DNA of 64,000 nucleotides from positions 1,175 to 65,174 of the forward strand of contig CAINGB010000001.1 in NCBI GenBank assembly GCA_903848275.1. The letters run 5' to 3'. Source of the stretch: Candidatus Uhrbacteria bacterium (GTDB lineage: Bacteria; Patescibacteriota; Patescibacteriia; UBA9934). Below are positions 1 through 64,000 of the stretch, one piece after another. A program made the translations under genes and the position numbers. Under the pieces are notes generated by a model. That model made no database searches. It saw nothing but the letters and a program-made list of their open reading frames with translations, and was not told the origin of the DNA. The first letter of the stretch is position 1, and every line of letters starts with the position of its first letter.

Positions 1-304
1 ATAACCGTATCAACGAACCCCAAATAATAAGCGGAAGCATAATAGCCTGACCTAGGACATTCTCAAAACCAACCATTAACTGCTGACTCCTCGTACAAGT
101 ATAAGCGCCTTGTTGTCTAAATCCTTCCGACACACAACTGTAAGCCACGCCAGTTTTTACACCCTGCACCGTAAAACCCTTGCCATCAGGCTGCTCATTC
201 TTAAAACCATCTATGTTATGTAACGCCAGAGCAAACCACAGCAAGAAAACACTAGCCGTAACCACACACGCTATTAAAATTACGGTTAGTATTTCTTTTT
301 TCAT
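1..304 (-). CDS. partial CDS (C-terminus off window): putative lipoprotein/secreted protein
   Basis: Minus-strand ATG at 304; N-terminus MKKEILTVILIAC... with lipobox-like LIAC; frame open to window edge. Confidence 0.35.
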   Translation of the reverse strand, partial: MKKEILTVILIACVVTASVFLLWFALALHNIDGFKNEQPDGKGFTVQGVKTGVAYSCVSEGFRQQGAYTCTRSQQLMVGFENVLGQAIMLPLIIWGSLIRL

Positions 305-314
305 AAACAAATTA

Positions 315-860
315 TTAATCATCTCTGGCTGCTTTGCGCATTCTGTACAACCTTTCAGTAAAACCTCCTTCCGTTAAAAATGCTTTTTCAAGCGCTTTCA
401 ACTGTTGATCAAGTAAATAGCTAGCCTGGTGAATAACGCAAATTATAGCATTCGCAGCAGTCTCTGGCTTCTCTAAATATGACTGATAAGTCGAATAAGA
501 CCTATTCTCTACGTAAGCTAATCCACGTACAGCCTGAGCCTCTGGATTATCCTTACCCCATAGTAACAAGTGCCGCTGTCGTAAATAATCTTCGTAATCT
601 ATTAATAATTCCTCAAGACTGGCGCGAGCTACATTAACCAACTTAATTTCTGTCTTCTTAGAGGTTCCTGATGCCTGACAACCTTCCGCGATATTTTGTC
701 TACCTGAACGAGCAGCCTGAATCATCTGATCACGCATTCGATAATCTTTAACGAACTTATTGCAGAATTCGAAAGTAAAATCATAAACTAACGTAGTTGT
801 TTGATAGGATTTTAAAGTCCTATAACCACCATGCTTCTGAATAAGTCCTTCATCTAACAT
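315..860 (-). CDS. four-helix-bundle protein (23S rRNA intervening-sequence protein family, with C-terminal extension)
   Basis: Motif ...QMIQAARSGRQNIAEG... typical of the four-helix-bundle family; 181 aa. Confidence 0.6.
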   Translation of the reverse strand: MLDEGLIQKHGGYRTLKSYQTTTLVYDFTFEFCNKFVKDYRMRDQMIQAARSGRQNIAEGCQASGTSKKTEIKLVNVARASLEELLIDYEDYLRQRHLLLWGKDNPEAQAVRGLAYVENRSYSTYQSYLEKPETAANAIICVIHQASYLLDQQLKALEKAFLTEGGFTERLYRMRKAARDD

Positions 861-890
861 AGGTCCAATCGGTCCTACAAGTCACATAAA

Positions 891-3677
891 TTAAACCCCA
901 TGACACTTCTTGAACTTCTTACCACTGCCACACGGACAGGCATCATTCCTATGAGTCTTGCTAAAGTCAACAGACTCACCCGGCGCTACCGCGACCTCAT
1001 TCGTCCTACTGGTCTCATAGGTAGTATTCACTGTTGACCCATTAGAGCCCTTATCAGCGGAAGACATTTGCATCCCACGAATTAATTGCGGCGCTAATTC
1101 CAGCATCTTTTTAGCCGCCACCGCTTGGTCAAAGAGCTTAAAGAGATTGTAAGCCACGTCGTGTTGCACTTCGTCCTGCATGGTGCCGAACAAACGGAAC
1201 GACTCGTGCTTGTACTCAACCAGCGGATCGCGCTGCGCATAGCCTTGCAAACCAATCGTGTGACGCAAGTACGTCATCTCGTCCAAATGACGCATCCAAT
1301 GACTATCCATGGCGCGCAAAAGTACATTGCGCTCAATCTTCTGCACCTGCACTTCGTCGCCAAATGTTGTGACTGCTTCCTGATATTTAGCCTGCAAATA
1401 GCCAAGCATGCGTTCGATCACCGTTGTTCGTTGTCTGGCCAATTCCTCCTTATCCAAACTCAAGTTTGGCAAAGTCGTAGTAATCGCTGACTTTGTTTCC
1501 TCATCGAGCGGCACAATCGTATTGAGAGTTTCGATGATTTCTTTTACATCCCAATCACCCTTCACCATTTCGTTGCCTGCCACGTCGTTCGCGAACGACG
1601 TGGGCACATTCACGCGTTCACCAGTATGCGCCAACACCACGTGTTCTAATTCACGTTCAATCGTCGCCATCACATCAGCATGAGCCACTGTCACATCCTC
1701 TTGCAAAATCTTGCGACGGCGACCATAAGCCGACAGACGGTGCTTATTCAACACGTCGTCGTATTCCAAAACGTGCTTACGAGTATCGTAGTTGTTGCCT
1801 TCTACCCGCTTTTGCGCCCCTTCAAGTGAACGCGTAATCATCTTGCTCTCAATCGGTGTTGAGTCATCAAAGCCGAGCGTATCCATCATACTCTTCACGC
1901 GACTGCTGCCAAAAATACGCATCAAATCATCGTCTAAGGAAACGTAGAACTGCGTCATGCCAGGGTCACCCTGACGAGCCGCACGACCACGCAACTGGTT
2001 ATCAATGCGACGTGACTCATGACGTTCTGTGCCCAGCACAAAGAGGCCACCAAGCGCGCGGACTTCTTCTGCCTCGGCTGGATTTGGTGGGTTGCCGCCC
2101 AAAATAATGTCGACACCACGGCCGGCCATGTTAGTCGCCACCGTTACTGCGCCTTTACGGCCAGCTTGAGCAATAATCTCACCTTCACGTTCGTGGTTCT
2201 TAGCATTTAACACTTCATAACGCACACCAGCCAAACGTAGCAACTCACTCAAGCGCTCATTCTTCTCCACAGAAATCGTACCAATCAGCACTGGCTGACC
2301 ACGTTCCTGCAAAGCCTTAACTTCCTGCACCAAAGCCAAGAACTTACCATTTTCCGTTTTATAAATACGGTCTGGTGCATCCTTACGCAAGTTAATTTTG
2401 TTCGTTGGAATCTCGACAACTTCCAAATTATAAGTCTTCGCTAATTCTTCCGCCTCAGTCGCCGCGGTACCCGTCATACCACCCAACTTCTTATAAAGAC
2501 GGAAATAATTCTGGTACGTAATTGTCGCCAACGTACGGCTCTCGCGTTGAATCTTCACATTTTCCTTGGCTTCAATCGCCTGGTGTAAACCTTCACTATA
2601 ACGGCGACCCTCCATTACGCGGCCAGTAAACTCGTCCACAATCATCACTTCACCATCACGCACAATGTAATCACGATCACGTAAAAATAAAGCGTGAGCC
2701 TTCAACGCTTGATCCGCATGGTGCACGGTACTGAGACCACCTTCGGCATACAAGTTAGCAATACCCAAGGCTTTTTCAATCTGCTGCAAACCAGTTTCTG
2801 TAAACGTCGCCGAACGTAACTTCTCATCGATATTATAGTCCTCATTAAGCTGCAAGTGCTTAACGATATCGGCAAAGCGATAATAAGTATCCGCCGACTC
2901 CTCAGCTGGCGCACTAATAATCAACGGCGTCCTGGCCTCATCAATCAAAATGCTATCAACCTCGTCGACAATAGCGTAATGCAATTCTCGTTGCACCATG
3001 TGGCTCGCTTCCTGCGCCATGTTATCGCGCAAATAGTCAAAACCGTATTCATTGTTCGTGCCGTAAGTAATATCCGTGGCATAGGCTGCCTGTCGACTGT
3101 CTGGGCGCAAAAAGTCCATTTCCACCCGGAAGGACGACGTCGTAACCGCGCCATCTTCAGGCACTGGCACCTTGTACTCAGCATCAAACACATAGCCACA
3201 CTCATGCTGGATGCAGCCAACTGTTAAGCCCAAGAAAGTAAAAACCTTGCCCATCCACACGGCGTCACGCTTAGCCAAGTAATCGTTAACCGTCACGGCG
3301 TGTACACCTTTGCCAGCGAGTGCATTCAAATAAATCGGCGCAGTGCTCGTCAACGTCTTACCTTCACCAGTGCGCATTTCCGCAATCATGCCACGATGCA
3401 AAGCCAAGCCACCCATCATCTGCACATCATAATGACGCTGACCGATGCTCCGTTTGGCTGCTTCACGCACCACCGCAAAAGCCTCAAAAGCAATATCGTC
3501 AAGCGTGGACCCCGCCGCCAATCTCTCTTTAAATTCTACCGTCTTGCCCTTTAACTGTTCATCAGTCAAAACTGAAATCATTGGCTCAAAAGCCAAGATC
3601 TTAGCAGCATCAGCTTGCAAACTTTTCACCAGCTTAGCATTTGGGTCACCAAAAATCTTATTCAACAAGGACATAGG
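891..3677 (-). CDS. secA: preprotein translocase ATPase SecA
   Basis: DEAD-like motor motifs (MRTGEGKTL, DEVDSILIDEARTPLIIS); C-terminal zinc finger CPCGSGKKFKKCHG; start taken at internal MSLLNKIFG (ORF extends to 3734). Confidence 0.95.
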   Translation of the reverse strand, partial: PMSLLNKIFGDPNAKLVKSLQADAAKILAFEPMISVLTDEQLKGKTVEFKERLAAGSTLDDIAFEAFAVVREAAKRSIGQRHYDVQMMGGLALHRGMIAEMRTGEGKTLTSTAPIYLNALAGKGVHAVTVNDYLAKRDAVWMGKVFTFLGLTVGCIQHECGYVFDAEYKVPVPEDGAVTTSSFRVEMDFLRPDSRQAAYATDITYGTNNEYGFDYLRDNMAQEASHMVQRELHYAIVDEVDSILIDEARTPLIISAPAEESADTYYRFADIVKHLQLNEDYNIDEKLRSATFTETGLQQIEKALGIANLYAEGGLSTVHHADQALKAHALFLRDRDYIVRDGEVMIVDEFTGRVMEGRRYSEGLHQAIEAKENVKIQRESRTLATITYQNYFRLYKKLGGMTGTAATEAEELAKTYNLEVVEIPTNKINLRKDAPDRIYKTENGKFLALVQEVKALQERGQPVLIGTISVEKNERLSELLRLAGVRYEVLNAKNHEREGEIIAQAGRKGAVTVATNMAGRGVDIILGGNPPNPAEAEEVRALGGLFVLGTERHESRRIDNQLRGRAARQGDPGMTQFYVSLDDDLMRIFGSSRVKSMMDTLGFDDSTPIESKMITRSLEGAQKRVEGNNYDTRKHVLEYDDVLNKHRLSAYGRRRKILQEDVTVAHADVMATIERELEHVVLAHTGERVNVPTSFANDVAGNEMVKGDWDVKEIIETLNTIVPLDEETKSAITTTLPNLSLDKEELARQRTTVIERMLGYLQAKYQEAVTTFGDEVQVQKIERNVLLRAMDSHWMRHLDEMTYLRHTIGLQGYAQRDPLVEYKHESFRLFGTMQDEVQHDVAYNLFKLFDQAVAAKKMLELAPQLIRGMQMSSADKGSNGSTVNTTYETSRTNEVAVAPGESVDFSKTHRNDACPCGSGKKFKKCHGV

Positions 3678-3743
3678 CAAACATACGATTATGCCCCCAA
3701 GTTTGCCTGAAAAACCCTTTTTCCACAAGAGCAAAAACTGGCT

Positions 3744-5027
3744 TTATACCACCAGTTTTCTAGCCACACTATCAATATCCCCTGCGCCCATGATCAATAC
3801 TACGTCGCCTGGCTGAACCAAATCACGTACTTGCTGTTCTGCTTCTACCAGATCCTTAGCGTAACTCATAGGCCTATCATGACCTAATCGGCGCTCAACC
3901 GCGGCCAACAAATCACAACTCGAAACCGTCGCATCATCTGTCCGTCCTGTCACGCCATAAATCTCGACCAAGATTAAAGCATCGGCCAAATCAAAAGAAC
4001 TCACGAACTCCTCGAATAATTCTCTCGTTCGGTTATGTTGATGTGGCTGGAAACACAAAACGATTCTTCGGCTAGCATAAAATTTCTTCGCCCCTTCCAA
4101 CGTTCCCTTAATCGCTGTTGGATGATGACCGTAATCAGAAACAACTGTGACTCCATTTAATTCACCAACTACTTCGAATCTCCTCCAAATCCCGCGATAG
4201 TTCTCTAATGACTTCTTAATCATCTCATCGCTTACACCGAATTCACGAGCAACTACTCGCGCCGCCGCCGCATTCGCCCGATTAAATTCACCCGGTACCA
4301 ACAACTCATAACCAATCACATCGTTCACGCCATATTGCTCAATGGTCGAGCCAATAAGTCGCTTCGAGTTCGCATCGTCCACATTAACAAACACGCTCTT
4401 GCCTGTCTGCTCCACCAACTGCTGAAACGTCGCCACAATGTGATCCAGGTCTCTATACACATCTAGGTGATCTTCTTCAATGTTAGTAATAACTGTAACT
4501 TCTGGGTGAAGCTGCACCATCTTCTGCTTATACTCATCACCTTCAATAATTAAAATATCGCTCTGGCCAATCCGCAAATTACCAAGCTCCCAACCGGGCA
4601 CGAGACTACCAACAAAAACCGTCGGATCCAGCCCAGCGTCGACAAATATCTGACCCGTCATGGCCGTCGTAGTACTCTTACCATTTGTACCAGTTACGCA
4701 GATAGTTCGATACTGCTTCGATAACTCTCCTAACCAACCAAAATGACCAAGCTGTTCAATTCCCCGCTTAGTCGCCTCGATTCTTTCGATATTATCCAAA
4801 CCAGCCGCTTCAGTGAAGACCACGAGATCACAATCCTCTGGGATATTACTCGCCTCATGCCCAATCCTTATTGCCGCGCCTCTCTTAATTAAATCATCGG
4901 TTATCGCCGACTGCGTACTATCGGACCCGCTGACAGTCTTGCCCTGCGCCAACAAAAACTTACCGACGGCACTGATACCAATGCCGCCAGCCCCAATTAA
5001 ATGAACGTGCTTCACACTATCCAGCAT
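3744..5027 (-). CDS. murC: UDP-N-acetylmuramate--L-alanine ligase MurC
   Basis: Mur ligase motifs: HLIGAGGIGISAVG Rossmann-like N-term, GTNGKSTTTAM P-loop; start moved to internal Met to avoid overlap with hpf. Confidence 0.9.
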   Translation of the reverse strand: MLDSVKHVHLIGAGGIGISAVGKFLLAQGKTVSGSDSTQSAITDDLIKRGAAIRIGHEASNIPEDCDLVVFTEAAGLDNIERIEATKRGIEQLGHFGWLGELSKQYRTICVTGTNGKSTTTAMTGQIFVDAGLDPTVFVGSLVPGWELGNLRIGQSDILIIEGDEYKQKMVQLHPEVTVITNIEEDHLDVYRDLDHIVATFQQLVEQTGKSVFVNVDDANSKRLIGSTIEQYGVNDVIGYELLVPGEFNRANAAAARVVAREFGVSDEMIKKSLENYRGIWRRFEVVGELNGVTVVSDYGHHPTAIKGTLEGAKKFYASRRIVLCFQPHQHNRTRELFEEFVSSFDLADALILVEIYGVTGRTDDATVSSCDLLAAVERRLGHDRPMSYAKDLVEAEQQVRDLVQPGDVVLIMGAGDIDSVARKLVV

Positions 5028-5028
5028 A

Positions 5029-5346
5029 CTAGCTATGTGCGTCCAACTTTTCCTTATGAGCAATCAACTGACGCTTCAAGTCATCCTTGGCAACATCAAT
5101 CGCGGCATACAAATCCTCCTCAATAGCTTCAGCTCGCAAGGTGACACCGGGGATCGTCATCATAAACTCAGCCCGGAAAATCTTGCCCTTCTGGTGGTGC
5201 TCACTAGTCTTGCCAACCTCAGCCGACACCTCGCATGTACTGTAACGTTCGCAAAATTTTTCCAAGCTCATGAGCTTCTCTTGCACGTAGTTACTAATTG
5301 CCTCAGTCATCTCCATGTGTGTCGCCAAAGTTGATAGAATATTCAT
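5029..5346 (-). CDS. hpf: ribosome hibernation-promoting factor / RaiA (S30EA family)
   Basis: 105 aa; pattern MNI...THMEMTEAI..YV.EKL..LEKF typical of the sigma-54-modulation/HPF family. Confidence 0.8.
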   Translation of the reverse strand: MNILSTLATHMEMTEAISNYVQEKLMSLEKFCERYSTCEVSAEVGKTSEHHQKGKIFRAEFMMTIPGVTLRAEAIEEDLYAAIDVAKDDLKRQLIAHKEKLDAHS

Positions 5347-5350
5347 ATAT

Positions 5351-7924
5351 TTAGATTCTACCTTTTATTAACATAGGTCGCAAATAGCGCCCAGTGTGAC
5401 TCTCTGGTCGGCGTGCGATATCTTCCGGCGTGCCTGTTGCCACCACATTACCGCCTTGGTCACCACCTTCTGGCCCCATATCGATGATGTAGTCAGCCGT
5501 CTTGATCACGTCCAAGTTATGCTCAATCACAATCATACTATTGCCCTTGTCGACTAAGCGATGCAGCACCTCAAGCAGCTTCCGTACATCATCAAAATGT
5601 AAACCAGTTGTTGGTTCGTCGAGCATATACAACGTCCTGCCAGTCTGACGCTTGCTCAACTCACTCGCCAACTTCACGCGCTGCGCCTCACCACCCGACA
5701 ACGTGGTCGCACTCTGCCCAAGTTTAATATAACTTAAGCCGACCTCATTCAAGGCCTTGAGTTTATCATTCACGTCTGGCAAGTCCGCAAAGAACACCGC
5801 TGCTTCTTCAATCGTCATCTCGAGCACGTCGCTGATGTTCTTCTCCTTGTACGTCACCTCAAGCGTCTCGCGACTAAACCGCTTGCCCTTACAAACCTCA
5901 CACGTCACATACACTGTCGGCAAGAAATGCATTTCAATTTCAATCACCCCGTGACCTTCGCAGTGATCACAGCGTCCACCTGGCACGTTAAAGCTAAAGC
6001 GTCCTGGCTTATAACCACGAAACCTCGCTTCTTCCGTCATCGCAAACAAGTCGCGAATCGGACCCCAAGCGCCAGTATACGTCGCTGGATTACTGCGTGG
6101 CGTCCGACCAATGGCGCCCTGGTCAATTAGAATCGCTTTATCGATATACTCAATACCGAGCACGGTTTTATGCGCTCCAGCATGCTTTTTGCCACCGTAA
6201 AGTTTTTGCGCCACCGCCTTATACATGACGTCATAGGCCAAGCTCGACTTACCGCTGCCAGACACACCAGTGATACAAACAAAACGCCGCAACGGAAAGT
6301 CCACGTCGACATTCTTTAAGTTATGTTCCGTCGCCCCGCGTACCTTAATCGCTCCGCTATCATTGACGCGACGCTTGTCCGGAATCGGAATCATTTCATC
6401 GCCTCGTAAGTAAGCCGCCGTCCGCGACTTCTTATCCGCAAAAATTGCCGGCACCGGTCCAGCCGCCACCACGTAACCACCATGCACACCAGCCCCTGGC
6501 CCAATCTCCACCATGTAATCACTGCGACGAATCGTGTCTTCATCATGCTCGACTACCAACACTGTGTTGCCGAGGTCACGCAAATACTCCAGCGTCTTGA
6601 TCAATTTTTCATTATCACGTTGATGCAAGCCAATCGTCGGTTCATCAAGCACGTACAAAGCCCCGGTCAGTCGTGACCCAATCTGCGAGGCTAAGCGAAT
6701 ACGTTGCGCTTCACCACCCGACAACGTACCGGCTGTTCTGTTCAAAGTTAGATAATGCAAGCCGACGTCGAGTAAGAACGTCAACCTATTCTCAATTTCC
6801 TTCAGTACCATACTGGCAATCTCCCGTTGCCGAGCGTCGAGCCTAACGTTTAAAAAGAACTCGACAGCTTGATCAACCGAGTAACTCACCACGTCGGTGA
6901 TACTCTTGCCATCCACCCACACGAACTGTGCCTCACGCCGCAACCTATCACCATGACAGGTTAAACACAGCTCAGTCGAAAATAAATCGACCGTACCCAA
7001 ACCAGAACACGCTGCACAGGCACCGTACGGGCTGTTAAAACTAAACAAACGTGGCTCGATTTCCGGAAACGAGAACCCACATTTCACGCAGCTGAACTTG
7101 GACGACAGCACTCGTTCGTGATCACTGTAAACAACAATAGCTACACCTTCACCACGTTGTACCGCGGTTTCCAACGCTTCATTCAAACGCTGCGCCATGT
7201 CCTTACTTGGCTGCTTCAAATCGACGGCTGGAACGGTGTCCACCACCAAATCAATAGTATGTGCCGAGTAGCGCGACAAACTAATCTTCTCACTCAAATT
7301 ATGCATCTTGCCGTCAATCCGCACGTTAGCGAAACCGCTATTGTAAAGGTCATAAAGTAACTGGTAATATTCACCTTTACGCCCCTTCACCACTGGCGCC
7401 AAAATCAACACCTCTTCACCAGTCACCAACTTCTTTTTCTTTGTCGCCGCAGCCTTCGCCTCTTGTACATCGCGGACCACAATGTCGGCCATTTCGTCGA
7501 CAGTCAACTTCTCAATCTTCGTCAAACAGTTCGGACAATGCGGTTCACCAATACGCGCAAACAACACACGGAGGTAATCGTAAGTCTCCGTAATCGTAGC
7601 GATAGTCGAACGTGGATTCCGGCCATGTGCCTTTTGGTCAATACTAATAGCTGGCGACAAACCCTCAATCTCGTCGACATCTGGCTTTTGCATGGCCCCC
7701 AAAAACTGTCGCGCGTAAGCAGACAAGGATTCAATGTACCGACGCTGACCTTCCGCAAAGATGGTATCAAACGCTAAGCTCGACTTACCGCTGCCCGACA
7801 AACCGGTAATACACACCAACTGATTACGCGGAATCGTCACGTTGATATTTTTCAAATTGTGCTCCCGCGCTCCCTTAACAACAATATTATTTTGCATATA
7901 CGTACTTTTAAGAAGTGATGACAT
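5351..7924 (-). CDS. uvrA: excinuclease ABC subunit A UvrA (short form; alternative start at 7897)
   Basis: Two ABC modules (GLSGSGKSSLAFDTI, GVSGSGKSSLAYDV), signature LSGGEAQR twice, Zn modules CPNC and CVKCG...CAACSG. Confidence 0.9.
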   Translation of the reverse strand: MSSLLKSTYMQNNIVVKGAREHNLKNINVTIPRNQLVCITGLSGSGKSSLAFDTIFAEGQRRYIESLSAYARQFLGAMQKPDVDEIEGLSPAISIDQKAHGRNPRSTIATITETYDYLRVLFARIGEPHCPNCLTKIEKLTVDEMADIVVRDVQEAKAAATKKKKLVTGEEVLILAPVVKGRKGEYYQLLYDLYNSGFANVRIDGKMHNLSEKISLSRYSAHTIDLVVDTVPAVDLKQPSKDMAQRLNEALETAVQRGEGVAIVVYSDHERVLSSKFSCVKCGFSFPEIEPRLFSFNSPYGACAACSGLGTVDLFSTELCLTCHGDRLRREAQFVWVDGKSITDVVSYSVDQAVEFFLNVRLDARQREIASMVLKEIENRLTFLLDVGLHYLTLNRTAGTLSGGEAQRIRLASQIGSRLTGALYVLDEPTIGLHQRDNEKLIKTLEYLRDLGNTVLVVEHDEDTIRRSDYMVEIGPGAGVHGGYVVAAGPVPAIFADKKSRTAAYLRGDEMIPIPDKRRVNDSGAIKVRGATEHNLKNVDVDFPLRRFVCITGVSGSGKSSLAYDVMYKAVAQKLYGGKKHAGAHKTVLGIEYIDKAILIDQGAIGRTPRSNPATYTGAWGPIRDLFAMTEEARFRGYKPGRFSFNVPGGRCDHCEGHGVIEIEMHFLPTVYVTCEVCKGKRFSRETLEVTYKEKNISDVLEMTIEEAAVFFADLPDVNDKLKALNEVGLSYIKLGQSATTLSGGEAQRVKLASELSKRQTGRTLYMLDEPTTGLHFDDVRKLLEVLHRLVDKGNSMIVIEHNLDVIKTADYIIDMGPEGGDQGGNVVATGTPEDIARRPESHTGRYLRPMLIKGRI

Positions 7925-7950
7925 TGAATTGTGACGACACGAGCACCGGC

Positions 7951-7983
7951 CCTGCCACGTCGGTCGCGACCGACGTGGCCTGC
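7951..7983. repeat. GC-rich perfect palindrome CCACGTCGGTCGCGACCGACGTGG with conserved flanks (copy 1 of 2)
   Basis: 34-nt identity with 53871..53904; core is a 24-bp perfect palindrome; lies in the uvrA–uvrB intergenic region. Confidence 0.8.
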
Positions 7984-8048
7984 GCCAGCGCCCGAGTCAT
8001 ACGAGGTGAGACGGCTGGTGCGGTTGACGGCGCGCAGTTAGGAATAAT

Positions 8049-10076
8049 TTAATGTCGTCGCTTCTTTTTCGCAGATCCTTCCTTCTGACCAAGCTCTTGC
8101 TCGAGCACCACAATCTCATCTCTTAACAATCCCGCCGTTTCAAACATCAGGTTGGCGGCAGCGTCCTGCATCTCCCCCTTCTTCTCCGCAATCACCTCCC
8201 GCAATTCTCGTGGCGTGGCCGTCATCTCAATCGACAAAATCATTTTCGTTTCCTCTAATCTCTCCCCCATCAAATCTGCGCGAATGTCACTAATCTTTTT
8301 CTTGATAGTTTCTGGCGTAATGCCATGCTCTTCATTATAAGCCACTTGAATCGCGCGACGTCGGTCAGTTTCCGCAATCGCCTTTTTGAGTGAACCGGTC
8401 ATTACATCCGCATACAAAATAACTTGTCCGTTGACGTTGCGAGCGGCGCGACCAATCGTCTGAATAAGCGACGTGGCCGAGCGCAAGAAGCCTTCTTTGT
8501 CTGCGTCGAGAATGCCAATCAAAGAAACCTCCGGCAAGTCGAGCCCTTCACGCAACAAGTTAACGCCGACAATCACGTCATACAATCCCTTACGCAAATC
8601 TGTGAGAATCGTAATGCGATCGAGCGTCTCGACGTCGGAGTGCAAGTACGCCACCTTAATCTTTTTTTCTTTCAAATACTCAGTCAAATCTTCCGCCATC
8701 TTCTTAGTTAGCGTCGTCACCAAAGCCCGTTCGCCAACGCTTACTCGTTGCTCAATTCGTTCGATAAGATCTGCAATTTGGCCAAGATACTTACCCTTTT
8801 GAATTACCGGCATGACAATCGTTTCCGGGTCAACCAAACCAGTCGGCCGAATAATCTGTTCGACAATCTGATCACTAGTTGCTGCTTCGTACGGCCCCGG
8901 TGTGGCAGAAACGTACACCGTCTGCCCAATCTTTTTTACAAATTCGTCAAACTGTAACGGGCGGTTATCGCGCGCCGACGGCAAACGGAATCCATGCTCG
9001 ACCAGCGTATTCTTACGCGCTTGGTCACCCGCAAACATACCGCCAATCTGCGGCAACGTAACGTGCGACTCATCAATAATCGTCAAAAAATCTTTAGGGA
9101 AATAATCCATCAAGGTATACGGTGCCTCACCAACTTTACGCCCGTCGAAATGACGAGAGTAGTTTTCGATTCCGCTACAGAACCCAATATTACGCATCAT
9201 CTCAATGTCGTACTTAGTGCGGCGCGACAACCGTTCGTACTCCAACAGCTTCCCTTCTTTCTCAAAAATATCCAACTGCTTCTTGAGCTCATTCTCAATA
9301 TCCTTAATTGCCCGTTCGCGCTCCCCTTCCGCCGTCATAAAGTGCTTGGCCGGAAAGATCATCATGTCCCGCAAATTCTCACGACGTTCGCGCGTCACCG
9401 GGTCGAGCAACAAAATCTCGTCTATAATTCCCTTCGTCAAAGTTAAGCGATATAACACCTCTTCGTTCATTGGCATTAATTCCAGCACGTCACCCTGAGC
9501 CCTGAAATGACCGCGCTTCAAATCCGCCGTAGTCCGGGTAAATTGCATCGCGACGAGTCTGCGCAACAATTCGGTTCGTTCAATCTTATCCCGCACCATC
9601 AAACGCATACCACTCTTTTCGTATTCAACCGGCGAACCCAAACCGTAAATACATGACACGGAAGCCACAATAATCACATCCCGACGCGACAGCAAAGCCT
9701 GCGTGGCCGCATGGCGCAAGCGGTCAATCTCTTCGTTGATCTGCGCATCTTTCTCAATGTAAGTATCAGTCCGCGGCAAGTATGCTTCCGGCTGATAATA
9801 ATCGTAATAAGACACAAAATACTCCACCGCGTGATCCGGAAAGAACTCGCGGAACTCCTGACACAACTGCGCCGCCAACGTCTTGTTATGCGCAATCACC
9901 AAGGTCGGGCGCTGTTCCTGCACAATCACATTCGCCATGGTAAACGTCTTACCAGATCCCGTAACACCCAATAATGTTTGACGCTCAAACCCCGCGCGCA
10001 GCCCTTGAACGAGCTCCGCAATGGCCTTGGGCTGATCCCCGGCCGGCTTGTATTCTGACACTAATTTGAAGTCCAT
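8049..10076 (-). CDS. uvrB: excinuclease ABC subunit B UvrB
   Basis: Helicase motifs (GVTGSGKTFTMA, DESHVT), UvrB beta-hairpin region, C-terminal UvrC-interaction helix; start at MDFKLVSEYKPAGDQP. Confidence 0.95.
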   Translation of the reverse strand: MDFKLVSEYKPAGDQPKAIAELVQGLRAGFERQTLLGVTGSGKTFTMANVIVQEQRPTLVIAHNKTLAAQLCQEFREFFPDHAVEYFVSYYDYYQPEAYLPRTDTYIEKDAQINEEIDRLRHAATQALLSRRDVIIVASVSCIYGLGSPVEYEKSGMRLMVRDKIERTELLRRLVAMQFTRTTADLKRGHFRAQGDVLELMPMNEEVLYRLTLTKGIIDEILLLDPVTRERRENLRDMMIFPAKHFMTAEGERERAIKDIENELKKQLDIFEKEGKLLEYERLSRRTKYDIEMMRNIGFCSGIENYSRHFDGRKVGEAPYTLMDYFPKDFLTIIDESHVTLPQIGGMFAGDQARKNTLVEHGFRLPSARDNRPLQFDEFVKKIGQTVYVSATPGPYEAATSDQIVEQIIRPTGLVDPETIVMPVIQKGKYLGQIADLIERIEQRVSVGERALVTTLTKKMAEDLTEYLKEKKIKVAYLHSDVETLDRITILTDLRKGLYDVIVGVNLLREGLDLPEVSLIGILDADKEGFLRSATSLIQTIGRAARNVNGQVILYADVMTGSLKKAIAETDRRRAIQVAYNEEHGITPETIKKKISDIRADLMGERLEETKMILSIEMTATPRELREVIAEKKGEMQDAAANLMFETAGLLRDEIVVLEQELGQKEGSAKKKRRH

Positions 10077-10161
10077 AACGCAAATATCCGCGAGCACTGG
10101 CTCTACGGGAGGTCACTCTTAATTGTTTCTCTATAATACCGTACAAACAGCGAACAGGCAA

Positions 10162-10186
10162 GGCCCGGCCTCGACGAGGCCGGGCC
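10162..10186 (-). terminator. GC-rich hairpin GGCCCGGCCTCGACGAGGCCGGGCC downstream of the 10295..11497 gene
   Basis: Perfect inverted repeat with 10-bp stem, seen directly. Confidence 0.5.
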
Positions 10187-10237
10187 TAAAAAGGGCTACT
10201 TATCCACAGCTCGCGTCCGGGACAAAGTTCGTCCAGG

Positions 10238-10280
10238 ACAAATGAAGACCCCCACCGCCCGCGAGGACGATGGGGGTCAG
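10238..10280 (-). terminator. second hairpin GACCCCCA-N16-TGGGGGTC immediately downstream of the 10295 stop
   Basis: 8-bp inverted repeat, seen directly. Confidence 0.4.
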
Positions 10281-10294
10281 ACGACTCGGTACTT

Positions 10295-11497
10295 CTACAC
10301 GGTCTCTTCGTTCTTGGACGATCGCGAGCCCACCCAGTCAGAGGCCCGCACTAGCTCCTTCTTGATCATCGCCAGATGCGACTGTCGATTCATCGGCGTA
10401 ATGTGACTCAAAGACACGCTCAGACAGACGTTGATCTCCAACAAGACTTTGTTCTTGAAGCTCTGCCCCAGCGACTCAGGCAGCGCTGCTCGCCGCTCGT
10501 GAATCGCCGTGATCCACTCATTCCACATCTCGTCCGTCACCACCGTCCGGTGCTTGACCGCATCCGATACCTCGGTCACGAGGCCCTCGAACTCGTACTG
10601 CCACACGAGCAGCTTGAAGCAGTCGATGATGTTCTTCATGAGCTGCCGCAGGAACTCCATCGCGCCGGACTGATGTCCGCGACTCTCCGGCAGAAGACTA
10701 CCGATGACGCGCGCCACCTCCTCAGCGTCACGGATGCAGTGTGCACCCGGATCCACAAATGGCCTGACCACGAACAGGTCCTGCATGGTGGCCGCCAGCA
10801 GCTTGAAGTAGTCACGCACCGTCGGCTTGAACGCCTCCTGCCACACCAAGCCGAGCTTCTGCTCGAGTTCCGGTAGCAGCCCCTTGACCTGCTCGATCAC
10901 CGAACCGATGTACTGGTCGATCACCGTGCCAAGCGACACCACAATCTGCTGGTCCGTGTCGAGCTCTGCTCCGCGCTGGGCGGTGCGGATGGCCGCCGCC
11001 GAGTAGCCCAACCGCTTGCGCGAACTCGGGCCATCACGCTTGTTGGTCTTGCGGATGAGGTCACGCGCCTTGCGCACCTGCTGGTTGTTCGTGCCAAGGA
11101 GCTCCTCCCCCTCGTCTTCGAGCAATGCCTGCAGCTTGTTGCTTAGCGCCACCAGCTCGTCATACTTGGCGAACACGTCGCCGTAGGTCGCCGCCAGACT
11201 GAGGAGTGCCAACTGGTTCAGGTCGCGCACCAAGCACAGCTGCATATTCACCCACGAGTGGATGTACATCTGCATACGCCGAGCCTTGTACGCGTTGTCC
11301 GCAGACAGCCAAAGCTGCACGTACTTGCCCTTGCGTGCCCGCATGGCCTTCATGTCCGGCCCGAACAACGTTCCTGGCTTGACCTTGTTGTCGACGTCGA
11401 CTGCCACGAGGATCTTGTTCTCAGACCCGGGCAGATAGAACCAGGTTCCGCGGTTCTCAGCTTTCGCAGTCGGCACAGTGAGTTCAAAAATCTTCAT
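10295..11497 (-). CDS. hypothetical protein in a locally GC-rich insert (no recognised domain)
   Basis: 400-aa ORF; GC visibly higher than neighbours (long GC-only antisense ORF 10376..10876 is a symptom); flanked by hairpins. Confidence 0.6.
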   Translation of the reverse strand: MKIFELTVPTAKAENRGTWFYLPGSENKILVAVDVDNKVKPGTLFGPDMKAMRARKGKYVQLWLSADNAYKARRMQMYIHSWVNMQLCLVRDLNQLALLSLAATYGDVFAKYDELVALSNKLQALLEDEGEELLGTNNQQVRKARDLIRKTNKRDGPSSRKRLGYSAAAIRTAQRGAELDTDQQIVVSLGTVIDQYIGSVIEQVKGLLPELEQKLGLVWQEAFKPTVRDYFKLLAATMQDLFVVRPFVDPGAHCIRDAEEVARVIGSLLPESRGHQSGAMEFLRQLMKNIIDCFKLLVWQYEFEGLVTEVSDAVKHRTVVTDEMWNEWITAIHERRAALPESLGQSFKNKVLLEINVCLSVSLSHITPMNRQSHLAMIKKELVRASDWVGSRSSKNEETV

Positions 11498-11593
11498 CTC
11501 GTCTTCCTTTAGCAGCCTGCGCCGCTATTCACGTTTATCTGGCCGGAAATCGACCAGAGCGAATATTAGCCTAAAAACAACGACAAAGTCAAC

Positions 11594-12001
11594 CTATACG
11601 ACCAGTTCTGCCTTAATCTTCTCTGCCACCATCGCCAGCTCTTCTTGCGTTGGGTGCGTCTTCGCAAAAGCCCGTGCTACTCCGTCGACCCGCGGCATCA
11701 AATGTAAATGCGTGTGGAAAACGTCTTGTCCAGCAGCTATCCCATGGTTCATGCCTAAATTATAACCACTCGCTCCCACCGCTTTCATAATCGCCGGCGC
11801 CGTCAAATAAATCGCTTTCATCAGCTCAACAGCTTCATCAACACTCCCAACTGCCAAATTCTCCGCATGTTTCTTCGGCACAAACAACGTATGTCCCACT
11901 GACACCGGACCAATATCCAAAAACGCCAACACATGTTCATTCTCAAACACTTTATGACACGGAATCTCCCCCGCAATTATTTTACAAAAGATACAGTCCA
12001 T
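11594..12001 (-). CDS. HIT-family (histidine triad) hydrolase
   Basis: Histidine triad HTHLHLMP; N-term MDCIFCKIIAGEIP. Confidence 0.8.
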   Translation of the reverse strand: MDCIFCKIIAGEIPCHKVFENEHVLAFLDIGPVSVGHTLFVPKKHAENLAVGSVDEAVELMKAIYLTAPAIMKAVGASGYNLGMNHGIAAGQDVFHTHLHLMPRVDGVARAFAKTHPTQEELAMVAEKIKAELVV

Positions 12002-12348
12002 ACCGGTAAAATTAAACAACCAAGGCTTAAAAGTAAACGCAACTCACCAAATATCACACCCTCTCGCCAAACGATCACCGCCAGCACGCCGCCGATCGCC
12101 AACGCTGGCAAATAATACCAGCGATAATTCACCGGTGTCGGCTTCGTGAACGCATAAAGAGTACCGAAAATTACCGCGAGCAGCAAGACCAAATGCGGCG
12201 AAAAAACATAGCTCACAAAGCCCGGGCTCTTGTATTCGATAGTTAACAAGGCCAAATAACTCGCCAAACTCGTATAGAACGCCGTGCGCAATAATCGTTG
12301 ATACATATTACCTATACCAAGCAATCTTAATCTTCTCAATATCGACAC
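11977..12348 (-). CDS. small integral membrane protein (about 4 TM)
   Basis: Hydrophobic segments throughout; no other motif. Confidence 0.4.
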   Translation of the reverse strand: MSILRRLRLLGIGNMYQRLLRTAFYTSLASYLALLTIEYKSPGFVSYVFSPHLVLLLAVIFGTLYAFTKPTPVNYRWYYLPALAIGGVLAVIVWREGVIFGELRLLLSLGCLILPVWTVSFVK

Positions 12349-12844
12349 TGTGCCCGTCAGCCTTCACTTGCGGCGCTGACAAAATAAATTTAATCGTGCC
12401 ATTAGTTCGCGGCAACTGCGTAATATCAAAATTAACCGTCGACTCCTGCCAGTCGCTGCTCTCGACCACAAAATTATCAAACGTTCGCAAGTCAAAACTA
12501 TTCGTCGTCATATCCGTAATCACGCCCAGCTTAAAAATCGGCTGCTCATGATTACGGTAGTACAACGTTACCTCGGCACTGGTGTAATCTCCGTTCGGCA
12601 CTTTCGCCGTAAAATAAGCCGGGTCATCAACCATTGTCACATACTCATTATCCGTCGACGCTGGGACTCGGGCTACCGGCAAAATACGATTGATATAAGG
12701 CGACCTATCAAGCGCATTCACCCGCACCACAAACGTACCACCTGGCGCCCAGTGCAACCAAGCTAACACAACAAGCAACGTCAAAGGCACAGCAATAATC
12801 GCCGCATGTTCCAGTCCCTCAATTACTTGCGCTCTTTTCAACAT
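12308..12844 (-). CDS. hypothetical protein with N-terminal TM anchor
   Basis: N-terminal hydrophobic helix then a soluble domain. Confidence 0.4.
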   Translation of the reverse strand: MLKRAQVIEGLEHAAIIAVPLTLLVVLAWLHWAPGGTFVVRVNALDRSPYINRILPVARVPASTDNEYVTMVDDPAYFTAKVPNGDYTSAEVTLYYRNHEQPIFKLGVITDMTTNSFDLRTFDNFVVESSDWQESTVNFDITQLPRTNGTIKFILSAPQVKADGHSVDIEKIKIAWYR

Positions 12845-12898
12845 ATTTTTTGGTCTACATTCAATGTATACATTGAATGTAGACCACTTATCCCCAGG

Positions 12899-14464
12899 TC
12901 ACCTAACCGAAATTCTATATAACGCCTCATCTTCGATATTATCGACCAGCTCAATCTTCAAGCCCATCTTTCCTAGCTTATCATCATTTAAATAATTAAG
13001 GTCGACTTCCGGAAACGGAATCCCGAAGTAATACAACGGCGCCAGCTTAACAGCTATCGGCATGGCTGCATACGTCGCCTCACTTCGTAACGGCTGAATT
13101 ACATGTCGTTCTGGCCACAAAAACTTATCAGCTCGGTCCACAACAATAATCGAATCCACCTCGGTCTCCGCCAATATCGTATCCCTCTTCGCTGCACTTG
13201 CCAGCAGAACTTGCCGAGTTTTAAGCAAGCCATCACTACCACCGAAAACCAACGAGCTCGACAATAATGCAACTACCAACAACCCTCCTTTCAGCCGCCA
13301 TCTCAACAACCCTTTAGTCGCAAACAACGTTGCCAACACAAACAGCGGCAACCAATAGCGCAAATGCGAGTCCCCAATTGTAATCGCCGTCGGATCTGGA
13401 TTGTCATTAAACGACCAACTACCGTACAACACGCCCAGCCACGCAGCCAAAATCAACGTGCCAAGCGCCAGCTTGCGCCAGCCTCCTTTTTCGCGCAACG
13501 ACACATAAATCCCAATCGCCGCCAAAATACTCAGCCACCAGAATAAACCAATCCCATAATGCCAAACATTTTTAATGATCGCTTTCGGGTGCACACCAAA
13601 CGGTAACAGCAAATTGATAATCGAACGTTGAATAGGCAGGGTCACCGTCCCCCGCCCCTGTAAATTTTCATGGTCAATTGCCTCCGCGGACACATGACTA
13701 TCAACCACCGTATACCCCGTCGACCACGGTTGCTGATACAAAGCAACATTGAGACTCGCATTCACAGCAATCGGCAAAGCAAAACCGAGCAGCAACATCA
13801 GCCACGGCAATTTACCAGCCACCTCTTTGCGATACGTAATCGAGATCGCCATTACTACTGGCAATATCCAAACTAATTCCGACAAGCGAAAAAACGCCGC
13901 CAAGCCAATGCCCAAGCCAGCCAGCAAAAACTCCAGCCAAGCCTTCTTCAACGGCTTCACCACCACCAACCACACCGCGAAAATAAGAAAGCAAACAAAC
14001 CCCACGTTCGGCATCATCGTGCGGGCCGCGTAATACCAAACCGCTGGCTGCAACGCCAACATCGTCGTCGCCACATAAGCGAATATCTCATTCTTCGTTA
14101 CCTTTTTCACCGTGGCGAACCAAGCGAATAAAGCTAACATCAACAAAATCGGCGTCAATAATCGCAAACCAAAAGTACCAACTAAATGTCCAAACAAACC
14201 AGCTGCAAACGACAAGCCAAGAAAACTCCCCGGCACAATAAACTCGCCCACCGCTAACGCACTCCGCGGGTGCACCAGCCCTCTCAACTGCGCTGTCACG
14301 TCGTCATGGATAGCTAGACTACCAGTCTGCAACATTGAGTTTGCAAACGTATAATTAGCATTCTCATCCGGCGAAGTAAAAGACGCCGACACCCCAACCG
14401 TCAACCATGACGTCGAACAGAAATAAATGACGAGCGCTACAATAATTACAATCTTCTTTCGCAT
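12899..14464 (-). CDS. GT-C fold glycosyltransferase-like polytopic membrane protein (ArnT/PMT-like)
   Basis: More than 10 TM helices; N-terminal loop with DE-containing motif; start moved to MRKKIVIIV to avoid a 139-bp overlap; contains an in-frame REP. Confidence 0.45.
   Translation of the reverse strand: MRKKIVIIVALVIYFCSTSWLTVGVSASFTSPDENANYTFANSMLQTGSLAIHDDVTAQLRGLVHPRSALAVGEFIVPGSFLGLSFAAGLFGHLVGTFGLRLLTPILLMLALFAWFATVKKVTKNEIFAYVATTMLALQPAVWYYAARTMMPNVGFVCFLIFAVWLVVVKPLKKAWLEFLLAGLGIGLAAFFRLSELVWILPVVMAISITYRKEVAGKLPWLMLLLGFALPIAVNASLNVALYQQPWSTGYTVVDSHVSAEAIDHENLQGRGTVTLPIQRSIINLLLPFGVHPKAIIKNVWHYGIGLFWWLSILAAIGIYVSLREKGGWRKLALGTLILAAWLGVLYGSWSFNDNPDPTAITIGDSHLRYWLPLFVLATLFATKGLLRWRLKGGLLVVALLSSSLVFGGSDGLLKTRQVLLASAAKRDTILAETEVDSIIVVDRADKFLWPERHVIQPLRSEATYAAMPIAVKLAPLYYFGIPFPEVDLNYLNDDKLGKMGLKIELVDNIEDEALYRISVR
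13631..13656 (+). repeat. REP hairpin AATAGGCAGGGTCACCGTCCCCCGCC (copy inside a CDS, in-frame)
   Basis: Matches the REPs flanking the RAYT gene at 17190 and 17522; translated as QGRGTVTLPIQ in the minus-strand CDS. Confidence 0.75.
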
Positions 14465-14466
14465 AC

Positions 14467-15045
14467 TTACAAAGAGTAGGTCAAAGCAGCGATCGCGCCA
14501 AGCACCGTCGCCACAACTAACGCCCATTGACCAACCAAGATCAAAACCGGAATCTGCAACAAAATAGCTAACAGCAGTAGCGTCATCGATAACACCTGAA
14601 GACACAGCTTACTCTTTCCCCACAAATTAGCCATCATGACTGCTTTATTAGTTCGCGCCCTCAAGCCCCAAAGAATAAATGGCAAAAGATCGCAACCAAT
14701 CGCTGCAACTACAACAATTGGGTTAAAATAACGTAAAGCAAAAACCAGAATTACCGAACCAATCAGCAGTCTATCAGCCACCGGATCGAAAACAATACCC
14801 CATGGGGTAATTTGCCCACGAACCCGAGCTAAAGAACCATCCAGCATATCTGTCGACGCTGTCAGAATAAATAATGGAACACCGAAAGTTAAATTATTAG
14901 TGCCCAGTAAATAGACCACTACCGGAGTTAATACGAAACGCAAAACAGTCAGGTGATTAGGCCTGATAAAAGCTGGAATAAACGGCAAAACCAACGCTCT
15001 TAGTACGTAATCTTGCGGGAACAATTTTGCTGGGTTACGCGCCAT
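14467..15045 (-). CDS. CDP-alcohol phosphatidyltransferase family protein (PgsA-like)
   Basis: Motif DMLDGSLARVRGQITPWGIVFDPVADR (D-x2-DG-x2-AR...G-x3-D-x3-D). Confidence 0.7.
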   Translation of the reverse strand: MARNPAKLFPQDYVLRALVLPFIPAFIRPNHLTVLRFVLTPVVVYLLGTNNLTFGVPLFILTASTDMLDGSLARVRGQITPWGIVFDPVADRLLIGSVILVFALRYFNPIVVVAAIGCDLLPFILWGLRARTNKAVMMANLWGKSKLCLQVLSMTLLLLAILLQIPVLILVGQWALVVATVLGAIAALTYSL

Positions 15046-15100
15046 ATTCTCCCTAATCCCTGTTACAGCTGCCAAGTCTATGTTATTATCATACCAGATT

Positions 15101-17170
15101 ATGGAAAAAATATTCCTTCGAGCTACAATTGCGCTGAGCTTAGTCACAATTCTCGGCAGCCTACTCTACTACACCCTTCCAGTCACCTGGCTCGGCTTAT
15201 TCCTGATCCTCATCTTTTCTGTCTTGGTCGCCATCCTTCTCCCCTTAAAATCCCCCGAATCAAGTCAACCAAAGCTCAGCTTTGGGCGCAAACCAGAAAT
15301 CACGCTGAGCGCGATAATAATCCTTGCGCTAACCGCCTGGTGGACCGTCGTCTTCCCCATCAGTATCACCACCGCCGTTCGCTCCCCTTGGGGCATTGTT
15401 CCCGTTTTCTCCCTAGCAGCTCTCGCGATCGCAATCTTTAGTTTGATTGTATTAACTTCTTCTAGCCGGGTGACGCGGAGGGAGGCCCCTGCCGGGCGCG
15501 CAGCTTGCGAGCATCTGGCGGGGTCCGCAGTGGCAGGACCCGGCCGTAGAGACGATATAATAACCACCGCTCTCTTTATCATTACTTTATTTTCAGCGAT
15601 CTCCATGGCCGCCGTCATCTACCCAATTGGCTTCGGTTTCGACCCCTTTCTCCATCGCGCTACAGTCGAGCACATCGCTACCTTCGGCACCATTACGCCT
15701 AAGCCGTTGTACTACATCGGCCAATACGCCCTCGAGCTCACCCTGCATCTCATCGGCGGCTTACAACTTATCCTCGTCGATCGTTTCCTCCTCCCTCTTC
15801 TCGCCGCCATTTTACTCACCGGCAGCACTCTCCTCGGTCTTGCATCTTACACTAAAATCAAGTCAAATTTCGTCCTCGCTGGCCTCTTACTCTTTCCCCT
15901 CAGCACCCTCATCTCAACAACTCCCCAAGGCCTAGCCTACGTTTTCTGCGCCAGCGCCATCATGCTTTCCTTCACTTCATCACTCATCCCCGCTGGCCTC
16001 TTAGCCCTCGCCGCCGCTATCACTCACCCTATCGCCGGCATTCCCGCCGTCATCTTCGTCTTCACCTCTTATCTCCTCCGTCGAGCCACAAATCGCACAT
16101 ACCAAAAAATAATCTTGGCCTGCGCTTTCATTCTCAGCACCCTCGCCATCCCCACTCTCTTCGCCCTCCAAGCCGCCAAATCCGGCCTCGCCCTCTCTCT
16201 CAACCTGGCTAACCTTTTTGACCTCTCCCGCTGGCACTCTCTCGGCCTCACCTCATTCTTCAGTAATCACTTTAACACCTGGTACGACGCCCTTTACTTG
16301 GTCATCGATAACCTCTTCCTCATCACCATAATCTTCGCTCTCATCGGCTTCTTTTATCACTTAACATCGAAATCCTTTACATTGGGTGACGCGGGGCAGG
16401 TCCCCTGCGCGGCGCGCAACGCAGTGAGCACCGAGGAGGGTGGCCAAGCGGCAGGACCCAATGAACTCAGGCACCCAAATCTCTTATTACTCTTACTCAC
16501 CTCAAGCGCCATGTTCCTGAGCTTCGTCGTCCTCTCCCTCCTCTTCAACTTCGACTTCCTAATCTCCTACGAACGAAGCGACTACGCCTTACGCTGCCTC
16601 ACTTTAGCGCATATTTTCTTAATCCCTCTAGCCGCCTTAGGCCTCGTCACCATCAATAACTTCTTACAAAAAAAACCACTGGCCCTCCGCCTCACCTTCT
16701 TCGTCCTCCTCACCGTTATCGCTATCGGCAACATTTACGGCGCCTATCCTCGCCACGACAACTACGCTACTAGTGCCGGCTTCAACACCTCGCAGGCCGA
16801 CGTCGACGCAGTGCAAAAAATCGACACTCTGGCGGACGGTCAAGACTACATCGTTCTTGCCAACCAAGCCACTTCTGCCGCCGCTATCAGTCTCTACGGC
16901 TTCAAAAAATATTATCACGACGACATCTTCTACTACCCAATCCCAACTGGCGGCCCGCTCTATCAAAAATATCTAACCATGGTCAACAACACGCCGAGCC
17001 TCGACACTATTCATGAAGCTATGGACTTAGCTGGCGTCAATCTGGCCTACTTCGCCATTAGCGATTATTGGTGGGACGCTAAAAACATTATCTCTCAAAG
17101 CAAACTCCTCACCAACTCATGGTTCACGACTCCCGACGGCTCCGTCACGGTCTTTGAATTCCGCCGCTAA
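15101..17170 (+). CDS. large polytopic membrane protein (envelope/glycosylation-type) carrying two in-frame GC-rich repeat insertions
   Basis: 690 aa, many TM helices plus C-terminal soluble domain; two hydrophilic about 28-aa loops are encoded exactly by repeat copies A and B. Confidence 0.55.
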   Translation: MEKIFLRATIALSLVTILGSLLYYTLPVTWLGLFLILIFSVLVAILLPLKSPESSQPKLSFGRKPEITLSAIIILALTAWWTVVFPISITTAVRSPWGIVPVFSLAALAIAIFSLIVLTSSSRVTRREAPAGRAACEHLAGSAVAGPGRRDDIITTALFIITLFSAISMAAVIYPIGFGFDPFLHRATVEHIATFGTITPKPLYYIGQYALELTLHLIGGLQLILVDRFLLPLLAAILLTGSTLLGLASYTKIKSNFVLAGLLLFPLSTLISTTPQGLAYVFCASAIMLSFTSSLIPAGLLALAAAITHPIAGIPAVIFVFTSYLLRRATNRTYQKIILACAFILSTLAIPTLFALQAAKSGLALSLNLANLFDLSRWHSLGLTSFFSNHFNTWYDALYLVIDNLFLITIIFALIGFFYHLTSKSFTLGDAGQVPCAARNAVSTEEGGQAAGPNELRHPNLLLLLLTSSAMFLSFVVLSLLFNFDFLISYERSDYALRCLTLAHIFLIPLAALGLVTINNFLQKKPLALRLTFFVLLTVIAIGNIYGAYPRHDNYATSAGFNTSQADVDAVQKIDTLADGQDYIVLANQATSAAAISLYGFKKYYHDDIFYYPIPTGGPLYQKYLTMVNNTPSLDTIHEAMDLAGVNLAYFAISDYWWDAKNIISQSKLLTNSWFTTPDGSVTVFEFRR
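15465..15544 (+). repeat. GC-rich element, copy A (GCCGGGTGACGCGGAGGGAGGCCCCTG...GGCAGGACCCGGC), in-frame in a CDS
   Basis: Conserved termini GGGTGACGCG...GGCAGGACCC with inverted flanks; subfamily shared with copy E. Confidence 0.8.
16382..16461 (+). repeat. GC-rich element, copy B, in-frame in a CDS
   Basis: Interior nearly identical to copies C and D (GGTCCCCTGC...GAGGAGGGTGGCCAAGCGGCAGGACCC). Confidence 0.8.
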
Positions 17171-17504
17171 TTAATAATAGTAATTTCTCAATAGGCGGGG
17201 TCACCGTCCCCCGCCGTAATTCCCTTTCTGAAAACCACCGAGCCATAAAACCCTTTACCCCCTTCATATAATCACTAAATGTTTTTGTTCCCTGTGGCCA
17301 GATAATACAATGGAAATGATCGGGCATTACCACGGCTGCAATCAGTAAAACGTTATATTGCTTCGAATAGTATTTCAACTCCTTTATCAGCATCAATGCA
17401 GCTTCTTCGTCTATAAACAATGGCAATCGATTAAACGTAGTGGATGAGATAAAATGTGGCAAATTCAGCTCAGTCCACAAAGCATGAGTTCGTGCAGAAC
17501 GCAT
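17145..17504 (-). CDS. REP-associated tyrosine transposase (RAYT, IS200/IS605 TnpA-like Y1 HUH)
   Basis: HUH motif VMPDHFHCII, N-terminal pattern LPHFISSTTFNRLPLF, Tyr in SDYMKGV; flanked by inverted REP hairpins; ORF 3' end reads through a REP. Confidence 0.7.
   Translation of the reverse strand: MRSARTHALWTELNLPHFISSTTFNRLPLFIDEEAALMLIKELKYYSKQYNVLLIAAVVMPDHFHCIIWPQGTKTFSDYMKGVKGFMARWFSERELRRGTVTPPIEKLLLLISGGIQRP
17190..17215 (+). repeat. REP hairpin AATAGGCGGGGTCACCGTCCCCCGCC (3' flank of RAYT)
   Basis: Stem GGCGGGG/CCCCGCC; seen directly. Confidence 0.8.
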
Positions 17505-17521
17505 AATAGATTATTTATCAT

Positions 17522-17547
17522 GGCGGGGGACGGTGACCCCGCCTATT
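17522..17547 (-). repeat. REP hairpin, inverted copy (5' flank of RAYT)
   Basis: Reverse complement of the 17190 copy, including the AATA flank. Confidence 0.8.
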
Positions 17548-17566
17548 AATTAGCTCAATAACCAAG

Positions 17567-18154
17567 TCAGCTAATCTGCTCAGTTAATTCAGCTATTCGG
17601 CTTTGTGCTAAGCCCGTCCGATGCGCCAACAACTCTACCTCATGATCCGTTAAATGCTTAGCCAGTAATACGTTCGCCTCAGCCAAAGCTGCAAATTCAA
17701 TATCCGTTAAACCAGTAATCGCCGTCACGGGGTACGTCATAGCCGTCAGCTTTGAAACCAATTCATCACCATCAATCAAGCGCAAACCTTTGTGACTCGC
17801 ATAAGCCACAGCCTCCTGACTAAAAACGCTATTTGTCACCACCCAATACTCATCAAAGTGCGGGCAAGCCTGCACATCAGCCCCATCCAGCAAATCAAGA
17901 TAGGTCGCGTACGCCGCCAACACCGTCTGCAACGTCACCAGTTGCCCGTGCTCGGGTAAAAACACCGTTTTAATAGCGTAGGTCTTACAAGTTTGTTGGG
18001 CCACCACGTCGAGGTCATGCGTTGCACAAGCCCCTGGTACAGCTACTCCACATTCAGCCTTGAAACCCTGTTCGTTTAACATCGCAGCCACAAAATGCGT
18101 GAACGCTAAATTCACAACGCCTAGACGCAACAAGGCACGACGTAAATCCTCCAT
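17567..18154 (-). CDS. restriction endonuclease-like (Mrr_cat / PD-(D/E)XK) domain protein
   Basis: D-LDVVAQQTCK pattern and C-terminal RLIDGDEL resemble the Mrr catalytic domain; weak. Confidence 0.4.
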   Translation of the reverse strand: MEDLRRALLRLGVVNLAFTHFVAAMLNEQGFKAECGVAVPGACATHDLDVVAQQTCKTYAIKTVFLPEHGQLVTLQTVLAAYATYLDLLDGADVQACPHFDEYWVVTNSVFSQEAVAYASHKGLRLIDGDELVSKLTAMTYPVTAITGLTDIEFAALAEANVLLAKHLTDHEVELLAHRTGLAQSRIAELTEQIS

Positions 18155-18160
18155 ACGCCT

Positions 18161-19354
18161 CTATTGTACTACAAGTGTGGTCAACAGGTCTCGTCCTTTA
18201 GCTTCCCATTCACTCAAACCAAGCGTCTGCTTTTCTAAAATATAATCCGCCACATACTGGACAGCTGCTACATGGTCAGTAGCATTCAACTCCTTGGCAT
18301 ATTTCTCGACGTAAGCATAATGCAACTCTTCACGCTTAGCATCATCTTCCACCTGTCGCCAAGATTCAGCTTCAATCACCACCGCAAACTCCGAGCCACC
18401 GTCATCCAACGCCTTTTGCAAATAGGCCACCAATTCTTCTTGCACGTCACTAATGGTCCGGCCAGACAAATCATCCTTAGACAATCGACCCTTCAACTTC
18501 GCTAATAACGCCGCCACCTGCGCATCCGAATTAGCAAAATCAAGATGCAAATCCTGCGTTACATAAAATGGCTTCATGTCGTAAGTAATCTTTTCCGGAT
18601 GAGCGTTAATATCCGCCGCCACCAAACCCTCATACAACGCCCGAGCTGTACCAAAACTCATCTTCGTGTCTACAAAACTATACAGTAAATATTGCAGAGC
18701 TGCTGGTACATGAGCTGACGGCCCACCAAACTTACGCAACACATCCACAATAAACACCGCTTGGTTTTGACTCCGTTGTGGGTCACCAATCGCATAGCTC
18801 TGCCGATGACGCAACCATTGTAGAGACGACGTCGTCGGCAAACCCAAAACTCGAAGCGAACCCAGTACCTGCGAGAAACCAGCCGTCACCACATAGTCAG
18901 CTTTGACGCCTAAAATATGCTCAATCTGAGCAATGCCGTAATCCAAACCAGCAAACGCACAGGCATTGGCCAAGTAATAATCGGTCGGCAAATAATTGCC
19001 CGGTGGAATATAGCTATAAGTACCACGCGGCACGCTCGTCACTTTTACCGTCCAATCTTTCACGTTGATCGCAAACAAATGAATAGCGTCGCAATGCTGC
19101 TCCTTGCCCTCTTTTCGTGAATCAATACCGAGCACCAGCACATTCACCACATTCTCATCACCAAAAGGTGCTGCGTCCGTCTCAAGCGTTGTCGCTGCTC
19201 GTTCTGCCAAAACTGTCTGCACCACATCAGCAATTTGTGGCACCGGAGCAGCAATCTCCTCAGCCTGGGTATGGAAAATTATCACTACTACCACGCACAC
19301 CACCACAAAACTCGTAACCACTCCTAGCAACAACCGTAAGCGAAAGCGGGACAT
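18161..19354 (-). CDS. LytR-CpsA-Psr (LCP) family cell-envelope phosphotransferase
   Basis: N-terminal TM anchor; LCP motifs VLVLGIDSR...HCDAIHLF. Confidence 0.8.
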   Translation of the reverse strand: MSRFRLRLLLGVVTSFVVVCVVVVIIFHTQAEEIAAPVPQIADVVQTVLAERAATTLETDAAPFGDENVVNVLVLGIDSRKEGKEQHCDAIHLFAINVKDWTVKVTSVPRGTYSYIPPGNYLPTDYYLANACAFAGLDYGIAQIEHILGVKADYVVTAGFSQVLGSLRVLGLPTTSSLQWLRHRQSYAIGDPQRSQNQAVFIVDVLRKFGGPSAHVPAALQYLLYSFVDTKMSFGTARALYEGLVAADINAHPEKITYDMKPFYVTQDLHLDFANSDAQVAALLAKLKGRLSKDDLSGRTISDVQEELVAYLQKALDDGGSEFAVVIEAESWRQVEDDAKREELHYAYVEKYAKELNATDHVAAVQYVADYILEKQTLGLSEWEAKGRDLLTTLVVQ

Positions 19355-19362
19355 ATCTTTTA

Positions 19363-20340
19363 TTAAATCAGGTTAATTGACTGCGCTAAGTGGTACTGGC
19401 CGATGGCCCTGGCAACGTTATGACTGCGTCGATCCGGATATTTCTCGGCATTAAAGCCGAAGTAATTATCGCGCACCACATCAATCAAGAACCGGCTAGT
19501 CAACTCAAACGCAATCAACTTAGTAGCCCGAAGGTACAGGTTTTGCTCACTATCAGTCAACTCCCTACCCAATCCTTCAGCATAACCAGCCAAAGCTGCC
19601 TGACACAGCGCCTGATCTATGACCGCTTCAGCGTCATCTTCACTCGTCTTATTGCACCAGGAACGCAGCGCATCACCCAAATCAATCGCTGGGAAGTGCC
19701 ATAAAATAGTATCGAAATCAATCACGCCGACTGCCTTCCCTAATTCGTCAAACAACAAATTTGAAATCTTCAAGTCACCATGAATAACCTGTTTCATCTG
19801 CACAGATTCGTTGAGCAACAACTTCGGTACCTGATCAATAATATCTTGCGCCATCACCATTAACTCACTCGGCAACTCAGCACTCACCGCTGTCAGCTCG
19901 TTAACGATGTACTCCGTCTCATGAAAATGCGGAATACTCCCGGTCGGCCTGTAATCCAGCTTAGCCAGCAAGCCATGCATCTCTCCCACCATCCTGCCCG
20001 CCTCCCGCGCCATCTTTTCGTTATCAATAGCATCCACAACCACACCATCAATCCACGGATACACTCGCCACCTATCACCTTCACTATCCGTCGCGAACGG
20101 CTGACCATCATTCGTCAAAAGCAATTTTGGTACTCGTAACCCATGCTCAGCCAAATAACTCGTCACTACCAGCATATCCGACGCCGCTGCGTCAGGAATT
20201 ATCTGGTGAATCTTCTGCAATACAAAAACCCCTCCCAAGGCTGTCACTTTGTACGTGGTATTTATCAACCCATTCCCTACCGGCTCAAGTGTAGTCACCG
20301 CACCTAATTGCCAGTTATTGACCACGTCATTTGGCTGCAT
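19363..20340 (-). CDS. phosphotransferase (APH / homoserine-kinase-II-like kinase fold) family protein
   Basis: Catalytic loop HGDLKISNLLFD and IDFD motif. Confidence 0.7.
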   Translation of the reverse strand: MQPNDVVNNWQLGAVTTLEPVGNGLINTTYKVTALGGVFVLQKIHQIIPDAAASDMLVVTSYLAEHGLRVPKLLLTNDGQPFATDSEGDRWRVYPWIDGVVVDAIDNEKMAREAGRMVGEMHGLLAKLDYRPTGSIPHFHETEYIVNELTAVSAELPSELMVMAQDIIDQVPKLLLNESVQMKQVIHGDLKISNLLFDELGKAVGVIDFDTILWHFPAIDLGDALRSWCNKTSEDDAEAVIDQALCQAALAGYAEGLGRELTDSEQNLYLRATKLIAFELTSRFLIDVVRDNYFGFNAEKYPDRRSHNVARAIGQYHLAQSINLI

Positions 20341-20397
20341 AAAAATTTATTACTTTCTGTATCTGTTTTATCACGCGCCGAACTTTGCTGCAACAAA

Positions 20398-20430
20398 CAA
20401 AAAAGCCCGGAATTAAACCGGACTTTTCTG
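20398..20430 (-). terminator. rho-independent terminator downstream of hup
   Basis: Minus-strand hairpin GTCCGG...CCGGGC followed by TTTTTT. Confidence 0.5.
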
Positions 20431-20443
20431 AGTCAATTGCAGT

Positions 20444-20731
20444 TTACAGAAGAGCCTCCTTACAAGCCTTACCTACGCCGAACTTGAGGACGGTCTTAGC
20501 TGGAATCTGGATAGTTGCACCAGTGGCTGGGTTGCGGCCCATACGAGCTGCGCGTGCCTTCTTAGCCAACTTACCGAGACCTGGGAGAACAACTTCACCA
20601 GCGCGCTTTACTTCGCTGTACAAGAGAGCCAACATACCATCCCACATTTCGCCAGTCTGCTTCTTGCTCACGCCCCACTTCTCAGACAATTCAGCAACGA
20701 GCTGTGACTTGGTCAAACGTTTTGCGGCCAT
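20444..20731 (-). CDS. hup: DNA-binding protein HU
   Basis: 95 aa; ...RMGRNPATGATIQIPAKTVLKFGVGKA... HU/IHF fold signature. Confidence 0.9.
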   Translation of the reverse strand: MAAKRLTKSQLVAELSEKWGVSKKQTGEMWDGMLALLYSEVKRAGEVVLPGLGKLAKKARAARMGRNPATGATIQIPAKTVLKFGVGKACKEALL

Positions 20732-20810
20732 AAAAAAATTTATGATTTGTTAATTACGCCGTAAATCTTAACATATTCAGCGAATTGAGGAAATAGTTAT
20801 GCACAGCCCG

Positions 20811-20860
20811 GTGCCAGGTGTGTGCTAGGTACTGGGTAGCACCTAGCACACACCTGGCAC
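20811..20860. promoter_or_regulatory. 20-bp perfect inverted repeat (GTGCCAGGTGTGTGCTAGGT-N10-reverse complement) between htrA stop and hup start
   Basis: Arms are exact reverse complements; no T-run follows on either strand. Confidence 0.5.
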
Positions 20861-20922
20861 TGTCTCATTTAATTATAACAAAAAAGAGGCTAACTACAGC
20901 CTCTCTCTTGCAACAACTGTCA

Positions 20923-22194
20923 TTACTTGGTCGTCTTCGCTGGTTCAGTTAACGTCACTGTAATCTCTTTTTCTTCACCATCATGCAGCACTTTTAATTT
21001 CACTTCCTCACCAGCCGATCTGTCCTGCAACAAATTATTAAGCGGCTTTTCAGTTGTGACATCAACTCCGTCAACACTCAAAATAATGTCGTTCTCAACT
21101 AATCCCGCCTTGTCCGCTGGCGAGCCTGGCACCACCGCCAACTCTCCGTTACTACCGCGCAGCAACAACGCTCCATGGTCAACCGTCAGATTGTTGGCGT
21201 CTATCAGTTGTTGATCAATCGTCACAAAACGTACTCCCAAGAACGGCCGTACAATGTGGCCATACTTTTTCATATCATCAATCGACTTGCTGACCTCGTT
21301 AGCCGGCAAAGCAAACGCAATGTTCGATCCGCCATTACTAGCCGCCACATTGACGCCAATCACAAAGCCTTGCAAGTCGAGTAATGGTCCGCCAGAATTA
21401 CCAGAATTAATTGCCGCATCCGTCTGAATCACGTCCTGCAGTAATTCCGATTGACCTTGGCCACTCGAAGCTGTCACCGAGCGCGACAAGCCAGACACCA
21501 CACCGACCGACACTGTGTTGCGGAACTGACCAAGTGCGTTACCAATCGCAATCACTGACTGACCCTGTTTCAGCTGATCAGAATCACCAAACTGCAAGTA
21601 AGCCAAGTCCCTGCCGCCATTGTCTATTTTAAGCAAAGCAATATCGTAAACATCACCAAGCGCCACCACAGTCGCGTCGTGCTTACTGCCATCATTCAAG
21701 AAGACGGTATAGGAAGCCTCTTTATCTGCCACCACATGTTGGTTAGTGACAACATAACCATCAGCCGAGATTATGAAGCCCGAACCACTACTCACCTCTT
21801 GCGATTTTGTACCATTCTGCCGGTATTGTGGAATGACGAAACCAAACCCCACGCTCTGATTATACTGCTCCATGTTCGGCACATCTTTAGTGGCGACAAT
21901 CGACACCACTGCTGGATTAACCCTAGCCACTGCGTCGACCACGCTTACTCCGTCTGTACCACCACTAACGGATACCCCGTCAGCTACTACCTGACTCGTC
22001 GTACCTGCCCCAAACCAATTAGCCAACTTGCCGCTCTTATGAGCCGCTGTCAAACCTACACCCGCCAAAATGAAGACTACACACATCGCGACAATTGAAC
22101 CCATCAAGCCGAACACGAAAGCTTCTTTTTTACGCTTAATATCTTGTTCATCGAGCATACAAATTTCTATTAATAACAATAGAAATTGTAGCAC
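20923..22194 (-). CDS. HtrA/DegP-family serine protease with C-terminal PDZ domain
   Basis: Catalytic motifs TNQHVV, GNSGGPLLD; N-terminal TM; PDZ-like C-terminus; start could be an internal Met. Confidence 0.85.
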   Translation of the reverse strand: MLQFLLLLIEICMLDEQDIKRKKEAFVFGLMGSIVAMCVVFILAGVGLTAAHKSGKLANWFGAGTTSQVVADGVSVSGGTDGVSVVDAVARVNPAVVSIVATKDVPNMEQYNQSVGFGFVIPQYRQNGTKSQEVSSGSGFIISADGYVVTNQHVVADKEASYTVFLNDGSKHDATVVALGDVYDIALLKIDNGGRDLAYLQFGDSDQLKQGQSVIAIGNALGQFRNTVSVGVVSGLSRSVTASSGQGQSELLQDVIQTDAAINSGNSGGPLLDLQGFVIGVNVAASNGGSNIAFALPANEVSKSIDDMKKYGHIVRPFLGVRFVTIDQQLIDANNLTVDHGALLLRGSNGELAVVPGSPADKAGLVENDIILSVDGVDVTTEKPLNNLLQDRSAGEEVKLKVLHDGEEKEITVTLTEPAKTTK

Positions 22195-22202
22195 GGCCTT
22201 TT

Positions 22203-22757
22203 TTACTTCGCATCTTCTACCTTCACTACCTCTTCATTGTTACCATAGCGAGAGCGGATTTTCGCCAAATTTAAACGCACAATATCCGCCAAAGAAACAT
22301 GCAGTTCAGTCGCCAACTGCGCCATGTACCACAACACATCGCCTAATTCATCCGCAATCATCCTACGGTGCTCAGCATCAATCTCGCCCTCATGTTTGCG
22401 CCACATTTTTTTAACGACGTTGGCTACTTCGCCAGCCTCTCCCGCCAAACCTAAAGTCGGGTAAATCGGATTATTCCCATGATTCGGGTAAATCGCCGTT
22501 TTCCGGCTTTCCCGTTGATAGCCCTCCCAGTCAACGTCGATCGCTTCACTCACCAACTGAAATCGCGGCGTAATCTCCCCCTCAAGCACTAACTGCTCTG
22601 TAAACATAGTGAGCGGTCGTACCCACACCCCAGCCTCGCCGTACAACGCCCGGTACACCACCAGTTCTTCTCTACTCTCACTATGCAGCGCGACAGCCAT
22701 CACCCGATAGTGATTGCCTTTGTAATGCTTATAAGTTGCTCCGATGATTACTGACAT
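22203..22757 (-). CDS. DUF1653–MazG-like nucleoside triphosphate pyrophosphohydrolase fusion
   Basis: N-term YKHYKGNHYRV (DUF1653-like); MazG motifs LGLAGEAGEVANVVKK...ELGDVLWY. Confidence 0.65.
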   Translation of the reverse strand: MSVIIGATYKHYKGNHYRVMAVALHSESREELVVYRALYGEAGVWVRPLTMFTEQLVLEGEITPRFQLVSEAIDVDWEGYQRESRKTAIYPNHGNNPIYPTLGLAGEAGEVANVVKKMWRKHEGEIDAEHRRMIADELGDVLWYMAQLATELHVSLADIVRLNLAKIRSRYGNNEEVVKVEDAK

Positions 22758-23026
22758 ATTTTTTACTAAAGGCTGGGTAGTGACGTAGCTGGGTAGCGGG
22801 GTAGATTAAACTATTTAGCAGCCTGAGCCTTGTAGGAGAGAGCAACTGGCAGGGTGGTCCTCTGACGACGCCAAGACCGGCCCGTGTCTATCGCTCCGAT
22901 CAATCACGAGGCTCGGCAAGATAGCGAGAGACCGGTCGCCATTCCTCCACCAACTCAGTTAAGAAATGTGGCGGTCGCGTCTGCAGCTAGGAAGAGGACT
23001 ACTCTGCCGGTTGCGAGCAACGAACA

Positions 23027-24025
23027 CTAGACCAAATACTTCCCATCCTTAAACACCACCTCGGCATCAATCGTCACCTGCGTCACATCGACGAAGACGT
23101 CAACATGGTAACGGCTTGAGCGCTTCGGGAAACCAGGCTTAGCGTAAATAGTATGCTTCTGCCCGAGCGACAAGTGGATGCCACACATCCGTTCGTAGCT
23201 GCCAATATCCGTCAAACGAATATCGCGTGTCATGGCCCGGTTCATCCCAAAACCAAGTTCACGCACCCACAGTTGTTCGTCCATTTTAATCTGGTCAAGA
23301 ATGTCGACAAACTCTGGTGGTGCATCTGGTGCGTCGACGATAATCCCTTCTTTGATGACCACCAACACCGGCTGTTCAGGCGAAATAACTCTAAACTTAT
23401 TGTCACCAAACGCAAACAGCTTGACCGTGCCGTTCACGCCGCTCATATTCGTCGGCTCCGTGAACACCTCACCGATCGGAAACTGACCGCCAGTATTCTT
23501 CATCCCCGTGTAATCGCCAATATTCAGTTTAGCATCCTCCATCGGCGTGTCATACACCAACTCAGCCCCATTACAGCTCACCACAATGCGTTGCGCCTTA
23601 TCGATCTGCGCCTTAATCGCTGGCCCCACTGTGCGGTAATATTCTTTATCGTATTCCAACGCCTTAATATACGTCGGCCATTCCACCTCTGGAATGCGTC
23701 CCAAATGCGGATGCTCAATCACTTTCAAGCTACGATTAAACAACTCTAAACGGAACCTAAACTCATTCAATCTAAAACTAGTCGATTGCACCATCACCAC
23801 TAAATCCTTCGGCGCCAACAAATCAATCGCCGCTTTAATCTCATCTGGCGTCTGCTTATTGAAGTCGACCAAAATCGCCTCCGGCAAAACCGCCTTATAC
23901 GCCTCGGTCAGCATAGTCGTCAGCCCACAATCCTCATCAAACACAATCATCGCCTTATTCTCAGGCGTATATTCCAACGCCTCGAACACGACTCCGTGAA
24001 TAATCTCATTTAACGAAAGCTCCAT
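23027..24025 (-). CDS. hypothetical protein, possibly aminopeptidase-like (M29-type H-x-D, weak)
   Basis: 332 aa; GIHLSLG and YHVDVFVD motifs only. Confidence 0.3.
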   Translation of the reverse strand: MELSLNEIIHGVVFEALEYTPENKAMIVFDEDCGLTTMLTEAYKAVLPEAILVDFNKQTPDEIKAAIDLLAPKDLVVMVQSTSFRLNEFRFRLELFNRSLKVIEHPHLGRIPEVEWPTYIKALEYDKEYYRTVGPAIKAQIDKAQRIVVSCNGAELVYDTPMEDAKLNIGDYTGMKNTGGQFPIGEVFTEPTNMSGVNGTVKLFAFGDNKFRVISPEQPVLVVIKEGIIVDAPDAPPEFVDILDQIKMDEQLWVRELGFGMNRAMTRDIRLTDIGSYERMCGIHLSLGQKHTIYAKPGFPKRSSRYHVDVFVDVTQVTIDAEVVFKDGKYLV

Positions 24026-24069
24026 AGTGTAGTTAGCCTACACCATGGAGCTATTTTCTGGAAGTCTAG

Positions 24070-25134
24070 CTACTCAATGTTAACTGGTATTTCAACTGAC
24101 TTACTCTTAGCTGGATCACCTGATGGATTATCATTACTCAAAACGAGCGTCCCGCAAGAAGTCGTTGGTACGGCCGTGTAAGTCAACGTAGCCGTAAACG
24201 GCACGAAGTCCGTCGTCATCCAGTCACCCGTAGCATGCGCTTGGCCAGTTGCTACCGTATTACCATCAGCATCAAGCAAGCTAACTGGGAACACAGCTTC
24301 GGAATACCAAGTACCACGAGCCACACCACTAATCGCCACCGGACTCGTCAACGTCTCATTATCAATCGGTGAGGCCACACGAATCAAATCACTATACTGA
24401 CCACTGCCAGTCATCATGCCAGACATTGTAGTACAGCCAAGAGTTGAAGTATCAGTTGTTGTATCTGGCCAATCCATCATTCTTGTTCCGAAATCATCAG
24501 CTCCGCTCGTCGACAAATCAGCAGTTCGGATGCTCGTACCAACAATACCAAAGAATGAGAACATGACGATCATGCCGATTATCCACACCAAGTTCAAACA
24601 GAAAATCACCAAGCCGATCGTATCCCACACCTTCTGCACGCGTTTAAATTCGTCGACGCTGACCCACTGACGCTCGCGCCAGGCCCATTCTTTACCTTTA
24701 GCACCAAGCACGAACATCATGATAAAGCCGACCATTGGCACAAAGCACAACAGTGACAACCAGACGCTATTGCCAATACCCCAAATCCAGGTCAGCATAA
24801 AACCACCCCAGCTCCAGCCCTTAATCTCCGCTGGCACGGTCGACGCTTCACCTTTACCTGAGCGCTTATCGAATGCTCCAGTAATTGGTGTTGGTTGCGC
24901 CAACAAGTAAATACCCACCGGGATACCTACAAACATACCCAGGATGCAGAGTATCCCGCCTAAACCCATCAAAAGACGCATGATATTGCCCAACATAAAA
25001 GCTCCATCTGAGCCGGTACCACCACCTGATTGCGCAATGATAAAGCTCGCCATGGCGTACATAGCCATAAGTACCACTAGAATTATCGGCGGTAATACAA
25101 TGCATAATACCCCCATCAGTTTGTTATTCTTCAT
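24070..25134 (-). CDS. membrane protein with C-terminal Gmad2-type Ig-like domain
   Basis: Six-plus TM N-terminal half; C-terminal beta-rich domain. Confidence 0.4.
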   Translation of the reverse strand: MKNNKLMGVLCIVLPPIILVVLMAMYAMASFIIAQSGGGTGSDGAFMLGNIMRLLMGLGGILCILGMFVGIPVGIYLLAQPTPITGAFDKRSGKGEASTVPAEIKGWSWGGFMLTWIWGIGNSVWLSLLCFVPMVGFIMMFVLGAKGKEWAWRERQWVSVDEFKRVQKVWDTIGLVIFCLNLVWIIGMIVMFSFFGIVGTSIRTADLSTSGADDFGTRMMDWPDTTTDTSTLGCTTMSGMMTGSGQYSDLIRVASPIDNETLTSPVAISGVARGTWYSEAVFPVSLLDADGNTVATGQAHATGDWMTTDFVPFTATLTYTAVPTTSCGTLVLSNDNPSGDPAKSKSVEIPVNIE

Positions 25135-25143
25135 AGAAAAAAG

Positions 25144-25401
25144 CTAATTATTAGCCCAAGTATAGCACAGCTTAATCTTCTCCGCCCTCGTCATCTTCTT
25201 CAGCGCATTCTCCCGCAAATGCGCCGCACTCTCGGACTCCTGCGCCTCGACGAAAACTAATTTAAGCGGCCCTCGCCCCCTAGTATACTTCGCCCCTTTC
25301 CCTAACCTGTGTTTCTCTACTCTGGCCTGCACATCGGTGGCAATCCCGGTGTATAGCGTCCCGTCACCGCACTGCAGAATGTAGACAAACCAGTCGGACA
25401 T
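25144..25401 (-). CDS. GIY-YIG nuclease-domain small protein (UPF0213-like)
   Basis: WFVYILQCGDGTLYTGIATDVQARVEKH...GAKYTRGRGPLKLV. Confidence 0.75.
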   Translation of the reverse strand: MSDWFVYILQCGDGTLYTGIATDVQARVEKHRLGKGAKYTRGRGPLKLVFVEAQESESAAHLRENALKKMTRAEKIKLCYTWANN

Positions 25402-25455
25402 AAAAATAGTTGGTAGTTAGTAGTCGGTAGTTGGTAGCTTAAAAATTTTATTGAG

Positions 25456-25605
25456 CCCAAAAGACCAAGTAGCGAGGGGCAGGCCTAACATCCTTTAGTC
25501 GGGTGACGCGAGCCAGGTCCCCTGCTGGGCGCGGAACGCCTAGTGAGCACCCAGGAGGGTGGCCAAGCGGCAGGACCCGACGAACCTTCGCACCCCAAGC
25601 CTTGG
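25456..25605 (+). repeat. GC-rich element, copy C, extended 150-nt form
   Basis: Near-identical over about 150 nt to 29166..29316; core 25498..25581. Confidence 0.85.
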
Positions 25606-25649
25606 CCTAGATTGTTTCGCTAACGCTCGCAAAAACAAATCAAATAGAG

Positions 25650-26192
25650 TTAAATCCGCAACTTCCGCAGCTCTCCCCGCAACTTCTTCGCTTCCGGCAA
25701 CATCTCCAGCATCCTCCGCCAAAAAGCCGGCCCGTGGTTATGCTCAGCAATATGGCACAACTCATGCACGACCAAATAATCCTGCAACTCCGGTGGCAAC
25801 ATGACAACCCTGTAATTAAACGACAAATTTCCTACTCTATTACAACTTCCCCATCTGCTCTGCTGATTGCGAATGCTCAGCTTCCCAATCGTAAAGCCGT
25901 AATGCAGATTAAAATATTGCAGCCGAGCCTCAACCAACCTTAGCGCCGCCTGCTTATTCTTCTTGTACTCAACCGTCGTCCCCTCGCCAATCCTCTTAGC
26001 TGACGTCAATTTCATCTTCATTCTCACCTCCTCAATCCAAGCCATTTTACTCTTCACTAACCCCGCAATCATCCGCAAGCTCACCCTCAATGGCGCCGAA
26101 ACCCTCACCTCGCCCGACCCATCAATCCGTATTCGCACACTCCGCGACCGCCGGTAGCGCTTAATTTTAAAACCGACTTCATCGCTAACCAT
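25650..26192 (-). CDS. DUF45 / M48-family (YgjP-like) zinc metallopeptidase
   Basis: HELCHIAEHNH zinc-binding motif; N-terminal pattern typical of DUF45. Confidence 0.75.
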   Translation of the reverse strand: MVSDEVGFKIKRYRRSRSVRIRIDGSGEVRVSAPLRVSLRMIAGLVKSKMAWIEEVRMKMKLTSAKRIGEGTTVEYKKNKQAALRLVEARLQYFNLHYGFTIGKLSIRNQQSRWGSCNRVGNLSFNYRVVMLPPELQDYLVVHELCHIAEHNHGPAFWRRMLEMLPEAKKLRGELRKLRI

Positions 26193-26271
26193 AAAGAAAA
26201 TATAATAACTTGTATTTTATTGGGAAAAAGATGATACAATAGTCTCAGAATTTATCATTAGCTACAATCCT

Positions 26272-26631
26272 ATGGCCTTCTTCGACACTCTCCGCGAACA
26301 AGCTGGCAGATTCTTCAAAGCTCCCAAAAAAGAAGGTCGTGGTGGTATCGACATTCCACGTCCTGATGTTACACCAGAAGAGTACGAGAAAGAAGTTCTA
26401 GGCACTCAACCACAAGGCCTCGATGATCTCAAGAAAGCTGCAGAAGAAAGACAATTTGATGCCGCCCTAGCCGCAGATTATAGCGGTGACCATGCTCGCG
26501 CCGACGCCATTCGTAAAGAAATGAAAGCAGACGTTATCAATCAAGAGCCAATTCCTATGGAATCAGCTGACGAAGAAATTAGCGATGATGACGATATTAC
26601 CGAAGAGATGGAACAACATAAAGTCGCCTAA
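26272..26631 (+). CDS. hypothetical acidic protein
   Basis: 119-aa ORF with extended -10 (TGATACAAT) upstream; no domain recognised. Confidence 0.4.
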   Translation: MAFFDTLREQAGRFFKAPKKEGRGGIDIPRPDVTPEEYEKEVLGTQPQGLDDLKKAAEERQFDAALAADYSGDHARADAIRKEMKADVINQEPIPMESADEEISDDDDITEEMEQHKVA

Positions 26632-27905
26632 AACTGTTCCGAGAACAAAGCCGCAAAGGCTTCACGAAACCGCCACCACAGACTCCGCTTACGCCACTCG
26701 CGTAGGCGGATTTCTTTAGCCTGTTTACTATCGCGAGCAAAGGCCGACGTCAGCTCACTCACCAAATTCTCGTCGAGCACCGCTAACACATTCTCCTCAT
26801 TCAATTCCTTACTACGGATGTCTATATTGGCACTGCCCACAATCGCCCAAGCTTCGTCGACCACAATAAACTTGCTGTGCAACATAGTCTTCTGGTACTC
26901 AAAAATCCGCACGCCAGCTGCTAACAACTCCTCATAATAATAACGCCCGGCCCACAAGACCGGCGGCACATCTATCAACTCATTCGGCACCATCACCCGC
27001 ACGTCGACACCAGCCATCGCTCGTGCCTTCAAAACTGCCAGAATGTGATGATCTGGTACAAAGTACGGATTCTCAAGCAGTATCTGCCGTTGCGCTCCCA
27101 TGAACGACATCCAGAGTAGCGAGCGCATGGGGTGCACCACATCACTCGGCGAAGACGCAATACTAACGAACGGTACCGTACCGCGTGACTTCACTACCGG
27201 AAAATATTTCTTGCCAACCAAAATCTCACCGGTCGACCCAGACCACATTTGCACAAAAGCCGCCTGCAAACGCAGCGCCATCGTGCCAGTCACCTCAAAC
27301 ATATTATCCCGCCAATGCTTAGGGTCCTGCGCATGCCCTAACCACTCGTCGCTCACCGACATCCCGCCAGTAAAAGCAATCTTACCGTCAATCACAATCG
27401 ACCGCCGGTGATTACGTCGCAAGTAACGACTGAACTTACCAAATTCAAACCTACTAAACCAAGCCACTACGCCGCCTGCCGCCTGCAACACTCTAAACTT
27501 ATCTTCCGGCGCGTAAAAACCACCCAAACTATCCAAAAAAACACGCACCTCCACCCCCTCCCGTGCCTTCTCAATTAACAAGCTGAGAAGCACGTCTGAT
27601 AATCTACCATCCGCCCAAATAAACGTCATTAAGTGAATATGGTGCTTGGCCGCCTTCATGGCCGCAAACATGGCCGGAAAAATCTCATCACCATTAGTCA
27701 GCATCTCTACTCGATCGCCCTTGTCTATCGCCGCTCCAGTCAACGCCGACAAGGCCGCCATAAACTCGTCAGAGCCTGTCACGATCGGCGTCCCAGTAAT
27801 GGCGTTCGGTCGCTTGCCAACGGAACTAAAAAGCGTGACCAGCGTATAAGCCAGCACACACAGTAAAATAATGATAATAACTATGAGCCACCAAAGTGTA
27901 ATCAT
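26628..27905 (-). CDS. cls: cardiolipin synthase (phospholipase D superfamily, two HKD motifs)
   Basis: HKD motifs NHRRSIVIDG and HSKFIVVDEAWAIVGSANIDIRS; N-terminal TM helices. Confidence 0.85.
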   Translation of the reverse strand: MITLWWLIVIIIILLCVLAYTLVTLFSSVGKRPNAITGTPIVTGSDEFMAALSALTGAAIDKGDRVEMLTNGDEIFPAMFAAMKAAKHHIHLMTFIWADGRLSDVLLSLLIEKAREGVEVRVFLDSLGGFYAPEDKFRVLQAAGGVVAWFSRFEFGKFSRYLRRNHRRSIVIDGKIAFTGGMSVSDEWLGHAQDPKHWRDNMFEVTGTMALRLQAAFVQMWSGSTGEILVGKKYFPVVKSRGTVPFVSIASSPSDVVHPMRSLLWMSFMGAQRQILLENPYFVPDHHILAVLKARAMAGVDVRVMVPNELIDVPPVLWAGRYYYEELLAAGVRIFEYQKTMLHSKFIVVDEAWAIVGSANIDIRSKELNEENVLAVLDENLVSELTSAFARDSKQAKEIRLREWRKRSLWWRFREAFAALFSEQF

Positions 27906-27960
27906 ATCCCCCTATTCATCTGTAGTATAACACAAACAAAAAATCCCTCAGCCTAAGCTA

Positions 27961-28046
27961 AAGGATATTTTGGTGGGCCGGGAAGGGTTCGAACCTTCGA
28001 AGGCGTGAGCCAGGAGATTTACAGTCTCCCCCGTTTGACCGCTTCG
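27961..28046 (-). tRNA. tRNA-Tyr (anticodon GTA), long variable arm, CCA encoded
   Basis: Manual fold: acceptor GGGTCGG/CCGGCCC, anticodon loop CTGTAAA, T-loop TTCGAAC, 14-nt variable arm. Confidence 0.85.
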
Positions 28047-28123
28047 GTACCGACCCTGGAGCCGGGGGTCGGATTCGAACCGACGACCTGCTGTTTACAA
28101 AACAGCTGCTCTAACCAACTGAG
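28047..28123 (-). tRNA. tRNA-Thr (anticodon TGT), CCA encoded
   Basis: Manual fold: D-stem GCTC/GAGC, anticodon stem GCTGT/ACAGC with loop TTTGTAA, T-arm GTCGG-TTCGAAT-CCGAC. Confidence 0.85.
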
Positions 28124-28177
28124 CTACACCGGCGTACTAGCGCGAGTAAGATAACAAATAATGCCATTTTAGGCAAC

Positions 28178-29131
28178 TTATTCATTCCTTAGCTTTTTTA
28201 ATGCCTTTTGGTAGTACCCAGCCAAATCCGTCGCATAGTTCGGATTCATCGTCCGCCAGTTCGCTCCGTTATACTGCGTGGCAAATTGCTCGGCATGTTC
28301 GTTGATTGGGAAGATCGACGTCGGCTCATCCAATTTTTCCGCCATAAATCCCACCAACAACTTAACCGCATTCTTCGGGCTATTCATCTGCCCCACTGTC
28401 TTGTTCAAATTATGCCGAGCTCGTTTACCTGCCCCTTTATCCAACACATGATAAGGCGAAATAGAAAATGTGTGATTAGTTGAGTCATACAAAGAAAACT
28501 GGTTCGAACCAATATGCTCGCCCGACTCCATCTTAGCAATCGCCAACATGCTAGCACTGAACTCATCCTCGCCTATTTTCTCAATGATCTTGCGAGCCGT
28601 TTCCCCATAACATTCATCCTTCTCTAATTCCTCGATTCCTTTCTTCGCTTCCGTTAAAAAATCCTCATCGCTAATTTGCAACTTCGAACGCTCAACCGGT
28701 ATCGGCAACCATTCCACATCATGCACCGACTGTTCGGCAATATTAAAACCGACGGTACGCCTCTGCTGCTTATCTAAATATCCGTACTCTGGCAACAAAC
28801 TCAAAGTATTTTGAATACTCTCTTTCGTATCACCAGGCTGCACCCGATAATAATCGAGTCCAATATCATGAAAAATCTCAATCCCCGGCATAATCATCTC
28901 CGTTCTCGCTGCTCGCTCTTCCGCTGTAAACTCCCCACCCAGCACCTCTAAATCAAACTCCGGGTTATCACGATACTTCATCTCCATCTGTTCACTCGTC
29001 CCTATGTCGACGCCGTGAGTCATCGTTTCCGACTGCGCCTGCCGAATCGTCTCCGCACCAAGTCCAGCCGTGCCAATCGCAAAAGCTGTCGTCAAACCAC
29101 GCAGATACTTATTTGGCCGTTCGTGCATCAT
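28178..29131 (-). CDS. hypothetical protein
   Basis: 317-aa ORF; no domain recognised. Confidence 0.4.
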   Translation of the reverse strand: MMHERPNKYLRGLTTAFAIGTAGLGAETIRQAQSETMTHGVDIGTSEQMEMKYRDNPEFDLEVLGGEFTAEERAARTEMIMPGIEIFHDIGLDYYRVQPGDTKESIQNTLSLLPEYGYLDKQQRRTVGFNIAEQSVHDVEWLPIPVERSKLQISDEDFLTEAKKGIEELEKDECYGETARKIIEKIGEDEFSASMLAIAKMESGEHIGSNQFSLYDSTNHTFSISPYHVLDKGAGKRARHNLNKTVGQMNSPKNAVKLLVGFMAEKLDEPTSIFPINEHAEQFATQYNGANWRTMNPNYATDLAGYYQKALKKLRNE

Positions 29132-29165
29132 ATTTTATTAGAAGTAGTCTAACCATTTTTAGCAG

Positions 29166-29316
29166 CCCAAAAGGCCAAGTAGCGAGGGGCAGGCCTAACC
29201 TCTTGTAGTCGGGTGACGCGAGCCAGGTCCCCTGCTGGGCGCGGAACGCCTAGTGAGCACCCAGGAGGGTGGCCAAGCGGCAGGACCCGAAGAACTTTCG
29301 CACCCCAAGCCTTGGT
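29166..29316 (+). repeat. GC-rich element, copy D, extended 150-nt form
   Basis: Near-identical to copy C; spurious ORFs 29149..29415 and 29213..29434 derive from it. Confidence 0.85.
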
Positions 29317-29332
29317 CGTAGAGCTAAAATAC

Positions 29333-29827
29333 TTAATTACCAGCTCCGACAAACAAATTATAAATCGCCTTAACAATCGGATCGACATCCGGCCCGTACA
29401 CCATAGCCCCACCAAGCGAACCAGTGATAAGTAATAATGCTAAGCCCAAAATAGACAAGGGAATGGCTACCCATGGCTGCAACATACTTTCTGCCAAACG
29501 GATAATCTGTTCGTTGAAGTACTTACGCAACAACAAAACCAAATGCGACAATGCTAAAATGCCGAAAGCTAAGGTGGTATAAAGGGCAAAGTGATCGTGC
29601 ACCTCTAGTACCTTTGACACCGTACCGTGCTGCTCTGCCGTTTGCTTGAGCAACCAACCAGAAAAGAAAGTCACCACACTGGTCGCTGAGCCAATTATTA
29701 CTAGCGCTGACTTCAACGGGAACCACCAGGTCGCTCGTACTAACTTAGGTAAACGAACCACCTCCACAGCTACATAGACGCTGAGCAAAGCAATTGGGAA
29801 GTGAACAAAGACTGGATGTAGGTCCAT
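29333..29827 (-). CDS. membrane protein (DUF2231-like)
   Basis: N-term HPVFVHFPIALL, 4 TM. Confidence 0.4.
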   Translation of the reverse strand: MDLHPVFVHFPIALLSVYVAVEVVRLPKLVRATWWFPLKSALVIIGSATSVVTFFSGWLLKQTAEQHGTVSKVLEVHDHFALYTTLAFGILALSHLVLLLRKYFNEQIIRLAESMLQPWVAIPLSILGLALLLITGSLGGAMVYGPDVDPIVKAIYNLFVGAGN

Positions 29828-29839
29828 AAATCAATATTA

Positions 29840-30364
29840 TTGTCGAGCTGCTCTAAACAGTATACGATGCACAGTATGAAACGCCAAGGCATCCACATTT
29901 TTAACCGCCCTCTCGGCCTCGTCCTCATCACTGTCTATAAAGTCTTGTGGGGCTTTGTTGAATGTTGTCTTGGCCTCCTGGCTATCTGGTCTGCCTCCCT
30001 TGTTTTTGGCGAATTAGCCGAAGATCCGCAAGACATCTTCGTCAACTTCGTCCTACACCACACCGCCTATTCCACCGGCAGCGCCATCCACGTCGGCGTG
30101 CTCTTCTTCTTACTCGGCTTCACCAAACTCGCCATCGCTTACGGCCTCTGGTATCGCTCCTGGAAAATCCGCCGCACCCTCATCATCTTCCTCTCCATCG
30201 TCACCGTCTTCACCCTCTTTGATTTCGCCATTCACTGGACTTTCTTCAAGGCCTTCGCCCTCCTGGCCGACTTCCTGGTCCTCTATTACCTCTGGCGCAT
30301 CCTCCCGCACCACCTCAAGGATCACGACGTCGGCTTGGTGCCGGAAGTTACAACTCAAACTTAA
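29840..30364 (+). CDS. membrane protein
   Basis: Hydrophobic throughout. Confidence 0.4.
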   Translation: MSSCSKQYTMHSMKRQGIHIFNRPLGLVLITVYKVLWGFVECCLGLLAIWSASLVFGELAEDPQDIFVNFVLHHTAYSTGSAIHVGVLFFLLGFTKLAIAYGLWYRSWKIRRTLIIFLSIVTVFTLFDFAIHWTFFKAFALLADFLVLYYLWRILPHHLKDHDVGLVPEVTTQT

Positions 30365-30371
30365 ATCGTAC

Positions 30372-30400
30372 TTTAATATTCTGTTCAGAAATGATATAAT
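30372..30400 (+). promoter_or_regulatory. candidate sigma-70-type promoter with extended -10 (TGATATAAT)
   Basis: TGnTATAAT at 30392..30400, 17 nt upstream of the 30417 ATG. Confidence 0.35.
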
Positions 30401-30416
30401 CGAACTAACAACGATT

Positions 30417-31088
30417 ATGTCATATACTCAACAAACCAAAAATACAGCTATTAAACTACGTCGACGTGGACTTTCTATTTTAGTAATTGCCGCAAAATTA
30501 CAAATAGCTAAAAGCACCATCTCGCTTTGGGTTAAAGACGTCCCTCTCCCGCTAGAACTTCGTGAGAAATTACAACAAAACTTCGTTAACGGTCGTGCTA
30601 AAGGTTCGGCTATCGGTAAAGCTAAACGAGCCATCGTACGAGAGAACATGACCAAAGCCACAAGTTTAGACGTTGCTCGACTTCCTGATACCAAATCCTT
30701 TTGGCGTCTCGTCGCCGCCCTTCTTTATTGGTGCGAAGGTGGCAAACAAAGTCTCTCCAGCGGAATCAATTTCAGTAACTCAGACCCAGAACTAATGAAG
30801 ACCTTTATCACCGCTCTGCGCCATGGCTTCACTCTAGACGAGTCAAAATTCCGCGTTTTACTTCATTTACACGAATATCATGACGAAGCAAAACAACAAA
30901 CCTTCTGGTCTAAAGTCACTGGCATCCCCATCACCCAATTCCAAAAAACCTATCAAAAGCCCCATACCGGCAAACGTAAACACCTCAATTATGAGGGTTG
31001 TGCATCACTTCGCTACTATAATGCTGGTATTGTCAAAAACCTGATTATCCTATACAGTCAGTTCGCAAAACACAGCGAAGGGACGTAG
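30417..31088 (+). CDS. HTH-domain protein
   Basis: N-terminal HTH (RRRGLSILVIAAKLQIAKSTISLWV); stop codon lies inside tRNA-Trp. Confidence 0.4.
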   Translation: MSYTQQTKNTAIKLRRRGLSILVIAAKLQIAKSTISLWVKDVPLPLELREKLQQNFVNGRAKGSAIGKAKRAIVRENMTKATSLDVARLPDTKSFWRLVAALLYWCEGGKQSLSSGINFSNSDPELMKTFITALRHGFTLDESKFRVLLHLHEYHDEAKQQTFWSKVTGIPITQFQKTYQKPHTGKRKHLNYEGCASLRYYNAGIVKNLIILYSQFAKHSEGT

Positions 31089-31153
31089 TGAAATGGCTAT
31101 CACAAATCTCTCCAAAAGATTTATTCAGGGTTCGAATCCCTGCGTCCCTGCCA
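31079..31153 (+). tRNA. tRNA-Trp (anticodon CCA), CCA encoded
   Basis: Manual fold: perfect acceptor AGGGACG/CGTCCCT, D-stem GTGA/TCAC, anticodon loop CTCCAAA, T-arm CAGGG-TTCGAAT-CCCTG. Confidence 0.9.
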
Positions 31154-31238
31154 AGAGCCGGTTTGGTGTTTATGACCGCTTTCCTAGTGGAAAGTGATCG
31201 GGTTCCGGGAGACCGGAGTCCCATCAAACCAGTTGCTG

Positions 31239-31268
31239 AAAAACCACCACAGTCGTGGTGGTTTTTCA
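31239..31268 (+). terminator. rho-independent terminator after tRNA-Trp
   Basis: AAAAACCACCAC-AGTC-GTGGTGGTTTTT hairpin with T-run. Confidence 0.7.
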
Positions 31269-31311
31269 ATGATTTGAAAGGTATACTCTGTCTGATTTTG
31301 AAAACCTATTT

Positions 31312-33279
31312 ATGGTAATAGACAAGGTCTCAATTCAAAATTTTCGTTCTATTGAAGACGAGACACTTTTTTGTTCCGAGCTTACTGCCCTTGTTGGAAG
31401 AAATGGATCCGGCAAATCGTCATTTTTACGTGCATTAGAATTATTCTATAGCCTCGGACCAAAGGTGGATGCAGAAGATTTTTATAATCGTGACACAAAC
31501 CGAGAGATCGTTATTGCTGTAACTTACAAAGAACTAAATAGTGAGGCTCTTTCACTTTTTGAAAAATACGCACAAGATGGAGCATTGACCGTTGAGAGAG
31601 TCGTTACTCTAAAAGAAGGCAAAGCAAACTTTTCGTACCATGGATCGTCTTTACAAAATGCAAGGTGCACAGATGTGCGTGAGGCACTGACTTTAACTGA
31701 TAAAGCCAAGACTGCAAAAGAGAAGTATACAAAGCTGAAGGCAGAAGCATCGTTCACCACTCTTCCGAATGCCACAACAAAAGAAGCCATAGCTATCGCA
31801 CTGAAGGACTGGGAAACAGCAAATCCTACTCAATGCGAACGTGCCCGCGATGATGGAAAGTTTTTCGGTTTCACTTCTGTGGCAAACGGATACCTTGGGA
31901 GATTCACAAAGTTTTTATTTATTCCTGCAGTCCGTGACGCTTCACAGGACGCAAATGATGGAGCTTCCTCGCCCATAGAGGGGTTAATGAATTTAGTTGT
32001 TCGTAGCGTCCTTGCCAGCAAGCCAGCATTATCCGAATTAAAAAAGTCGACACAGCAACAATTTAGTGAACTCATGGATCCATCAAAGTTAACTGAACTC
32101 AACGATTTGGCTGGCGGTATGACGCAAACTCTCCAGAGTTTTGTGCCAGAAGCAAGTATTGAAATGTCGTGGCAAAAACTTAATGATATTGAATTTCCAC
32201 TCCCTAAAGCAGACACAAAATTAAATCAGGATGGGTATGCATCTCCTGTTGCGCGAGCAGGTCACGGATTACAGAGAGCGTTTATCATCACTGCACTACA
32301 GCATTTAGTTTTAGCACAACAAAAATCCAATTCATCGTCGGATTCATCATCACCGGTTACGCTACCGGTACTTGTTTTGGCAATTGAAGAGCCGGAACTG
32401 TATCAGCATCCAAATAGTCAGCACCATCTGGCAAAAATTATTCTTGAAATCGCGCGAGGTAAAACTCCGGGCGTCGCAGAAAAAACTCAAGTGATCTATG
32501 GAACCCATTCACCATACTTTGTAGGTATTGATCGAATAAATCAAATCAGATTACTCCGGAAACGATCTTCTGCTAGTGTTGCCAATCCGAAGGTGACGCA
32601 TGTTGTCCAAACAGATATAGAAAAAGTTGCTAAAAAAGTTTGGGAGGTAAATGGAAGCATCGGCGCAACGTATACTGGCGCGACCTTACTACCCAGGCTA
32701 GCCTCTATCATGAGCCCGTCCATGAATGAAGGATTTTTCGCCGATGTCGCAGTGTTGGTTGAAGGCGAAGGTGATGTGGCGACTATCACAGGAACAGCAG
32801 AGGCGCTAGGGCATGATTTTGCAAGTCTGGGTATTTCGGTAATAGCTTGTTGCGGTAAAGAAAGTATTGATCGACCAGCGATAATTTTTTCTGATTTAGG
32901 CATTGAAACTTTTGTAGTTTGGGACTCAGACAAGGGAAAGAAAGACGCCAAGAAAGAATTGAACCATAACATGCAGCGACTCGTTGGCGCGAAGCTAGAA
33001 GATTTTCCGCCAACGCAGGTTAGCGATAAATATGCGTGTTTTGAAGTCGAGCTGGAGGATACTCTAAGCAAGGAGATTGGAACGAACTTTGAAACATATT
33101 TGCAGGCTATTCAGAATGAGTTAGGGATTCCAAGACGTAACCAAGCAATTAAGAACCCTGTTGTTATTTCTCGTATACTAAGGGCAGCTAAAGCTAATGG
33201 TGAAAAGTCAGTAACGCTTGAATCAATCGTCGAAAAAATTGTTCAATTAAGGGAGCCTGGTAGATCCTTGAAAGAGTAG
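31312..33279 (+). CDS. OLD-family ATP-dependent nuclease (ABC-type ATPase + C-terminal Toprim)
   Basis: Walker A GRNGSGKSS; Toprim-like VAVLVEGEGDVATITG...VVWDSDKG. Confidence 0.75.
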   Translation: MVIDKVSIQNFRSIEDETLFCSELTALVGRNGSGKSSFLRALELFYSLGPKVDAEDFYNRDTNREIVIAVTYKELNSEALSLFEKYAQDGALTVERVVTLKEGKANFSYHGSSLQNARCTDVREALTLTDKAKTAKEKYTKLKAEASFTTLPNATTKEAIAIALKDWETANPTQCERARDDGKFFGFTSVANGYLGRFTKFLFIPAVRDASQDANDGASSPIEGLMNLVVRSVLASKPALSELKKSTQQQFSELMDPSKLTELNDLAGGMTQTLQSFVPEASIEMSWQKLNDIEFPLPKADTKLNQDGYASPVARAGHGLQRAFIITALQHLVLAQQKSNSSSDSSSPVTLPVLVLAIEEPELYQHPNSQHHLAKIILEIARGKTPGVAEKTQVIYGTHSPYFVGIDRINQIRLLRKRSSASVANPKVTHVVQTDIEKVAKKVWEVNGSIGATYTGATLLPRLASIMSPSMNEGFFADVAVLVEGEGDVATITGTAEALGHDFASLGISVIACCGKESIDRPAIIFSDLGIETFVVWDSDKGKKDAKKELNHNMQRLVGAKLEDFPPTQVSDKYACFEVELEDTLSKEIGTNFETYLQAIQNELGIPRRNQAIKNPVVISRILRAAKANGEKSVTLESIVEKIVQLREPGRSLKE

Positions 33280-33368
33280 TGTTTTTTTGAGAGAATATAG
33301 TTGTTACTAAAAATTCATAAGCTTCTCGAGGGACTTGATAACCGAGCTACCATCTAAATAAATAGCGT

Positions 33369-34931
33369 ATGACTAAGGAGCAAGAACGGACAGAGCTACA
33401 CCGCGCTATTTGGCAGATCGCTAATGATCTTCGTGGAAGCGTAGACGGATGGGATTTCAAGCAGTACGTGCTTGGAATGCTCTTTTATCGTTTTATCAGC
33501 GAGAATTTAACCAACTACATCAACGCCGATGAGCGTCGCGCGGGAAAGCAAAGTTTCGACTATACAAACCTTTCTGATAAAGATGCCGAATTTGGTCGCG
33601 CTGACACGGTGAAAGAAAAAGGGTTTTATATCTTACCAAGTGACCTTTTTGTTAATGTTCGCAGCCATGCCCGCAACAACGCGAACCTTAACGAAGCCCT
33701 TGTAAATGTCTTCCGTAACATCGAAAGTTCCGCGAAGGGATTTGAGAGCGAGGACGACATCAAGGGTTTGTTTCAGGATCTCGACGTTAACTCACCAAAG
33801 CTCGGAAATAGCGTCGAACAGCGAAACCAAAAGCTCGTGAAGCTTCTTGAAGCTATTGGCGATCTTCGTCTTGGAAACTATTCGGACAATAGCATCGATG
33901 CTTTCGGTGACGCATATGAGTATTTAATGGGAATGTACGCTGCGGATGCAGGTCGATCCGGTGGCGAATATTACACCCCACAAGAAGTTAGTGAACTTCT
34001 TGCTGAGATTACCACAGTCGGCAAAACAGAAGTGAATAAAGTTTACGATCCGGCTTGTGGTTCCGGCTCTCTTCTTTTGAAATTTGCCAAGGTACTCGGC
34101 AAAGAAAATGTGCGACAAGGTTTTTACGGTCAAGAGATCAACCTCACCACCTACAACCTTTGCCGCATTAACATGTTCTTGCACGATATTAACTACAACC
34201 ATTTTAATATCGGGCTTGGCGATACCCTCACTGATCCGAAGCACTGGGACGACGAGCCGTTCGATGCCATCGTTTCTAACCCGCCCTATTCCATTAGCTG
34301 GGAGGGCGACGCCAACCCACTGCTGATCAACGACCCTCGATTTGCTCCCGCTGGTGTACTCGCGCCAAAGAGCAAAGCTGACCTCGCCTTTGCCATGCAC
34401 ATGCTCTCTTGGCTCTCAACGAGCGGCACTGCCGCTATCGTTGAGTTCCCGGGAGTTCTTTATCGCGGTGGCGCAGAACGGCAGATTCGTAAATATCTCG
34501 TTGACAATAATTACGTCGACACGGTGATTCAGCTTCCGTCTGATTTGTTTTTCGGTACAACTATTGGTACCTGCATTATTGTGCTCAAAAAGAGCAAAAA
34601 GAATAATAAAACACTTTTTATCGACGCATCGGCTGAATTTGTACGAAGTGGAAACAAAAATAAACTTTCTGATACAAATCGTGCCAGAATTTTGGAGGCG
34701 TTCACAAATCGTCAGGATATTAAGTACTTTGCAAAGCTCGTCGACAACCAAACGGTCGCGGACAATGATTACACTATTGCCGTATCAAGCTATGTTATTG
34801 CTGAAGATACTCGCGAGGCGATAAATATCACGGAACTTAATGCAAAAATTGCAAAGATCGTTTCGAGACAAGGCGAATTACGTACCGCTATCGATGCGAT
34901 CGTAAACGATATTGAGGGGTCAAATAATTGA
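33369..34931 (+). CDS. hsdM: type I restriction-modification N6-adenine DNA methyltransferase subunit HsdM
   Basis: Motif I DPACGSGSLLL, motif IV NPPYS; HsdM N-terminal domain. Confidence 0.9.
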   Translation: MTKEQERTELHRAIWQIANDLRGSVDGWDFKQYVLGMLFYRFISENLTNYINADERRAGKQSFDYTNLSDKDAEFGRADTVKEKGFYILPSDLFVNVRSHARNNANLNEALVNVFRNIESSAKGFESEDDIKGLFQDLDVNSPKLGNSVEQRNQKLVKLLEAIGDLRLGNYSDNSIDAFGDAYEYLMGMYAADAGRSGGEYYTPQEVSELLAEITTVGKTEVNKVYDPACGSGSLLLKFAKVLGKENVRQGFYGQEINLTTYNLCRINMFLHDINYNHFNIGLGDTLTDPKHWDDEPFDAIVSNPPYSISWEGDANPLLINDPRFAPAGVLAPKSKADLAFAMHMLSWLSTSGTAAIVEFPGVLYRGGAERQIRKYLVDNNYVDTVIQLPSDLFFGTTIGTCIIVLKKSKKNNKTLFIDASAEFVRSGNKNKLSDTNRARILEAFTNRQDIKYFAKLVDNQTVADNDYTIAVSSYVIAEDTREAINITELNAKIAKIVSRQGELRTAIDAIVNDIEGSNN

Positions 34932-34935
34932 TCAT

Positions 34936-36156
34936 ATGAGTAAGATTGATCAATTGATTAGTGAATTATGCCCAGAGGGAGTGGAGTTTAAAACGATAGG
35001 AGAATTTGTTGAATTTGCAAAAGGAGCAAGTATTCCTCGAGCCAGAACCTCGGTTGATTATGAAGTTCCGTACCTACATTACGGCGATGTCTACAAGTTG
35101 TATAAAAAAGAGGTCGATCTTGATGTTGTTTATAATTCAATCATTAAGGTCTCATCACATGAGAGAGTTCGCGAAAATCAATATATTCAGACGGGAGATA
35201 TCGTTTATAACCTAACCTCAGAAACGAAAGAGGATTTGGGTAAGGCTATCGTGGTTATCAATAATAGCGGACGGAAATTTATTGCAGGAACCGAAACAAC
35301 TGTAATGAAAATTACACGGAAGGATCTTGTCGATCCATGTTTTTTGAACTATGTGTTGATGACGGAGTGGTATTTGCAGGAGTTCAGACAACATACAACT
35401 GGCACCAAAGTCTACCGTGTTCATCCCCGTGCCATTGCAAAAATCTCGATCCCTCTTCCGCCACTTGTGATTCAAAGAGAGATCGTTAACATTCTTGATA
35501 GGTTCACAGAGCTGGAGACAGAGCTGGAGACAGAGCTGGAGACAGAGCTGGAGACAAGAATGATGCAATACGACTACTATCGTTCAGAGGTTCTGACATC
35601 ATCTGATTCAGAGAGAGCGATATCTGACGTCTGTGGGATTAGTAGAGGAAGAGTGATGTCGAGGGATTATCTCAGAGCGAACGTGGGCGAATATCCGGTT
35701 TATTCTTCGCAAACTGCCAACGATGGAATTTTCGGATACATCGATACTTACGATTACGAAGGTGAATACGTAACCTGGACAACAGACGGAGCGAACGCAG
35801 GATCAATTTTTTACCGCAATGGAAAATTTAGTATCACGAATGTCTGCGGGCTCTTAAAAGTTACCGCTGATGATGTTAATGCAAAATTTCTCACGTATAT
35901 CCTCGGTACTGTTTCAAAAAAATATGTTAGTGCGGGCATGGGAAACCCGAAGCTGATGAGCAACGTTATGGCTAATATCAAGGTGCGAATTCCCACCTTG
36001 ATCGAACAAGAGCGTATCGTAACCTTACTCGACAAATTCGATACCCTAGTGAACGATATCTCCATTGGTCTCCCAGCTGAACTCGCGGCACGTCGAAAAC
36101 AGTATGAGTACTATCGGAGCAAGCTCCTGACTTTCAAAGAATATGCCAAAAGCTAA
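34936..36156 (+). CDS. hsdS: type I R-M specificity subunit HsdS (two target-recognition domains, repeat-bearing central region)
   Basis: Position in hsdM-S-R; overlapping stop/start; conserved central and C-terminal helices; (ELET)4 repeat. Confidence 0.8.
   Translation: MSKIDQLISELCPEGVEFKTIGEFVEFAKGASIPRARTSVDYEVPYLHYGDVYKLYKKEVDLDVVYNSIIKVSSHERVRENQYIQTGDIVYNLTSETKEDLGKAIVVINNSGRKFIAGTETTVMKITRKDLVDPCFLNYVLMTEWYLQEFRQHTTGTKVYRVHPRAIAKISIPLPPLVIQREIVNILDRFTELETELETELETELETRMMQYDYYRSEVLTSSDSERAISDVCGISRGRVMSRDYLRANVGEYPVYSSQTANDGIFGYIDTYDYEGEYVTWTTDGANAGSIFYRNGKFSITNVCGLLKVTADDVNAKFLTYILGTVSKKYVSAGMGNPKLMSNVMANIKVRIPTLIEQERIVTLLDKFDTLVNDISIGLPAELAARRKQYEYYRSKLLTFKEYAKS
35509..35556 (+). 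repeat. 4 x 12-bp perfect tandem repeat GAGCTGGAGACA inside hsdS, encoding (ELET)4
   Basis: Seen directly. Confidence 0.95.
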
Positions 36157-39100
36157 GAAATATAATCTTGTTGCAGAGAGTGCTCAAAGCACGGTCGTCG
36201 CTGAATATACGCCAGACGACAAGCGAGCCTCGTACTATCAAAGCGAGGCTGATCTTGAGCGTGCACTTATTAAACAGCTCGAGGCGCAGGCGTATGAGTA
36301 TGTCGCTATTACCTCTGAGGCGGATTTGGTGGTCAATCTACGTAAGCAGTTGGAGAATTTGAACGACTTTGCTTTTACCGACAGTGAATGGGATCAATTC
36401 TTTGCGGGTGAGATTGCCAATCCAAATCAAAGCATTGAAGAAAAGACGGCTACTATTCAGGAGGATCATATCAGGACTCTCACGCGCGATGATGGAAGCG
36501 TGAAGAATATTTATCTTCTCAAGAAAGACAACGTTCATAACAATAGCGTACAGGTGATTAACCAGTACGCGACCGATGAAGGACGGCGCAGCAACCGTTA
36601 CGATGTTACCGTTCTCGTGAATGGACTCCCAATGGTACACATCGAGCTCAAGCGTCGTGGAGTAGCAATTCAAGAAGCCTTCAATCAGATCAATCGTTAT
36701 CAGCGCGAAAGCTTCTGGGCTGCGGCTGGGCTTTTTGAATACGTTCAGCTGTTTGTTATTTCAAACGGCACACACACGAAGTATTACAGCAATACCACGC
36801 GCTCACAGCATGTTAAAGACAGTGTTGATGGTGCAGTAAAGAAAGGCAAACGCACGAGCAATAGCTTTGAATTCACAAGCTGGTGGGCGGATGCAACGAA
36901 TCGTCCGATTACGGATTTAATGGACTTCGCGAAAACCTTCTTTGCTAAGCACGCGCTTTTGAACATCTTGACTCGTTACTGCGTATTTACAAGCGATCAC
37001 CTGTTGTTAGTGATGCGTCCGTACCAAATCGTAGCGACCGAACGAATTCTCAGTCGTATCGAGATTAGTACGAATTATAAAAAGTTGGGCACCGTGGAGG
37101 CTGGTGGCTACATCTGGCACACCACGGGATCTGGAAAGACGCTCACGAGCTTTAAGACAGCGCAGTTAGCAAGCAAGCTTCCCCACATCGATAAAGTCAT
37201 CTTCGTGGTAGACCGCAAGGATTTGGACTACCAAACCATGCTCGAGTATGACAAATTCGAGAAGGGTGCCGCCAATAGCAACACGAGCACTGCGATTCTT
37301 GGACGCCAGCTCGAAAATTCGAATTCGCGCATCATTGTTACCACCATCCAAAAGCTCGATCGTTTCATCGGTCGCAATTTCAACCACTCAATTTTTGATG
37401 GTCATGTCGTGATTATTTTTGACGAATGCCACCGTTCGCAGTTTGGCGACATGCACACAGCGATCACAAAAGCCTTCAAAAATTATCACCTTTTCGGTTT
37501 TACCGGAACGCCAATTTTTGCTGCCAATGCCTCATCGGGTAGTCATCCTGACCTCAAAACAACAGAACAAGCCTTCGGAGAAAAGCTTCACACCTACACC
37601 ATCGTTGATGCAATTGCCGACAAGAATGTCCTACCCTTTAAGGTTGATTACGTCTCCACCGTTCGCGAAGCAGAAAACATTGAAGATAAGAAAGTTAGCG
37701 ACATTGACCGCGAGGCTATTCTTGCCGCTCCAGAACGGCTATCAAATATCGTTGGTTATATTCGTGAACATTTTGATCAAAAGACAAAGCGCAACAGCTT
37801 CTATCAATTGAAGGATCGGCGACTGGCAGGGTTTAACTCGATCTTTGCTGTTTCTTCAATTGAGATGGCCAAGAAATATTACGCAGAGTTCAAGAAGCAA
37901 CTTGCCGGCATCCCGAGCGATAAGCATTTGAAAATCGCAACTATCTTCAGCTTTGGAGTGAATGACGAAGATGCCGATGGCATGATCGATGAGAACTCGG
38001 AGGACACGAGTGGTCTCGACGTCAGCTCGCGAGACTTCTTGGAGAATGCCATCGTCGACTATAACGCCATGTTCGGCACATCGTACGACACATCAGCTGA
38101 CAAGTTCCAGAATTACTATAAAGACGTAAGTTTGCGGGTGAAGAATCGAGAGATCGACGTACTCATTGTTGTGAACATGTTCCTCACCGGTTTTGATGCA
38201 ACAACGCTCAATACGTTGTGGGTAGATAAGAACCTTCGTTTGCACGGACTGCTCCAAGCATATTCGCGTACAAACCGCATTCTCAATAGTGTAAAAACCT
38301 TCGGCAACATCGTCTGCTTCCGCAACTTAGAAAAAGCAACAAACGAAGCAATCGCGCTTTTTGGCGATAAGGAAGCGAGTGGAATCGTTCTTCTTAAGGC
38401 TTACGCTGATTATTACCACGGTTACAAAAACGAGGGTAAGGAAGTGCGGGGTTATGAAAGCCTGGTAAATGAATTGATGGAAAGATTCCCTGTCGGGGAA
38501 AGAATTCTCGGCGAACAAGATCAAAAGGACTTCATCAAGTTGTACGGTGCAATTTTGCGCGTACGCAACATTTTGACCACCTTCGATGAATTCGCCGGCC
38601 ATGAGATTTTGACCGAACGTGATGTTCAGGACTATCACAGCGCGTACATCGACATTTACAATGAGTTCCGAAAAAACGTAAAAGATGAAAAGGAGAACGT
38701 GAACGACGACGTTGTTTTTGAAATGGAATTAATCAAGCAGGTAGAGATCAATATCGATCACGTTTTGAACCTCATTAAGCAATATCACGAGGATCATACG
38801 AAGAATCGAGAACTTTTGGTTGACATTAATAAGGCGATTGATTCCAGTGTTGAGTTGCGTAACAAAAAGGATCTTCTTAACCAATTCATCACATCGCTTG
38901 ATGTTCATTCGGTGGTTGACAGCGATTGGCGTGAATTCGTGGACAAAAAGAAGCTTGAGGAACTCGAAGAAATTATTGCTCATGAAAATCTTGATCATGA
39001 TGCAACGTTTACCTTCGTGCGGAATGCATTTCGTGACGGCAATATTGTAGGGAATGGAACAGCAATCGCGAAAGTGCTTCCTCCTGTATCTCGCTTCTCC

Positions 39101-39196
39101 CCAACGGGCGAGCGCACGAAAAAGCGCGAGAGCGTCTTGGGGAAACTAACACATTTCTTTGAGAGATTCTTCGACATTTCCGGAGGTGACCTTTAA
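36143..39196 (+). CDS. hsdR: type I restriction enzyme endonuclease/translocase subunit HsdR
   Basis: N-terminal nuclease region, SF2 helicase motifs TGSGKTLTS and FDECHRSQ; 1017 aa. Confidence 0.9.
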   Translation: MPKAKKYNLVAESAQSTVVAEYTPDDKRASYYQSEADLERALIKQLEAQAYEYVAITSEADLVVNLRKQLENLNDFAFTDSEWDQFFAGEIANPNQSIEEKTATIQEDHIRTLTRDDGSVKNIYLLKKDNVHNNSVQVINQYATDEGRRSNRYDVTVLVNGLPMVHIELKRRGVAIQEAFNQINRYQRESFWAAAGLFEYVQLFVISNGTHTKYYSNTTRSQHVKDSVDGAVKKGKRTSNSFEFTSWWADATNRPITDLMDFAKTFFAKHALLNILTRYCVFTSDHLLLVMRPYQIVATERILSRIEISTNYKKLGTVEAGGYIWHTTGSGKTLTSFKTAQLASKLPHIDKVIFVVDRKDLDYQTMLEYDKFEKGAANSNTSTAILGRQLENSNSRIIVTTIQKLDRFIGRNFNHSIFDGHVVIIFDECHRSQFGDMHTAITKAFKNYHLFGFTGTPIFAANASSGSHPDLKTTEQAFGEKLHTYTIVDAIADKNVLPFKVDYVSTVREAENIEDKKVSDIDREAILAAPERLSNIVGYIREHFDQKTKRNSFYQLKDRRLAGFNSIFAVSSIEMAKKYYAEFKKQLAGIPSDKHLKIATIFSFGVNDEDADGMIDENSEDTSGLDVSSRDFLENAIVDYNAMFGTSYDTSADKFQNYYKDVSLRVKNREIDVLIVVNMFLTGFDATTLNTLWVDKNLRLHGLLQAYSRTNRILNSVKTFGNIVCFRNLEKATNEAIALFGDKEASGIVLLKAYADYYHGYKNEGKEVRGYESLVNELMERFPVGERILGEQDQKDFIKLYGAILRVRNILTTFDEFAGHEILTERDVQDYHSAYIDIYNEFRKNVKDEKENVNDDVVFEMELIKQVEINIDHVLNLIKQYHEDHTKNRELLVDINKAIDSSVELRNKKDLLNQFITSLDVHSVVDSDWREFVDKKKLEELEEIIAHENLDHDATFTFVRNAFRDGNIVGNGTAIAKVLPPVSRFSPTGERTKKRESVLGKLTHFFERFFDISGGDL

Positions 39197-40548
39197 TCGA
39201 CTCTCGTAATATTTAAAATGCGATCCCGAATAGTGATCGCATTTTGTAGATCCTCGAGAACTTCACGTTTTTCATCACGAGTGCCGTGGGTCAAAATGTG
39301 TTTGGCAAACTTTCGGATGCTGATTTCTTTTTCCTTTGGCTTGGCTATTTTTTCTCCAAGCACCTCTTCCGCGAAAGCCTTATAGCGATCCAGTTCACTT
39401 TCAATCCGCTTCTTAGCTCCGATCTGACCGATATCTATCTCATCAATTATTTTTAAGAGTTGATCAAGGACATCTTTTTCTCGCATTGGTTGTTCCGTAC
39501 ATTCTCGTCCACTTGATTTACCACATCGGTAGTAAACATACCGATGAACATTCCCGTTACCCTTATTTCGTTTGATCTTCTCTTCAGCCGTAATGCCCGA
39601 TCCACAAGCACCGCATTTAAACATCTTCGTGAACTGAAATTCCTTTTCTCCATAGATTGGCCTATCCGGCACGGAAAGCTGATTCTGTACTCGATCAAAC
39701 AGCTCTTGAGTGATCAACGGCTCATGTGCGCCTTTGTACCATTTGCCGCTACCGGCTGGAGCTTCGAATGATCCGTAATAAAATGGGTTCTTCAATATTT
39801 TATACACGCTGCTCAGCGTTACATTTTTCCCCGTACGAGTCTTGAAATTGATCTCTTTGAGGTAGGTGAAGATTGCTCGCCCCGTCGCTTGCTGATGCCC
39901 CACCATTTCGAATACTTTTTTGATGACCGGCGCACGTTCTTCGTCGATGAATATCCTATTTTGCCCTCGATTGATTGAACGCTCATTAAGGTAGCCGAGC
40001 GGAGGCAAGCCAGGTCGCCAACCCATCTCTACTTTATTCTTCAAGCCGCGTTTGACGTTGATCCCTCTGTTATCGTTTTCCAGTTTTGCCTGACTGCCAA
40101 GGATCATGAGTAGGAACTTTTCATTTGGTGAATTAGTGAACTTCTGTGAATGCGTGCGGATGCCGTGGAGCCTCCCTTTATCCATAAGATCGACGAGCAT
40201 GCCAAGGTCGCCAGCATTACGGCTCAATCGATCTGGTGCCCAAGTGAGGATCGCATTGAACATTCCTTGGTCAATATCCGTCATGAGTCGGTTAAACTCT
40301 GGTCGTTCTCCGGATGCTTTTGCTGAATGACTCTCCCGTCGAATCTCGGTAACGTTCATGCCTTCACGGACTGCCAGTTCTTGCATCTCGTGAATCTGTG
40401 AGTCGATGGACAATGCTTGACGTTCGTCGTCTTCTGAACTTTTTCTCGCATATAGGCAATAACGGAGGTCAACGATGACCTCGCCTTTACCAACGTTATT
40501 TGCTCTGTTTTCTGCCAGCAGTGTTGGACTCGAAAGTTGTTGATTCAT
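39193..40548 (-). CDS. large serine recombinase (resolvase-type catalytic domain + recombinase domain + zinc ribbon)
   Basis: Catalytic-Ser N-terminus RYCLYARKSSEDDERQALSIDSQ; zinc ribbon CGACGSG...YYRCGK; 451 aa. Confidence 0.85.
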   Translation of the reverse strand: MNQQLSSPTLLAENRANNVGKGEVIVDLRYCLYARKSSEDDERQALSIDSQIHEMQELAVREGMNVTEIRRESHSAKASGERPEFNRLMTDIDQGMFNAILTWAPDRLSRNAGDLGMLVDLMDKGRLHGIRTHSQKFTNSPNEKFLLMILGSQAKLENDNRGINVKRGLKNKVEMGWRPGLPPLGYLNERSINRGQNRIFIDEERAPVIKKVFEMVGHQQATGRAIFTYLKEINFKTRTGKNVTLSSVYKILKNPFYYGSFEAPAGSGKWYKGAHEPLITQELFDRVQNQLSVPDRPIYGEKEFQFTKMFKCGACGSGITAEEKIKRNKGNGNVHRYVYYRCGKSSGRECTEQPMREKDVLDQLLKIIDEIDIGQIGAKKRIESELDRYKAFAEEVLGEKIAKPKEKEISIRKFAKHILTHGTRDEKREVLEDLQNAITIRDRILNITRVD

Positions 40549-40612
40549 ATGGACTTGATACGTGGTGTTTATGCCCGCCTTCCTCTAGGCAAGGACATTA
40601 ATGCCACGTCTG

Positions 40613-40629
40613 TCCGGGGTGTCTAGGCC
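40613..40629 (+). repeat. left copy of a 17-nt inverted-repeat pair (TCCGGGGTGTCTAGGCC)
   Basis: Reverse complement recurs at 41425..41442; lies just upstream of the recombinase gene start. Confidence 0.6.
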
Positions 40630-40709
40630 TGTGAACTGTTGGTAACTTCCGACCGGAGTGGCTGCGATACGGCGGTCAATATTAAACAGCCGACATGCGG
40701 GTCAGACGG

Positions 40710-41171
40710 CTAGAAGAAACGCTTCGGTAATGAGATTCCGCCTAATGGTTTCGCTCTCGTGCCGATAACGAGACCATTCATCGCTACCTTGATTGCACGA
40801 CCCCCACTCGCCTGAAACGCGACTTCTTTTTGTTTTAGCAGTAATGCGTCAATGAACATGGTGACTCTTGGATCGCTCGCAATGGCAAACGGATTGTTTC
40901 GATCGATCACGCCGAGGTCGCCCCACTCCTCGTCGTTGGGATACGTCACCCAATTATTGTCGAGTTCGTGCATGATCGCCTTCAGATTCAGCCGTCGATT
41001 AGCCGACGTGATTATCACGATAAATCCTCCATTACCTCTAAACAGTGTTAGTTCGAGTAATGCTTCCTCGGAAACGCCTACTTTCTTTGCGATATCTCTT
41101 GAAGCCGTTGCGGCTCCTTTTGGGAGCTGAAATACCTCTAAATTGACCGTTAGTTCGAGTGGATATTCCAT
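40710..41171 (-). CDS. YbaK/ProX-like aminoacyl-tRNA deacylase domain protein
   Basis: Pattern EALLELTLFRGNGG-FIVIITSANRRLNLKAI and C-terminal VAFQASGGRAIKV resemble the YbaK family. Confidence 0.45.
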   Translation of the reverse strand: MEYPLELTVNLEVFQLPKGAATASRDIAKKVGVSEEALLELTLFRGNGGFIVIITSANRRLNLKAIMHELDNNWVTYPNDEEWGDLGVIDRNNPFAIASDPRVTMFIDALLLKQKEVAFQASGGRAIKVAMNGLVIGTRAKPLGGISLPKRFF

Positions 41172-41424
41172 AGTTCTATCAACATCAATGCCACAACGGT
41201 GGGGGTTGTCTAGTCCCTGAAAACCCTTGAAAAGTCGACCTTCTCTAAAGGGTAAGGAAGGACATTTAAGCCAATAAAAACGACTTTACTTCCGGGTGTT
41301 TGTAAGCTATGCTTTGGCAGTCTTAGGTTCAACCCACGCAAGGGTCATTTTGGCCATTTCCGAATAGCGCGCAAAGAGCGGCATCCGGTAAAACAATCGA
41401 CTGCACTATTCGGTGCATAGGTTG

Positions 41425-41442
41425 GGCCTAAGACACCCCGGA
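41425..41442 (-). repeat. right copy of the inverted-repeat pair (GGCCTAAGACACCCCGGA)
   Basis: See 40613..40629. Confidence 0.6.
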
Positions 41443-41485
41443 TGTCGCTTATGTTTAAAGCGATCCGGTTGTCTTAACCCTCGCT

Positions 41486-43648
41486 ATGAACATCACTGCT
41501 AGACCCTGTCGGATGCGCGACGTGATCGCCAGCGACAGTTACTACTCAATTCCAGATTACCAACGCCCTTACGAATGGACGGCGGAAAATGTGGAAGACT
41601 TTTGGACGGATTTGACGAAGGCCTTTGAGCACAAAGAAGACGGATACTTTTTAGATAAGCTCATCCTGGTCAATCGCGGAGACGGCAAGGACTTCGAGGT
41701 GGTCGACGGACGACAGCGTCTGACGACGACCATGATTCTCCTCGCGGTACTCCGTGATTTTTTCTTTGAGCATGATTTGCCGGAACGTGCCGACGAGATT
41801 CAGAACACCTGCATCAAGCGTGGAAAGTATCGGCTGCAAGTTCGACCAGAAGAGCGTGCCTCATTCGAGGATCGTATCCTGAAGTCCGTCGGCATTTTGA
41901 AAGACGTCGCCAAGAGCAACCTGCCAGAAACATTCAAGATGGCCGTCACGCTTCTCAATCAATTCATTGAGGAAAAATCCGAAGAGCTAAAATCGAAAAA
42001 TGCCGAAATCGACATCGTTATTTATCTCGACGAGTTCTACCATTTCCTTCTCGACGAAGTAGTGTTGATTGTGATGACGACGGACTCGGTTTCTTCAGCC
42101 TTTACCATCTTCGAAGCGATCAACACTCGCGGCAAGGACTTGGAGACAAAAGACCTTTTGAAGAACCTGCTTATTCGCCGCATTGAGGAAGAAGTGACGC
42201 GCCACAATGCCGAATATCCGACGGCGCAGAAGTCTTTCGACGACGAGAAGCGACGCTTCTTGGACACATGGCTGGAGATCGGAAAAGTAAAAGTTCCGAC
42301 CGACGAATTATTGCGCCATCATCGTATTGCCGTCGTCGGCGACCGTTCACGCAAAGATTTGTTCCGCGAGATTTCCGAAGACATCAAGGACGCCAACGCA
42401 ACCACCGAGGCGTTCATGGATAACTGGAAGCGTTCGGTCGATGCGTTCGTCGAGCTCAAGGCCGGTACGTGGCATGGCGAGGCACTGAACGGATCGGCGC
42501 AAAAGGCACTGCTCCTTCTTTGGAACATCGGTCATGGTTATTGGATTCCAGTACTCATTTCCGCCTGGCGTGATGGCATCGACCGTGAAAAAGCTCAGAC
42601 GTTGATCGAAGGGCTTGAACGCTTTTGTGGCCTTTCGTTCGTGGCTGGCCACACCTCGCGCGGCGTCCTTTCAACGCTCCTCGCATCCGTGCGCGACCTC
42701 AACAACAAACAGTCTGTGGAGAACGTTCTCGCCCGCATCGAAGCATTTCTTCGCAAGAACCGCGTCTTCCGCGATGCGACCGAGAACCTACGGAGCGATG
42801 TGTATCACGCGAGCTGGGGGAAATATGCCTTGGCCAAGTATGAGTACACGCTTTTGGATGATTCCATCATTCGCGAGATTCCGTTTTCGCGAACGGTTCA
42901 GCTGGAGCACATCCTGCCGCAGACGATGACCGATCCCGCATGGACGGCGTTGTTTACCGAAACCGAGCATGACGAGCTGGTGAACACGCTCGGTAACGTA
43001 ACACTTCTTGCCGGAAGCATGAGCGAGGGGCGAAAGTCCAAAAACCAATCTGCTTCGAACAAGCCGTTCGCCGACAAGGTAAAAATCTATCGTGGTGAGA
43101 CGAACAAGGACGGGCTAACCGCCTTCCGAATGACGCAAGAAGTCGCGGAGTACGAATCCTGGACACCAAACGTCATTCGCGAGCGAACGGAGATCGTTCT
43201 TTCAACACTTGTTGGCGCATGGGACGTCACCGCCGAGGATATGGACAGCCAACCCGAGATCGTCACGTCTGATTCTGTCAGGCCAGTTGATACAGAAATT
43301 CTTACGAGCGACGATATCCGCTTCCGTCTTGAAGAAACGCTTGGACGCGAGAGTGATCTTACTCCACGCCTCATCGTTTTCCTCAAGGTTCTTCTCTCCG
43401 AAGGTCGTAGCTTTACCCAAGAGGAGCTTCGCGCTAATCTGTACGACAATGGAATCGGCACTGACCTCGGCCAGGCGGGGCGATATTTGAGCAATATTTC
43501 TCAATTCGTCACCAACGTGAACAACGCCCATCTTCGAGCCATCATTGCCTACGACCTCGAACACGATCGCCCAGGCGCACGAAAGGATAACTACCGGATC
43601 CGCAACGAATATCGAGACCTCGTTCGTGACGCGCTCGCCAAACTTTAA
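41486..43648 (+). CDS. GmrSD-type type IV restriction enzyme (DUF262 ParB-like NTPase + DUF1524 His-Me finger nuclease)
   Basis: DUF262 motifs IPDYQRPYEW, DGRQRLTT; DUF1524 motifs EHILPQ...LGNVTLLAGSMSEG. Confidence 0.75.
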   Translation: MNITARPCRMRDVIASDSYYSIPDYQRPYEWTAENVEDFWTDLTKAFEHKEDGYFLDKLILVNRGDGKDFEVVDGRQRLTTTMILLAVLRDFFFEHDLPERADEIQNTCIKRGKYRLQVRPEERASFEDRILKSVGILKDVAKSNLPETFKMAVTLLNQFIEEKSEELKSKNAEIDIVIYLDEFYHFLLDEVVLIVMTTDSVSSAFTIFEAINTRGKDLETKDLLKNLLIRRIEEEVTRHNAEYPTAQKSFDDEKRRFLDTWLEIGKVKVPTDELLRHHRIAVVGDRSRKDLFREISEDIKDANATTEAFMDNWKRSVDAFVELKAGTWHGEALNGSAQKALLLLWNIGHGYWIPVLISAWRDGIDREKAQTLIEGLERFCGLSFVAGHTSRGVLSTLLASVRDLNNKQSVENVLARIEAFLRKNRVFRDATENLRSDVYHASWGKYALAKYEYTLLDDSIIREIPFSRTVQLEHILPQTMTDPAWTALFTETEHDELVNTLGNVTLLAGSMSEGRKSKNQSASNKPFADKVKIYRGETNKDGLTAFRMTQEVAEYESWTPNVIRERTEIVLSTLVGAWDVTAEDMDSQPEIVTSDSVRPVDTEILTSDDIRFRLEETLGRESDLTPRLIVFLKVLLSEGRSFTQEELRANLYDNGIGTDLGQAGRYLSNISQFVTNVNNAHLRAIIAYDLEHDRPGARKDNYRIRNEYRDLVRDALAKL

Positions 43649-43657
43649 CCTTCTTCT

Positions 43658-45130
43658 ATGCTTTCCAAGTCGAACTTCATGCAATTCCTTCGTTGCTCTT
43701 GCGAGCTATGGCTCACGAAGCAGCGACCGGATCTCGTACCTCCAACGGATCCCGCGCTTCAGCGCATCTTCGACGAGGGGAACATTGTCGACAAATGGGC
43801 GCAGAAGCTCTTCCCAGGCGGCGTGGACGTTGATGGATTCGGAAAGCCTGCCGCTGAGAACACGAGGAAGGCGATCGCGAACGGTGCGACCGTCCTGCTT
43901 CAGCCGACATTTATGACTGCGAAGCTTTCTTGCCGTGGCGACATCCTGACGAAAAATGCCGACGGATCGTGGGATATTTACGAGGTGAAGAGTTCGACGG
44001 ACGTGAAGGAGGAACATATTACCGACGTCGCTTTCCAGCGTATCTGCATCGAGGAAGCTGGCATTCGCATTTCGCGCACGTTCCTCGTTCACATCAACAA
44101 CCAATACGTTCGTAATGGCGAGATTGACCCCGAGCAACTATTCACCAAAGTCGACATCACGCGCGAAGTCGAGAATGTGATGCCGATGGCAAAGAAAGAA
44201 ATTCCCCGCGCCCTTGCTGTCCTCGATTGGGACAAGGTACCAGGACTCCTACACGTCATGTCCTGCAACGATCCTGCCGAGTGTGAATTCCTTTCTTGTT
44301 ATTTCAACCAGTTCAGAAGTGCCGACATTTATTCCATCGCCTCGTCTCTTCCGAAAGAGAAGCTTGTCGCGTTCCTTGAACGAGGTTTTATCACACCAGA
44401 ACAGGTTCCAGTTGATCTCATGGCCGAGCTTGGGGACATCAAGCTACCGGACGCAAAGGCTGAACCAACGCTCTTCGTAGACAAGGACACTATCAAATCC
44501 GAACTCGACGGACTCGTGTACCCGCTCTACTTTTTGGATTACGAAACGCAGCACTCCGCGGTGCCGGCGTTCGATGGTTACCGACCGTACCAGCAGATGG
44601 TTTTTCAGTATTCCGTTCACGTCGTGCGTGAACCTGGAGCCGAGCCGGAACACTACGAATTCCTCGCCGATGAACCAAAAGACCCCGCATCGATGGTTGC
44701 GGAGTCTCTCAAGAAGCACATTGGCGACACTGGAAGCATTATCGTGTGGAACGCTCGGTTCGAAGCATCCCGCAATGCGGAGATCGGCGAGCACCTGCCC
44801 GAGTTTGCAGACTTCATGGCGAACATCAACAACCGTATTTACGATCTGATGATGATCGTAAAGAAGGGCTACTACGTCGACTCACGTTTCGGTGGAAGCG
44901 CGTCGATCAAGAAGGTATTACCAGTCATGTGTCCCGAGCTTTCGTATAACGATCTCGCCATCCACGAGGGTGGCACGGCATCCGCGAGCTGGGCTACGCT
45001 CACGAACGCCGCGATTCCCGTCGAAGATCGAGAACAATTGCGCAAGGAAATGTTGGCGTATTGTTCGCTTGATACCTTCGCGATGCTGGCAATCCATCGA
45101 AAGTTTCTGGAGGTCGTTCGACCGTCTTAG
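43658..45130 (+). CDS. DUF2779-type two-nuclease protein (N-terminal PD-(D/E)XK Cas4-like + C-terminal DnaQ-like exonuclease)
   Basis: N-term MLSKSNFMQFLRCSCELWL; D...EVK motif; C-term LDYETQ and LDTFAMLAIH. Confidence 0.5.
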   Translation: MLSKSNFMQFLRCSCELWLTKQRPDLVPPTDPALQRIFDEGNIVDKWAQKLFPGGVDVDGFGKPAAENTRKAIANGATVLLQPTFMTAKLSCRGDILTKNADGSWDIYEVKSSTDVKEEHITDVAFQRICIEEAGIRISRTFLVHINNQYVRNGEIDPEQLFTKVDITREVENVMPMAKKEIPRALAVLDWDKVPGLLHVMSCNDPAECEFLSCYFNQFRSADIYSIASSLPKEKLVAFLERGFITPEQVPVDLMAELGDIKLPDAKAEPTLFVDKDTIKSELDGLVYPLYFLDYETQHSAVPAFDGYRPYQQMVFQYSVHVVREPGAEPEHYEFLADEPKDPASMVAESLKKHIGDTGSIIVWNARFEASRNAEIGEHLPEFADFMANINNRIYDLMMIVKKGYYVDSRFGGSASIKKVLPVMCPELSYNDLAIHEGGTASASWATLTNAAIPVEDREQLRKEMLAYCSLDTFAMLAIHRKFLEVVRPS

Positions 45131-46749
45131 CGGTCGTAGAGATTGCTCTCGGGAATACCCATCTTCCGACGATTTTCGATCCGCGCCTCTTCTGCCCTAT
45201 CAATCTCCTCAGCCAACTTCCGTTCGTCTTCCATTTCTTTTTCAAACTTTTCTTCATCGATCTCAATGAGATCAATACGCCTCATGTTGCCGACACCCAT
45301 ACCGATGTGGCTCGAGCGTGTTTTCTCGATCAGATAGTTCATGCCGAGAGAGAAGGCGTCACAAAGATCGTCGTGTTCGCCGGGTCCGAAGTTCACGAGC
45401 TGTTCGATGAGCTTCTCAGCGCCAACGCGAGGAAATACTACTTCCCCCTGGACGACATACGATGCTGGAATCTCAAGACGTTCACGCTTATTCATGCCGT
45501 GAAGTGCCACCATTCGTGCACGACATCCCTCTTGTCTCAATTCAGCGGCGACACGTTCCTGAAAACTTACGTCCTCAATGAGCACCTCTGCGTCACGGAT
45601 TTCCTTGAGCGCGTCCCTCTTTGTGATGATCGTGCTTACCGACTCGCTGACCTTCATATGTTTGTTGACGACGCCGGGCAATACGTAAAACTTGCGGTTC
45701 CTGCCACCACCATATACAGCGATCGTCACAAGTGCTGCATAGTCGGCAGTAGACTTATCTGAGACGGCAAGATCAGTGCCAATGACCAGATGACGGCATG
45801 TGAGGTCTTTCGGCAGCGCGTCATAGTACTGAAACTCCTCGCGCCGCAAGAGCTGAGTTTCATCGTCGACAATGCGGAGCATGAACTCGCGTTGCCAAGC
45901 GGATTCATTTGGAACGCTGCGGTGGAACTGCTCAACGGTTGCCTTGTCTATAAAACGCTCTGGCCAGGTAGGGTCACCGTTATCGTCGACGATCGGGACG
46001 CGAACGAACGTTCCATCAATGCGCTTTTCCTCGATGGCATTGCGGAGACGCTGTAGGATGCAGTCGGCATTCACCAAATTTCCAACATAGACGAACTGTG
46101 TGCGCTGATCTCCGCATGGAATGACCTCGCTCGTATACCAATCATAATTCGCATCGCGTGCGTCCTGCCCCCGTGTTGAGTCGATGTTTTCAACGTCGTC
46201 GCAGATTACCAAGTCTGGGCGATTCTGAAGGTGACGCAAACCACGGATGCCTTGCTCGCGCGAGAGGGCAATAATCTTTGCCCCGTACTGCTTGATAACA
46301 ATGGCACCCGCGTTCCATTCCTCATCCTGTTCTTCAAACGGTCCCAAATCTGATAAAAGCAATGGATTAGTGGACAGCTCCTCCTTGATGTTGGTCAGGT
46401 ATTGGCGCGCCTGTTTCTGAGTTTGGCCAATGATGAGAATGCACTTTTTCTGTGGCATCCCTACCACCGACCAGATCGGAAGCGAAAGGGATAAGATGGT
46501 CGACTTCCCCGACCCACGGAACGCAAGGGCTACCAAGAACTTCTGTTTGATGTTTTCAGTTTGTGCGAAGAGATACTGATGGAAGGCAGCGAATGGGCTG
46601 GTAAAGTAGTGGCCGAAGTACACACGCGCAAACATCTCGTGACTATTCTTTACCACCGTCGTTCGGACTGATTGGTTCGTCTGCATGAGCTGGATCATCT
46701 GATCCAACGCTATCGGATTCTGATTCGGGTCTGGCTGTTGTTTCGGCAT
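45127..46749 (-). CDS. phage terminase large subunit (probable true start near 46635)
   Basis: Walker A LAFRGSGKST, Walker B LVICDDVENID, C-terminal RNase-H-like nuclease region. Confidence 0.75.
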   Translation of the reverse strand: MPKQQPDPNQNPIALDQMIQLMQTNQSVRTTVVKNSHEMFARVYFGHYFTSPFAAFHQYLFAQTENIKQKFLVALAFRGSGKSTILSLSLPIWSVVGMPQKKCILIIGQTQKQARQYLTNIKEELSTNPLLLSDLGPFEEQDEEWNAGAIVIKQYGAKIIALSREQGIRGLRHLQNRPDLVICDDVENIDSTRGQDARDANYDWYTSEVIPCGDQRTQFVYVGNLVNADCILQRLRNAIEEKRIDGTFVRVPIVDDNGDPTWPERFIDKATVEQFHRSVPNESAWQREFMLRIVDDETQLLRREEFQYYDALPKDLTCRHLVIGTDLAVSDKSTADYAALVTIAVYGGGRNRKFYVLPGVVNKHMKVSESVSTIITKRDALKEIRDAEVLIEDVSFQERVAAELRQEGCRARMVALHGMNKRERLEIPASYVVQGEVVFPRVGAEKLIEQLVNFGPGEHDDLCDAFSLGMNYLIEKTRSSHIGMGVGNMRRIDLIEIDEEKFEKEMEDERKLAEEIDRAEEARIENRRKMGIPESNLYDR

Positions 46750-47191
46750 AGGAAATTGGAGATTGAATAAGAGTAGCCTTGTGAGTGGCGAGCATCTGCA
46801 TAAAGTCAGTGGTTAATGCTGTCGCCTCAGGTGACATTTCTGGCGGCTTAACGGTGACCGCGGCATCGATACGCAGTTTGTCCGCGTAGGCCTTGTGTCG
46901 GTTGCGAAGCCAGAACGCGATGGCCGGATAGTTTTGATCCTTGATAAGCGTGATGAGCTGGCTCTCGGCCATGTCGTTGATGAACGCCGTGCCTTCGCGA
47001 ATCGCTTCTTCTGTTTCCGATGCGAATGTCACATCCTCGTCTACCCATCGGTAGTAGGTCGCCCGTGCCACGCCGTTTTTCTCACATGCAACTTGGATGA
47101 TAGGAATTTTCCGGAGCTGATCGACGATGAGCTTCTTTTGTTCTTGTTGACGTTGGTCGATCAATTTACTGTCGCGTTTATTCTTGGGCAT
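46643..47191 (-). CDS. phage terminase small subunit (HTH DNA-binding)
   Basis: HTH ACEKNGVARATYYRWV; directly upstream of and overlapping terL. Confidence 0.6.
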   Translation of the reverse strand: MPKNKRDSKLIDQRQQEQKKLIVDQLRKIPIIQVACEKNGVARATYYRWVDEDVTFASETEEAIREGTAFINDMAESQLITLIKDQNYPAIAFWLRNRHKAYADKLRIDAAVTVKPPEMSPEATALTTDFMQMLATHKATLIQSPISYAETTARPESESDSVGSDDPAHADEPISPNDGGKE

Positions 47192-47972
47192 ACGTTGCGA
47201 TCTTAACGGCCTTGATGCCGGTTTTCTTTTCGAACCTGTCGATCACCGTCATGATGTACTCGGGATCGATCTCGACTCCATAGCATCGACGTTTCGTATC
47301 TTCTGCCGCTATCAAAGTTGACCCACTACCGAGATACCCATCGAATATAACGTCCCCGATGGTGGAACTATTCAAGATGATTCTGCGGAGCAATCCGACA
47401 GGTTTCATCGAGGGATGAAGGCCGCTCTTGCTCGGCTTTGGATAGAATAAAATCGATTTGTCCTTACTCTTCATGAACTTGTGCGTGCCGAGCCAGCCGT
47501 ACGCAAGAAGCTCGTGTTGCGGTAAATAGTCCAATCGACCGACCACCGCGTGGTTCTTGATCCAGATGATCAATTGGGCGAACTTGTATCCCTCCTCAAG
47601 CATCGCGTCGCGTAACGCGAAGATCATCTTGTCTGCATTGAAAATGTAGCAGGAGTTCTTCTTGGCAAAGTACGGCACGAGCGCCCCGAGCCACGCCTTG
47701 CTGAACGCCTTGTACTCGGCATCGGTCTGAATGTGGTCATTGATAATGTCACGGTCGTTGCCGAGCTTCTGCTTGAAACCGCGTTTCGATGCGGTTGCAT
47801 CTACAGAATACGGGGGATCACAGAGCAGCAGGCCGATCTTCTCAGTGCCGATTAACTTCTTGAGGAGCCCGACGTCAGACGAACTGCCACACGCGATGCG
47901 GTGCACTCCCAACTGGTAAATTTCCCCTGGCTTAACGGATGAGTTTCGGCTTGATGCCGGTGAGTTTTTCAT
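47178..47972 (-). CDS. DNA methyltransferase (N6A/N4C amino-MTase, beta class)
   Basis: DPPY motif IV (LLLCDPPYS) then motif I FDGYLGSGST. Confidence 0.8.
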   Translation of the reverse strand: MKNSPASSRNSSVKPGEIYQLGVHRIACGSSSDVGLLKKLIGTEKIGLLLCDPPYSVDATASKRGFKQKLGNDRDIINDHIQTDAEYKAFSKAWLGALVPYFAKKNSCYIFNADKMIFALRDAMLEEGYKFAQLIIWIKNHAVVGRLDYLPQHELLAYGWLGTHKFMKSKDKSILFYPKPSKSGLHPSMKPVGLLRRIILNSSTIGDVIFDGYLGSGSTLIAAEDTKRRCYGVEIDPEYIMTVIDRFEKKTGIKAVKIATYAQE

Positions 47973-49317
47973 AACGATTTAAGATTACTTGGCAAAAGAT
48001 TGGTTCTTGCTCACAGAGGAATGCACGCCTACGCAGTTGATCAGCACTAATGAGGAAACTTCCACTACCACCAAAGAGATCGAGTACTGCATCATTGATC
48101 TTGGTACATCGGCGCAACGCCTTCTCATGTAATGTTGGATTTTTAGAAGTTGGGTGTTCATACTCCTGCGCCGGAAGACGCTTCACCAACCAAATCTGCA
48201 GTTGATCCATCACGTCATCGATCAGACGATTGCCTGTGCCGATCTCCTTGTTCATGATTTCATTCAGGTTCGTAATCGTTGGAGCAAGAAATGGCTTACC
48301 ACGGGTGGCATATGTTGCCATCTCGATACATTTGTTGAAGGCAACTCCAGCGGTTGGTGTTGCATTATCTTTGACCCAAATGCATACACGTCGGTTTGTG
48401 AGGCCGAGATCCGTGAAGAGACTCTGGATGACACCGACCATGCATTCGTCCGACCAGTAAAAGACATGGCAGTCTGGCTTCGCCACAGCGAGCGCATTTT
48501 CCATCGTCTTCTTGAGGAACGCCCGATACTCCTCCGGCTTCCACGAATCGTTGGTCATGAGCCCGCCGTACTTGCCAGGCTTGCAACTCACGCCGCGGTC
48601 ATAGGAAAGGCCGATGTCGAAAGGAGGGTCACAATCGATCATGGAGATCGTCTCTTTGCCAACGAGCCGCTGGACGTTTTCAAGCTTGGTTGAATCGCCG
48701 CAAAGGAGCTTGTGTGCTCCAAGCGCATACAGGTCGCCAGTCTTCACCGTTGTCGTCTTCACTTCCTCGACCGCCTGTTCGAGGTCGAAGCCGTCGTCTT
48801 CCGTCGCGAGCGAGTCGCCCCAGAGCGCCGTGAGATCCGTGTCGTCGAAACCGACGTCGAGGAGCATGTCGATGTCGAATGCCTTCAACAAGTCCATATC
48901 GAACGAGCCGGAATTTTTGTTGAGGCGTAAATTAAGTTCGCGTTCACGTTTGATGTCCGTGATGTGAAGGAAGACGACAGGAACTTCCGTGATGCCAAGA
49001 TCCTTGGCGCACTGGAGACGGAAGTGACCTCCTACGAGCACTCCTTCGCGTCCCTTTGCGGAGTTCGCGATGAGCGGGTCGACGAACCCGAAGCGGCGGA
49101 TGCTCTCGCGGAGCTTTTCTGCCGCCGCGTCGTCCCAAACGCGAGGATTGTACTCGCTTGCGCGTAACGTATCTGTGGGAACCATGACGATCTTCAGATC
49201 GTTTGCGGCCTTCTTTGGCCGCACTAAACTAGCCTTTGCCATATGGTGAAAGGTGAGATGAATAAGTTTGCGTAACTTTTTATCGAAGGACTCGGTACCG
49301 TTGCCCTGATCGACCAC
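47932..49317 (-). CDS. ParB-like nuclease domain–DNA methyltransferase fusion (phage type)
   Basis: N-terminal ParB/Srx-like domain; MTase motifs CDPPFD and LDLFGGSGSFLI. Confidence 0.8.
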   Translation of the reverse strand: MVDQGNGTESFDKKLRKLIHLTFHHMAKASLVRPKKAANDLKIVMVPTDTLRASEYNPRVWDDAAAEKLRESIRRFGFVDPLIANSAKGREGVLVGGHFRLQCAKDLGITEVPVVFLHITDIKRERELNLRLNKNSGSFDMDLLKAFDIDMLLDVGFDDTDLTALWGDSLATEDDGFDLEQAVEEVKTTTVKTGDLYALGAHKLLCGDSTKLENVQRLVGKETISMIDCDPPFDIGLSYDRGVSCKPGKYGGLMTNDSWKPEEYRAFLKKTMENALAVAKPDCHVFYWSDECMVGVIQSLFTDLGLTNRRVCIWVKDNATPTAGVAFNKCIEMATYATRGKPFLAPTITNLNEIMNKEIGTGNRLIDDVMDQLQIWLVKRLPAQEYEHPTSKNPTLHEKALRRCTKINDAVLDLFGGSGSFLISADQLRRRAFLCEQEPIFCQVILNRYEKLTGIKPKLIR

Positions 49318-49548
49318 GCTCTTGGCGGCGAAAGGGGGAAAGGTCGTGCCGCCGAAGAGCGGATTTTATGAATGGGTGTAATTTTCTATCATTGGAAACT
49401 GGCTATGATGCCGTGATGGTTATGGTGAGTTAAGAGGTTCGTGGTGGGTGCGATTCCACCGGATCTGCATTCGGAAATGGGCCTATTTCCCAATGTGACC
49501 TTGCGCCGCCCGAAGGCGATCTAGCGTGTCTAAACAGTAGCATGTCCC

Positions 49549-49568
49549 AATGCCTTAATCAAGGCATT
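49549..49568. promoter_or_regulatory. candidate operator palindrome AATGCCTT-aatc-AAGGCATT in the divergent control region
   Basis: Perfect 8-bp arms with 4-bp spacer; nearby direct repeats (ACAAAGTA x2, 49595..49611) and palindrome GAGACG-aaaa-CGTCTC (49724..49739). Confidence 0.35.
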
Positions 49569-49754
49569 AAATCGCTAAGGTTAGCAAAAAGTAGACAAAG
49601 TATACAAAGTAGAAAAAGTCGCCTTCGCCGTGTCGCCAAAGATAGCCAAGAAATCGTATTTTACTATATAGCGTATATTTCTTTACAGCTTTCAATAAGC
49701 ATGCTAGGGTGGTGAAAAGAGTGAGACGAAAACGTCTCATGTGGATAACTTTCT

Positions 49755-50420
49755 ATGCATCATTTCCAGGAAATTCTCATCGAGATGGCGCGGTACCACA
49801 AGCTTGACGGCCGCAGTTACCGTCAAATTGCTTGGGAAATACACGCGGAGCACGGTAGTCAGGTGAAGTATCACCTCGACCGCCTTCTTAAGGACGGCAT
49901 TGTGATCGAAAAGAAGGACGGAACCTTCGTTGTCGCCGAGGACGCAAAGCGAAAGCCCTTACCTAAGGCAGTGGCCTTCAAACGTATTCCGCTTCTCGGT
50001 GCGGCGAACTGCGGTGACGCCACTATGATCGCAGAAGATCGCGTCGAGCAGTTCCTTCCAGTTTCGAGTAGCATCATCGAGCGAGACGCTGGTAAGTGGT
50101 TCGCTCTCCGTGCCGTCGGAAATTCCATGAACGAGGCGAGAGTCGGCGGCCTGACAATCGAAGACGGTGACTATGTCTTGGTAGACACCAGCGACAAGCA
50201 GCCAAAGGACAAAGACATCGTCGTTTCAATCATCGACGGCCTCGCCAACATTAAGATGTTTTACAATGACCAAGCGAACAAACAAATCACCCTCATCTCT
50301 CGCTCAACCGAGGAGCATCCGCCGATTCTCATTCACAAGAAGGACGCGGGTATCTACCTCATCGCAGGTAAGGTGAAGCACGTAATCAAGAAGCCGAAGA
50401 TGAGCTGGTCACACTCGTAG
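49755..50420 (+). CDS. LexA-like repressor (winged HTH + S24 autopeptidase domain)
   Basis: S24 catalytic Ser in AVGNSM, Lys in ANIKMF; LexA-type wHTH N-terminus; 2-nt gap to the next gene. Confidence 0.8.
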   Translation: MHHFQEILIEMARYHKLDGRSYRQIAWEIHAEHGSQVKYHLDRLLKDGIVIEKKDGTFVVAEDAKRKPLPKAVAFKRIPLLGAANCGDATMIAEDRVEQFLPVSSSIIERDAGKWFALRAVGNSMNEARVGGLTIEDGDYVLVDTSDKQPKDKDIVVSIIDGLANIKMFYNDQANKQITLISRSTEEHPPILIHKKDAGIYLIAGKVKHVIKKPKMSWSHS

Positions 50421-50422
50421 CT

Positions 50423-51568
50423 ATGGAACAAACTAAGAAAAAATCTAGCCGCGGCAAATCAAGAAGCTACTCCAAGCCGATTGAACGCGCACTCTACGCA
50501 TTTGCAGCCGGACGTTGCGAGTTCAAAGGATGCAACAAGCCCCTGCTTGTTCATCACCTCTCGTTGAACGCGGGCAACTTTGCCGAGAAGGCACACATCC
50601 GCCCCTTTAGTCCGGATGGTCCACGAGGTACGGGATCATCAAAAGATCGGTCTGACATTAATGGCGTAAGCAATTTGATGTTGCTCTGCGGTGGTTGCCA
50701 CGAGGAAATCGATGGCCGCCCCGACGAATATCCGATTGACCTGCTCAAGAAACATAAGAAGGAGCATGAGGATCGTGTGTCGATGGTAACCAGCCTCGGG
50801 TCTGAGTGCCGAACAAAAGTCATCGTGCTCAAAGCGAATATCGCTGGCCAGCCGACGTCAGCCTCGGACGAAGATGTCTACAGGGCACTGTTTCCTAACC
50901 GTTGGGCAACAAAGAAGCCCGTGGATGTCATCGACCTAACGGGTGTACTCGACCGTGCAAATGGTTACAGCACTTTTTCAGAAACTATCGCCGATCATGT
51001 GCGTGGGTTTTATAGCGAAATACCGGATCACGTCTCGGTGTTTGCTATTGGACCAATGCCCCTGCTCATGGATCTTGGCTCCCGGCTCAGCAATAAGATT
51101 CCTACCGATTTCTTCCAACTTCATCGAGATACGAAAAGTTGGGAATGGAAAAAGGAGGGTGGCGCTACGCGCTATGTCACCAGTAAGGCTCGTCAGGGTA
51201 CCGACCCCGCAAAAGTAGCTCTTGTTGTTTCACTCAGCGGGACAATAGATATCGCTGCACTTTCGCTCGACGACAAGTACAGCGTCTATCTACTAACGTT
51301 AGACGGCGCCATACCGAACCCGGGGTTTCTGCAAACGCAGAAAGACCATGATGGATTCCGGGAGGAATACAGACGGTGCATCGCTCAAATCGCATCCGAG
51401 AATCCTACCGTTAAAGAAATCCACTTCTTTCCCGCAATGCCGGCTCCAATCGCTGTAACGTGCGGCTATGATCTTCTCCCGAAGGCGCATCCCGCGCTCA
51501 TCATTCATGACTACGACAAGGCTCTCGGAGGCTTTCGCGAGGTTCATAAAATTAATTTTTCCGTATGA
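50423..51568 (+). CDS. HNH endonuclease–SAVED domain effector (Cap5-like)
   Basis: HNH CEFKGCNKPL...H...NLMLLCGGCHEEID; C-terminal duplicated CARF-like halves (FAIGPMPLLMDLGSRL, FFPAMPAPIAVTCGYDL). Confidence 0.65.
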   Translation: MEQTKKKSSRGKSRSYSKPIERALYAFAAGRCEFKGCNKPLLVHHLSLNAGNFAEKAHIRPFSPDGPRGTGSSKDRSDINGVSNLMLLCGGCHEEIDGRPDEYPIDLLKKHKKEHEDRVSMVTSLGSECRTKVIVLKANIAGQPTSASDEDVYRALFPNRWATKKPVDVIDLTGVLDRANGYSTFSETIADHVRGFYSEIPDHVSVFAIGPMPLLMDLGSRLSNKIPTDFFQLHRDTKSWEWKKEGGATRYVTSKARQGTDPAKVALVVSLSGTIDIAALSLDDKYSVYLLTLDGAIPNPGFLQTQKDHDGFREEYRRCIAQIASENPTVKEIHFFPAMPAPIAVTCGYDLLPKAHPALIIHDYDKALGGFREVHKINFSV

Positions 51569-52452
51569 CGTCACATGCTTATCTTTTGAAAGTCCTCGAA
51601 TCTCAACGTATTGTTCCGGGCAGCGCAGAACTGAATGCATTAACAACGGCACAAAAAGAGGTTGAGGAAATCATTCGCGCGTCGTTTAAAGACTCGAACC
51701 CTGTCATTTGTCCTGGCGGATCACTCGCGAAAGGCACCATGATAAAGGAATCCTACGACCTCGACATCATTTGTTATTTCCCCAAATCGGATGATGAACC
51801 CGGCGATACGCTCAAGGAAATTTACGAAAGCGTCGCTACAGCTCTGTCGGATAAGTATACGGTTCGTCGCAAGCGTTCAGCACTCCGTTTGTTCGATAAG
51901 GACACCGACACAAACGACTTCCATATTGATGTCGTACCGGGTCGTTACGTGGACGGAACGCAGGGAGACTGCTTCATTCATCAGCACGAAGGCGACAAGG
52001 TATATCTCAAGACGAACCTGCAGAAACACATCACCCACATCCGTAATAGTGGTGTCACAGACGCCATTTCGTTATTGAAGTTATGGAAAGTCCGCAATAG
52101 CATCCCTGTGAAGACCTTTGTTCTGGAGCTTCTGGTAGTTGAGGCATTGAAGGATCACAAAAACGACACGTTAAACGGACAACTCGAGCACGTGTTTTCT
52201 TTGTTGAGAGACCAGGAAATCGCTACCGTCACAGATCCGGCGAATGCGTCGAATGATCTATCGGACAGGTTTGATTCGAGCATGCGCTCTCGGCTGGCCA
52301 CAGAGGCAAAGAAAACACTAGAGGCTATTAATAACAAGGGATGGGAATCGGTTTATGGTGCCGTGTCGTCAGATGATGGCGCGAAGAAGATCGGTATCTT
52401 GTCGCGAGCAGCAAAGTCAGATGAAAGCTTTACTCGCCCTTGGCACTCATAA
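51565..52452 (+). CDS. cGAS/DncV-like nucleotidyltransferase (CD-NTase / SMODS)
   Basis: Pol-beta-type motifs GGSLAKGTMIKESYDLDII and DFHIDVVPG; ATGA overlap with upstream gene. Confidence 0.65.
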   Translation: MTSHAYLLKVLESQRIVPGSAELNALTTAQKEVEEIIRASFKDSNPVICPGGSLAKGTMIKESYDLDIICYFPKSDDEPGDTLKEIYESVATALSDKYTVRRKRSALRLFDKDTDTNDFHIDVVPGRYVDGTQGDCFIHQHEGDKVYLKTNLQKHITHIRNSGVTDAISLLKLWKVRNSIPVKTFVLELLVVEALKDHKNDTLNGQLEHVFSLLRDQEIATVTDPANASNDLSDRFDSSMRSRLATEAKKTLEAINNKGWESVYGAVSSDDGAKKIGILSRAAKSDESFTRPWHS

Positions 52453-53216
52453 ACATGATAAGCCTGGGCGAAGTACAAAACGAGGTCTCATTAACGCAGC
52501 CGTATCTGGCAATCTCGGAAGAACCCGACGGTTTTGTTATGCGCGGCATTTTTTTGATAGCCATCGATGGCGAATTAGCTGACGAATATCGCGTGGAAAT
52601 TATTGTCTCGAGAGAATTTCCTGAGAACATGCCAGTCATTCGAGAGATTGGCGGTCGAATTTTTCGGTCTGCCGCTCATCATGTCGAAGACAGTGGTATC
52701 GCATGTTTGTTGACGCCAGAGGAATATCACTGGAAGTGGAAAACGAAAGAGAATTTTTCCTTGGCTATGTACCTTGATGGCCCAGTTCGTCATTTCTTTA
52801 TCGGTCAATCTCTCGTTGAGCTTGGACAACCCTGGCCTGCGGGAGAACGTGGCCATGGTGTTGGCGGTTTGTTTGAATGGTATAAAGAAGTCCTTGCCAT
52901 TACTGATGATGGCGCCATTATTCGCTCCATTGAAGCACTGCGTCGACATGTTAAGGGGCATCATTCGTGTCCGTGTGGGTCAATGGTTCCTGTCAGACGT
53001 TGTCATTCCTCCATTCTGCGGATTCGGAACGCGATTCCTCCTAACGTCATTCAATCAACGTACGACAACTATATGCGCGAACGAACATCGGCAATCAGCG
53101 CATTTAAAAAGCTACATCTCGCGACACGAAAAAGACAACTTCCATTTTCTCCGCCCATTTACGTCGAGACAGACTATCGACTCTGGCCATCACCACAAGC
53201 AATTTTACAATTCTAG
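52440..53216 (+). CDS. E2-like (UBC-fold) protein, putative CBASS Cap2-type ancillary
   Basis: UBC-like core: beta strands then AAHHVEDSGIACLLTPEEY (HPN-like motif + Cys); C-terminal CPCGS...C cluster. Confidence 0.45.
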   Translation: MALINMISLGEVQNEVSLTQPYLAISEEPDGFVMRGIFLIAIDGELADEYRVEIIVSREFPENMPVIREIGGRIFRSAAHHVEDSGIACLLTPEEYHWKWKTKENFSLAMYLDGPVRHFFIGQSLVELGQPWPAGERGHGVGGLFEWYKEVLAITDDGAIIRSIEALRRHVKGHHSCPCGSMVPVRRCHSSILRIRNAIPPNVIQSTYDNYMRERTSAISAFKKLHLATRKRQLPFSPPIYVETDYRLWPSPQAILQF

Positions 53217-53708
53217 ATTCTCCTCCTTCAAAAATACGAAGTACCAGTGATGTTCACCATTACGAATCTCACGCGCTTTTAGCTCACCATTTCGCACCTT
53301 CTTTCCGATCGTCATGCGATGCCAACCGAATCTTTCCGTTAGCTCTTCTGACGAATACCAACTCTTACGGTCGGTGCACACGGAGCCGGGAATCACTCCA
53401 CTCTCGACCGCCCGTTGGCAAGGCATACACTTTACGTTGTATTGGTCGTACCAGCCTTGATCGCCACTGATCGTCTGGTGGCAAATCGCACAGTTGTATG
53501 TCTCATTTGATGGAAGTGCGAAGCCATTCGGCTCACCGACGAGCCGCTGCCTACATCGTTCGTAATGCTCCTCAATCCGCCCGAATGTCAGCATCAACTT
53601 GATCAAGTTTTCCGAGTATTCCAAGGCCTGATTATCGGTTAAATCCTCACCATACTCCTTCTTCCAAAACTCCTTACATAGGCGGATCTGTTCGTCTTTT
53701 GTGCGCAT
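53205..53708 (-). CDS. Cys-rich zinc-ribbon + excisionase-type HTH (HTH_17/AlpA-like) protein
   Basis: CAICHQ...CMPCQ; C-terminal WYSSEELTERFGWHRMTIGKKVRNGELKAREI. Confidence 0.4.
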   Translation of the reverse strand: MRTKDEQIRLCKEFWKKEYGEDLTDNQALEYSENLIKLMLTFGRIEEHYERCRQRLVGEPNGFALPSNETYNCAICHQTISGDQGWYDQYNVKCMPCQRAVESGVIPGSVCTDRKSWYSSEELTERFGWHRMTIGKKVRNGELKAREIRNGEHHWYFVFLKEENLEL

Positions 53709-53870
53709 AGAAATATGCTTAAAACTCCCTTGAAATCATCGTATTCCTATTTTGAGACACAGGCCATTCTCGTGTCTCATTTGTCTCATTTCGCATGACC
53801 GGAGTCCCTGTGGCCTGGTCGCCCTAATCTTCGTAAACCCCCTTGAATACCGAGTTCAGTACCGGAGTGT

Positions 53871-53904
53871 CCTGCCACGTCGGTCGCGACCGACGTGGCC
53901 TGCC
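53871..53904. repeat. GC-rich perfect palindrome element (copy 2 of 2)
   Basis: 34-nt identity with 7951..7983. Confidence 0.8.
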
Positions 53905-54069
53905 ACTAACGTATCAGATCGCACCGAGCGGTCTGCCACGCTACGTATCAGGTTCCCTAAATGGCGCCTATCACGTTCCTGTAGCAAGCCACGTCCAAGT
54001 CGTACCAAAGTGACAACACACAAGCGCCATCAGGCGTTTTTGTGTTTTATGGGTTATACTATCGACAGT

Positions 54070-54336
54070 ATGTGGTATTTCTATATTCTCCAAAGCCTCA
54101 CCAAACCAGACTATTTCTACAAAGGCTCCACGAGTAATTTAGAAAAACGCCTAGCCGAACATAATCTCGGTAAAACTATCTCTAATAAACCATACCTCCC
54201 ACTTCATATCGTCTACTACGAAGCCTACACAACCGAAAAAGCCGCCGGACTACGCGAATCTGCAGTAAAACAAAGTGGCTCAATTTCAGTACCATTATTA
54301 AGACGCATTAAGGAAAGTTTAAAAACAGGCAATTAA
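54070..54336 (+). CDS. GIY-YIG nuclease-domain small protein (second copy in window)
   Basis: MWYFYILQSLTKPDYFYKGSTSNLEKRLAEHN; start chosen at internal Met of ORF 53752..54336. Confidence 0.7.
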   Translation: MWYFYILQSLTKPDYFYKGSTSNLEKRLAEHNLGKTISNKPYLPLHIVYYEAYTTEKAAGLRESAVKQSGSISVPLLRRIKESLKTGN

Positions 54337-54337
54337 T

Positions 54338-55198
54338 ATGAAAGAACAAAAATTCAATACCGGCTCGTTGCAGCTAAATTACGTCGAAACAGCCACTGAC
54401 GGCATACCGTTGCTTCTCTTACACGGTGGCTCTTCAAGATGGCAGACTTTTAGTTCAGTTATTTCAGATCTAGAGAAATACGCCCACGTTTACGCCTTAG
54501 ATTTACGAGGGCATGGCCAATCAGACAGAGGCGATGACTACAAGATTCAAAGCTATGCCGAGGATGTCGCTGCATTCATAGCCAAACATATTCAAAAACC
54601 AACTGTTGTTTTCGGCCATTCCCTTGGTGGCATGGTCGGCATTATGTTGGCTGCTAGTCACCCCTCCTTAGTTAGTGGCTTAATCATTGGCGACTCACCG
54701 TTCAATTCAGATGTCTTGAAATCAGGTGACAATGCGTACGTAAAAAGATGGCAAGAGATGATTGAACAGGGAATGTCAGCAGAAGAAATCACCGAAGAAT
54801 TAAAAAACAGAAAAATTTACGTTCCTGAAAAGAAGCAAACGATCACAGCCCGCGAGTTTTATGGCGAAAATGATCCTTATTTCGCATCAATGGGCATTAG
54901 TTTGAGCCAAAACGATCCCGTCATGCTAGAGACTGTGACCAATAAAGTTGATGAAAGTTTCGCTGACTATAAAATCGAAGTATTATTTCCCAAAATCCAA
55001 TGCCCAGTTCTCGTACTCCAAGGTGACCCCGAGCACGGCGGCATGATCAAAGATAAAGATATTACCAAAGCTGAAACTTTGCTATCGAACGTGAAATGCT
55101 ACAAATGTAAAAACATTGGCCACGGTCTATATCTAGAAGACAAAGAACAAGTAGTCACTCAGATTATTTCCTTTTTGGAAGAACAGAAGAATCAATAA
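54338..55198 (+). CDS. alpha/beta hydrolase fold protein
   Basis: Nucleophile elbow GHSLGG; HGGSS oxyanion region. Confidence 0.75.
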   Translation: MKEQKFNTGSLQLNYVETATDGIPLLLLHGGSSRWQTFSSVISDLEKYAHVYALDLRGHGQSDRGDDYKIQSYAEDVAAFIAKHIQKPTVVFGHSLGGMVGIMLAASHPSLVSGLIIGDSPFNSDVLKSGDNAYVKRWQEMIEQGMSAEEITEELKNRKIYVPEKKQTITAREFYGENDPYFASMGISLSQNDPVMLETVTNKVDESFADYKIEVLFPKIQCPVLVLQGDPEHGGMIKDKDITKAETLLSNVKCYKCKNIGHGLYLEDKEQVVTQIISFLEEQKNQ

Positions 55199-55202
55199 AT
55201 AG

Positions 55203-55232
55203 GAAATCCTGCTATTACAGCAGGATTTTTTG
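55203..55232 (+). terminator. rho-independent terminator of the hydrolase gene
   Basis: GAAATCCTGCT-ATTAC-AGCAGGATTTTTTT. Confidence 0.7.
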
Positions 55233-55285
55233 TTCGCTAAATCAACTATTTTGCACAATTTCCTTTTTATGATACATTCTCCCCG

Positions 55286-55490
55286 GTGACTGCGAGGGGT
55301 AGCACAAAGAAACTGACAGGGCTTCGGCCAAGTCGGCGTGCTACAAGATGCGATGGTGCCAAATTCATGCCATCACTTCTACCCGAAGGGACGAATCACG
55401 ATTTTTGGATCTTGATATCTGTAGACAAGTGGTCACCACCTCTCCCTGACACCCAGAAGGCTTCGGCTAACTGGGTGTCTAATTTTTTTT
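55286..55490 (+). ncRNA. candidate small RNA of about 205 nt (own promoter and terminator), identity unknown
   Basis: -35 TTGCAC (55251), 17-bp spacer, extended -10 TGATACATT; ends in hairpin GACACCCAG-N14-CTGGGTGTC + T8 (55448..55490); two UUCG loops; only a GTG-start 69-aa ORF inside. Confidence 0.3.
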
Positions 55491-55498
55491 ACTAGGCA

Positions 55499-56506
55499 CT
55501 AACCTCTCCCCAAAAACTCCACTAACGCCACCTCATGTTTGCGCAGATGAGGAAACTTTTTCATCGAACTCAACTTCGGTTCTCGCCAGCTAAATCTCTG
55601 CTCAATATAACAAGTAATAACATCCGGGTGAATATAACTCCGTCTACACACCGCGCTCGTATTGCCGAGCGCCTCCGCCGCCTTACTTATAGCCTCTTTT
55701 ATATTTCGTTGTAATTCTTTTTTATTTCCCGGCGTCGACGTTTTCCACAAATGCTCCGCCACAATCACGGTGCCGTGCCACGTCCGGAAGTCCTTGGCCG
55801 TCACCTCCCTTTTGGCTATCTCTTGCAAATACTCGTTCACGTCCGTGGATTTGATGTCATGCACGGCGTCATTATCATCCACATACTCAAACAACTCATG
55901 CCCAGGAATATCCTGGCACGCCGCCACCACTTGCCGTAATCGTGCATCATGCAGCGGCACTTCATGCACAATTCCCTCCTTGCCCTTAAAAACGAGCCTC
56001 ATTTTCTCACCCGTCCCTTTAACGTGCCTATTCTCCAGCGTCGTCAAACCATAAGTCCCATTCTCTTCCGCATACTCATCGTTACCAATCCTCACATATT
56101 CATCATCGAGTAGCTTCACAATCGCCGCCAACACTTTTTCCTTATTCATTTCAGCCGACGCAAAATCCCGCGCCACAATCCGCCGTATCGGTGACAACGA
56201 CTTGGCAAAATCCACCAGTCGATGAAACTTCTTCTCATCCTGCTTAGCCGTCCAGTCAACATGATAAATATATTGTTTGCGGCCTTTACTATCACATCCC
56301 GTCGCTTGCAAATGTCCATTCGGCAACGCACAAATCCAAACATCTGTATACGCCGGCGGAATCGCCAACGCCTTAATTCTCGCCAGTGTTTCCCTGTCTT
56401 TCACCTTTTTCCCAGCCGCATCCACATACCAAAAAAACCCCAACCTCTTCCGTCGAGTAATCCCTGGCTGCTCATCGGTCACATAAATAAGCTTCATCAA
56501 GCCCAT
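55499..56506 (-). CDS. DNA topoisomerase IB (bacterial/poxvirus type)
   Basis: Motif TAKDFRTWHGT; active-site Tyr region SAVCRRSYIHP; 335 aa. Confidence 0.8.
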   Translation of the reverse strand: MGLMKLIYVTDEQPGITRRKRLGFFWYVDAAGKKVKDRETLARIKALAIPPAYTDVWICALPNGHLQATGCDSKGRKQYIYHVDWTAKQDEKKFHRLVDFAKSLSPIRRIVARDFASAEMNKEKVLAAIVKLLDDEYVRIGNDEYAEENGTYGLTTLENRHVKGTGEKMRLVFKGKEGIVHEVPLHDARLRQVVAACQDIPGHELFEYVDDNDAVHDIKSTDVNEYLQEIAKREVTAKDFRTWHGTVIVAEHLWKTSTPGNKKELQRNIKEAISKAAEALGNTSAVCRRSYIHPDVITCYIEQRFSWREPKLSSMKKFPHLRKHEVALVEFLGRG

Positions 56507-56546
56507 TATATCATGTTATACTTTCTCTAGTTTTAATCTACTGAAT

Positions 56547-56990
56547 ATGTTCGGACTCAAACGCTCCGCTGTCAAAATTAAAGCCTGGCTCAGTCACCGT
56601 CCAATACTCTATGCTTTAATCGGCGGTATCGGCGTTGTCCTCTTTTGGCGCGGCGTCTGGCACACCGTGGATTACCTCATGCTGCTCACTCAACATTCTA
56701 TCGCCCACACTTCTATCGACTTAACCACCAATCTCTGGTGGGACGGTCCGTTATCACTCGTTGTCGGATCTTTCATCCTCCTCAGTACCAGCGCCTTTGT
56801 CTTCAGCCTCATTGGTAACGAAATAATTATCTCTGGCTTACAAGCTGAAAAACGTCAACTTGCTAAAACCGGCAGCATCATGCACAGCGAATCACAGGAA
56901 ATAGATGAGCTCCGCCAGGCTTTTGCTAATATTTCATCCAAGCTCGAACATCTGGAGCGTGATGTCAACAAGAGCAATAACAAAAAATAA
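56547..56990 (+). CDS. membrane protein with C-terminal coiled coil
   Basis: 2–3 TM then charged helical tail. Confidence 0.4.
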   Translation: MFGLKRSAVKIKAWLSHRPILYALIGGIGVVLFWRGVWHTVDYLMLLTQHSIAHTSIDLTTNLWWDGPLSLVVGSFILLSTSAFVFSLIGNEIIISGLQAEKRQLAKTGSIMHSESQEIDELRQAFANISSKLEHLERDVNKSNNKK

Positions 56991-56991
56991 T

Positions 56992-57396
56992 ATGACTCAT
57001 ATCCCCTCCTTCCACACTAACATCATCCAAGCTGTCACTACTAACGAATATTTCAGGCGCGTGCTTTTTACCGGGGCAAAATCACAACTCGTTGTCATGA
57101 ACATTCCCCCGGGCGGTGAAGTCGGCCAAGAAACTCACCAGCACGTCGAGCAAACACTGTACTTCGAATCTGGTACCGGTCAGGCTATTCTCGACGGCCT
57201 ATCAACACCTATCGTGCCTGGCGACGTCGTGGTTGTTACCCCTGGCACGCAACATAACTTTCTTAATACCGGCACAACTCCACTCAAAATTTTCACCACC
57301 TATTCACCACCAAATCACCTCGACGGTCGCATTCAAGCCACTAAAGCCGACGCCGACGCGGACCGAGCCGACGAAAACTTCGGCGAGGCTCAGTAA
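56992..57396 (+). CDS. cupin-domain protein
   Basis: Cupin motifs GGEVGQETHQHVEQTLY and PGTQHNFLNTG; start at MTHIPSF just after the previous stop. Confidence 0.65.
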   Translation: MTHIPSFHTNIIQAVTTNEYFRRVLFTGAKSQLVVMNIPPGGEVGQETHQHVEQTLYFESGTGQAILDGLSTPIVPGDVVVVTPGTQHNFLNTGTTPLKIFTTYSPPNHLDGRIQATKADADADRADENFGEAQ

Positions 57397-57442
57397 AAAA
57401 TATGGTACACTTAAGGTAGTTAATTTTATTTCTACCTTGAGT

Positions 57443-59947
57443 ATGTCCAACCCACACTATCTAGCTAAAGTTTTTCGCACAATTGCCGCAACGGCCTTCG
57501 TCATCATCGGCGGGGCCTTTTGCTTCTCAGTGAACACACCTCACGCTTTAGCTGCTCTTGGCGACGGAGCTACCAGTGCAATCCACCTTCTTGATAGTGG
57601 CGAAGACGGCAAGCCGGATACCATTACCTTCAGCATCGCCAACCCGAACGGCGAAAGCTGGGCCGCTGTTGGTTCCTCGCCGTATGGCGTTAGTGTCACT
57701 CAAAATGGTGCCGCTATCACCGTAACTGGTGTCACTCGTACCTCGGGCGCCACCGCCAACCCAATCACCATCTCCGTTGCCCTCGATACTTCAGATTCCG
57801 ATCTTCAGTATAATACCGACGGTGTCGTCCTTTACCCCATTGAATTAATTTACACTCGTGTTGGTGGTGGGGTCGCTTGCACTAACTGCCTTCGCGACAA
57901 CGTCGATGAAGAAATGAACGCAATAGCCACCGGCGACACCAACGCCACCAACACAGAAGTAGACCTCATGAAGCCCGTCGTCATGACTATGTACGAAAAC
58001 GCGGCCTATACCCGCAACCTGACTTTTAATACTGTTGATATAGAATACTCAGAGCGCATGCATCTTTCATTGGATAACGACGGCGGAACAGATGTCTCTT
58101 ACGACGGCACAGCGACTGGAACTTCGACAGCTACGGCCGGTTCTATGACAGTCGCTCGTACTATTGCCGGTTTTGGCACTTGGGCTGCGCTGAACGGTGG
58201 CGACATGGCTATTTCCACCGTTGGTGGCAACGAAATAATCGCCTATCAAAATGCTTTTATTATCGTCATGAACGAAGTGGATAGTTCTTATTTCTCAGCT
58301 GGCAGCACTGCCCCAACTACCCCTGTTTTCACCCCCTCATATTCACCACTCACCGTCTTTGATGCTGCTGGCAATGGCGTCTCCACTAATACCAAAACCA
58401 TGTTCGAAAACGTCCCTTGGGACGTCACTGCGCCGACACTCGACAACACCTATTCTTGCTATAGCACCGTCAACGGTAAGGTAAATCGCGTTCAATTGTC
58501 CTTCAACGAAAATATTGACGACTACACTTTCGACACCAGCGTTTTCGAAGTGGACAACGATAGTACCAACAACGGTATCGGCGAGGAGACTCCCGTCTCT
58601 TTCAACACTGCCACCGCTGGTTGCGACGGCACGGCCGACGACACCGACTACGACGACGAAAAAATCCGCCTAGATCTCACCACCGGTATCACTGGCACCG
58701 ACAAGGCCTACGTGCACTATGCGGCTAATGGCAGCTACCATATACGTGATGGGGCTGGTAACCTCATGCTCGCCGGTTCCGCTCTCGGCACGGAAAATGA
58801 TCGAGCCGCGCCAATTGTTATGTCTACCACCCCAACTGCAGGCAGCAACATTCTCAACACCAGCCCGATCGTCCTCAACTTCAGCGAAGCGATGGACTCC
58901 ACTGCCGGTCACTTCGTCTACACTTTCCCAGGTGAACCAACTCTCACTCCAGTCTGGACTTCTGGCGACACCGTCCTCACTCTTAACGGTACCAAAATTC
59001 ACGGCAGTAAAACATTAACCGTCACAGCTGGTCCTGACGCAGCCGCTCAAGCTTTTGGTACTTTCCTCGCGACTAGCAACGCCTCGTTCAGCTTCACGGT
59101 TCTCGGTGGCTCCAACACTACTGCCACTCCAGCTGTAATCACCTACGCTCTCACCCTCACCTCCCCAACTGCTAGTTTTTCCTATCAAGCTGGTACTAAC
59201 ATTCCGATCACCTGGACCAGCAATCAAACCAATAGCACCGCTATGACTGCTATTAATCTCGCCTACTCAACAGACTCTGGCTTAACCTTCACCACTATCG
59301 CCAACAACGAAGTCAATGACGGCAGCTACACCTGGACGGCACCAAACATTAGTTCCAACAACGTCACTCTCAAAATCACCGGCACCGATCTCGTCACCAC
59401 CCTCGCTACCAACACCGGAGCCGCTTTCACCATCTCCTCCAGCGCATCTACACCAAACTCTGACACCACAGTTCCTGTCGCGCCAACTCTAGCCGCTGGC
59501 AGCTTCGTCAAAAGCTCAGCCAACAGCGCCGTCTACTACATCACCGCCGACGGTCATCGCCTCCCCTTTATCAACGAACAGGTCTACGCCACTTACGCCA
59601 GCGATTTTAGTAGCGTCGCCACTCTCACAGATATCGACCTCTCCGCCTACCCACTCGGTGCTCCAGTCGCGCCTAAACCAGGTACCGTGCTCGTCAAAAT
59701 CCAATCCACGGCCAACACCTATGCCGTGACCGGCACACCAGAGGCATCAGTTCTCCGCCTTATTACGAGCGAAGAACTTGCCGCCAGTCTCTACGGCAGT
59801 AACTGGGCCGACTACGTCATTGATCTCCCACCAACCATGTGGCCACATTTGACCATCGGCACCCAACTCGCCAACACCAGCGACTTAATCGTCGACCGTT
59901 CCACCCTCCTCCGCCGCGTTGATCTTTTTCTCACTATCCTCAGCTAA
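57443..59947 (+). CDS. large secreted Thr/Ser/Asn/Ala-rich surface protein (Ig-like repeats)
   Basis: Signal peptide MSNPHYLAKVFRTIAATAFVIIGGAFCFSVNTPHALA; low-complexity beta-rich repeats. Confidence 0.6.
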   Translation: MSNPHYLAKVFRTIAATAFVIIGGAFCFSVNTPHALAALGDGATSAIHLLDSGEDGKPDTITFSIANPNGESWAAVGSSPYGVSVTQNGAAITVTGVTRTSGATANPITISVALDTSDSDLQYNTDGVVLYPIELIYTRVGGGVACTNCLRDNVDEEMNAIATGDTNATNTEVDLMKPVVMTMYENAAYTRNLTFNTVDIEYSERMHLSLDNDGGTDVSYDGTATGTSTATAGSMTVARTIAGFGTWAALNGGDMAISTVGGNEIIAYQNAFIIVMNEVDSSYFSAGSTAPTTPVFTPSYSPLTVFDAAGNGVSTNTKTMFENVPWDVTAPTLDNTYSCYSTVNGKVNRVQLSFNENIDDYTFDTSVFEVDNDSTNNGIGEETPVSFNTATAGCDGTADDTDYDDEKIRLDLTTGITGTDKAYVHYAANGSYHIRDGAGNLMLAGSALGTENDRAAPIVMSTTPTAGSNILNTSPIVLNFSEAMDSTAGHFVYTFPGEPTLTPVWTSGDTVLTLNGTKIHGSKTLTVTAGPDAAAQAFGTFLATSNASFSFTVLGGSNTTATPAVITYALTLTSPTASFSYQAGTNIPITWTSNQTNSTAMTAINLAYSTDSGLTFTTIANNEVNDGSYTWTAPNISSNNVTLKITGTDLVTTLATNTGAAFTISSSASTPNSDTTVPVAPTLAAGSFVKSSANSAVYYITADGHRLPFINEQVYATYASDFSSVATLTDIDLSAYPLGAPVAPKPGTVLVKIQSTANTYAVTGTPEASVLRLITSEELAASLYGSNWADYVIDLPPTMWPHLTIGTQLANTSDLIVDRSTLLRRVDLFLTILS

Positions 59948-59996
59948 CATTCGTTAGTTCTCATTCAATCATCGCACCAATCTAGGCCCTACGTCA

Positions 59997-60090
59997 CAGC
60001 GGGTGGCGGCGAGCAGGTGCCCTGCGGGTCGCGACGTTGCAGCCTCTGCAGCTAGCGACTCGGAGGGTGCGAGCCAGACAGGACCCGCTG
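59997..60090 (+). repeat. GC-rich element, divergent copy F
   Basis: Ends CAGCGGGTG...GGACCCGCTG; same orientation as the other copies. Confidence 0.6.
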
Positions 60091-60114
60091 CCAGCAGAAA
60101 TTAATACCAATCTT

Positions 60115-60375
60115 ATGTTTAGTACCAACAGCCAAGATTATAGCGATCTCAATCGTCTTCCCGCTATCCTCCCCTTCATCTTCCTTATCATCATCCTCCT
60201 CGCCCTCTGGAGCATCTTCTGGAAAGGCCTCGCCCTCTGGCACGCCGCCCGTCACGGCCAGGGTTGGTGGTTCGGCCTTCTCCTCATTCTCAACACCGCC
60301 GGCATCTTGGAAATCATCTATCTCTTCGCTGTGCTAAAACTTAAGTTTTCCGAACTTTTCAGTAAAAAGAAATAA
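60115..60375 (+). CDS. small membrane protein
   Basis: Two TM helices; start at MFSTNSQ (the upstream part of ORF 60037 is the repeat). Confidence 0.4.
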   Translation: MFSTNSQDYSDLNRLPAILPFIFLIIILLALWSIFWKGLALWHAARHGQGWWFGLLLILNTAGILEIIYLFAVLKLKFSELFSKKK

Positions 60376-60410
60376 CACAACGAATCATTTAGTGGTAGAA
60401 TGTCTGCAAT

Positions 60411-62228
60411 ATGACTTCTATCCTTACCGAGCCAAAACGCGACTACATCCTACTCATTCTCATCGCCTTAACATTCGGTGCAGATTTACTTTTACACGAA
60501 CCGCTCACGCTCTTCATCATCGCAGGCGTTGCTGTCATTCCAACTTTCTGGAACTCTGCCCTCGCCGCTCGTCACGGCAAAATCACTATCGACACTTTCA
60601 ACACCTTCGCCGTCATCGTTTCTTTTGCGACTGGCGAGGCTTACTCTGCTGGGTTCATCGCCCTCATGTTGACGTCCGCCCGCATTCTCGACTGGTACAC
60701 CGAGTCACGCACTCATCATGCTATTGAAGAGTTACTCCGCCTCAAACCAACCACCGCTTTCCTCGAGCAAGGCCAAATTGTAACCGAGGTCGATGCTGAC
60801 ACCATCAAAACCGGCGACGTGGTGCTCGTCAAAAGTGGTGCTCGAATTCCTGTCGACGGCGTTGTCACCGACGGTTCAGCCCACGTCAACGAGGCTATCG
60901 TCACTGGCGAGTCAGAACCAATCGAGAAGAATGTCGGCGATCGTGTGATTAGCTCAACCCTAGTCGACATTGGTGTCCTGCATGTCAGAGCCACCCAAGT
61001 CGGCAAAGACTCCACCCTCGAGCGCATGGCCACCCTCATGCATACGGCCAGCTTACACAAATCCACTACCGAAAAATTAGCGGATCGTTTTGCTACCATC
61101 TTCTTACCCGTCGTCGGCCTCCTTGGTGCTCTCACCTACGCCATTACCCGCGATCTCACCATGACCGCCGCCCTCTTCCTCATTGCCTGTGCCGACGATA
61201 TGGCCGTCGCCATTCCTCTCGCCATGACCGCCTCACTCGGCCAAGCTGCCAAACGTGGTGTCATCGTTAAAGGCGGACAAACCCTCGACGCCTTAAGCCG
61301 CATGAAAACGCTTGTCCTCGACAAAACCGGCACGCTCACCTTCGGCAACCTAGCAATTCGTGCCGTCCATCTGGCGCCCAACGTCGACGAGAATCATTTC
61401 TGGACAGTCCTCGCCAGCGCCGAAAAATATTCGGAACACCCAGCCGGTCGTACCGCCTACAAAGAAGGCTTACGTCGACTGGGCACTGTGGCTGACCCCA
61501 CCGATTTTAAACTCTACAAGGGCAAAGGTGTGACTGCGCAAGTTGGCACCGAAACCATCGTTGCCGGCACTGAGCTGCTCTTCGCCGAACTCGGACTCCC
61601 CATCCCTACCGTACCCGAAGACGCCCTCGGCTCCGTCTTTTGGGTAGCTTGCAACGGCCAACACATTGGCTCTCTTGAAGTCGCCGACATTCCGCGTCCC
61701 GAAGCCGCCGCTAGCCTAGCTAAACTTCGCACTCTCGGCGTCACGCGCATCATCATGCTAACCGGTGATAACGAACGCGTCGCTAAAAACGTCGCTGAAT
61801 TACTCGGCATCACCGAATTCCGTTCTCGCATGACGCCAGAAGGTAAAATGCTCGCCCTGGAAGAGCTTTTTGCTACCGGTCCTGTCGGCATGGTCGGCGA
61901 CGGCGTAAATGACGCTCCAGCCTTAGCCCGCGCTGATATTGGCATTGCTATGGGCGGTGGTGGTGCCGCCGTTTCCGTGGAAGCTGCTGACGTCGTCATC
62001 ATGACCGACAACCTCGCACGTTTGCCGGAAATGATGGAACTCGGCCGCAGCACACTAAGCGTCGTTAAAGGCGACATTGTCATCTGGGTCATCTCAAATC
62101 TTGTCGGTTTCACCCTTGTTTTCACTGGAATCGCCGGTCCTGCTCTAGCCGCCTTCTACAACTTCGCCACCGACTTCTTTCCACTCTTCAACTCCAGCCG
62201 CCTCTTTAAAACAAAACGAGGGCCTTAA
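60411..62228 (+). CDS. cation-transporting P-type ATPase (short form)
   Basis: TGES, DKTGTLT, GDGVNDAPAL motifs. Confidence 0.85.
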   Translation: MTSILTEPKRDYILLILIALTFGADLLLHEPLTLFIIAGVAVIPTFWNSALAARHGKITIDTFNTFAVIVSFATGEAYSAGFIALMLTSARILDWYTESRTHHAIEELLRLKPTTAFLEQGQIVTEVDADTIKTGDVVLVKSGARIPVDGVVTDGSAHVNEAIVTGESEPIEKNVGDRVISSTLVDIGVLHVRATQVGKDSTLERMATLMHTASLHKSTTEKLADRFATIFLPVVGLLGALTYAITRDLTMTAALFLIACADDMAVAIPLAMTASLGQAAKRGVIVKGGQTLDALSRMKTLVLDKTGTLTFGNLAIRAVHLAPNVDENHFWTVLASAEKYSEHPAGRTAYKEGLRRLGTVADPTDFKLYKGKGVTAQVGTETIVAGTELLFAELGLPIPTVPEDALGSVFWVACNGQHIGSLEVADIPRPEAAASLAKLRTLGVTRIIMLTGDNERVAKNVAELLGITEFRSRMTPEGKMLALEELFATGPVGMVGDGVNDAPALARADIGIAMGGGGAAVSVEAADVVIMTDNLARLPEMMELGRSTLSVVKGDIVIWVISNLVGFTLVFTGIAGPALAAFYNFATDFFPLFNSSRLFKTKRGP

Positions 62229-62243
62229 AATAAACTTCTTTTA

Positions 62244-62324
62244 GTCGGGTGACGCGGAGGGAGGCCCCTGGGCGGCGCGCAGCTTGCGAGCACCGAACGG
62301 GGTCCGCAGTCGGCAGGACCCGAC
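62244..62324 (+). repeat. GC-rich element, copy E
   Basis: GTCGGGTGACGCGGAGGGAGGCCCCTG...GGCAGGACCCGAC; closest to copy A. Confidence 0.8.
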
Positions 62325-62369
62325 GAAGTCTTTTACTCTAATGCCCGAGTCTAAAACATTGATCAATTT

Positions 62370-63269
62370 ATGTCCCAAGTCCTCTTCATCGGCGCTGGCA
62401 AAATCGGCACTGCCCTAGCCCACGTCATCAATGACCGTGCTGCCATCGATCTCTGGGATCAAGACCCAACTCAGGCTCCCAACATGAAGCCTTTGGTCGA
62501 GAGTGTCCCTTTAGCTGACGTCATTTTTCTTTGCACTCCTTCCTGGACCATCCGCGCTATCATCGAGCAAATAATACCATTCTTACGCCCTATTACAGTT
62601 ATAGTTCTGTTAGCCAAAGGTCTTGAAGCAGAAACACAAAACACCATGGACACTGTGCTCGCCAATCTCCTGCCTGCCGTTCAACCGTGGGGCCTTCTCG
62701 GCGGTCCGCTATTAGCCGACGAACTAACCGACGAGTTGCCAAGCATTGGCGTTTTTGCTTCTGCTTCACGTCCAACATATCTCGAAATAAATAAACTTTT
62801 CCTAGGTACCAACGTCCGCCTCGAATACAGCACCGATCCTCACACCATCGCTCTCGCCGCCGTCCTTAAAAATATCTATGCCGTTATTCTCGGTCTCGCC
62901 GCGGGCCTCGGTTGGGGCTACAACGGCCAAGGCTGGTTGGCAGCTCGTGCGCTCACCGAAATAACCAACATCATCCAACAGCTTAATGGCGACGCAATTC
63001 TCGTAGCTGGCTCAGCTGGTGCTGGTGATTTTCTCGCCACCGCCATGAGTCCAGACTCTCACAACCGCACCGCCGGCATCGAGATCGCTAAAACGGGTCG
63101 CTGCATCACTACCAATGAAGGCTGTCGTTCTCTCCCACCTATCATCGCTCTACTCAACAATCAGCTCGATCAATTTCCACTCTTGTTCGCTCTCGATCAA
63201 ATCGTCAATCAACACGCCGCCGCAGCAGCCATTTTCCATGGTTTATTAATAGCACCTGAAATAAAATAA
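62370..63269 (+). CDS. gpsA: NAD(P)H-dependent glycerol-3-phosphate dehydrogenase
   Basis: FIGAGKIGTALA Rossmann, AKGLEAET, AAVLKNIYAVILG, GDFLATAMSPDSHNRTAG. Confidence 0.7.
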   Translation: MSQVLFIGAGKIGTALAHVINDRAAIDLWDQDPTQAPNMKPLVESVPLADVIFLCTPSWTIRAIIEQIIPFLRPITVIVLLAKGLEAETQNTMDTVLANLLPAVQPWGLLGGPLLADELTDELPSIGVFASASRPTYLEINKLFLGTNVRLEYSTDPHTIALAAVLKNIYAVILGLAAGLGWGYNGQGWLAARALTEITNIIQQLNGDAILVAGSAGAGDFLATAMSPDSHNRTAGIEIAKTGRCITTNEGCRSLPPIIALLNNQLDQFPLLFALDQIVNQHAAAAAIFHGLLIAPEIK

Positions 63270-63313
63270 AATTTGCTGTATACTGCAAACATTATTCATC
63301 TTAAATTACTCTT

Positions 63314-63583
63314 ATGAAGAACGGTCTTAACGCTAACAGTGTCGGCTTAGTCTTCGGCGGTGTCCTGGCTTTCTGGCATCTCGTCTGGTCACTCATGGTG
63401 GCCTTTGGTGTCGCCAACATGTATCTGACCTGGATTCTCAACCTGCATCGTATTAACATTACTATCAGCGTTCTTCCCTTCTCTCTCCCTATCGCTATTA
63501 CTTTAATCTTGGTCACTGGCGTCATTGGCTACATTGTCGGCTATATCTTTGCCCTCATCTGGAACGCCGTCAGCAAGAAATAA
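63314..63583 (+). CDS. small membrane protein
   Basis: Three TM helices. Confidence 0.4.
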   Translation: MKNGLNANSVGLVFGGVLAFWHLVWSLMVAFGVANMYLTWILNLHRINITISVLPFSLPIAITLILVTGVIGYIVGYIFALIWNAVSKK

Positions 63584-63589
63584 CTAGCT

Positions 63590-64000
63590 ATGTGCTTCTC
63601 GGCCAGCGCCAGTTTCATCGCCAGCGGAGCACTAGCCGTAATCGGCTTAGCGAGCTTAAGAATCGCTAAAAAGAAAGAGTGGAGCGCGGCGCTCGTGCCA
63701 CTCTTTTTTGCTATTCAACAAGCTATCGAAGGCTGGCAATGGCTAGCTCCTCACCCGAGCACCATCTCCACCATTCTCGGCTACGGATTTCTCTTCTTTG
63801 CTTTTCTCTTTTGGCCAATCTATATTCCTTCCGCTGTCTATTTCGCGGAAACTCATAAACGTCATCAACGCTTCATCAGTTATCTGCTAATACTCGGCTT
63901 ACTCGTCAGCCTCACCCTCCTCATCGCTCTAGTCTCCAGCCCTCTCACCATCAATGTCTGCAGCAACGTCATCTACCCCTGGTTCAACGCCTCTCTGCCC
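63590..64000 (+). CDS. partial CDS (3' end off window): membrane protein
   Basis: ATG at 63590; open hydrophobic frame to window edge. Confidence 0.35.
   Translation, partial: MCFSASASFIASGALAVIGLASLRIAKKKEWSAALVPLFFAIQQAIEGWQWLAPHPSTISTILGYGFLFFAFLFWPIYIPSAVYFAETHKRHQRFISYLLILGLLVSLTLLIALVSSPLTINVCSNVIYPWFNASLP

Follow-up and report, generated by a model that had tools for sequence, protein, structure and literature searches.

A GC-rich hairpin element with near-invariant ends in more than eight phyla, probably inserted in frame into a membrane-protein gene of Candidatus Uhrbacteria

Within one long reading frame of a Candidatus Uhrbacteria contig lie two copies of a GC-rich element of about 80 nucleotides, which raises the questions of whether they are insertions read through by the ribosome, ancestral loops, or boundaries between several genes, and of what kind of element they represent. 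The window, i.e., the whole 64,000-nucleotide stretch that was analyzed, contains six copies, five strong and one diverged (Table 1). According to a covariance model, the similarity among them is far above chance, with E values of 3e-10 to 3e-9 for the five copies scoring 55 to 60 bits and of 0.006 for the diverged copy. The cores of copies C and D are identical, and both copies are antisense to both of their neighboring genes. Copy E is 85% identical to the copy at site A of the relative L118, and copy F is 87% identical to copy A and 91% identical to the copy at locus L098.

Table 1. Copies of the element in the window, the host gene of copies A and B, and the neighboring transposase remnant
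Feature	Coordinates	Strand	Type	Score	Details
Host gene	15101..17170	+	689-aa polytopic membrane protein with C-terminal soluble domain		
Copy A	15462..15551	+	Subfamily 1	56.2 bits	Core 15468-15541 (GGGT to ACCC); paired flanks CTAGCC (15462-15467) and GGCcgTAG (15542-15549)
Copy B	16380..16463	+	Subfamily 2	59.1 bits	Core 16384-16459 (GGGT to ACCC); flanks CATT/AATG
Copy C	25434..25605	+	Subfamily 2, long-arm form	59.8 bits	Core 25501-25578; intergenic, between GIY-YIG gene (25150-25401, -) and YgjP-like gene (25650..26192, -)
Copy D	29144..29315	+	Subfamily 2, long-arm form	56.1 bits	Core 29211-29288; intergenic, minus-strand neighbors
Copy E	59993..60094	+	Subfamily 3	23.8 bits	z -4.55; variant ends GGGTGGCGG...GACAGGACCC; intergenic, ~50 nt past the stop of 57116..59947
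Copy F	62239..62329	+	Subfamily 1	55 bits	Core 62247-62321; intergenic, between 60411..62228 and 62370..63269
Truncated RAYT (Y1 HUH)	17145-17504				3' of the host gene; NCBIfam REP_Tyr_transpos (5.9e-14); Pfam Y1_Tnp

The host gene is the sole plus-strand gene within the first 30 kb of the window (1-30 kb). Its reading frame (15080/15101..17170) runs without a break through copies A and B, and the start codon at 15101 matches that of the orthologues P0002 and P0003 in the alignment described below. No Pfam or NCBIfam family was matched by the protein, while Foldseek returned a weak fold match to the GT-C arabinosyltransferases AftA/AftD (8if8, probability 0.99, E value 2.6e-3). In the AlphaFold2 model (mean pLDDT of 77.6), residues 124 to 151 (insert A) and 425 to 456 (insert B) show pLDDT values below 50 and form disordered loops, which hydropathy and the model alike place between confident membrane helices. 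The original prediction, made from the letters of the window, had correctly given the positions of both copies, their short inverted flanks, their in-frame placement, their translations, and their location between transmembrane segments. It needs correction on two counts. Copies A and B use different frames of the element, A being read as GTG-ACG-CGG (residues ~123 to 150, RVTRREAPAGRAACEHLAGSAVAGPGRR) and B as GGT-GAC-GCG (residues ~429 to 453, GDAGQVPCAARNAVSTEEGGQAAGP), and the host gene, described as AT-rich, is strongly C-skewed with a GC content of about 49 to 50%, compared with 66 to 74% in the elements. With the frame kept and no stop codon, the inserts are predicted to be translated as disordered hydrophilic loops of about 25 to 28 amino acids.

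Twenty orthologues of the host protein were aligned, and both loops were found to be missing from P0004, P0006 to P0031, and others. Loop A occurs only in the window and in P0002 and is absent from P0003 (locus L117); loop B is shared by the window with P0002 and P0003, and P0005 retains a remnant of it. Since most orthologues lack loops A and B, these are very probably secondary in-frame insertions of a repeat that is read through, and neither ancestral sequence nor gene boundaries; the reading frame is collinear with single-gene orthologues and thus represents one gene. A codon-level alignment with the relatives L117 and L118 revealed the DNA signature of the element in the filled sites. Intergenic sites are likewise filled in one relative and empty in another: the site of copy C is empty in L117 and L118, and the GIY-YIG and YgjP-like genes abut in relatives. 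A loop of the GTPase TypA in Saccharibacteria ranges from empty (proteins of 601 to 603 amino acids) to filled (610 to 655 amino acids) among proteins that are 85 to 94% identical; because the filled and empty alleles are only ~78% identical in DNA, the insertion junctions are not mappable exactly. Between genomes, the elements are 85 to 96% identical and their host genes about 75 to 78%. Many copies are decaying in place, e.g., the one at site B of L118.

The pattern GGGTGACGCG-N45-75-GGCAGGACCC was found at more than 116 loci in CPR lineages, Omnitrophota, Planctomycetia, Legionellales, Solirubrobacterales, and others; the element is also present in Actinomycetota, and its ends are near letter-perfect across more than eight phyla. 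This phylum-spanning extent lay beyond what the original prediction could see. None of the 116 loci comes from Rickettsia, the Rickettsiella match belonging to a gammaproteobacterium. Copy number per genome varies, and short copies with internal deletions exist. A subfamily-specific scan of metagenomes gave just 11 loci in other lineages, a number too small to test strand bias lineage by lineage. The 2.9 million viral contigs of IMG/VR gave 0 matches. In Rfam 15, no family corresponds to the element: the gathering-level matches in the window are three tRNAs only, and at E values of up to 10 only chance matches to miRNA hairpins appear. ARAGORN does not call the elements as tRNA-like genes. A literature search by sequence strings and topic found no description of the element; the Minerva preprint proved to be unrelated. 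No gene family recurs beside the element beyond local synteny, no candidate mobilizing gene lies near any of ~130 loci, and a search of ~1 Mb of locus sequence for a longer, autonomous partner sharing these ends recovered nothing but diverged or decayed copies.

The element folds into a long hairpin: the basal helix covaries, the internal loop above it is conserved, and the upper stem is variable. The basal helix comprises the variable paired flanks and C-GGGU/ACCC-G; the internal loop consists of 5' G-A/G opposite 3' G/A-CAGG, with a covarying A.G/G.A pair and a purine bulge; above it, a short CGCG-type helix leads into the GC-rich upper stem. The basal module can be written as C-GGGUG(A/G)...(G/A)CAGGACCC-G. 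At flank pair 7:111, all 80 sequences examined are paired, with four Watson-Crick types and one G-U, and changes on both sides of the basal helices were counted in 129 cells versus 44.6 in shuffled alignments, none of the 500 shuffles reaching as high. The loop positions covary from A/G to G/A, and the CGCG stem covaries as well (CACG/GUG, CGGAC/GUCCG). Between copy C and the copy L118_x, two of three differences constitute one compensatory change from G-C to A-U. An apical module (GCGCGCA..GAGCAC) is conserved and shows a G-C to C-G swap (GCCCGCA..GAGGAC), tandem G.A motifs recur in the element, and, among 111 copies, 95 have a top strand that folds better than the bottom one. By inspection only, the basal loop was also compared with known motifs: as a K-turn it would have G.G at the 2b.2n position, the boxes of a box C/D motif are absent, and the SRP model is unmatched, so that these readings were set aside.

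Copies were counted as lying within an ORF if one open frame spanned them with at least 150 nt open on each side, in loci with a GC content below 0.58. By this measure, 27 to 29 of 92 copies (~30%) are in frame within long ORFs, whose products include IleRS (twice), GluRS, TypA, LepA, DnaX, MurB, L1, and UvrD. Inside ORFs, the sense orientation is the commoner one (19:8, p = 5e-4), though the antisense strand offers more open frames, and one reading frame is preferred (16:3); relative to neighboring genes, both orientations occur (36:43). In every ORF-embedded sense copy, a single frame runs through the element from the upstream to the downstream half of the gene, a sign of ribosomal read-through, unlike the situation in yeast byps. 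The kind of in-frame insertion attributed to the Rickettsia palindromic elements (RPEs), reportedly described by Ogata et al. in 2000, was thus found here at the level of reading frames. Of the two analogies originally proposed, the one to RPEs fits the behavior of the element well, whereas that to Correia elements and other MITEs fails, given the lack of a target-site duplication and the asymmetric ends.

Specifically, no target-site duplication was detected, the distribution of duplication lengths in 117 copies equaling that of the control. The ends differ by an indel (GA versus CCTGC) and do not form symmetric terminal inverted repeats, as is evident when GGGTGACGCG is compared with GGGTCCTGCCGC, the reverse complement of the other end. 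The top strand lies on the C-rich strand at 13 of 13 loci with an absolute skew above 0.13, and the same holds for six of six copies in the window. In both the absence of a target duplication and an orientation tied to the replication strand, the element agrees with IS200/IS605-type single-strand transposition.

It is likely that the element is mobile in a structure-dependent manner, and the reading that on balance fits best is a non-autonomous mobile hairpin that behaves like RPEs. Copies A and B very probably entered the membrane-protein gene after its divergence from most orthologues, landing in loops between membrane helices with the frame kept and without a stop codon; frame-breaking insertions, which are not seen, were presumably purged by selection, and intergenic copies need no such filter. 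Recognition would proceed via the folded structure rather than via double-stranded inverted repeats, and spread would not duplicate the target. Movement would probably involve single-stranded nucleic acid in a replication-strand-specific manner, as in IS200/IS605 and REP/REPIN systems with their HUH Y1 transposases; HUH-type single-strand mobilization itself is a tentative suggestion, and a Y1 HUH family is represented in this genome by the truncated RAYT. Stems may later grow by template switching. Several observations run against this favored reading: letter-perfect ends over more than eight phyla are unusual for transposon ends and resemble a functional RNA or DNA motif, the sense and frame biases in ORFs are not predicted by a purely DNA-level selfish element, the ~130 loci show no candidate mobilizing gene nearby, the adjacent RAYT is truncated and has a different cognate repeat, and the filled and empty sites do not give exact junctions.

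Several other explanations were weighed. That the loops are ancestral, that the ORF represents several genes, or that the frame does not matter, the elements being excised from the mRNA or bypassed in translation, is hardly conceivable. The conserved 5' end does contain a UGA followed by a hairpin (GGG UGA C), superficially recalling recoding or bypass signals, but the UGA frame is never that of the gene, and this together with the continuous frames rules out a SECIS, stop-codon, or bypass reading; only at L050, a weak candidate with a 243-nt upstream ORF and a 1,122-nt frame that opens 2 nt past the element, does an upstream ORF terminating at the UGA continue in a long frame immediately beyond the element. 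The orthologues lacking the loops are, moreover, collinear single proteins. It is improbable that the element is a REPIN-like unit moved by the RAYT that left its remnant downstream of the host gene. Besides the remnant, the missing target duplication and the strand bias speak for it, as may an NTAG that is reminiscent of the GTAG head of REPs and stands two bases before GGGT in window copies A, C, D, and F, with NTAG occurring in Uhrbacteria relatives as well; in overall length and in its long-hairpin shape, the element also resembles REPINs, as reportedly described by Bertels and Rainey in 2011. However, copies from other phyla lack NTAG, the two arms do not correspond to a self-palindromic REP repeated in inverted orientation, and RAYT/REP pairs are lineage-specific, in contrast to the universal ends found here. 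The REP that flanks the remnant is the RAYT's own, a different 26-nt hairpin (AATAGGCGGGGTCACCGTCCCCCGCC); a full-length relative in L134 carries this same REP on both sides and within its own gene, and a search with the covariance model up to 10 kb away from it detects no 80-nt element. A tblastn search over ~1 Mb detected the window's own RAYT fragment only, and no RAYT gene flanked by the 80-nt element in inverted orientation was found. Spread via an RNA intermediate, driven by a reverse transcriptase from another locus, would account for the sense bias in genes, and the top-strand covariation and use of G-U look RNA-like; group II intron retrotransposition also shows a replication-strand bias. 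Yet no reverse transcriptase gene lies near any copy, Rfam models reveal no group II or retron RNA signature, there is no poly(A) or other priming signature, and intergenic copies are often antisense to their neighbors, making this route very improbable.

A functional RNA structure or single-stranded DNA site, bound or processed by a conserved cellular factor and only secondarily mobile, is unlikely. Its copies would persist for, e.g., RNA stability, processing, translation pacing, or replication. The near-invariant ends from CPR and Omnitrophota to Planctomycetia, Legionellales, and Actinomycetota favor it, as do the non-canonical covarying A.G/G.A pair, the tandem G.A motifs, the apical module with its swap, the compensatory change between near-identical copies, the folding preference for the top strand, the sense preference in ORFs, and the better conservation of elements than of host genes. 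Against it stand the failure to match Rfam, the unrelated contexts in both orientations to neighbors (including C and D, antisense on both sides), the variable copy number with sites polymorphic between relatives, the many decaying copies, and the existence of short, internally deleted ones. A bolder and rather doubtful proposal is that the element represents a new phylum-spanning class of structured nucleic acid, whose basal module is the recognition site of a conserved machine and not just another selfish palindrome. That machine would be a new kind of mobilizing enzyme or a cellular RNA- or DNA-binding factor, and the preference for sense insertion in lagging-strand genes would mirror how it works.

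In-frame palindromic repeats in essential genes have so far been a curiosity largely tied to Rickettsia. The same behavior is now seen in CPR, Omnitrophota, Planctomycetia, Legionellales, and Actinomycetota, from one family with nearly invariant ends. The element would be a recurrent source of new protein loops in aminoacyl-tRNA synthetases, GTPases, DnaX, L1, and membrane enzymes, and its insertions would provide a natural map of insertion-tolerant sites in essential proteins. It can also confound the annotation of metagenome-assembled genomes, in which odd GC-rich inserts of 25 to 35 amino acids may be this element. The putative recognition or mobilization system to which it points should be broadly distributed and findable by phylogenetic profiling.

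Among known systems, RPEs come closest in behavior, the element being likewise a short palindromic repeat found in frame in genes, including essential ones, and between genes, without a transposase of its own. RPE insertions in genes appear as additional segments on the protein surface, and RPEs also occur in intergenic DNA and encode no transposase; they are confined to Rickettsia, measure about 100 to 150 bp, and have their own consensus sequences. This description sets them apart from the present element with its strictly conserved asymmetric basal module in many phyla. Like the REP/REPIN-RAYT and IS200/IS605-derived palindrome-associated elements, it is defined by a hairpin, is not bounded by terminal inverted repeats, and makes no target-site duplication; the strand bias is as expected for single-strand transposition, and a RAYT remnant with REPs adjoins the host gene. 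Unlike them, the 80-nt element does not consist of a self-palindromic REP in duplicate, and its ends are shared across phyla, whereas REPs are lineage-specific. With the Correia/NEMIS elements of Neisseria and other MITEs, it has in common that it is small and non-autonomous, with hairpin folding possible and, at times, co-transcription or fusion to ORFs. Correia elements contain an IHF site, are bounded by 26-bp terminal inverted repeats, and duplicate a TA target, and the asymmetric ends and lack of duplication distinguish the present element from these and other DDE-type MITEs. QMITE1 and QMITE2 of Coxiella differ in being longer and in having direct repeats. Finally, the mobile GC clusters and byp elements of yeast mitochondria are also GC-rich hairpin insertions inside genes, but those are organellar and byps are skipped by ribosomes, whereas here the frame is always kept through the element.

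The two GC-rich elements originally predicted at 15465-15544 and 16382-16461 (copies A and B) were confirmed in sequence as described, and ORF 15080..17170 is open across both of them, so that the frame is kept as proposed. The host gene starts at an ATG at 15101, as in its orthologues. GGGTGACGCGG (5′ motif) is paired with GCGGCAGGACCC (3′ motif) at five places in the window, with a whole-core length of 74 to 78 nt, and a sixth, diverged pair of the same type forms copy E. In a covariance model the five strong copies scored 55 to 60 bits and the diverged one 23.8 bits; a scan of the window with this model found nothing above noise beyond the six. The GC content of the elements is 66 to 74%, versus approximately 50% for the host gene, which is strongly C-skewed and not AT-rich as had been stated. 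This gene is the only one on the plus strand in the first 30 kb and holds two of the six copies. Its product belongs to no family in Pfam or NCBIfam, while hundreds of homologues occur in Candidatus Uhrbacteria and other Patescibacteria. The AlphaFold model weakly resembles the GT-C arabinosyltransferases AftA/AftD, consistent with the neighbouring PMT_2 and CDP-alcohol phosphatidyltransferase genes.

Coordinates of the repeat copies and associated features (window positions, unless a locus of another genome, L-number, is named)
Feature	Position	Strand	Remarks
Copy A	15468-15541	+	subfamily 1; in host gene
Copy B	16384-16459	+	subfamily 2; in host gene
Copy C	25501-25578	+	subfamily 2, long-arm form; intergenic
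Copy D	29211-29288	+	subfamily 2, long-arm form; intergenic
Copy E	59993-60094	+	subfamily 3; intergenic
Copy F	62247-62321	+	subfamily 1; intergenic
Host gene	15101..17170	+	membrane protein
MazG-downstream insert	22758-23026		~260 nt, GC-rich, intergenic, repeated GGTAG/GTAG motifs
GGTAG-rich sequence	25402-25433		upstream of copy C; similar to MazG-downstream insert
tRNA-Trp	31079-31153		start of low-skew stretch
Low-skew stretch	~31150-55300		
12-nt tandem repeat ACAGAGCTGGAG	35506-35565		about four to five copies; in HsdS-like gene of low-skew stretch
Genes on C-rich strand	57116-63269		
Compact insertion	17171-17566		missing from relatives
26-nt hairpin repeats AATAGGCGGGGTCACCGTCCCCCGCC	17190-17215, 17522-17547		perfect inverted pair bounding the insertion
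Truncated RAYT ORF	17145..17504	-	Pfam Y1_Tnp 4.5e-8; NCBIfam REP_Tyr_transpos 5.9e-14
PMT_2 glycosyltransferase gene	12899..14605	-	
Third 26-nt repeat	13631-13656		in frame in PMT_2 gene; encodes GRGTVTLP
Third palindromic repeat family CCTGCCACGTCGGTCGCGACCGACGTGGC	1576-1608, 7951-7983, 53871-53903		two copies identical
Isoleucyl-tRNA synthetase gene copies, L038	3991-4082, 4246-4337		Saccharibacteria; both in frame in one gene
TypA copy, L076	6177-6271		Saccharibacteria; in hot-spot loop
Long-arm copy, L118	17339-17500		subfamily 2
161-aa RAYT, L134	10001-10486		flanked by the same 26-nt REP
REP within this RAYT gene, L134	10291-10316		in frame

In an alignment of 20 sequences, the residues encoded by A occur only in the window protein and one homologue (P0002); the B-encoded residues are shared by the window protein, P0002, and P0003, and P0005 retains a remnant of them. 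In every more distant orthologue, one helix follows the next directly, without either loop. Different inserts, placed in another loop, are found in two homologues (P0008 and P0016). When the codons are aligned with those of L117 and L118, which are syntenic relatives, the DNA ends of the element become visible at filled sites, and both inserts fall between hydrophobic segments in the hydropathy profile. The mean pLDDT of the AlphaFold model is 77.6, whereas residues 124 to 151 and 425 to 456 remain below 50 without secondary structure, with confident helices on either side. Taken together, these results show A and B to be insertions, absent from most orthologues and disordered in the model, rather than ancestral loops, and the reading frame to be a single gene rather than several, both as originally predicted.

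The sites vary between relatives, which speaks for mobility. At site A, the window has a subfamily 1 copy and L118 a subfamily 3 copy, whereas L117 has none; at site B, the window copy is of subfamily 2 and the L117 copy of subfamily 1. All three subfamilies are present together in this lineage, and orthologous sites carry different ones. The GIY-YIG/YgjP junction measures 2 nt in L118 versus approximately 246 nt in the window, copy C included. The spacer downstream of MazG is approximately 15 nt long in L117, whereas L118 has a long-arm copy there and the window another GC-rich insert, which could represent a further repeat family or what is left of REP arrays. The cores of C and D are identical, and copies at non-orthologous sites of different genomes share 85 to 96% identity. 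For comparison, three orthologous TypA genes have approximately 77 to 79% DNA identity at 85 to 94% protein identity, and the host membrane protein is 76% identical to its L118 orthologue. Copy C differs from an L118 copy (L118_x) at three positions, two of which form a compensatory pair. Since the copies are more alike than their host genes, these comparisons indicate that the element either is under constraint or has spread repeatedly.

The pattern GGGTGACGCG-N45-75-GGCAGGACCC was found at more than 116 loci among the matches listed from one-genome-per-species contigs. A minority of matches, from actinomycete DNA of very high GC content, appear to be due to chance; the remainder display the full hairpin and come from CPR bacteria (Saccharibacteria; Roizman-, Gottesman-, Davies-, Levyi-, and Uhrbacteria), Omnitrophota, Planctomycetia, Rokubacteria, Solirubrobacterales, Coxiella, Rickettsiella, Legionellaceae, other Gammaproteobacteria, and Deltaproteobacteria, and several genomes hold 3 to 6 copies on separate contigs. 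No copy was present in 2.9 million viral contigs and no matching family in Rfam 15; the full-text literature searched yielded no description of the element.

An alignment of 80 sequences revealed that the bases flanking the core pair with one another. All 80 sequences form a standard pair at flank positions 7:111, with four Watson-Crick types and one G-U, and pairs 6:112 and 5:113 are formed in 65 and 60, respectively. For the two basal helices, 129 cells show changes on both sides versus 44.6 in shuffles, none of 500 shuffles being as high, and covariation is far lower in all slid registers. Inward of the flanks follow the C-GGGU/ACCC-G pairing, an internal loop, and a CGC(G) helix, which covaries (CACG/GUG, CGGAC/GUCCG) in copies that the search pattern had not selected. 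Loop bases A14 and G101 change jointly to G and A (GGGTGA..GGCAGG versus GGGTGG..GACAGG), which indicates a non-canonical A.G pair beside a purine bulge; in many copies tandem G.A mismatches come next. GCGCGCA-[hairpin]-GAGCAC is an apical module common to many copies; in GCCCGCA..GAGGAC forms, a G-C is swapped to C-G. In 95 of 111 copies, the top strand gives a more stable fold than the bottom strand. The paired flanks range from 0 to 15 bp (median, 4). In this lineage, subfamily 2 arms of approximately 45 nt accompany the core in C, D, L066, and the L118 copy and were never found without it. The 3′ flank of copy A, GGCcgTAGAG, is an imperfect inverted copy of its 5′ flank and stands in place of host codons found in relatives, which suggests that stems can lengthen by template switching. 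That the basal module serves as a functional RNA, or as a single-stranded DNA site for a conserved factor, we consider rather unlikely.

Gene context was determined at loci with a GC content below 0.58 (92 distinct copies), with copies counted as in-ORF if a single open frame extended at least 150 nt on each side. By this measure 19 copies lie in sense, 8 in antisense, and 2 are ambiguous. Hosts identified from sequence include isoleucyl- and glutamyl-tRNA synthetase, TypA/BipA, LepA, DnaX, MurB, ribosomal protein L1, a UvrD-type helicase, and a PEP-utilising enzyme. In Saccharibacteria, one TypA loop is a recurrent insertion hot spot (P0121-P0240): among proteins 85 to 94% identical, lengths range from 601 to 603 aa (empty) to 610 to 655 aa, with inserts of 0 to approximately 50 aa that are either fresh (GD..AGP/QDP signatures) or decayed. 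The excess of sense over antisense (19:8, p 5e-4) exists although the antisense strand offers more stop-free frames per copy (2.39 versus 1.41). The frame GGT-GAC-GCG is commoner than GTG-ACG-CG (16:3, p 0.003), a bias that may reflect avoidance of CGG/CGN arginine codons.

Excision or bypass of the element is countered by two observations: the gene halves on either side always share one frame, regardless of core length modulo 3, and the stop frame of the conserved TGA never coincides with that of the gene. This argues for read-through plus selection. Only one weak candidate (L050; 243-nt upstream ORF, 1,122-nt frame opening 2 nt past the element) shows an upstream ORF that ends at the TGA and resumes in a long open frame immediately past the element. 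A DDE-type MITE such as Correia is opposed by the absence of target-site duplications at the copies and by the lack of true inverted repeats at the two ends. The copies are oriented at random with respect to neighbouring genes (36:43) but not with respect to strand composition: the C-rich strand carries the top strand at 13 of 13 loci with |GC skew| above 0.13 and at 16 of 20 with a threshold of 0.10. All six window copies are on the negatively skewed plus strand, whose skew is -0.16 to -0.30 at 1-31000 and 56000-64000, independent of gene direction. This would fit single-strand HUH/Y1 systems (IS200/IS605, REP-RAYT), which are known to produce replication-strand asymmetry without duplication; strand bias and sense bias are jointly possible only in lagging-strand genes. 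In the low-skew stretch the skew is near 0, flanked by values of -0.2 to -0.3, and the stretch probably represents an integrated defence island. Its genes encode an OLD/Gabija-like ATPase-TOPRIM nuclease, type I restriction-modification (HsdM/S/R), a large serine recombinase, GmrSD, a Cas4-like/DUF2779 protein, a terminase-like protein, a ParB-methylase, and a SAVED-HNH effector; it contains no hairpin element.

A Y1 enzyme remnant, a truncated REP-associated tyrosine transposase (RAYT), adjoins the host gene. The REP_Tyr_transpos match of this truncated RAYT covers profile positions 11 to 88 of 146; the ORF lacks the catalytic C-terminal half present in the 161-aa relative of L134, and its C terminus (RRGTVTPP...) is encoded by the 26-nt repeat itself. 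No 80-nt element lies within 10 kb of the L134 gene. PMT_2 orthologues differ by a 4-aa indel at the REP site. Given the in-frame REPs in the PMT_2 and L134 RAYT genes, a second, shorter palindromic repeat is apparently also translated in this lineage. Y1 enzymes and in-frame palindromes are thus both present in the lineage; this does not link the enzyme to the 80-nt element.

The finding reaches well beyond the window and points to a putative system that recognises or mobilises the element. Its behaviour is that of Rickettsia palindromic elements, and its style of mobility resembles that of REP/REPIN or IS200/IS605-derived elements, whereas those defining features of Correia-type MITEs and RAYT-flanked REPs that were tested are absent. 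We file the element under a known kind, the palindromic repeats with in-frame insertion into genes, from which its conserved structured basal module and cross-phylum distribution set it apart.

Follow-up and report, generated by a model that had tools for sequence, protein, structure and literature searches.

What is a 119-aa reading frame with the HUH motif of REP-associated tyrosine transposases (RAYTs) doing between two inverted hairpins at the junction of two convergent genes? The locus lies in a 64-kb window, the whole stretch of DNA analyzed here. The original prediction had taken it for a canonical REPtron, in which a working RAYT generates and spreads the hairpins around it. RAYTs count as domesticated, immobile transposases present in single copy, and we know of no proof of the way in which they move REPs or REPINs in vivo.

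The reading frame (17145..17504, minus strand) reads ...AAVVMPDHFHCIIW... and carries its HUH motif, VMPDHFHCII, on the third strand of the Y1_Tnp fold. It matches the Pfam Y1_Tnp profile (PF01797; E 4.5e-8, 33.7 bits with a cut-off of 23, profile positions 14-83 of 121) and the NCBIfam RAYT model REP_Tyr_transpos (NF047646; positions 11-88 of 146), the latter with 52.2 bits and thus under the curated 80-bit cut-off. The RAYT-type protein that had been proposed is borne out by both profile searches, for its N-terminal part: the matches span only the N-terminal 60% of the profiles. The IS200 transposase model gives 17.7 bits (cut-off 55), which places the protein closer to the RAYT model, and the same IS200 model scores 18-25 bits across the RAYT clade. 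Full-length homologs (P0002-P0007) reach 92-106 bits on REP_Tyr_transpos (cut-off 80) and extend to position 145 of 146. The AF2 model of one of them, P0002 (pLDDT 84.5), has PDB 4er8_A as its best Foldseek match (E 9e-10, TM 0.69, 24% identity). Judged by its sequence, the 119-aa protein is a member of the RAYT/TnpA_REP branch of the Y1 HUH transposases. Neither a second RAYT copy nor a ribonucleotide reductase (RNR) gene was found within the window, and the protein database yielded no intact close RAYT (>73% identity) for the organism of the window. A scan of metagenome contigs for relatives yielded, for the most part, distant canonical RAYTs (25-39% identity) that have no REP in the loop described below; these served only as an outgroup.

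The gene is incomplete. Homology to full-length relatives (161-194 aa) ends at residue 105, which coincides with the last base of the hairpin copy at 17190-17215. When full-length homologs were used in tblastn, residues 1-105 aligned to 17504..17190 and nothing aligned past that point, and in both DNA and protein alignments similarity is lost directly after ...CCTATT. The RAYT gene remnant thus consists of codons 1-105 (17190..17504, minus strand), as delimited by Pfam, NCBIfam, tblastn and protein alignment. By the secondary structure of the P0002 model, it would be laid out as beta1-alpha1-beta2-beta3 (with the HUH motif at nt 17310-17318)-alpha2, followed by a hairpin-coded loop. Everything from strand beta4 (IWQ..FFDY) through the catalytic-tyrosine helix (YIxxNP) is absent. 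In a profile alignment to 4ER8, the missing part corresponds to E. coli residues 90-140 and includes Y115, the position of the Y115F catalytic mutant described for the E. coli enzyme (PMC8266576). The frame does read through the hairpin on its 3' side, as had been noted: codons 97-105 are the 17190-17215 copy and 14 more codons follow. However, this copy is not a flank, as had been supposed, but corresponds to a REP found inside the gene throughout the clade. The C-terminus, which had been called uncertain, is therefore absent instead. The 14 codons and stop that follow (17145..17189, minus strand) form a non-homologous read-through tail according to the alignments and the list of open reading frames, in which bases 17145-17170 are shared with the convergent 696-aa gene at its 3' end.

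By tblastn, the window holds no trace of the C-terminal RAYT coding part, and no second reading frame there could supply the tyrosine helix in trans. Within the clade, the window cluster is the only truncated one besides one C-terminal fragment. The encoded 119-aa protein is predicted to be unable to cleave DNA. We therefore find it hardly credible that this is a functional REPtron with an active RAYT that generates and spreads REPs now. The HUH motif, the RAYT-family match and the identical inverted REPs on both sides would all suit such an element, but the gene stops at residue 105 of about 160-190, ahead of beta4 and the tyrosine helix, and the 52 bits of the protein fall short of the 80-bit cut-off. 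Moreover, one of the two apparent flanks is intragenic sequence and the window holds only three REP copies.

The 26-mer AATAGGCGGGGTCACCGTCCCCCGCC is found at 17190-17215 (plus strand) and 17522-17547 (minus strand) with 0 mismatches, and at 13631-13656 (plus strand) with 1 mismatch, which weakens the stem. The two inverted copies and the third inside a coding sequence were as originally described, apart from this mismatch. A looser scan found no further copies in the 64-kb window (three in total), and 100 shuffles produced none by chance. The two inverted arms extend to 31 nt with 94% complementarity. Each copy folds into a G/C stem of 7 bp and a loop of 8 nt (-9 kcal/mol, z about -2.7 to -3.8); the stem is perfect and is preceded by the 5' foot AATAG. 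With its 26 nt and this fold, the repeat agrees with the description of a REP, a G/C-rich, imperfect palindrome 20-40 nt long that forms a stem-loop. Instead of the conserved GTAG tag, essentially every copy of the family has ATAG, with T2, A3 and G4 kept; the last two tag positions weigh most for cleavage in the systems tested (PMC8266576). A search of 13000-18500 against Rfam gave no match, so that the hairpins are explained by no known RNA family. The repeat shares no core with the ~80-nt element with which a comparison had been suggested, and the fold z-scores of that element are not significant.

The intragenic copy (17190..17215, plus strand), now the distal end of the unit, codes for RRGTVTPPI on the gene strand. 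The copy at 17522..17547 (minus strand) is inverted relative to it and lies 17 nt upstream of the ATG (18 nt by the 25-nt pattern of the scan), the same geometry as in the related loci L126, L127 and L207. The spacer between the two is 306 nt (296 nt between the extended 31-nt arms) and the unit was seen once; it is not a REPIN in the sense of a multi-copy doublet with a short spacer.

On the plus strand, the 17522..17547 copy scores as a terminator-like hairpin, followed by TATTAATT, and each hairpin stands 19 nt beyond a stop codon. One could thus imagine ordinary intrinsic terminators of two convergent genes, with a merely coincidental association with an IS200-like pseudogene. We dropped this explanation as extremely improbable because the distribution of the repeat contradicts it: the two copies are identical at 26 of 26 nt, the sequence also lies inside coding sequences and in the RAYT reading frame of 8 loci, at least 27 copies occur in a sister genome, and the orthologous gene pairs do without such hairpins. 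In addition, the T-tailed hairpin sits at the far side of the insert for the transcript of each gene. The hairpin is a true REP-type repeat that is dispersed and goes with the RAYT gene family.

The identical 26-mer recurs in the sister genome GCA_964355955.1 and is therefore not unique to the three sites in the window; uniqueness would have spoken against the original prediction. At least 27 REP copies were counted there in 15 8-kb blocks, the number being a lower bound from a scan that also drew in many unrelated hairpins. The family is not confined to extragenic positions: of the 30 copies examined, 16 fall in long open frames, where they read xIGGVTxPRx or xRGTVTPPI; these are 14 of the 27 copies from the sister genome and two of the three from the window. 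Two REPs sit in RNR linkers that are missing from an orthologue. The third window copy (13631..13656, plus strand) lies inside a PMT_2-type 568-aa coding sequence (12899..14605, minus strand) and is read as GRGTVTLPIQ. Its site measures 42 nt in the window and 30 nt in close orthologues (+12 nt, +4 aa), which have a faint GGCG...CCCGCC similarity there, and there is next to no length difference in a homolog of 38% identity. We did not retain this copy as a clean insertion, as the extra 12 nt and the faint similarity fit insertion or gene conversion alike.

An intragenic REP is present in all eight loci of the clade (the window, L001, L123, L125, L126, L127, L207 and L208). It falls in the alpha2-beta4 loop, ahead of the catalytic half, and codes for a conserved RG-x-V-x-PP-I; its reading frame differs between clade members. 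In the AF2 model of P0002, the REP-coded residues 98-105 form a low-confidence loop between alpha2 and beta4. Compared with the nearest flanking REP of the same locus, the intragenic copy has 0, 2, 0, 0, 1, 3 and 0 mismatches; REPs of different loci typically differ by 3-8, with 0 and 2 in two closely related pairs. As far as these repeat sequences can tell, the intragenic REP usually matches the flanking REPs of its own locus better than those of other loci. Full-length loci have an inverted REP upstream and a direct REP downstream, and their intragenic and 3' REPs are direct, about 200-280 bp apart and nearly identical (0 mismatches in L123). In-frame inverted REP doublets are found inside the reading frames of L207, L123 and L208; REPIN-like doublets with 50-60-nt spacing occur in these frames and in one coding sequence of L114. 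The alpha2-beta4 loop is expanded and repeat-filled in over half of the parseable RAYT relatives. In a literature search that was not exhaustive, we found no description of a clade-conserved REP in the middle of its own RAYT reading frame. The window fragment is bounded by two identical inverted REPs, one of which is this intragenic REP.

The position of the fragment is also unusual. The usual locus in the clade is RNR-RAYT(-CobA), as in L001, L123, L125 and L126. The window fragment lies between a 696-aa membrane-protein gene (15080..17170, plus strand; orthologue alignment) and a 195-aa Mrr_cat-like gene (17567..18154, minus strand), with the stop codon of each 19 nt from the nearer REP. Empty sites were found in L210, L213 and L214/L215, where the Mrr_cat-like gene converges with a membrane-protein gene of 660-698 aa, with an overlap of about 4-23 nt between the two ends. 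Because the stop codons of the neighboring genes overlap in these three related genomes, the block 17171..17566 is an insertion of 396 bp, made up of 19 nt, a 358-bp REP-to-REP unit and another 19 nt. The last 2-3 codons of the Mrr_cat-like gene deviate from its orthologues. The 19 nt outside each REP are A+T-rich and unrelated, so that the insertion is not exactly REP-to-REP, and inspection of the two linkers found neither symmetry nor conservation. From this comparison of sites, we read the block as a secondary insertion away from the RNR-side locus that is usual for the clade.

The window element is thus probably a catalytically dead, REP-bounded half-REPtron of a Candidatus Uhrbacteria-type (Patescibacteria) genome. 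We tentatively consider a single step its most likely origin. The upstream inverted REP and the intragenic REP would together form a REPIN-like unit whose 306-nt spacer is RAYT coding sequence, and an intact RAYT acting in trans would have copied this half-gene to the junction of the convergent genes. Known REPINs have spacers of tens of nucleotides. The length of the spacer here, its single occurrence, the inexact ends of the insertion and the failure to find an intact close RAYT all weigh against a one-step copy.

A close alternative, and a quite possible one, is that a complete REPtron (inverted REP, RAYT, direct REP) landed between the convergent genes and then lost the ~200 bp between its direct intragenic and 3' REPs. 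Deletion between short direct repeats is a classic event, the near-identical direct pair of the full-length loci has the required arrangement and distance, and the deletion end-point would fall exactly at the REP edge. The loss could have occurred by replication slippage, by recombination or by an IS608-type excision by the RAYT, both hairpins being on the same strand. However, two events are needed where one is enough, a full-length allele at this site was seen on none of 7 contigs, and the window retains nothing of the C-terminal coding part. Since the one-step and two-step routes lead to the same final sequence, present data do not separate them.

The 119-aa protein might also have been retained to bind REPs, with no nuclease activity. 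It would then inhibit or regulate an intact RAYT, or act as a hairpin-binding protein. Truncated transposase inhibitors occur in other elements. The reading frame is intact, all clade-invariant N-terminal residues are retained in the protein alignment, and the truncated allele is fixed, being identical on 7 contigs from several samples, ERZ18648719, ERZ27313441 and ERR4194641 among them. The dN branch of the window allele (0.11, compared with 0.09 and 0.12; dS was saturated, leaving only dN branch lengths usable) is not accelerated. However, a recent truncation would give the same signals, and the unaccelerated branch does suggest a recent event. With a core beta-strand of the sheet missing, stable folding of the protein appears doubtful; a promoter scan found no promoter-like site upstream of the frame, and no clear ribosome-binding site was seen. 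The near absence of other truncated clusters in the clade also speaks against a retained function, which we regard as improbable. The window element itself is most likely a non-functional remnant, in which we infer that the two hairpins are the parts still able to act. An intact RAYT elsewhere in the genome, if there is one, could use them as substrates, or they could act as stem-loops 19 nt past the stop codon of each convergent gene.

A more speculative reading, which we consider unlikely, is that the intragenic REP is a working part of the system and not a tolerated passenger. In that case, the upstream inverted and intragenic REPs would bound the 5' half of the gene as a REPIN-like cassette open to mobilisation, and the catalytic C-terminal half could be excised between the intragenic and 3' direct REPs. 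By copying or disabling its own gene, the enzyme would have a self-limiting switch built in. The window element would then have arisen naturally by this reaction and been captured beside its empty site, and the expanded alpha2-beta4 loops of its relatives would bear the mark of an enzyme that acts in cis on the gene encoding it.

From a biological perspective, the pair of filled and empty sites indicates that part of a RAYT gene, with a REP at either end, came to lie at a new site, and a clade of RAYTs in CPR bacteria keeps its cognate REP in its reading frame, usually with matching copies outside. This may explain how its own repeats can inactivate a RAYT. The locus offers concrete substrates for testing whether RAYTs mobilise or excise DNA between two REPs. 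It also adds the roughly 1-Mb genomes of Patescibacteria to the range of REP-RAYT systems, here with REPs that often lie in frame inside genes; no paper linking the two was found in the literature searched.

Among known systems, the E. coli REPtron (TnpA_REP, 4ER8, REP/BIME) is among the nearest: it has the same Y1 HUH fold, the full-length relatives match 4ER8 best in both sequence profile and structure, and in both cases REPs with a short G/C hairpin and a conserved 5' tetranucleotide are inverted around the gene. However, identity to 4ER8 is 24%, the tag is ATAG here and GTAG there, and the stem is perfect here and bulged there. The REP lies in the reading frame here, where the E. coli enzyme has a linker of ~2 residues by profile alignment, and the window copy is without its catalytic half. 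The IS200/IS605 elements (IS608, ISDra2) share the Y1 HUH fold as well; their subterminal hairpins are recognised as single-stranded DNA, with a guide tetranucleotide 5' of the hairpin. The present family differs from them in its low scores on the IS200 model (18-25 bits against 55), in its inverted rather than direct ends and in the absence of TnpB. Moreover, the RAYT of its relatives keeps to one conserved locus in the loci examined, and the window has no second copy.

In the REPIN-RAYT systems of Pseudomonas studied by Bertels and Rainey, inverted REP pairs are the presumed mobile unit and the RAYT usually sits at a conserved, vertically inherited locus (PMC3116915, PMC5581495). The clade has such a conserved locus too, beside RNR, and its in-frame doublets ~50-60 nt apart resemble REPINs. 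In contrast, the 306-nt spacer of the window unit consists of RAYT coding sequence and the unit was seen once, REPs are often intragenic, and the host belongs to the CPR bacteria, its genome measuring ~1 Mb. Finally, short palindromic repeats are known to enter protein-coding genes in frame, including those of DNA metabolism, as with intragenic REPs and the Rickettsia palindromic elements, and REPs overlap the ends of RAYT genes (Di Nocera et al. 2013, PMC3733652). The insertions in RNR linkers missing from an orthologue are of the same in-frame kind. What sets the present family apart from those cases is that the REP lies in the middle of the RAYT reading frame, is conserved across the clade and usually matches the flanking copies, and that about half of the copies counted in the sister genome (14 of 27) are intragenic.

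The open reading frame at 17145..17504 (-) encodes 119 aa with the HUH motif VVMPDHFHCIIW, and its assignment to the REP-associated tyrosine transposases (RAYTs) was confirmed. The protein scores 33.7 bits against Pfam Y1_Tnp (gathering score 23 bits), and 52.2 bits against the NCBIfam RAYT equivalog, REP_Tyr_transpos, versus 17.7 bits against the IS200 model. Both matches are partial, covering only positions 14-83 of 121 in Y1_Tnp and 11-88 of 146 in REP_Tyr_transpos, the latter below its 80-bit cut-off. Upstream of the ORF, a scan found no promoter-like site, and the sequence shows no clear ribosome-binding site.

The full-length database relatives (P0002-P0007) are 161-194 aa long and score 92-106 bits with the RAYT model, reaching position 145 of 146. 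In the protein alignment, the window protein tracks them to ...RRGTVTPPI (residue 105) and diverges beyond, and the conserved blocks IWQDSFFDY and YIxxNPVE are missing. When four full-length relatives were searched against the window by tblastn, the match ended at nt 17190 for three and at 17211 for the fourth; with the closest relative, at locus L001 (73% aa identity), DNA similarity is gone directly after ...CCGCCTATT. A PDB profile search equates the missing part with residues 90-140 of E. coli TnpA_REP (4ER8), a segment that includes Y115, and the Y115F mutant of that enzyme is catalytically dead (PMC8266576). The AlphaFold model of P0002 (pLDDT 84.5, pTM 0.81; best Foldseek match 4er8_A, E 9e-10, TM 0.69) has the order beta1-alpha1-beta2-beta3(HUH)-alpha2, a low-confidence loop (98-110), beta4 (111-119), and the tyrosine helix (123-139). 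The window protein is the N-terminal half plus the loop, without the core strand and the catalytic helix; it therefore cannot be an active transposase, and the ORF product cannot cleave DNA. Seven contigs, drawn from several samples, carry this truncated allele in identical form; it is therefore not an assembly artefact. All clade-invariant N-terminal residues are kept, and the fragment's dN branch, at 0.11 against 0.09 and 0.12 for two intact relatives, is not lengthened; probably, either the truncation was recent or the fragment is still under constraint. A mirror image is seen in P0151 (90 aa), which begins exactly at REP-coded residues (MGPPPIG...) and comprises only the catalytic C-terminal half; it may reflect a gene broken in two at the REP or an artefact of a contig edge.

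The 26-mer AATAGGCGGGGTCACCGTCCCCCGCC occurs exactly at 17190-17215 (+) and 17522-17547 (-), and with one mismatch at 13631-13656 (+), in agreement with the three copies originally predicted. A looser scan found no further copies in the 64-kb window, and 100 shuffles gave 0 matches. Each copy folds into a hairpin, its G/C stem 7 bp and its loop 8 nt long; the mismatch of the third copy makes its stem weaker. The site of this third copy spans 42 nt in the window versus 30 nt in close PMT orthologues, with a faint GGCG...CCCGCC similarity. Nor is the 26-mer restricted to these sites: it was found again, exactly, in the sister genome GCA_964355955.1, where exact copies and loop variants number at least 27 in 15 8-kb blocks. 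REPs lie inside long open frames in 16 of 30 copies examined (14/27 among the matches listed for the sister genome, 2/3 in the window), reading in frame as xIGGVTxPR(Q/P) or xRGTVTPPI, and two occupy RNR gene linker regions missing from an orthologue. The 5' foot of essentially all copies is ATAG, not GTAG. One of the two hairpins bounding the RAYT fragment has a terminator-like score; a terminator-only reading was nevertheless rejected, given the copies inside CDSs and RAYT ORFs and the empty-site relatives without a REP. The two bounding hairpins could remain RAYT substrates or serve as stem-loops close to where the two convergent genes end.

Three intergenic REPs of the sister genome (L022 2204-2229, L048 3138-3163, and L102 5158-5183) have longer flanks in common, ...ccgagccttggc.gt.gagc... 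before the REP and ag...actc.cgcaaagacg... after it; some REPs therefore sit within a larger repeated element. This MAG (CAYHFQ01; loci L001 and L210) is titled 'uncultured Gammaproteobacteria bacterium', a label that looks wrong from its 82-85% identical proteins and the gene order common to the window and Candidatus Uhrbacteria genomes.

The window gene order (LytR-like, Mrr_cat-like, RAYT fragment, 696-aa membrane protein, CDP-OH transferase, PMT_2) is kept in three relatives, the sister genome (L210), SRR22388344 (L213), and Candidatus Uhrbacteria GCA_003518105.1 (L214/L215), where the stop codons of the convergent genes overlap, with no RAYT and no REP between them. The same two stop codons are separated in the window by 396 nt, namely a 358-nt REP-to-REP unit with 19 nt on each side. 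This inserted block is not at the clade's usual RAYT locus: at L001, L123, and L125, the RAYT immediately follows a class II ribonucleotide reductase (RNR) gene, and L123 and L126 have a CobA-type neighbour in common. Neither an RNR gene nor a second RAYT was found in the window. The stretches between each REP and the adjoining stop codon (17171-17189 and 17548-17566), exactly 19 nt each, are A+T-rich and unrelated, and the final 2-3 codons of the Mrr_cat-like gene are unlike those of its orthologues.

The 3' REP had been taken as a flank, a view that was not borne out. On the gene strand, 17190-17215 codes RRGTVTPPI, and xRGxVxPPI is conserved among the full-length relatives; a REP occupies the same place in the ORF at all eight loci examined (the window, L001, L123, L125, L126, L127, L207, and L208), and homology ends at residue 105, so that the supposed flank is the clade's intragenic REP. 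At a typical locus of this clade, one REP lies inverted 14-19 nt before the ATG, and two are in direct orientation, the first within the alpha2-beta4 loop and the second between a few nt and ~100 nt past the stop codon; four loci have this last REP, and in three of them the distance is 2-8 nt. Intragenic REPs differ from the nearest flanking REP by 0, 2, 0, 0, 1, 3, and 0 mismatches, REPs of different loci typically by 3-8 (except two closely related pairs, 0 and 2), and the REP loops are locus-specific (GACGGTGA, CATGGTAA, CGCAGTGG, GATGGGAC, TGCAGGGA). As judged from these mismatches, the intragenic REP varies with the flanking REPs of its own locus. It is a feature of the DNA: L127 and L208 have the same kind of hairpin in another reading frame (EAGCRDSAY), and L207, L123, and L208 carry a second, inverted REP 50-60 nt downstream and in frame, forming an intragenic doublet like a REPIN (two inverted REPs as a unit).

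These comparisons show a dead RAYT fragment between inverted REPs, one of them intragenic, that was inserted where relatives have an empty site. The original prediction of a REPtron (a RAYT gene with flanking REPs) was right in its RAYT and REP family assignments; the element itself, however, is a remnant that has been truncated and relocated. An active canonical REPtron was rejected, as the catalytic helix and core strand are missing and one 'flank' is intragenic. There is close to an even chance that this half-REPtron was copied in trans: the upstream inverted REP and the intragenic REP would act as a REPIN-like unit, which an intact RAYT would copy to the new site. No intact close RAYT paralogue was found among the database relatives. 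Only slightly less likely is that a whole REPtron was inserted and that the ~200 bp separating its intragenic REP from the 3' REP, which are direct repeats, was then lost. Such a loss could occur by slippage, recombination, or Y1-type excision, the last because both hairpins are on one strand, as in IS608. Copying in trans and insertion followed by loss yield identical final sequences.

The window also holds a G+C-rich repeat of 80-110 nt with an outer CGGGT...GGACCCG stem (15454-15531, 16370-16479, 25487-25598, 29197-29308, 59987-60035, and 62233-62341), compared, as originally proposed for this ~80-nt element, with the 26-mer; they share no core. Two copies lie in frame within the 696-aa membrane-protein gene, the first a 26-aa insertion missing from the L210 orthologue and the second present in both; the sister genome has one copy (L048 2487-2579). 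A 26-nt perfect palindrome, GCCACGTCGGTCGCGACCGACGTGGC, occurs three times (1576-1608, 7951-7983, and 53871-53903), always within long open frames and twice identically over 33 nt; it contains CGTC and may be of the CGTC-tagged palindromic repeat type. A 12-nt tandem repeat, ACAGAGCTGGAG, has ~4 copies at 35506-35565. GC skew is strongly negative in most of the window, at -0.2 to -0.3 for 1-31000 and 56000-64000, and near zero at ~32-54 kb.

When all 1.84 billion representatives were scanned, 11,969 relatives were found, with only 11 clusters at E < 1e-30, the majority of which have REP-type loop peptides (e.g., RRGAGTPPI, GRGPQTPPR, and IGGVPRPR x3). Among the top 150 relatives, the loop is expanded in 58 of 105 parseable sequences, many with internally repeated peptides, and is therefore a general short-repeat hot spot of this RAYT lineage. 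In P0134, P0136, P0157, P0158, P0169, P0179, P0226, and others, the alpha2-beta4 loop is enlarged by one short peptide repeated 2-4 times in tandem (such as SRRQEPPLL x3 and SWFADISQPPSAG x4), which suggests that short DNA repeats form arrays within the transposase ORF throughout a wide lineage. One Uhrbacteria relative, L109 (P0133), has a short linker, and two tandem REPs are read as its C-terminal tail instead.

REPs inside genes and overlapping RAYT gene ends are on record (PMC3733652); a non-exhaustive literature search found no description of a conserved mid-ORF REP of a RAYT or of REP-RAYT systems in CPR bacteria. The value of this locus lies mainly in the conserved REP-in-ORF architecture and the filled/empty site pair. 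At the loop position, 80 distant metagenome RAYTs mostly have the short linker 'LGRxGPVWQ', and E. coli TnpA_REP has about two residues, whereas the RAYT clade of the window carries a REP.

Follow-up and report, generated by a model that had tools for sequence, protein, structure and literature searches.

A GC-rich hairpin repeat family, probably mobile, between and within the genes of Candidatus Uhrbacteria and other bacteria

The DNA analysed here (the window, 64,000 nt from a Candidatus Uhrbacteria bacterium) contains six copies of an irregular, GC-rich hairpin of 70–90 nt that belongs to a dispersed repeat family. The strand whose fold is preserved is the plus strand as written here. Copies are gained or lost at particular sites, without a target-site duplication, between tightly packed housekeeping genes, and in one lineage, the Uhrbacteria-like genomes, they show a replication-linked polarity. 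We think it probable, though some way from certain, that the family is a non-autonomous, structure-defined mobile repeat akin to the REP/REPIN, Rickettsia palindromic (RPE) and ERIC elements. We treat it as previously undescribed, since neither Rfam nor the literature, searched by topic and by sequence words, holds a description that matches it.

Six copies in the window

A covariance model built from 56 copies, run over the window with filters off, finds exactly six copies, all on the plus strand. They are listed below with the two intergenic blocks that hold the long-form copies, A and B.

15456..15553, plus strand: short-form copy (site 1), core 15468-15541, in frame and in sense orientation inside the membrane-protein ORF 15080..17170
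16372..16471, plus strand: short-form copy (site 2), core 16384-16459, in frame and in sense orientation inside ORF 15080..17170
25402..25648, no strand assigned: intergenic block of 247 nt, made up of an upstream GGTAG-repeat spacer, copy A and a downstream tail
25456..25605, plus strand: long-form copy A, core 25501-25578, outer stem GACCAAGTAGCGAGGGG…CCCCAAGCCTTGG, covariance model score 97.7 bits
29132..29332, no strand assigned: intergenic block of ~200 nt, containing copy B
29166..29316, plus strand: long-form copy B, core 29211-29288, covariance model score 92.6 bits
59989..60098, plus strand: copy of a divergent subfamily with an extra apical hairpin, core 60001-60086, upstream of a small membrane-protein gene
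62235..62333, plus strand: short-form copy, core 62247-62321, between a P-type ATPase gene (60411..62228) and gpsA (62370..63269)

The conserved core, 70–90 nt long, reads GGGUGRCG…CCCUG…RCAGGACCC. Its pattern in DNA, GGGTGACGCG-N8-CCCCTG-N40-52-GGCAGGACCC, has five exact occurrences in the window against 0.00 expected from shuffles. In the long form this core is nested in an extra outer stem, GGCCAAGUAGCGAGGGG…CCCCAAGCCUUGG. A sequence-only reading had described copies A and B as a near-identical pair of about 150 nt, lying between minus-strand genes in otherwise unrelated contexts and extended by flanks of about 35 nt around the core. Each of these observations holds. Pairwise alignment of 25456-25605 with 29166-29316 gives 6 mismatches over ~152 columns (~96% identity), the similarity ends abruptly on both sides, and the sequences beyond are unrelated to one another. 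A repeat search pairs 25434-25605 with 29144-29315 as a direct repeat of 172 nt, 92% identical when ungapped. The neighbours of copy A are minus-strand genes for a GIY-YIG protein (25144..25401) and a YgjP-like peptidase (25650..26192), while those of copy B, also on the minus strand, are a 317-aa gene (28178..29131) and a DUF2231 gene (29333..29827). The ~35-nt flanks turn out to form the outer stem round the core. The ORFs that overlap the two copies (25559..25804, 25540..25722, 29149..29415 and 29213..29434) are GC-only and, as had been supposed, look spurious, a by-product of the GC-rich insert.

The same reading had named an assembly artefact, or a known rRNA or tRNA fragment, as what would overturn it. 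Neither fits. Independent NCBI, JGI, ENA and Logan assemblies carry family members at other loci, and the window's own proteins, in-frame inserts included, recur identically on other contigs. Rfam 15, applied to the window at gathering score, reports only three tRNAs elsewhere and nothing at the elements; at E<=10 it matches no family at copy A, and at E<=1 none at 12 metagenome loci. ARAGORN and Rfam together place no RNA gene at copies A and B. We consider the chance that the element is an artefact or an RNA gene fragment to be negligible.

Several other features of the window may be recorded here. Genes for tRNA-Tyr and tRNA-Thr (27971-28133, minus strand) are adjacent with zero spacer (28056/28057), and a gene for a bacterial type IB topoisomerase lies at 55499-56506 on the minus strand. 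A small palindromic repeat, CCTGCCACGTCGGTCGCGACCGACGTGGC, is found at 7951-7983, 53871-53903 and 1576-1608. Another, AATAGGCGGGGTCACCGTCCCCCGCC, occurs at 13631-13665, 17190-17220 and 17513-17547; it also follows copies of the hairpin family at loci L017 and L047 and precedes one at L041, and is therefore common to several genomes. It may be a terminator hairpin.

A covarying fold on one strand

The outermost helix of the core, P1, consists of GGGU/ACCC and 2–5 further pairs whose sequence varies between copies yet remains complementary. Inward of P1 lie a G-C pair bearing an AGG bulge of 3 nt, then a purine-purine pair that swaps between A·G and G·A. Beyond it follow helices P2–P4, with conserved internal loops, a conserved U·G wobble and a variable tip. 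In the first set of 56 copies, 96% of cells are paired, and covariation is 0.301 against 0.108 in shuffles. In the larger set (105 copies, 87 sources), the paired fraction is 93.7% of cells, with covariation of 0.305 against 0.119. None of 500 shuffles reached the observed value in either set, and sliding the pairing partners collapsed the paired signal. The purine swap follows a rule that is nearly absolute. GGGUGA is matched with GGCAGG, and GGGUGG with GACAGG, in 56 of 56 first-set copies and in all metagenome copies but one. The rule has a single exception among ~90 real copies, and five of six false positives violate it.

The plus strand is identified as the folding strand because its G·U and U·G pairs would become C·A mismatches on the opposite strand. 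Among the 105 copies, one plus-strand pair exchanges between GU (42), AU (36) and GC (17), and another is UG in 91 of 99 copies. In 54 of 56 copies the plus-strand core is predicted to fold more stably than its complement; for the long form, the predicted fold of the complement is at least as good as that of the plus strand. A kink-turn has an invariant G·A pair at 1b·1n that adjoins a 3-nt bulge. We rejected one for the GA/GCAGG loop, in which roughly half of the copies have G at the would-be 1n, a position that covaries with position 103 instead.

Such a fold might instead belong to a functional structured RNA: a small RNA, a protein-binding RNA, an element for mRNA processing or stability, or even a new ribozyme class. 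Copies would then be retained for what the RNA does, with dispersal as a secondary matter. The fold is kept on the plus strand only, through the U·G wobble, the G·U/A-U/G-C exchange and the A·G/G·A covariation. The same motifs and hairpin recur in CPR, Omnitrophota-type and soil contigs, which counts against a mobile repeat; so do the conserved wobble and the purine swap, and the core features as a whole are more typical of functional RNA than of REP or MITE DNA. Some lineages also seem to hold single copies in unrelated contexts, as is the case for small self-cleaving ribozymes, and all five of the independent in-gene copies considered here are in sense orientation. Against a functional RNA, no neighbouring gene is conserved, and Pfam domains show no enrichment, and include no transposase, among the 103 neighbour ORFs of genome copies, the 48 of metagenome copies and the ORFs between paired copies. 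Orientation relative to neighbouring genes is mixed (~17 sense, 8 antisense). About one third of copies, A and B among them, are antisense to both neighbours, and orientation tracks replication-strand composition better than transcription. Rfam has no matching family, and a self-cleaving RNA within dus, purQ or membrane-protein mRNA would be harmful. Promoter and terminator scans gave nothing consistent at copies A and B. An intrinsic terminator was likewise rejected, as the scans found none at either copy and the minus strand has only 3–5 T after the outer stem of the long form. On balance, we regard a functional RNA as unlikely, though it is a serious rival to a mobile repeat.

Gain and loss, in-frame insertion and polarity

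The mobility suggested for the family is supported in the form of site-specific gain or loss, since the sites of the 25k, 29k and 62k copies are empty in relatives. The window is syntenic with Candidatus Uhrbacteria UBA11707, whose proteins are ~76% identical. There, the 25k site is empty: the GIY-YIG start codon abuts the YgjP stop codon (…GGACATA|TTAAAT…) and the whole 247-nt block is missing. In another relative, L062, the 29k site (ortholog 83% identical) holds a short AT-rich spacer with an 8-nt gap between the called genes, and at the 62k site the ATPase gene and gpsA are 1 nt apart. At the MazG site, the gap before the next gene is filled by a long-form copy in UBA11707, a short spacer in L059 and a different GC-rich element in the window. 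Decay is also visible. At the YgjP/GIY-YIG site of L063 the outer stem alone survives, the core having been deleted between two GGCAGG repeats, and in UBA11707 the copy at membrane-protein site 2 has decayed until it can no longer be detected.

The junctions are AT-rich and have no common motif. At 247 nt and ~200 nt, the blocks that relatives lack exceed the repeat in length and look composite. Target-site duplications, which had been put forward as a check on the copy boundaries, are absent at the 25k, 29k and 62k junctions when filled and empty sites are compared. The same comparisons do not bear out GAGCC direct repeats as element ends.

The sequence-only reading had proposed a MITE-like or structured-RNA repeat family. 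A structured repeat family it is, with a longer unit, shorter in-frame copies and a covarying hairpin; the strict sense of MITE-like does not stand. The family does resemble a classical cut-and-paste MITE, of the kind that derives from the insertion sequence of a DDE transposase, in being a small, multi-copy, non-coding inverted repeat with presence/absence polymorphism. However, none of the three filled/empty comparisons shows a target-site duplication, there are no terminal inverted repeats beyond the hairpin itself, the termini vary while the interior is conserved, and neither a transposase nor a parent insertion sequence was seen among the 103 and 48 neighbour ORFs. We therefore consider a classical MITE very improbable.

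Nor does near-identity alone indicate recent mobility, as had been supposed. Long-form copies from different genomes are 86–96% identical to one another, against only ~76% for orthologous proteins, and the 78-nt core of copies A and B is identical to cores at non-orthologous sites in UBA11707 and 'bacterium DeMMO3_42'. The 95% identity of copies A and B thus says little of their age, because the sequence is either constrained or exchanged between genomes. Judged from these comparisons, their near-identity would reflect either constraint or exchange, and not necessarily a recent duplication within the source genome.

Other repeats occur at or near these sites. Runs of GGTAG on the plus strand (CTACC on the minus), at 25402-25450 and 22758-22810, lie directly upstream of minus-strand start codons (GIY-YIG and MazG-like). 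They accompany copies of the hairpin family at L029, L045 and the 25k site, yet also precede an unrelated element, and could serve as a leader or promoter or else belong to a larger composite repeat. That second element (22758-23026) is a GC-rich structured element of ~200 nt at the intergenic site between MazG and a 332-aa gene. A 22-bp stem closes it, its MFE is -85.5 kcal/mol (z = -3.1) and Rfam has no match for it; it is preceded by GGGTAG repeats and by a lead-in, TTTAGCAGCC, that is common to the long form of the hairpin family. A homologous copy lies at L063 4770-4925, and UBA11707 has a hairpin-family copy at the equivalent site. A third hairpin repeat, ACCGTTGACATCYGAGGAAGACAGRGTCTACCTCWGATGTCGGCTCGTTAT, is intergenic at L063 4925-4975 and 8535-8585, on a related 1.08-Mb contig, where both copies adjoin remnants of the other two families.

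At least five independent copies lie inside genes, all in sense orientation, and add ~25–35 aa. They use one of two open frames (RVTRR… or GDA…); the third has a TGA in GGGTGAC variants. In the window, the cores at sites 1 (15468-15541) and 2 (16384-16459) are conceptually translated as …SRVTRREAPAGRAACEHLAGSAVAGPG… and …LGDAGQVPCAARNAVSTEEGGQAAGPN…, and junction sequences of in-gene copies include …SSSRVTRREAPAGR… and …GDAGQVPCAAR… (conceptual). Most orthologs of the 696-aa membrane protein (ORF 15080..17170) lack both inserts; P0002 has both, P0003 only that at site 2, and P0008 one at a third site. In dus of L014 and L026, the insert falls between the conserved …FCQVVKEV and …LIVFREMVSAEAV, and in purQ of L038 it falls just past GICNGFQ…LPG. 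The dus inserts, in two genomes other than that of the window, are of the subfamily of the 60k copy. A copy that is in sense orientation and in an open frame persists as an in-frame insert, presumably translated. Concatenated in-frame translations, which are short, low-complexity peptides, found no match at E<=0.01 in a set of 5.8 billion proteins. At orthologous in-gene sites, related genomes carry different subfamilies. This would need either gene conversion among the copies or more than one insertion at a given site, and it weighs against a mobile repeat.

Polarity with respect to replication is clearest in the Uhrbacteria-like genomes. There, GC skew on the element strand is negative in 28 of 29 copies (8 kb around each; -0.06 to -0.29), regardless of local gene strand. 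At CPR loci, the G-rich strand, which is not that of the element, carries the genes for an EF-type GTPase, SecY and FtsZ, and this makes the folding strand the lagging-strand sequence. On an 838-kb contig, all six copies in the first 323 kb are on the minus strand and five of the seven that follow are on the plus, in parallel with a change in the sign of the skew. Omnitrophota-type copies show no visible polarity rule, a further point against a mobile repeat. As a cause of polarity, hairpin stability on the lagging-strand template is unsupported for the long form, whose complement folds at least as well.

The window also includes a defence/prophage-like island (31079-53700) that starts at tRNA-Trp and has a GC skew of ~0, against -0.2 elsewhere in the window. 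It encodes an OLD-family nuclease, a type I R-M system (HsdM/S/R), a large serine recombinase, GmrSD, DUF2779, a terminase-like gene, two DNA methylases (one fused to ParB), an S24 repressor-like peptidase and a CBASS pair (HNH-SAVED and SMODS nucleotidyltransferase, 50423-52452).

Nearly absolute polarity in the Uhrbacteria-like genomes, together with the lack of family copies in this 22-kb island of differing skew, could point to a domesticated DNA structural site. Such a site would serve the host in a replication-oriented manner, like the BIME/REP sites bound by gyrase, IHF or Pol I or like polar chromosome-organising sequences. However, with six copies over 64 kb and orthologous sites that are often empty, no single site is required, and copies in frame within genes are hard to see as selected by the host. 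To our knowledge, no protein binds the family's DNA. This explanation seems improbable to us, clearly more so than a functional RNA.

Distribution, related systems and possible mode of movement

The 105 copies in 87 sources come from Patescibacteria (CPR), Omnitrophota-type genomes and soil metagenome contigs. A pattern scan of 185,579 species-representative genomes returned 58 loci, ~48 of them real and concentrated in a small number of genomes: Candidatus Uhrbacteria UBA11707, 'bacterium DeMMO3_42', a Parcubacteria MAG, a few singletons, two MAGs labelled Gammaproteobacteria, Omnitrophota MAGs and MAGs labelled Planctomycetales. Metagenomes contributed ~36 further real copies, among them a soil subfamily of 90 nt and a set of several copies from a single metagenome, and viral contigs had no match to the core pattern. 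All matches carry the search pattern by construction, and the true family is probably wider.

Some of the taxonomic labels deserve caution. Contig CAZKGL010000001.1, with nine loci (L005, L008, L019, L023, L027, L040, L044, L054 and L055), is from a MAG labelled 'uncultured Gammaproteobacteria'. That label is doubtful, because the 838,942-nt contig of the MAG encodes a 49%-identical ortholog (P0008) of the window's Patescibacteria-specific membrane protein. 'Planctomycetales' labels may also be unreliable for the MAGs that have an element type in common with Omnitrophota MAGs. In one MAG, which encodes LpxA, elements form head-to-head inverted pairs ~260–290 nt apart with extended shared flanks (L042 830-1225 and L053 4995-5439), an arrangement that looks like a composite unit. 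Among metagenome copies, one (L070 613-1495) is ~400 nt away from a gene for RNase P RNA, while another (L078 1035-1367) is ~100 nt upstream of a lysine riboswitch; this nearness is probably coincidence.

REP/REPIN sequences, with their GTAG- and CGTC-tagged superfamilies, are GC-rich palindromic hairpins mobilised by RAYT (TnpA-REP) (PMC3733652, PMC3116915). Like them, the family is a GC-rich hairpin that is mostly intergenic, occasionally within genes and free of target duplication. REP sequences have an unpaired GTAG or CGTC tag at one end. A TAG(Y)C/GACG-like motif flanks P1 in the Uhrbacteria subfamily only (YTNTAG(Y)C on the 5' side and GACG on the 3'), and is absent from Omnitrophota-type and 838-kb-contig copies. 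In contrast to the 20–40-nt palindromes or symmetric doublets of REP/REPIN, these elements measure 75–150 nt and are strongly asymmetric, with strict strand polarity. Their core motifs and fold occur in very different lineages, unlike those of lineage-specific REPINs. No RAYT, whose gene usually has REPs on either side, was found among the window and neighbour ORFs (40 and 151), and the in-frame copies within genes depart from the extragenic position that characterises REP.

In this last respect the family is closer to the RPE, reportedly described by Ogata et al. in 2000. These are palindromic repeats of 100–150 nt in a small genome, AT-rich, located between genes and in frame within protein-coding genes, and we know of no transposase for them. 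As with RPE, the present elements form a palindrome of ~100–150 nt that also lies in frame within ORFs. By description, they differ in phylum, their hosts being Patescibacteria-like and others rather than Rickettsiales, in being GC-rich and in a covarying core common to distant lineages.

The ERIC/IRU elements of enterobacteria and the Correia/NEMIS elements of Neisseria are imperfect palindromes of ~100–150 nt, highly conserved between species and dispersed in transcribed intergenic regions in either orientation to genes; Correia elements make TA duplications. We know of no mobiliser for them, nor of any report of copies in frame in essential genes or locked to replication polarity. The family shares with them the imperfect palindrome of ~100–150 nt, the conservation between species, the dispersal between genes in either orientation and the lack of a known mobiliser, and differs in its in-frame gene copies, its replication polarity and its lack of a TA duplication.

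IS200/IS605 ends and their miniature derivatives (PATEs) move as single strands through Y1 HUH transposases, with two different end hairpins and a fixed target tetranucleotide (PMC6006769). The fixed target, of 4–5 nt, adjoins the left end on its 5' side. Shared with these systems are the absence of target duplication, a replication-tied orientation and, as we propose, recognition of a folded strand. Unlike IS200/IS605, the family has one long hairpin, no shared target motif at its junctions and no TnpA that we could find. Integron attC sites were also considered and rejected; R''/R' core sites (RYYYAAC…GTTRRRY) are lacking, and copies are dispersed singly rather than in cassette arrays.

These comparisons suggest how a mobile repeat of this kind might move. 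An enzyme encoded elsewhere in the genome would mobilise copies in trans; where the mobilising enzyme of REP/REPIN is known, it is a single gene elsewhere in the genome. The putative enzyme would recognise the single strand in its folded state, in the way that HUH/Y1 transposases recognise REP/REPIN and IS200/IS605 ends, and copies would pass through a single-stranded intermediate. Such an enzyme would account for the conservation of structure rather than of termini, for the lack of duplication and for the near-uniform polarity. We advance this mode of movement tentatively, with less confidence than mobility as such. The enzyme is one that we infer; no transposase was found beside any copy or anywhere in the window, and a scan of 40 window ORFs found neither a HUH or DDE transposase nor a RAYT. 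Two further points tell against a mobile repeat: neither a target motif nor an exact element boundary can be defined from the junctions, and the lagging-strand polarity of the folding strand appears opposite to that described for IS608.

It is also possible, although we would not count on it, that the core is a new and widely distributed structured nucleic acid with a function or partner of its own, either an RNA (protein-binding, catalytic or a processing element) or the recognition hairpin of a so far unrecognised system for the mobilisation of single-stranded DNA. The conserved core, the non-canonical covariation and the near-absolute polarity point to a protein or process that reads the fold; its discovery would bring to light either a mobile-DNA system or an RNA class that is new. 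If so, this structured class would be common to Patescibacteria, Omnitrophota-type and soil bacteria, and would be one that colonises essential genes in frame and is oriented with replication.

CPR/Patescibacteria genomes are tiny, streamlined and thought to be repeat-poor. In the window, a structured repeat makes up much of the intergenic DNA and splits tightly packed gene pairs. Genes next to copies of the family have ordinary housekeeping functions (FtsZ, NrdR, pyruvate kinase, PrmA, SecDF and transketolase, for example). The family also yields spurious ORF calls in annotation, and the covariance model from this analysis can be used to mask and track the element in metagenomes. Because it adds loops of 25–35 aa to enzymes such as Dus and PurQ, the repeat contributes to change in the proteins and operons of these organisms.

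What the first reader, a model, noticed from the sequence alone, without database searches (positions are those of the whole stretch)
35509..35556. 12-bp tandem repeat (x4) in the central conserved region of hsdS: likely specificity/phase switch
GAGCTGGAGACA is repeated four times exactly and encodes ELETELETELETELET between the two target-recognition domains of HsdS. In EcoR124I/EcoR124II, two versus three copies of a 12-bp repeat in this same region change the recognition-sequence spacer from N6 to N7. Four perfect copies here predict slipped-strand variation and a population with alternative type I specificities.
Basis: partly seen in the sequence, partly recalled or inferred. Interest (0 to 1): 0.58.

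Follow-up and report, generated by a model that had tools for sequence, protein, structure and literature searches.

The report
Spacer-length repeat in type IC hsdS
A perfect 12-base repeat inside the DNA-recognition gene of a restriction-modification system is real, but it is the ordinary hallmark of this enzyme family, sits at the family's usual maximum length, and nothing here shows that it is actively switching.

Summary
Window 35506-35556 is a perfect 12-bp array of 4.25 copies, encoding T(ELET)x4 in the central helix of an intact HsdS. The gene lies in an hsdM-hsdS-hsdR operon whose M and R subunits match EcoR124 over their full length, so this is a type IC system.

The EcoR124I/II analogy is correct in kind, but three points need adjusting.
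- **Length state.** Measured between the conserved ILDxF and RxxQYxYYR motifs, the repeat-bearing linker is 17 aa. That is the state expected for the published three-TAEL enzymes (N7 class), not an unusual expansion.
- **Family hallmark.** In 60 related genomic loci and about 100 related proteins the linker is almost always 9, 13 or 17 aa and never longer. Nearly every member carries a nucleotide-homogeneous 12-bp array.
- **No on/off switch.** The unit keeps the reading frame.

Family data show real turnover. Units are homogenised within arrays (0.20 differences per 12 nt) but differ between loci (2.23). Three natural allele pairs differ only by one 4-aa unit. Four or five TAEL units occur only in disrupted enterobacterial hsdS genes.

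No close relative and no read data exist for this locus, so heterogeneity here is untested. Verdict: a new member of a known kind, of low to moderate interest. The operon lies in a 22.7-kb strain-specific defence island at tRNA-Trp.

The parts
35506..35556 (+). Perfect 12-bp tandem array, 4.25 copies (ACA GAG CTG GAG ...), encoding T(ELET)x4. This is the 17-aa linker, HsdS residues 191-207.
34936..36156 (+). hsdS, specificity subunit, 406 aa from the ATG at 34936. It has two target-recognition domains and is the only hsdS copy in the window.
   Evidence: Pfam Methylase_S x2. HsdS fold: Foldseek hits to 1ydx, 1yf2, 5ybb_D and 7bst_A. No other hsdS fragment by tblastn.
35464..35592 (+). Central conserved helix, residues 177-219 (43 aa), laid out as 14 aa + 17-aa repeat linker + 12 aa.
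   Evidence: AF2 model, mean pLDDT 86; sequence layout
35998..36126 (+). C-terminal conserved helix, residues 355-397 (43 aa). It is the presumed antiparallel coiled-coil partner, with the same 14+17+12 layout but a non-repetitive linker DTLVNDISIGLPAELAA.
   Evidence: The distal linker is 17 aa in nearly all relatives.
33369..34931 (+). hsdM, type IC methyltransferase subunit.
   Evidence: Pfam N6_Mtase + HsdM_N. 623 bits over the full length to EcoR124 HsdM, 7bst_D.
36143..39196 (+). hsdR, type IC restriction/translocase subunit. It overlaps the hsdS end by 14 nt.
   Evidence: Pfam HSDR_N, SWI2_SNF2, T1R_D3-like and EcoR124_C. 874 bits to EcoR124I HsdR, 2w00.
31152..53870 (.). 22.7-kb strain-specific defence island that carries the R-M operon, inserted at the 3' end of tRNA-Trp (31079-31153).
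   Evidence: Metagenome scaffold L090 joins window 31151 directly to 53871, with 100% and 99.985% identical flanks. GC skew is about 0 inside versus about -0.25 outside. tRNA position.

Best explanation
The array is the spacer-length determinant of a type IC HsdS subunit. Each 12-bp unit encodes four residues (ELET), about one helical turn, of the central helix. That helix pairs with the C-terminal helix to hold the two target-recognition domains a fixed distance and rotation apart. The number of units therefore sets the gap between the two half-sites of the bipartite recognition sequence.

Here the linker is 17 aa, the same length as the partner helix's linker and as the three-TAEL enzymes EcoR124II, EcoDXXI and EcoPrrI. 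This predicts an N7-class spacer, but the absolute value depends on the recognition domains.

Because the units are identical in DNA, replication slippage or unequal crossing-over can remove or add a unit in frame. Loss of one unit (a 13-aa linker, the commonest state in relatives) would shorten the spacer by 1 bp and create a new specificity. Gain of a unit (21 aa) is probably not tolerated.

This works as a low-frequency, heritable specificity dial on evolutionary or strain timescales. It is not an on/off phase switch.

- **Shown here:** the anatomy, family membership, quantised lengths, array homogenisation, and unit-only allele differences in relatives.
- **Inferred:** the spacer value, the functional outcome of a copy change in this enzyme, and that changes occur in this lineage.
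For: - **Array and position:** the tract is perfect and lies in the central helix of an intact HsdS.
- **Type IC membership:** HsdM and HsdR match EcoR124 subunits over their full length, and HsdR has the EcoR124_C domain.
- **Same site as TAEL:** the EcoR124 chain 7bst_A has the linker TALTAELTAELNM (13 aa) at the same site.
- **Quantised lengths:** linkers are 9, 13 or 17 aa in about 100 protein relatives with a central match. In 60 related loci the counts are 5 aa x1, 9 x2, 13 x41, 14 x1 and 17 x15, with none above 17.
- **Matched helices:** both predicted helices are 43 residues with a 14+17+12 layout.
- **Concerted evolution:** among 22 loci with all-ELEA units, units differ by 0.20 nt within arrays and 2.23 nt between loci. 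In 27 of 60 arrays (window included) all units are identical. The nearest relative, L081, has GAGCTGGAAGCA x3 against GAGCTGGAGACA x4 here, and both differences are fixed in every unit.
- **Unit-only alleles:** P0068/P0083, P0058/P0069 and P0015/P0040 have 0 mismatches and one 4-aa indel at the repeat.
- **Both states common:** in enterobacterial plasmids 36 records match the 2-TAEL query and 53 match the 3-TAEL query at >=99%.
- **Ceiling:** the only 4- or 5-TAEL alleles found (L096, L098, L097) lie in IS-disrupted or truncated hsdS.
- **Literature:** PMC3874165 (unequal crossing-over; 2 vs 3 TAEL gives N6 vs N7; three is the apparent optimum). PMC6789123 (NgoAV LEAT 1 vs 2 gives N6 vs N7 among strains). 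PMC10030836 (tetra-amino-acid repeats are characteristic of type IC).
Against: - There is no direct evidence for this locus. No close relative exists (best HsdS 62% identity). An exact flank-plus-unit DNA pattern gave 0 hits in metagenomes. The R-M module proteins tried (HsdS, HsdM, HsdR, OLD, recombinase) are not on record. No reads were available.
- Absolute spacer length cannot be read from helix length alone. In S. aureus type I enzymes it varies from 5 to 7 bp with the recognition domains (PMC5399793).
- How a one-helix length change is accommodated in the coiled coil is unresolved (PMC3874165).
- The ELET unit has Thr where TAEL or ELEA has Ala, and it has not been tested experimentally.
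Confidence: 0.8

Rival explanations
1. Rapid contingency locus. The array slips at high frequency, so the living population is a mixture of 2-, 3- and 4-unit alleles with different methylomes and restriction specificities.
For: The tract is perfect over 51 nt. Family-wide homogenisation and unit-only allele differences show that copy changes outpace point substitutions over about 1.8 kb. NgoAV repeat number varies among strains of one species (PMC6789123).
Against: - Four copies of a 12-bp unit is a short array. I recall that known high-frequency switches use many more copies of shorter units.
- Essentially every type IC hsdS carries such an array, including stable, long-studied ones.
- PMC3874165 attributes the EcoR124I/II change to unequal crossing-over. 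I recall the interconversion being rare, but found no rate in the papers read here.
- A specificity change exposes unmodified chromosomal sites, which should select against frequent switching.
- No read-level data were available.
Confidence: 0.12
2. Static structural element. The repeat only encodes a helix of the required length. Its DNA perfection is a relic of a recent duplication or gene conversion, and copy number is effectively fixed in this lineage.
For: 17 aa equals the partner helix's linker and the proposed optimum (PMC3874165). It is the ceiling in intact genes, so one direction of change is closed. No variant of this allele was found anywhere.
Against: Homogenisation is seen across many phyla, each with its own synonymous variants, which requires repeated turnover rather than one relic event. 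The 9-, 13- and 17-aa states all occur in intact genes, and allele pairs are identical apart from one unit.
Confidence: 0.25
3. Recombinase-driven hsdS shuffling. The adjacent serine recombinase (39193-40548) would change specificity by inverting or exchanging hsdS segments, as in phase-variable type I shufflons, with the repeat being incidental.
For: A recombinase gene lies immediately downstream of hsdR.
Against: There is no second hsdS copy or fragment in the window (tblastn). No inverted repeats involve hsdS. The recombinase is a large serine recombinase (Resolvase + Recombinase + Zn_ribbon_recom domains) within a 22.7-kb island, which fits an integrase role.
Confidence: 0.02

Closest known systems
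EcoR124I / EcoR124II (type IC; TAEL repeat, 12-bp unit, x2 vs x3)
   Same: The gene order is the same, and HsdM and HsdR are full-length homologues. A 12-bp in-frame repeat sits at the same place in the central conserved helix of HsdS. The linker length class is 13 or 17 aa.
   Different: The unit encodes ELET/TELE rather than TAEL. The whole 17-aa linker is repeat (4.25 perfect DNA copies), whereas EcoR124II has TAL + 3xTAEL + NM. The recognition domains are unrelated, and the specificity and spacer of this enzyme are unknown. The system is on a chromosomal island rather than a conjugative plasmid.
NgoAV of Neisseria gonorrhoeae (type IC; LEAT repeats, 0-3 copies among strains)
   Same: It has a tetra-amino-acid repeat in the central region. 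Natural copy-number polymorphism there changes the methylated motif from N6 to N7 (PMC6789123).
   Different: NgoAV also has a poly-G frameshift that truncates HsdS. No homopolymer or frameshift switch was seen here, where hsdS is intact.
EcoDXXI / EcoPrrI (type IC with three TAEL repeats, N7)
   Same: They share the maximal 'three-TAEL' length state, described as the apparent optimum (PMC3874165).
   Different: I did not align their sequences here. The comparison rests on the review's description.
Uncharacterised type IC hsdS with perfect 50-nt arrays (L003, L009, L012, L027, L050, L055, L075)
   Same: HsdM is 71-84% identical. Each has a 17-aa linker made of four near-perfect 12-bp units (TELEAELEA..., TELTAELTA..., TELKAELKA...).
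   Different: The unit sequence and recognition domains differ, and the hosts span several phyla. None is experimentally characterised to my knowledge.

Membership tests
Type IC restriction-modification family (EcoR124-like) | HsdR homologous to EcoR124I HsdR, including the family-specific C-terminal domain | tested here: met
   Pfam EcoR124_C 2e-64, plus HSDR_N, SWI2_SNF2 and T1R_D3-like. 874 bits to 2w00/4bec; best stretch residues 8-830, two matched stretches.
Type IC restriction-modification family (EcoR124-like) | HsdM homologous to EcoR124 HsdM over its full length | tested here: met
   E = 3.4e-186, 623 bits, residues 1-518 vs 3-516 of 7bst_D.
Type IC restriction-modification family (EcoR124-like) | HsdS with N-terminal, central and C-terminal conserved regions, and tetra-amino-acid tandem repeats in the central one | tested here: met
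   The central region ILDRF-T(ELET)4-RMMQYDYYR and the C-terminal region LLDKF-...-RRKQYEYYR both align to EcoR124 HsdS. The repeat criterion is taken from PMC10030836 and PMC3874165.
Type IC restriction-modification family (EcoR124-like) | Gene order hsdM-hsdS-hsdR | tested here: met
   hsdM 33369-34931, hsdS 34936-36156, hsdR 36143-39196, all on the + strand. That this order is typical of type IC is from my own knowledge.
Type IC restriction-modification family (EcoR124-like) | Subunit complementation or antibody cross-reaction with family members (the classical definition) | not testable with these tools
   Needs experiments.
Repeat-mediated specificity switch (EcoR124I/II type) | A change of unit number changes the recognition spacer by 1 bp per unit | not testable with these tools
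   Shown for EcoR124, EcoDXXI hybrids and NgoAV in the literature (PMC3874165, PMC6789123). For this enzyme it is only inferred.
Repeat-mediated specificity switch (EcoR124I/II type) | Unit number varies between otherwise identical alleles | tested here: inconclusive
   Met for relatives: three allele pairs with 0 mismatches and one 4-aa indel, and 2- vs 3-TAEL plasmid alleles. For this locus no close relative exists to compare.
Phase-variable (contingency) locus | Repeat-length heterogeneity within a clonal population at high frequency | not testable with these tools
   No read data are available, and the assembly gives one consensus.
Phase-variable (contingency) locus | A repeat change switches expression on or off (frameshift) | tested here: not met
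   The unit is 12 bp, a multiple of 3. Any whole-unit change keeps the frame.
Invertible hsdS shufflon | Multiple hsdS copies or half-genes with inverted repeats and a site-specific recombinase | tested here: not met
   The window holds a single hsdS with no fragments. No inverted repeats lie in hsdS.

The most novel reading that the evidence does not exclude
The array could be a truly active contingency locus in this organism. The host may have a small genome: a >=90% relative of the neighbouring cardiolipin synthase lies on a 1.09-Mb contig, and the nearest HsdM relatives are in Patescibacteria MAGs. The population would then hold N5/N6/N7 methylome subclones. More generally, the nucleotide homogeneity of these arrays across many phyla, with a hard ceiling at a 17-aa linker, could reflect selection for mutability of restriction specificity rather than a by-product of the repeat.
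Probability: 0.12. Interest if true: 0.5.

Novelty: new member of a known kind. Interest (0 to 1): 0.25.

Why it matters
If the array changes copy number in this lineage, the host would gain a new restriction and methylation specificity in a single in-frame step. That would reset its barrier to phages and to DNA from sister strains. The principle has been known since EcoR124I/II, so this locus adds an example rather than a concept.

The by-products of the check have modest general use. Across phyla the linker is quantised at 9, 13 or 17 aa. The arrays evolve concertedly. Linkers above 17 aa were found only in broken genes. This suggests a simple rule for annotating type IC spacer classes. It also suggests that only contraction is functionally open to a 17-aa allele like this one.

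Tried and rejected
- **Exact-protein look-ups.** HsdS, HsdM, HsdR, OLD, the recombinase and GmrSD are not on record, so no strain comparison for this allele was possible.
- **Exact DNA pattern.** The left flank plus one unit gave 0 hits in metagenome contigs.
- **Protein-guided metagenome scan with HsdS.** The best hit was 62% identical, too distant for an allele comparison.
- **Close genomic pairs with different copy number.** The best pair among the 80 hsdM-guided loci was L047/L050, with 76% and 98% flank identity. With one genome per species, this set was uninformative, so the evidence came from the protein hits instead.
- **Inversion shufflon with the adjacent serine recombinase.** Rejected: there is no second hsdS and no inverted repeats.
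- **On/off phase variation.** Rejected because the unit is in frame.
- **Chance or low-complexity artefact.** Rejected (expectation about 2e-19).
- **Gubler & Bickle 1991 and Youell & Firman 2008.** Neither paper is held. My recollection that a four-TAEL EcoR124 or EcoDXXI construct was promiscuous is unverified and is not used as evidence.
- **Organism name.** Cluster look-ups returned no names. I ran no further search on it.

Full report
**1. The observation.** The sequence at 35509-35556 is GAGCTGGAGACA four times without a mismatch.
- An ACA just upstream extends the perfect period-12 tract to 35506-35556: 51 nt, 4.2 copies, 100% matches, score 102. This is the strongest tandem repeat in the window.
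- A tract like this is expected about 2e-19 times by chance in 64 kb.
- In the frame of the ORF that starts at the ATG at 34936 (the ORF lister reports an upstream TTG at 34912), it encodes T-ELET-ELET-ELET-ELET, residues 191-207.

**2. What the gene is.**
- The ORF has two Methylase_S domains.
- Its AlphaFold model (mean pLDDT 86) matches solved HsdS subunits: 1ydx, 1yf2, 5ybb_D (TM 0.71) and EcoR124I 7bst_A.
- Upstream is hsdM (33369-34931) and downstream hsdR (36143-39196, overlapping hsdS by 14 nt).
- HsdM matches EcoR124 HsdM over its full length (623 bits).
- HsdR matches EcoR124I HsdR at 874 bits and carries the EcoR124_C domain.
- This is therefore a type IC system. The window holds no other hsdS copy or fragment and no inverted repeats in hsdS, which excludes an inversion shufflon despite the neighbouring serine recombinase.

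**3. Calibrating 'four copies'.** I measured the linker between two conserved landmarks, ...ILDxF and RxxQYxYYR.
- The window has TELETELETELETELET, 17 aa.
- The EcoR124 chain in the PDB has TALTAELTAELNM, 13 aa, which is the two-TAEL (N6) form. One more TAEL, as in EcoR124II, gives 17.
- So this allele is in the three-TAEL length state. A review describes that state for EcoR124II, EcoDXXI and EcoPrrI and calls it the apparent optimum (PMC3874165).
- Four DNA copies are counted here only because the flanking residues also fit the unit.
- The model gives two 43-residue helices, 177-219 and 355-397. Both have the same 14+17+12 layout, so the repeat-bearing helix is exactly as long as its partner.

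**4. The family picture.** I surveyed 120 protein relatives and 80 genomic loci retrieved with HsdM. Those loci are 67-85% identical and spread over many phyla.
- The central linker is quantised. In 60 related loci with a recognisable central region it is 5 aa (1 locus), 9 (2), 13 (41), 14 (1) or 17 (15), and never longer.
- The C-terminal linker is almost always 17 aa.
- Most arrays are homogeneous in DNA. In 27 of 60 arrays (window included) all internal units are identical, and nine related loci have four identical units. Arrays such as L003, L009, L012, L027, L050, L055 and L075 are perfect over 50 nt.
- The window's array is therefore typical of the family.

**5. Evidence that copy number turns over.**
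- *Concerted evolution.* Among 22 loci whose units all encode ELEA, units differ by 0.20 nt within an array and 2.23 nt between loci.
- The nearest relative of the window's conserved region, L081, has GAGCTGGAAGCA x3 against GAGCTGGAGACA x4 here. Both differences are present in every unit of each array.
- *Unit-only allele pairs.* Three pairs of natural HsdS proteins have no substitution over 575-605 aligned residues and differ only by one 4-aa unit at this site: P0068/P0083, P0058/P0069 and P0015/P0040.
- *Both states are common in plasmids.* With EcoR124-identical flanks, 36 enterobacterial plasmid records match the two-TAEL query and 53 match the three-TAEL query at >=99%.
- *A ceiling.* Only three of about 960 matching records reach four or five TAEL. 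All three lie in broken genes:
  - L096 is cut by an IS3 element.
  - L097 has stop codons in the first recognition domain.
  - L098 is a 90-codon remnant between IS elements.
- Expansion beyond 17 aa therefore happens but was not seen in an intact gene.

**6. Mechanism.** Established work on EcoR124I/II, EcoDXXI hybrids and NgoAV shows that each 4-aa unit adds about one helical turn. This moves the recognition domains 0.34 nm apart, rotates them by 36 degrees, and lengthens the recognition spacer by 1 bp. The change arises by unequal crossing-over at the repeat (PMC3874165; PMC6789123, where PacBio gave N6 for one LEAT and N7 for two).
- By homology and anatomy, this array most likely does the same job.
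- The present state predicts an N7-class spacer, and loss of one unit predicts N6.
- The absolute value is uncertain, because spacer length also depends on the junctions between helix and recognition domain (PMC5399793).
- Whole-unit changes keep the frame, so the array cannot switch the gene off.

**7. What could not be tested.**
- No allele close to this one exists in the collections searched. The R-M module proteins tried are not on record, an exact flank-plus-unit pattern gave 0 metagenome hits, and the best HsdS relative is 62% identical.
- There are no reads.
- I rate a high-frequency switch as unlikely (about 0.12). The array is short, the same feature sits in essentially every type IC hsdS, and I recall the EcoR124 interconversion being rare.

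**8. Context.**
- A metagenome scaffold (L090) carries window 26273-31151 at 100% identity, joined directly to window 53871-60384 at 99.985%.
- Window 31152-53870 is therefore a 22.7-kb island inserted at the 3' end of tRNA-Trp. This fits the neutral GC skew inside against about -0.25 outside.
- The island is a stack of defence genes:
  - an OLD-family nuclease
  - the type IC operon
  - a large serine recombinase
  - GmrSD
  - a Cas4/UU173-like protein
  - a terminase-like gene
  - a ParB-methyltransferase fusion
  - an S24 peptidase with SAVED-HNH and SMODS genes

**9. Verdict.** The locus is an ordinary, full-length-state member of a mechanism known since 1989. Novelty: a new member of a known kind. 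Interest: 0.25.

Noticed in passing
window 31152-53870: A 22.7-kb island sits at the 3' end of tRNA-Trp (31079-31153). It is absent from metagenome scaffold L090, whose flanks are 100% and 99.985% identical to the window. GC skew is about 0 inside and about -0.25 outside. The junctions share only CCTGC.
   Followed up: yes
window 31164-31194 and 40563-40593: An imperfect 31-nt direct repeat (81% identity) has one copy 12 nt inside the island's left end and the other just upstream of the serine recombinase start. It brackets the OLD + hsdMSR + recombinase block (9.4 kb). This may reflect tandem accretion of two related elements at one attachment site.
   Followed up: partly
window 31312-33279: An OLD-family nuclease (AAA_15 ATPase + OLD-like TOPRIM) lies directly upstream of hsdM on the same strand.
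   Followed up: partly
window 49755-53216: A CBASS-like module: S24 peptidase (49755-50420), a SAVED protein with a faint HNH match (50423-51568), a SMODS cyclase-like gene (51565-52452) and a 258-aa ORF. The same genes lie on a separate 3.5-kb scaffold (L095) in the metagenome that also holds the empty-site scaffold.
   Followed up: partly
window 41486-49317: More defence or mobile-element genes lie in the island: GmrSD type IV restriction enzyme (41486-43648), a UU173/Cas4-like protein (43658-45130), a terminase-large-subunit-like gene (45127-46749, minus strand) and a ParB-domain adenine methyltransferase (47932-49317, minus strand).
   Followed up: no
proteins P0001-P0066, not in the window: Three-domain HsdS proteins of about 600 aa, one named Faecalibacterium prausnitzii, carry a second in-frame repeat. 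SRAEQ is present in up to 7 copies (15-bp unit) near residue 396. It varies among otherwise near-identical alleles, in addition to the TAEL-type repeat.
   Followed up: partly
L096 2501-2662, L097 2501-2674, L098 2501-2662 (enterobacterial plasmids): EcoR124-type hsdS alleles with four or five TAEL units exist. All three found are disrupted: by an IS3 insertion, by stop codons in the first recognition domain, or as a remnant flanked by IS elements.
   Followed up: yes
window 53884-53951: A 34-bp tandem repeat (2 copies, 80% matches) lies immediately right of the island boundary. At least its left copy is also present at the empty site in L090, so it is chromosomal rather than part of the island.
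   Followed up: partly
window 26628-27905: A >=90% relative of the neighbouring cardiolipin synthase lies on a 1.09-Mb contig, and the nearest HsdM relatives (84%) are in Patescibacteria MAGs. The host may be a small-genome bacterium. The organism was not identified.
   Followed up: no
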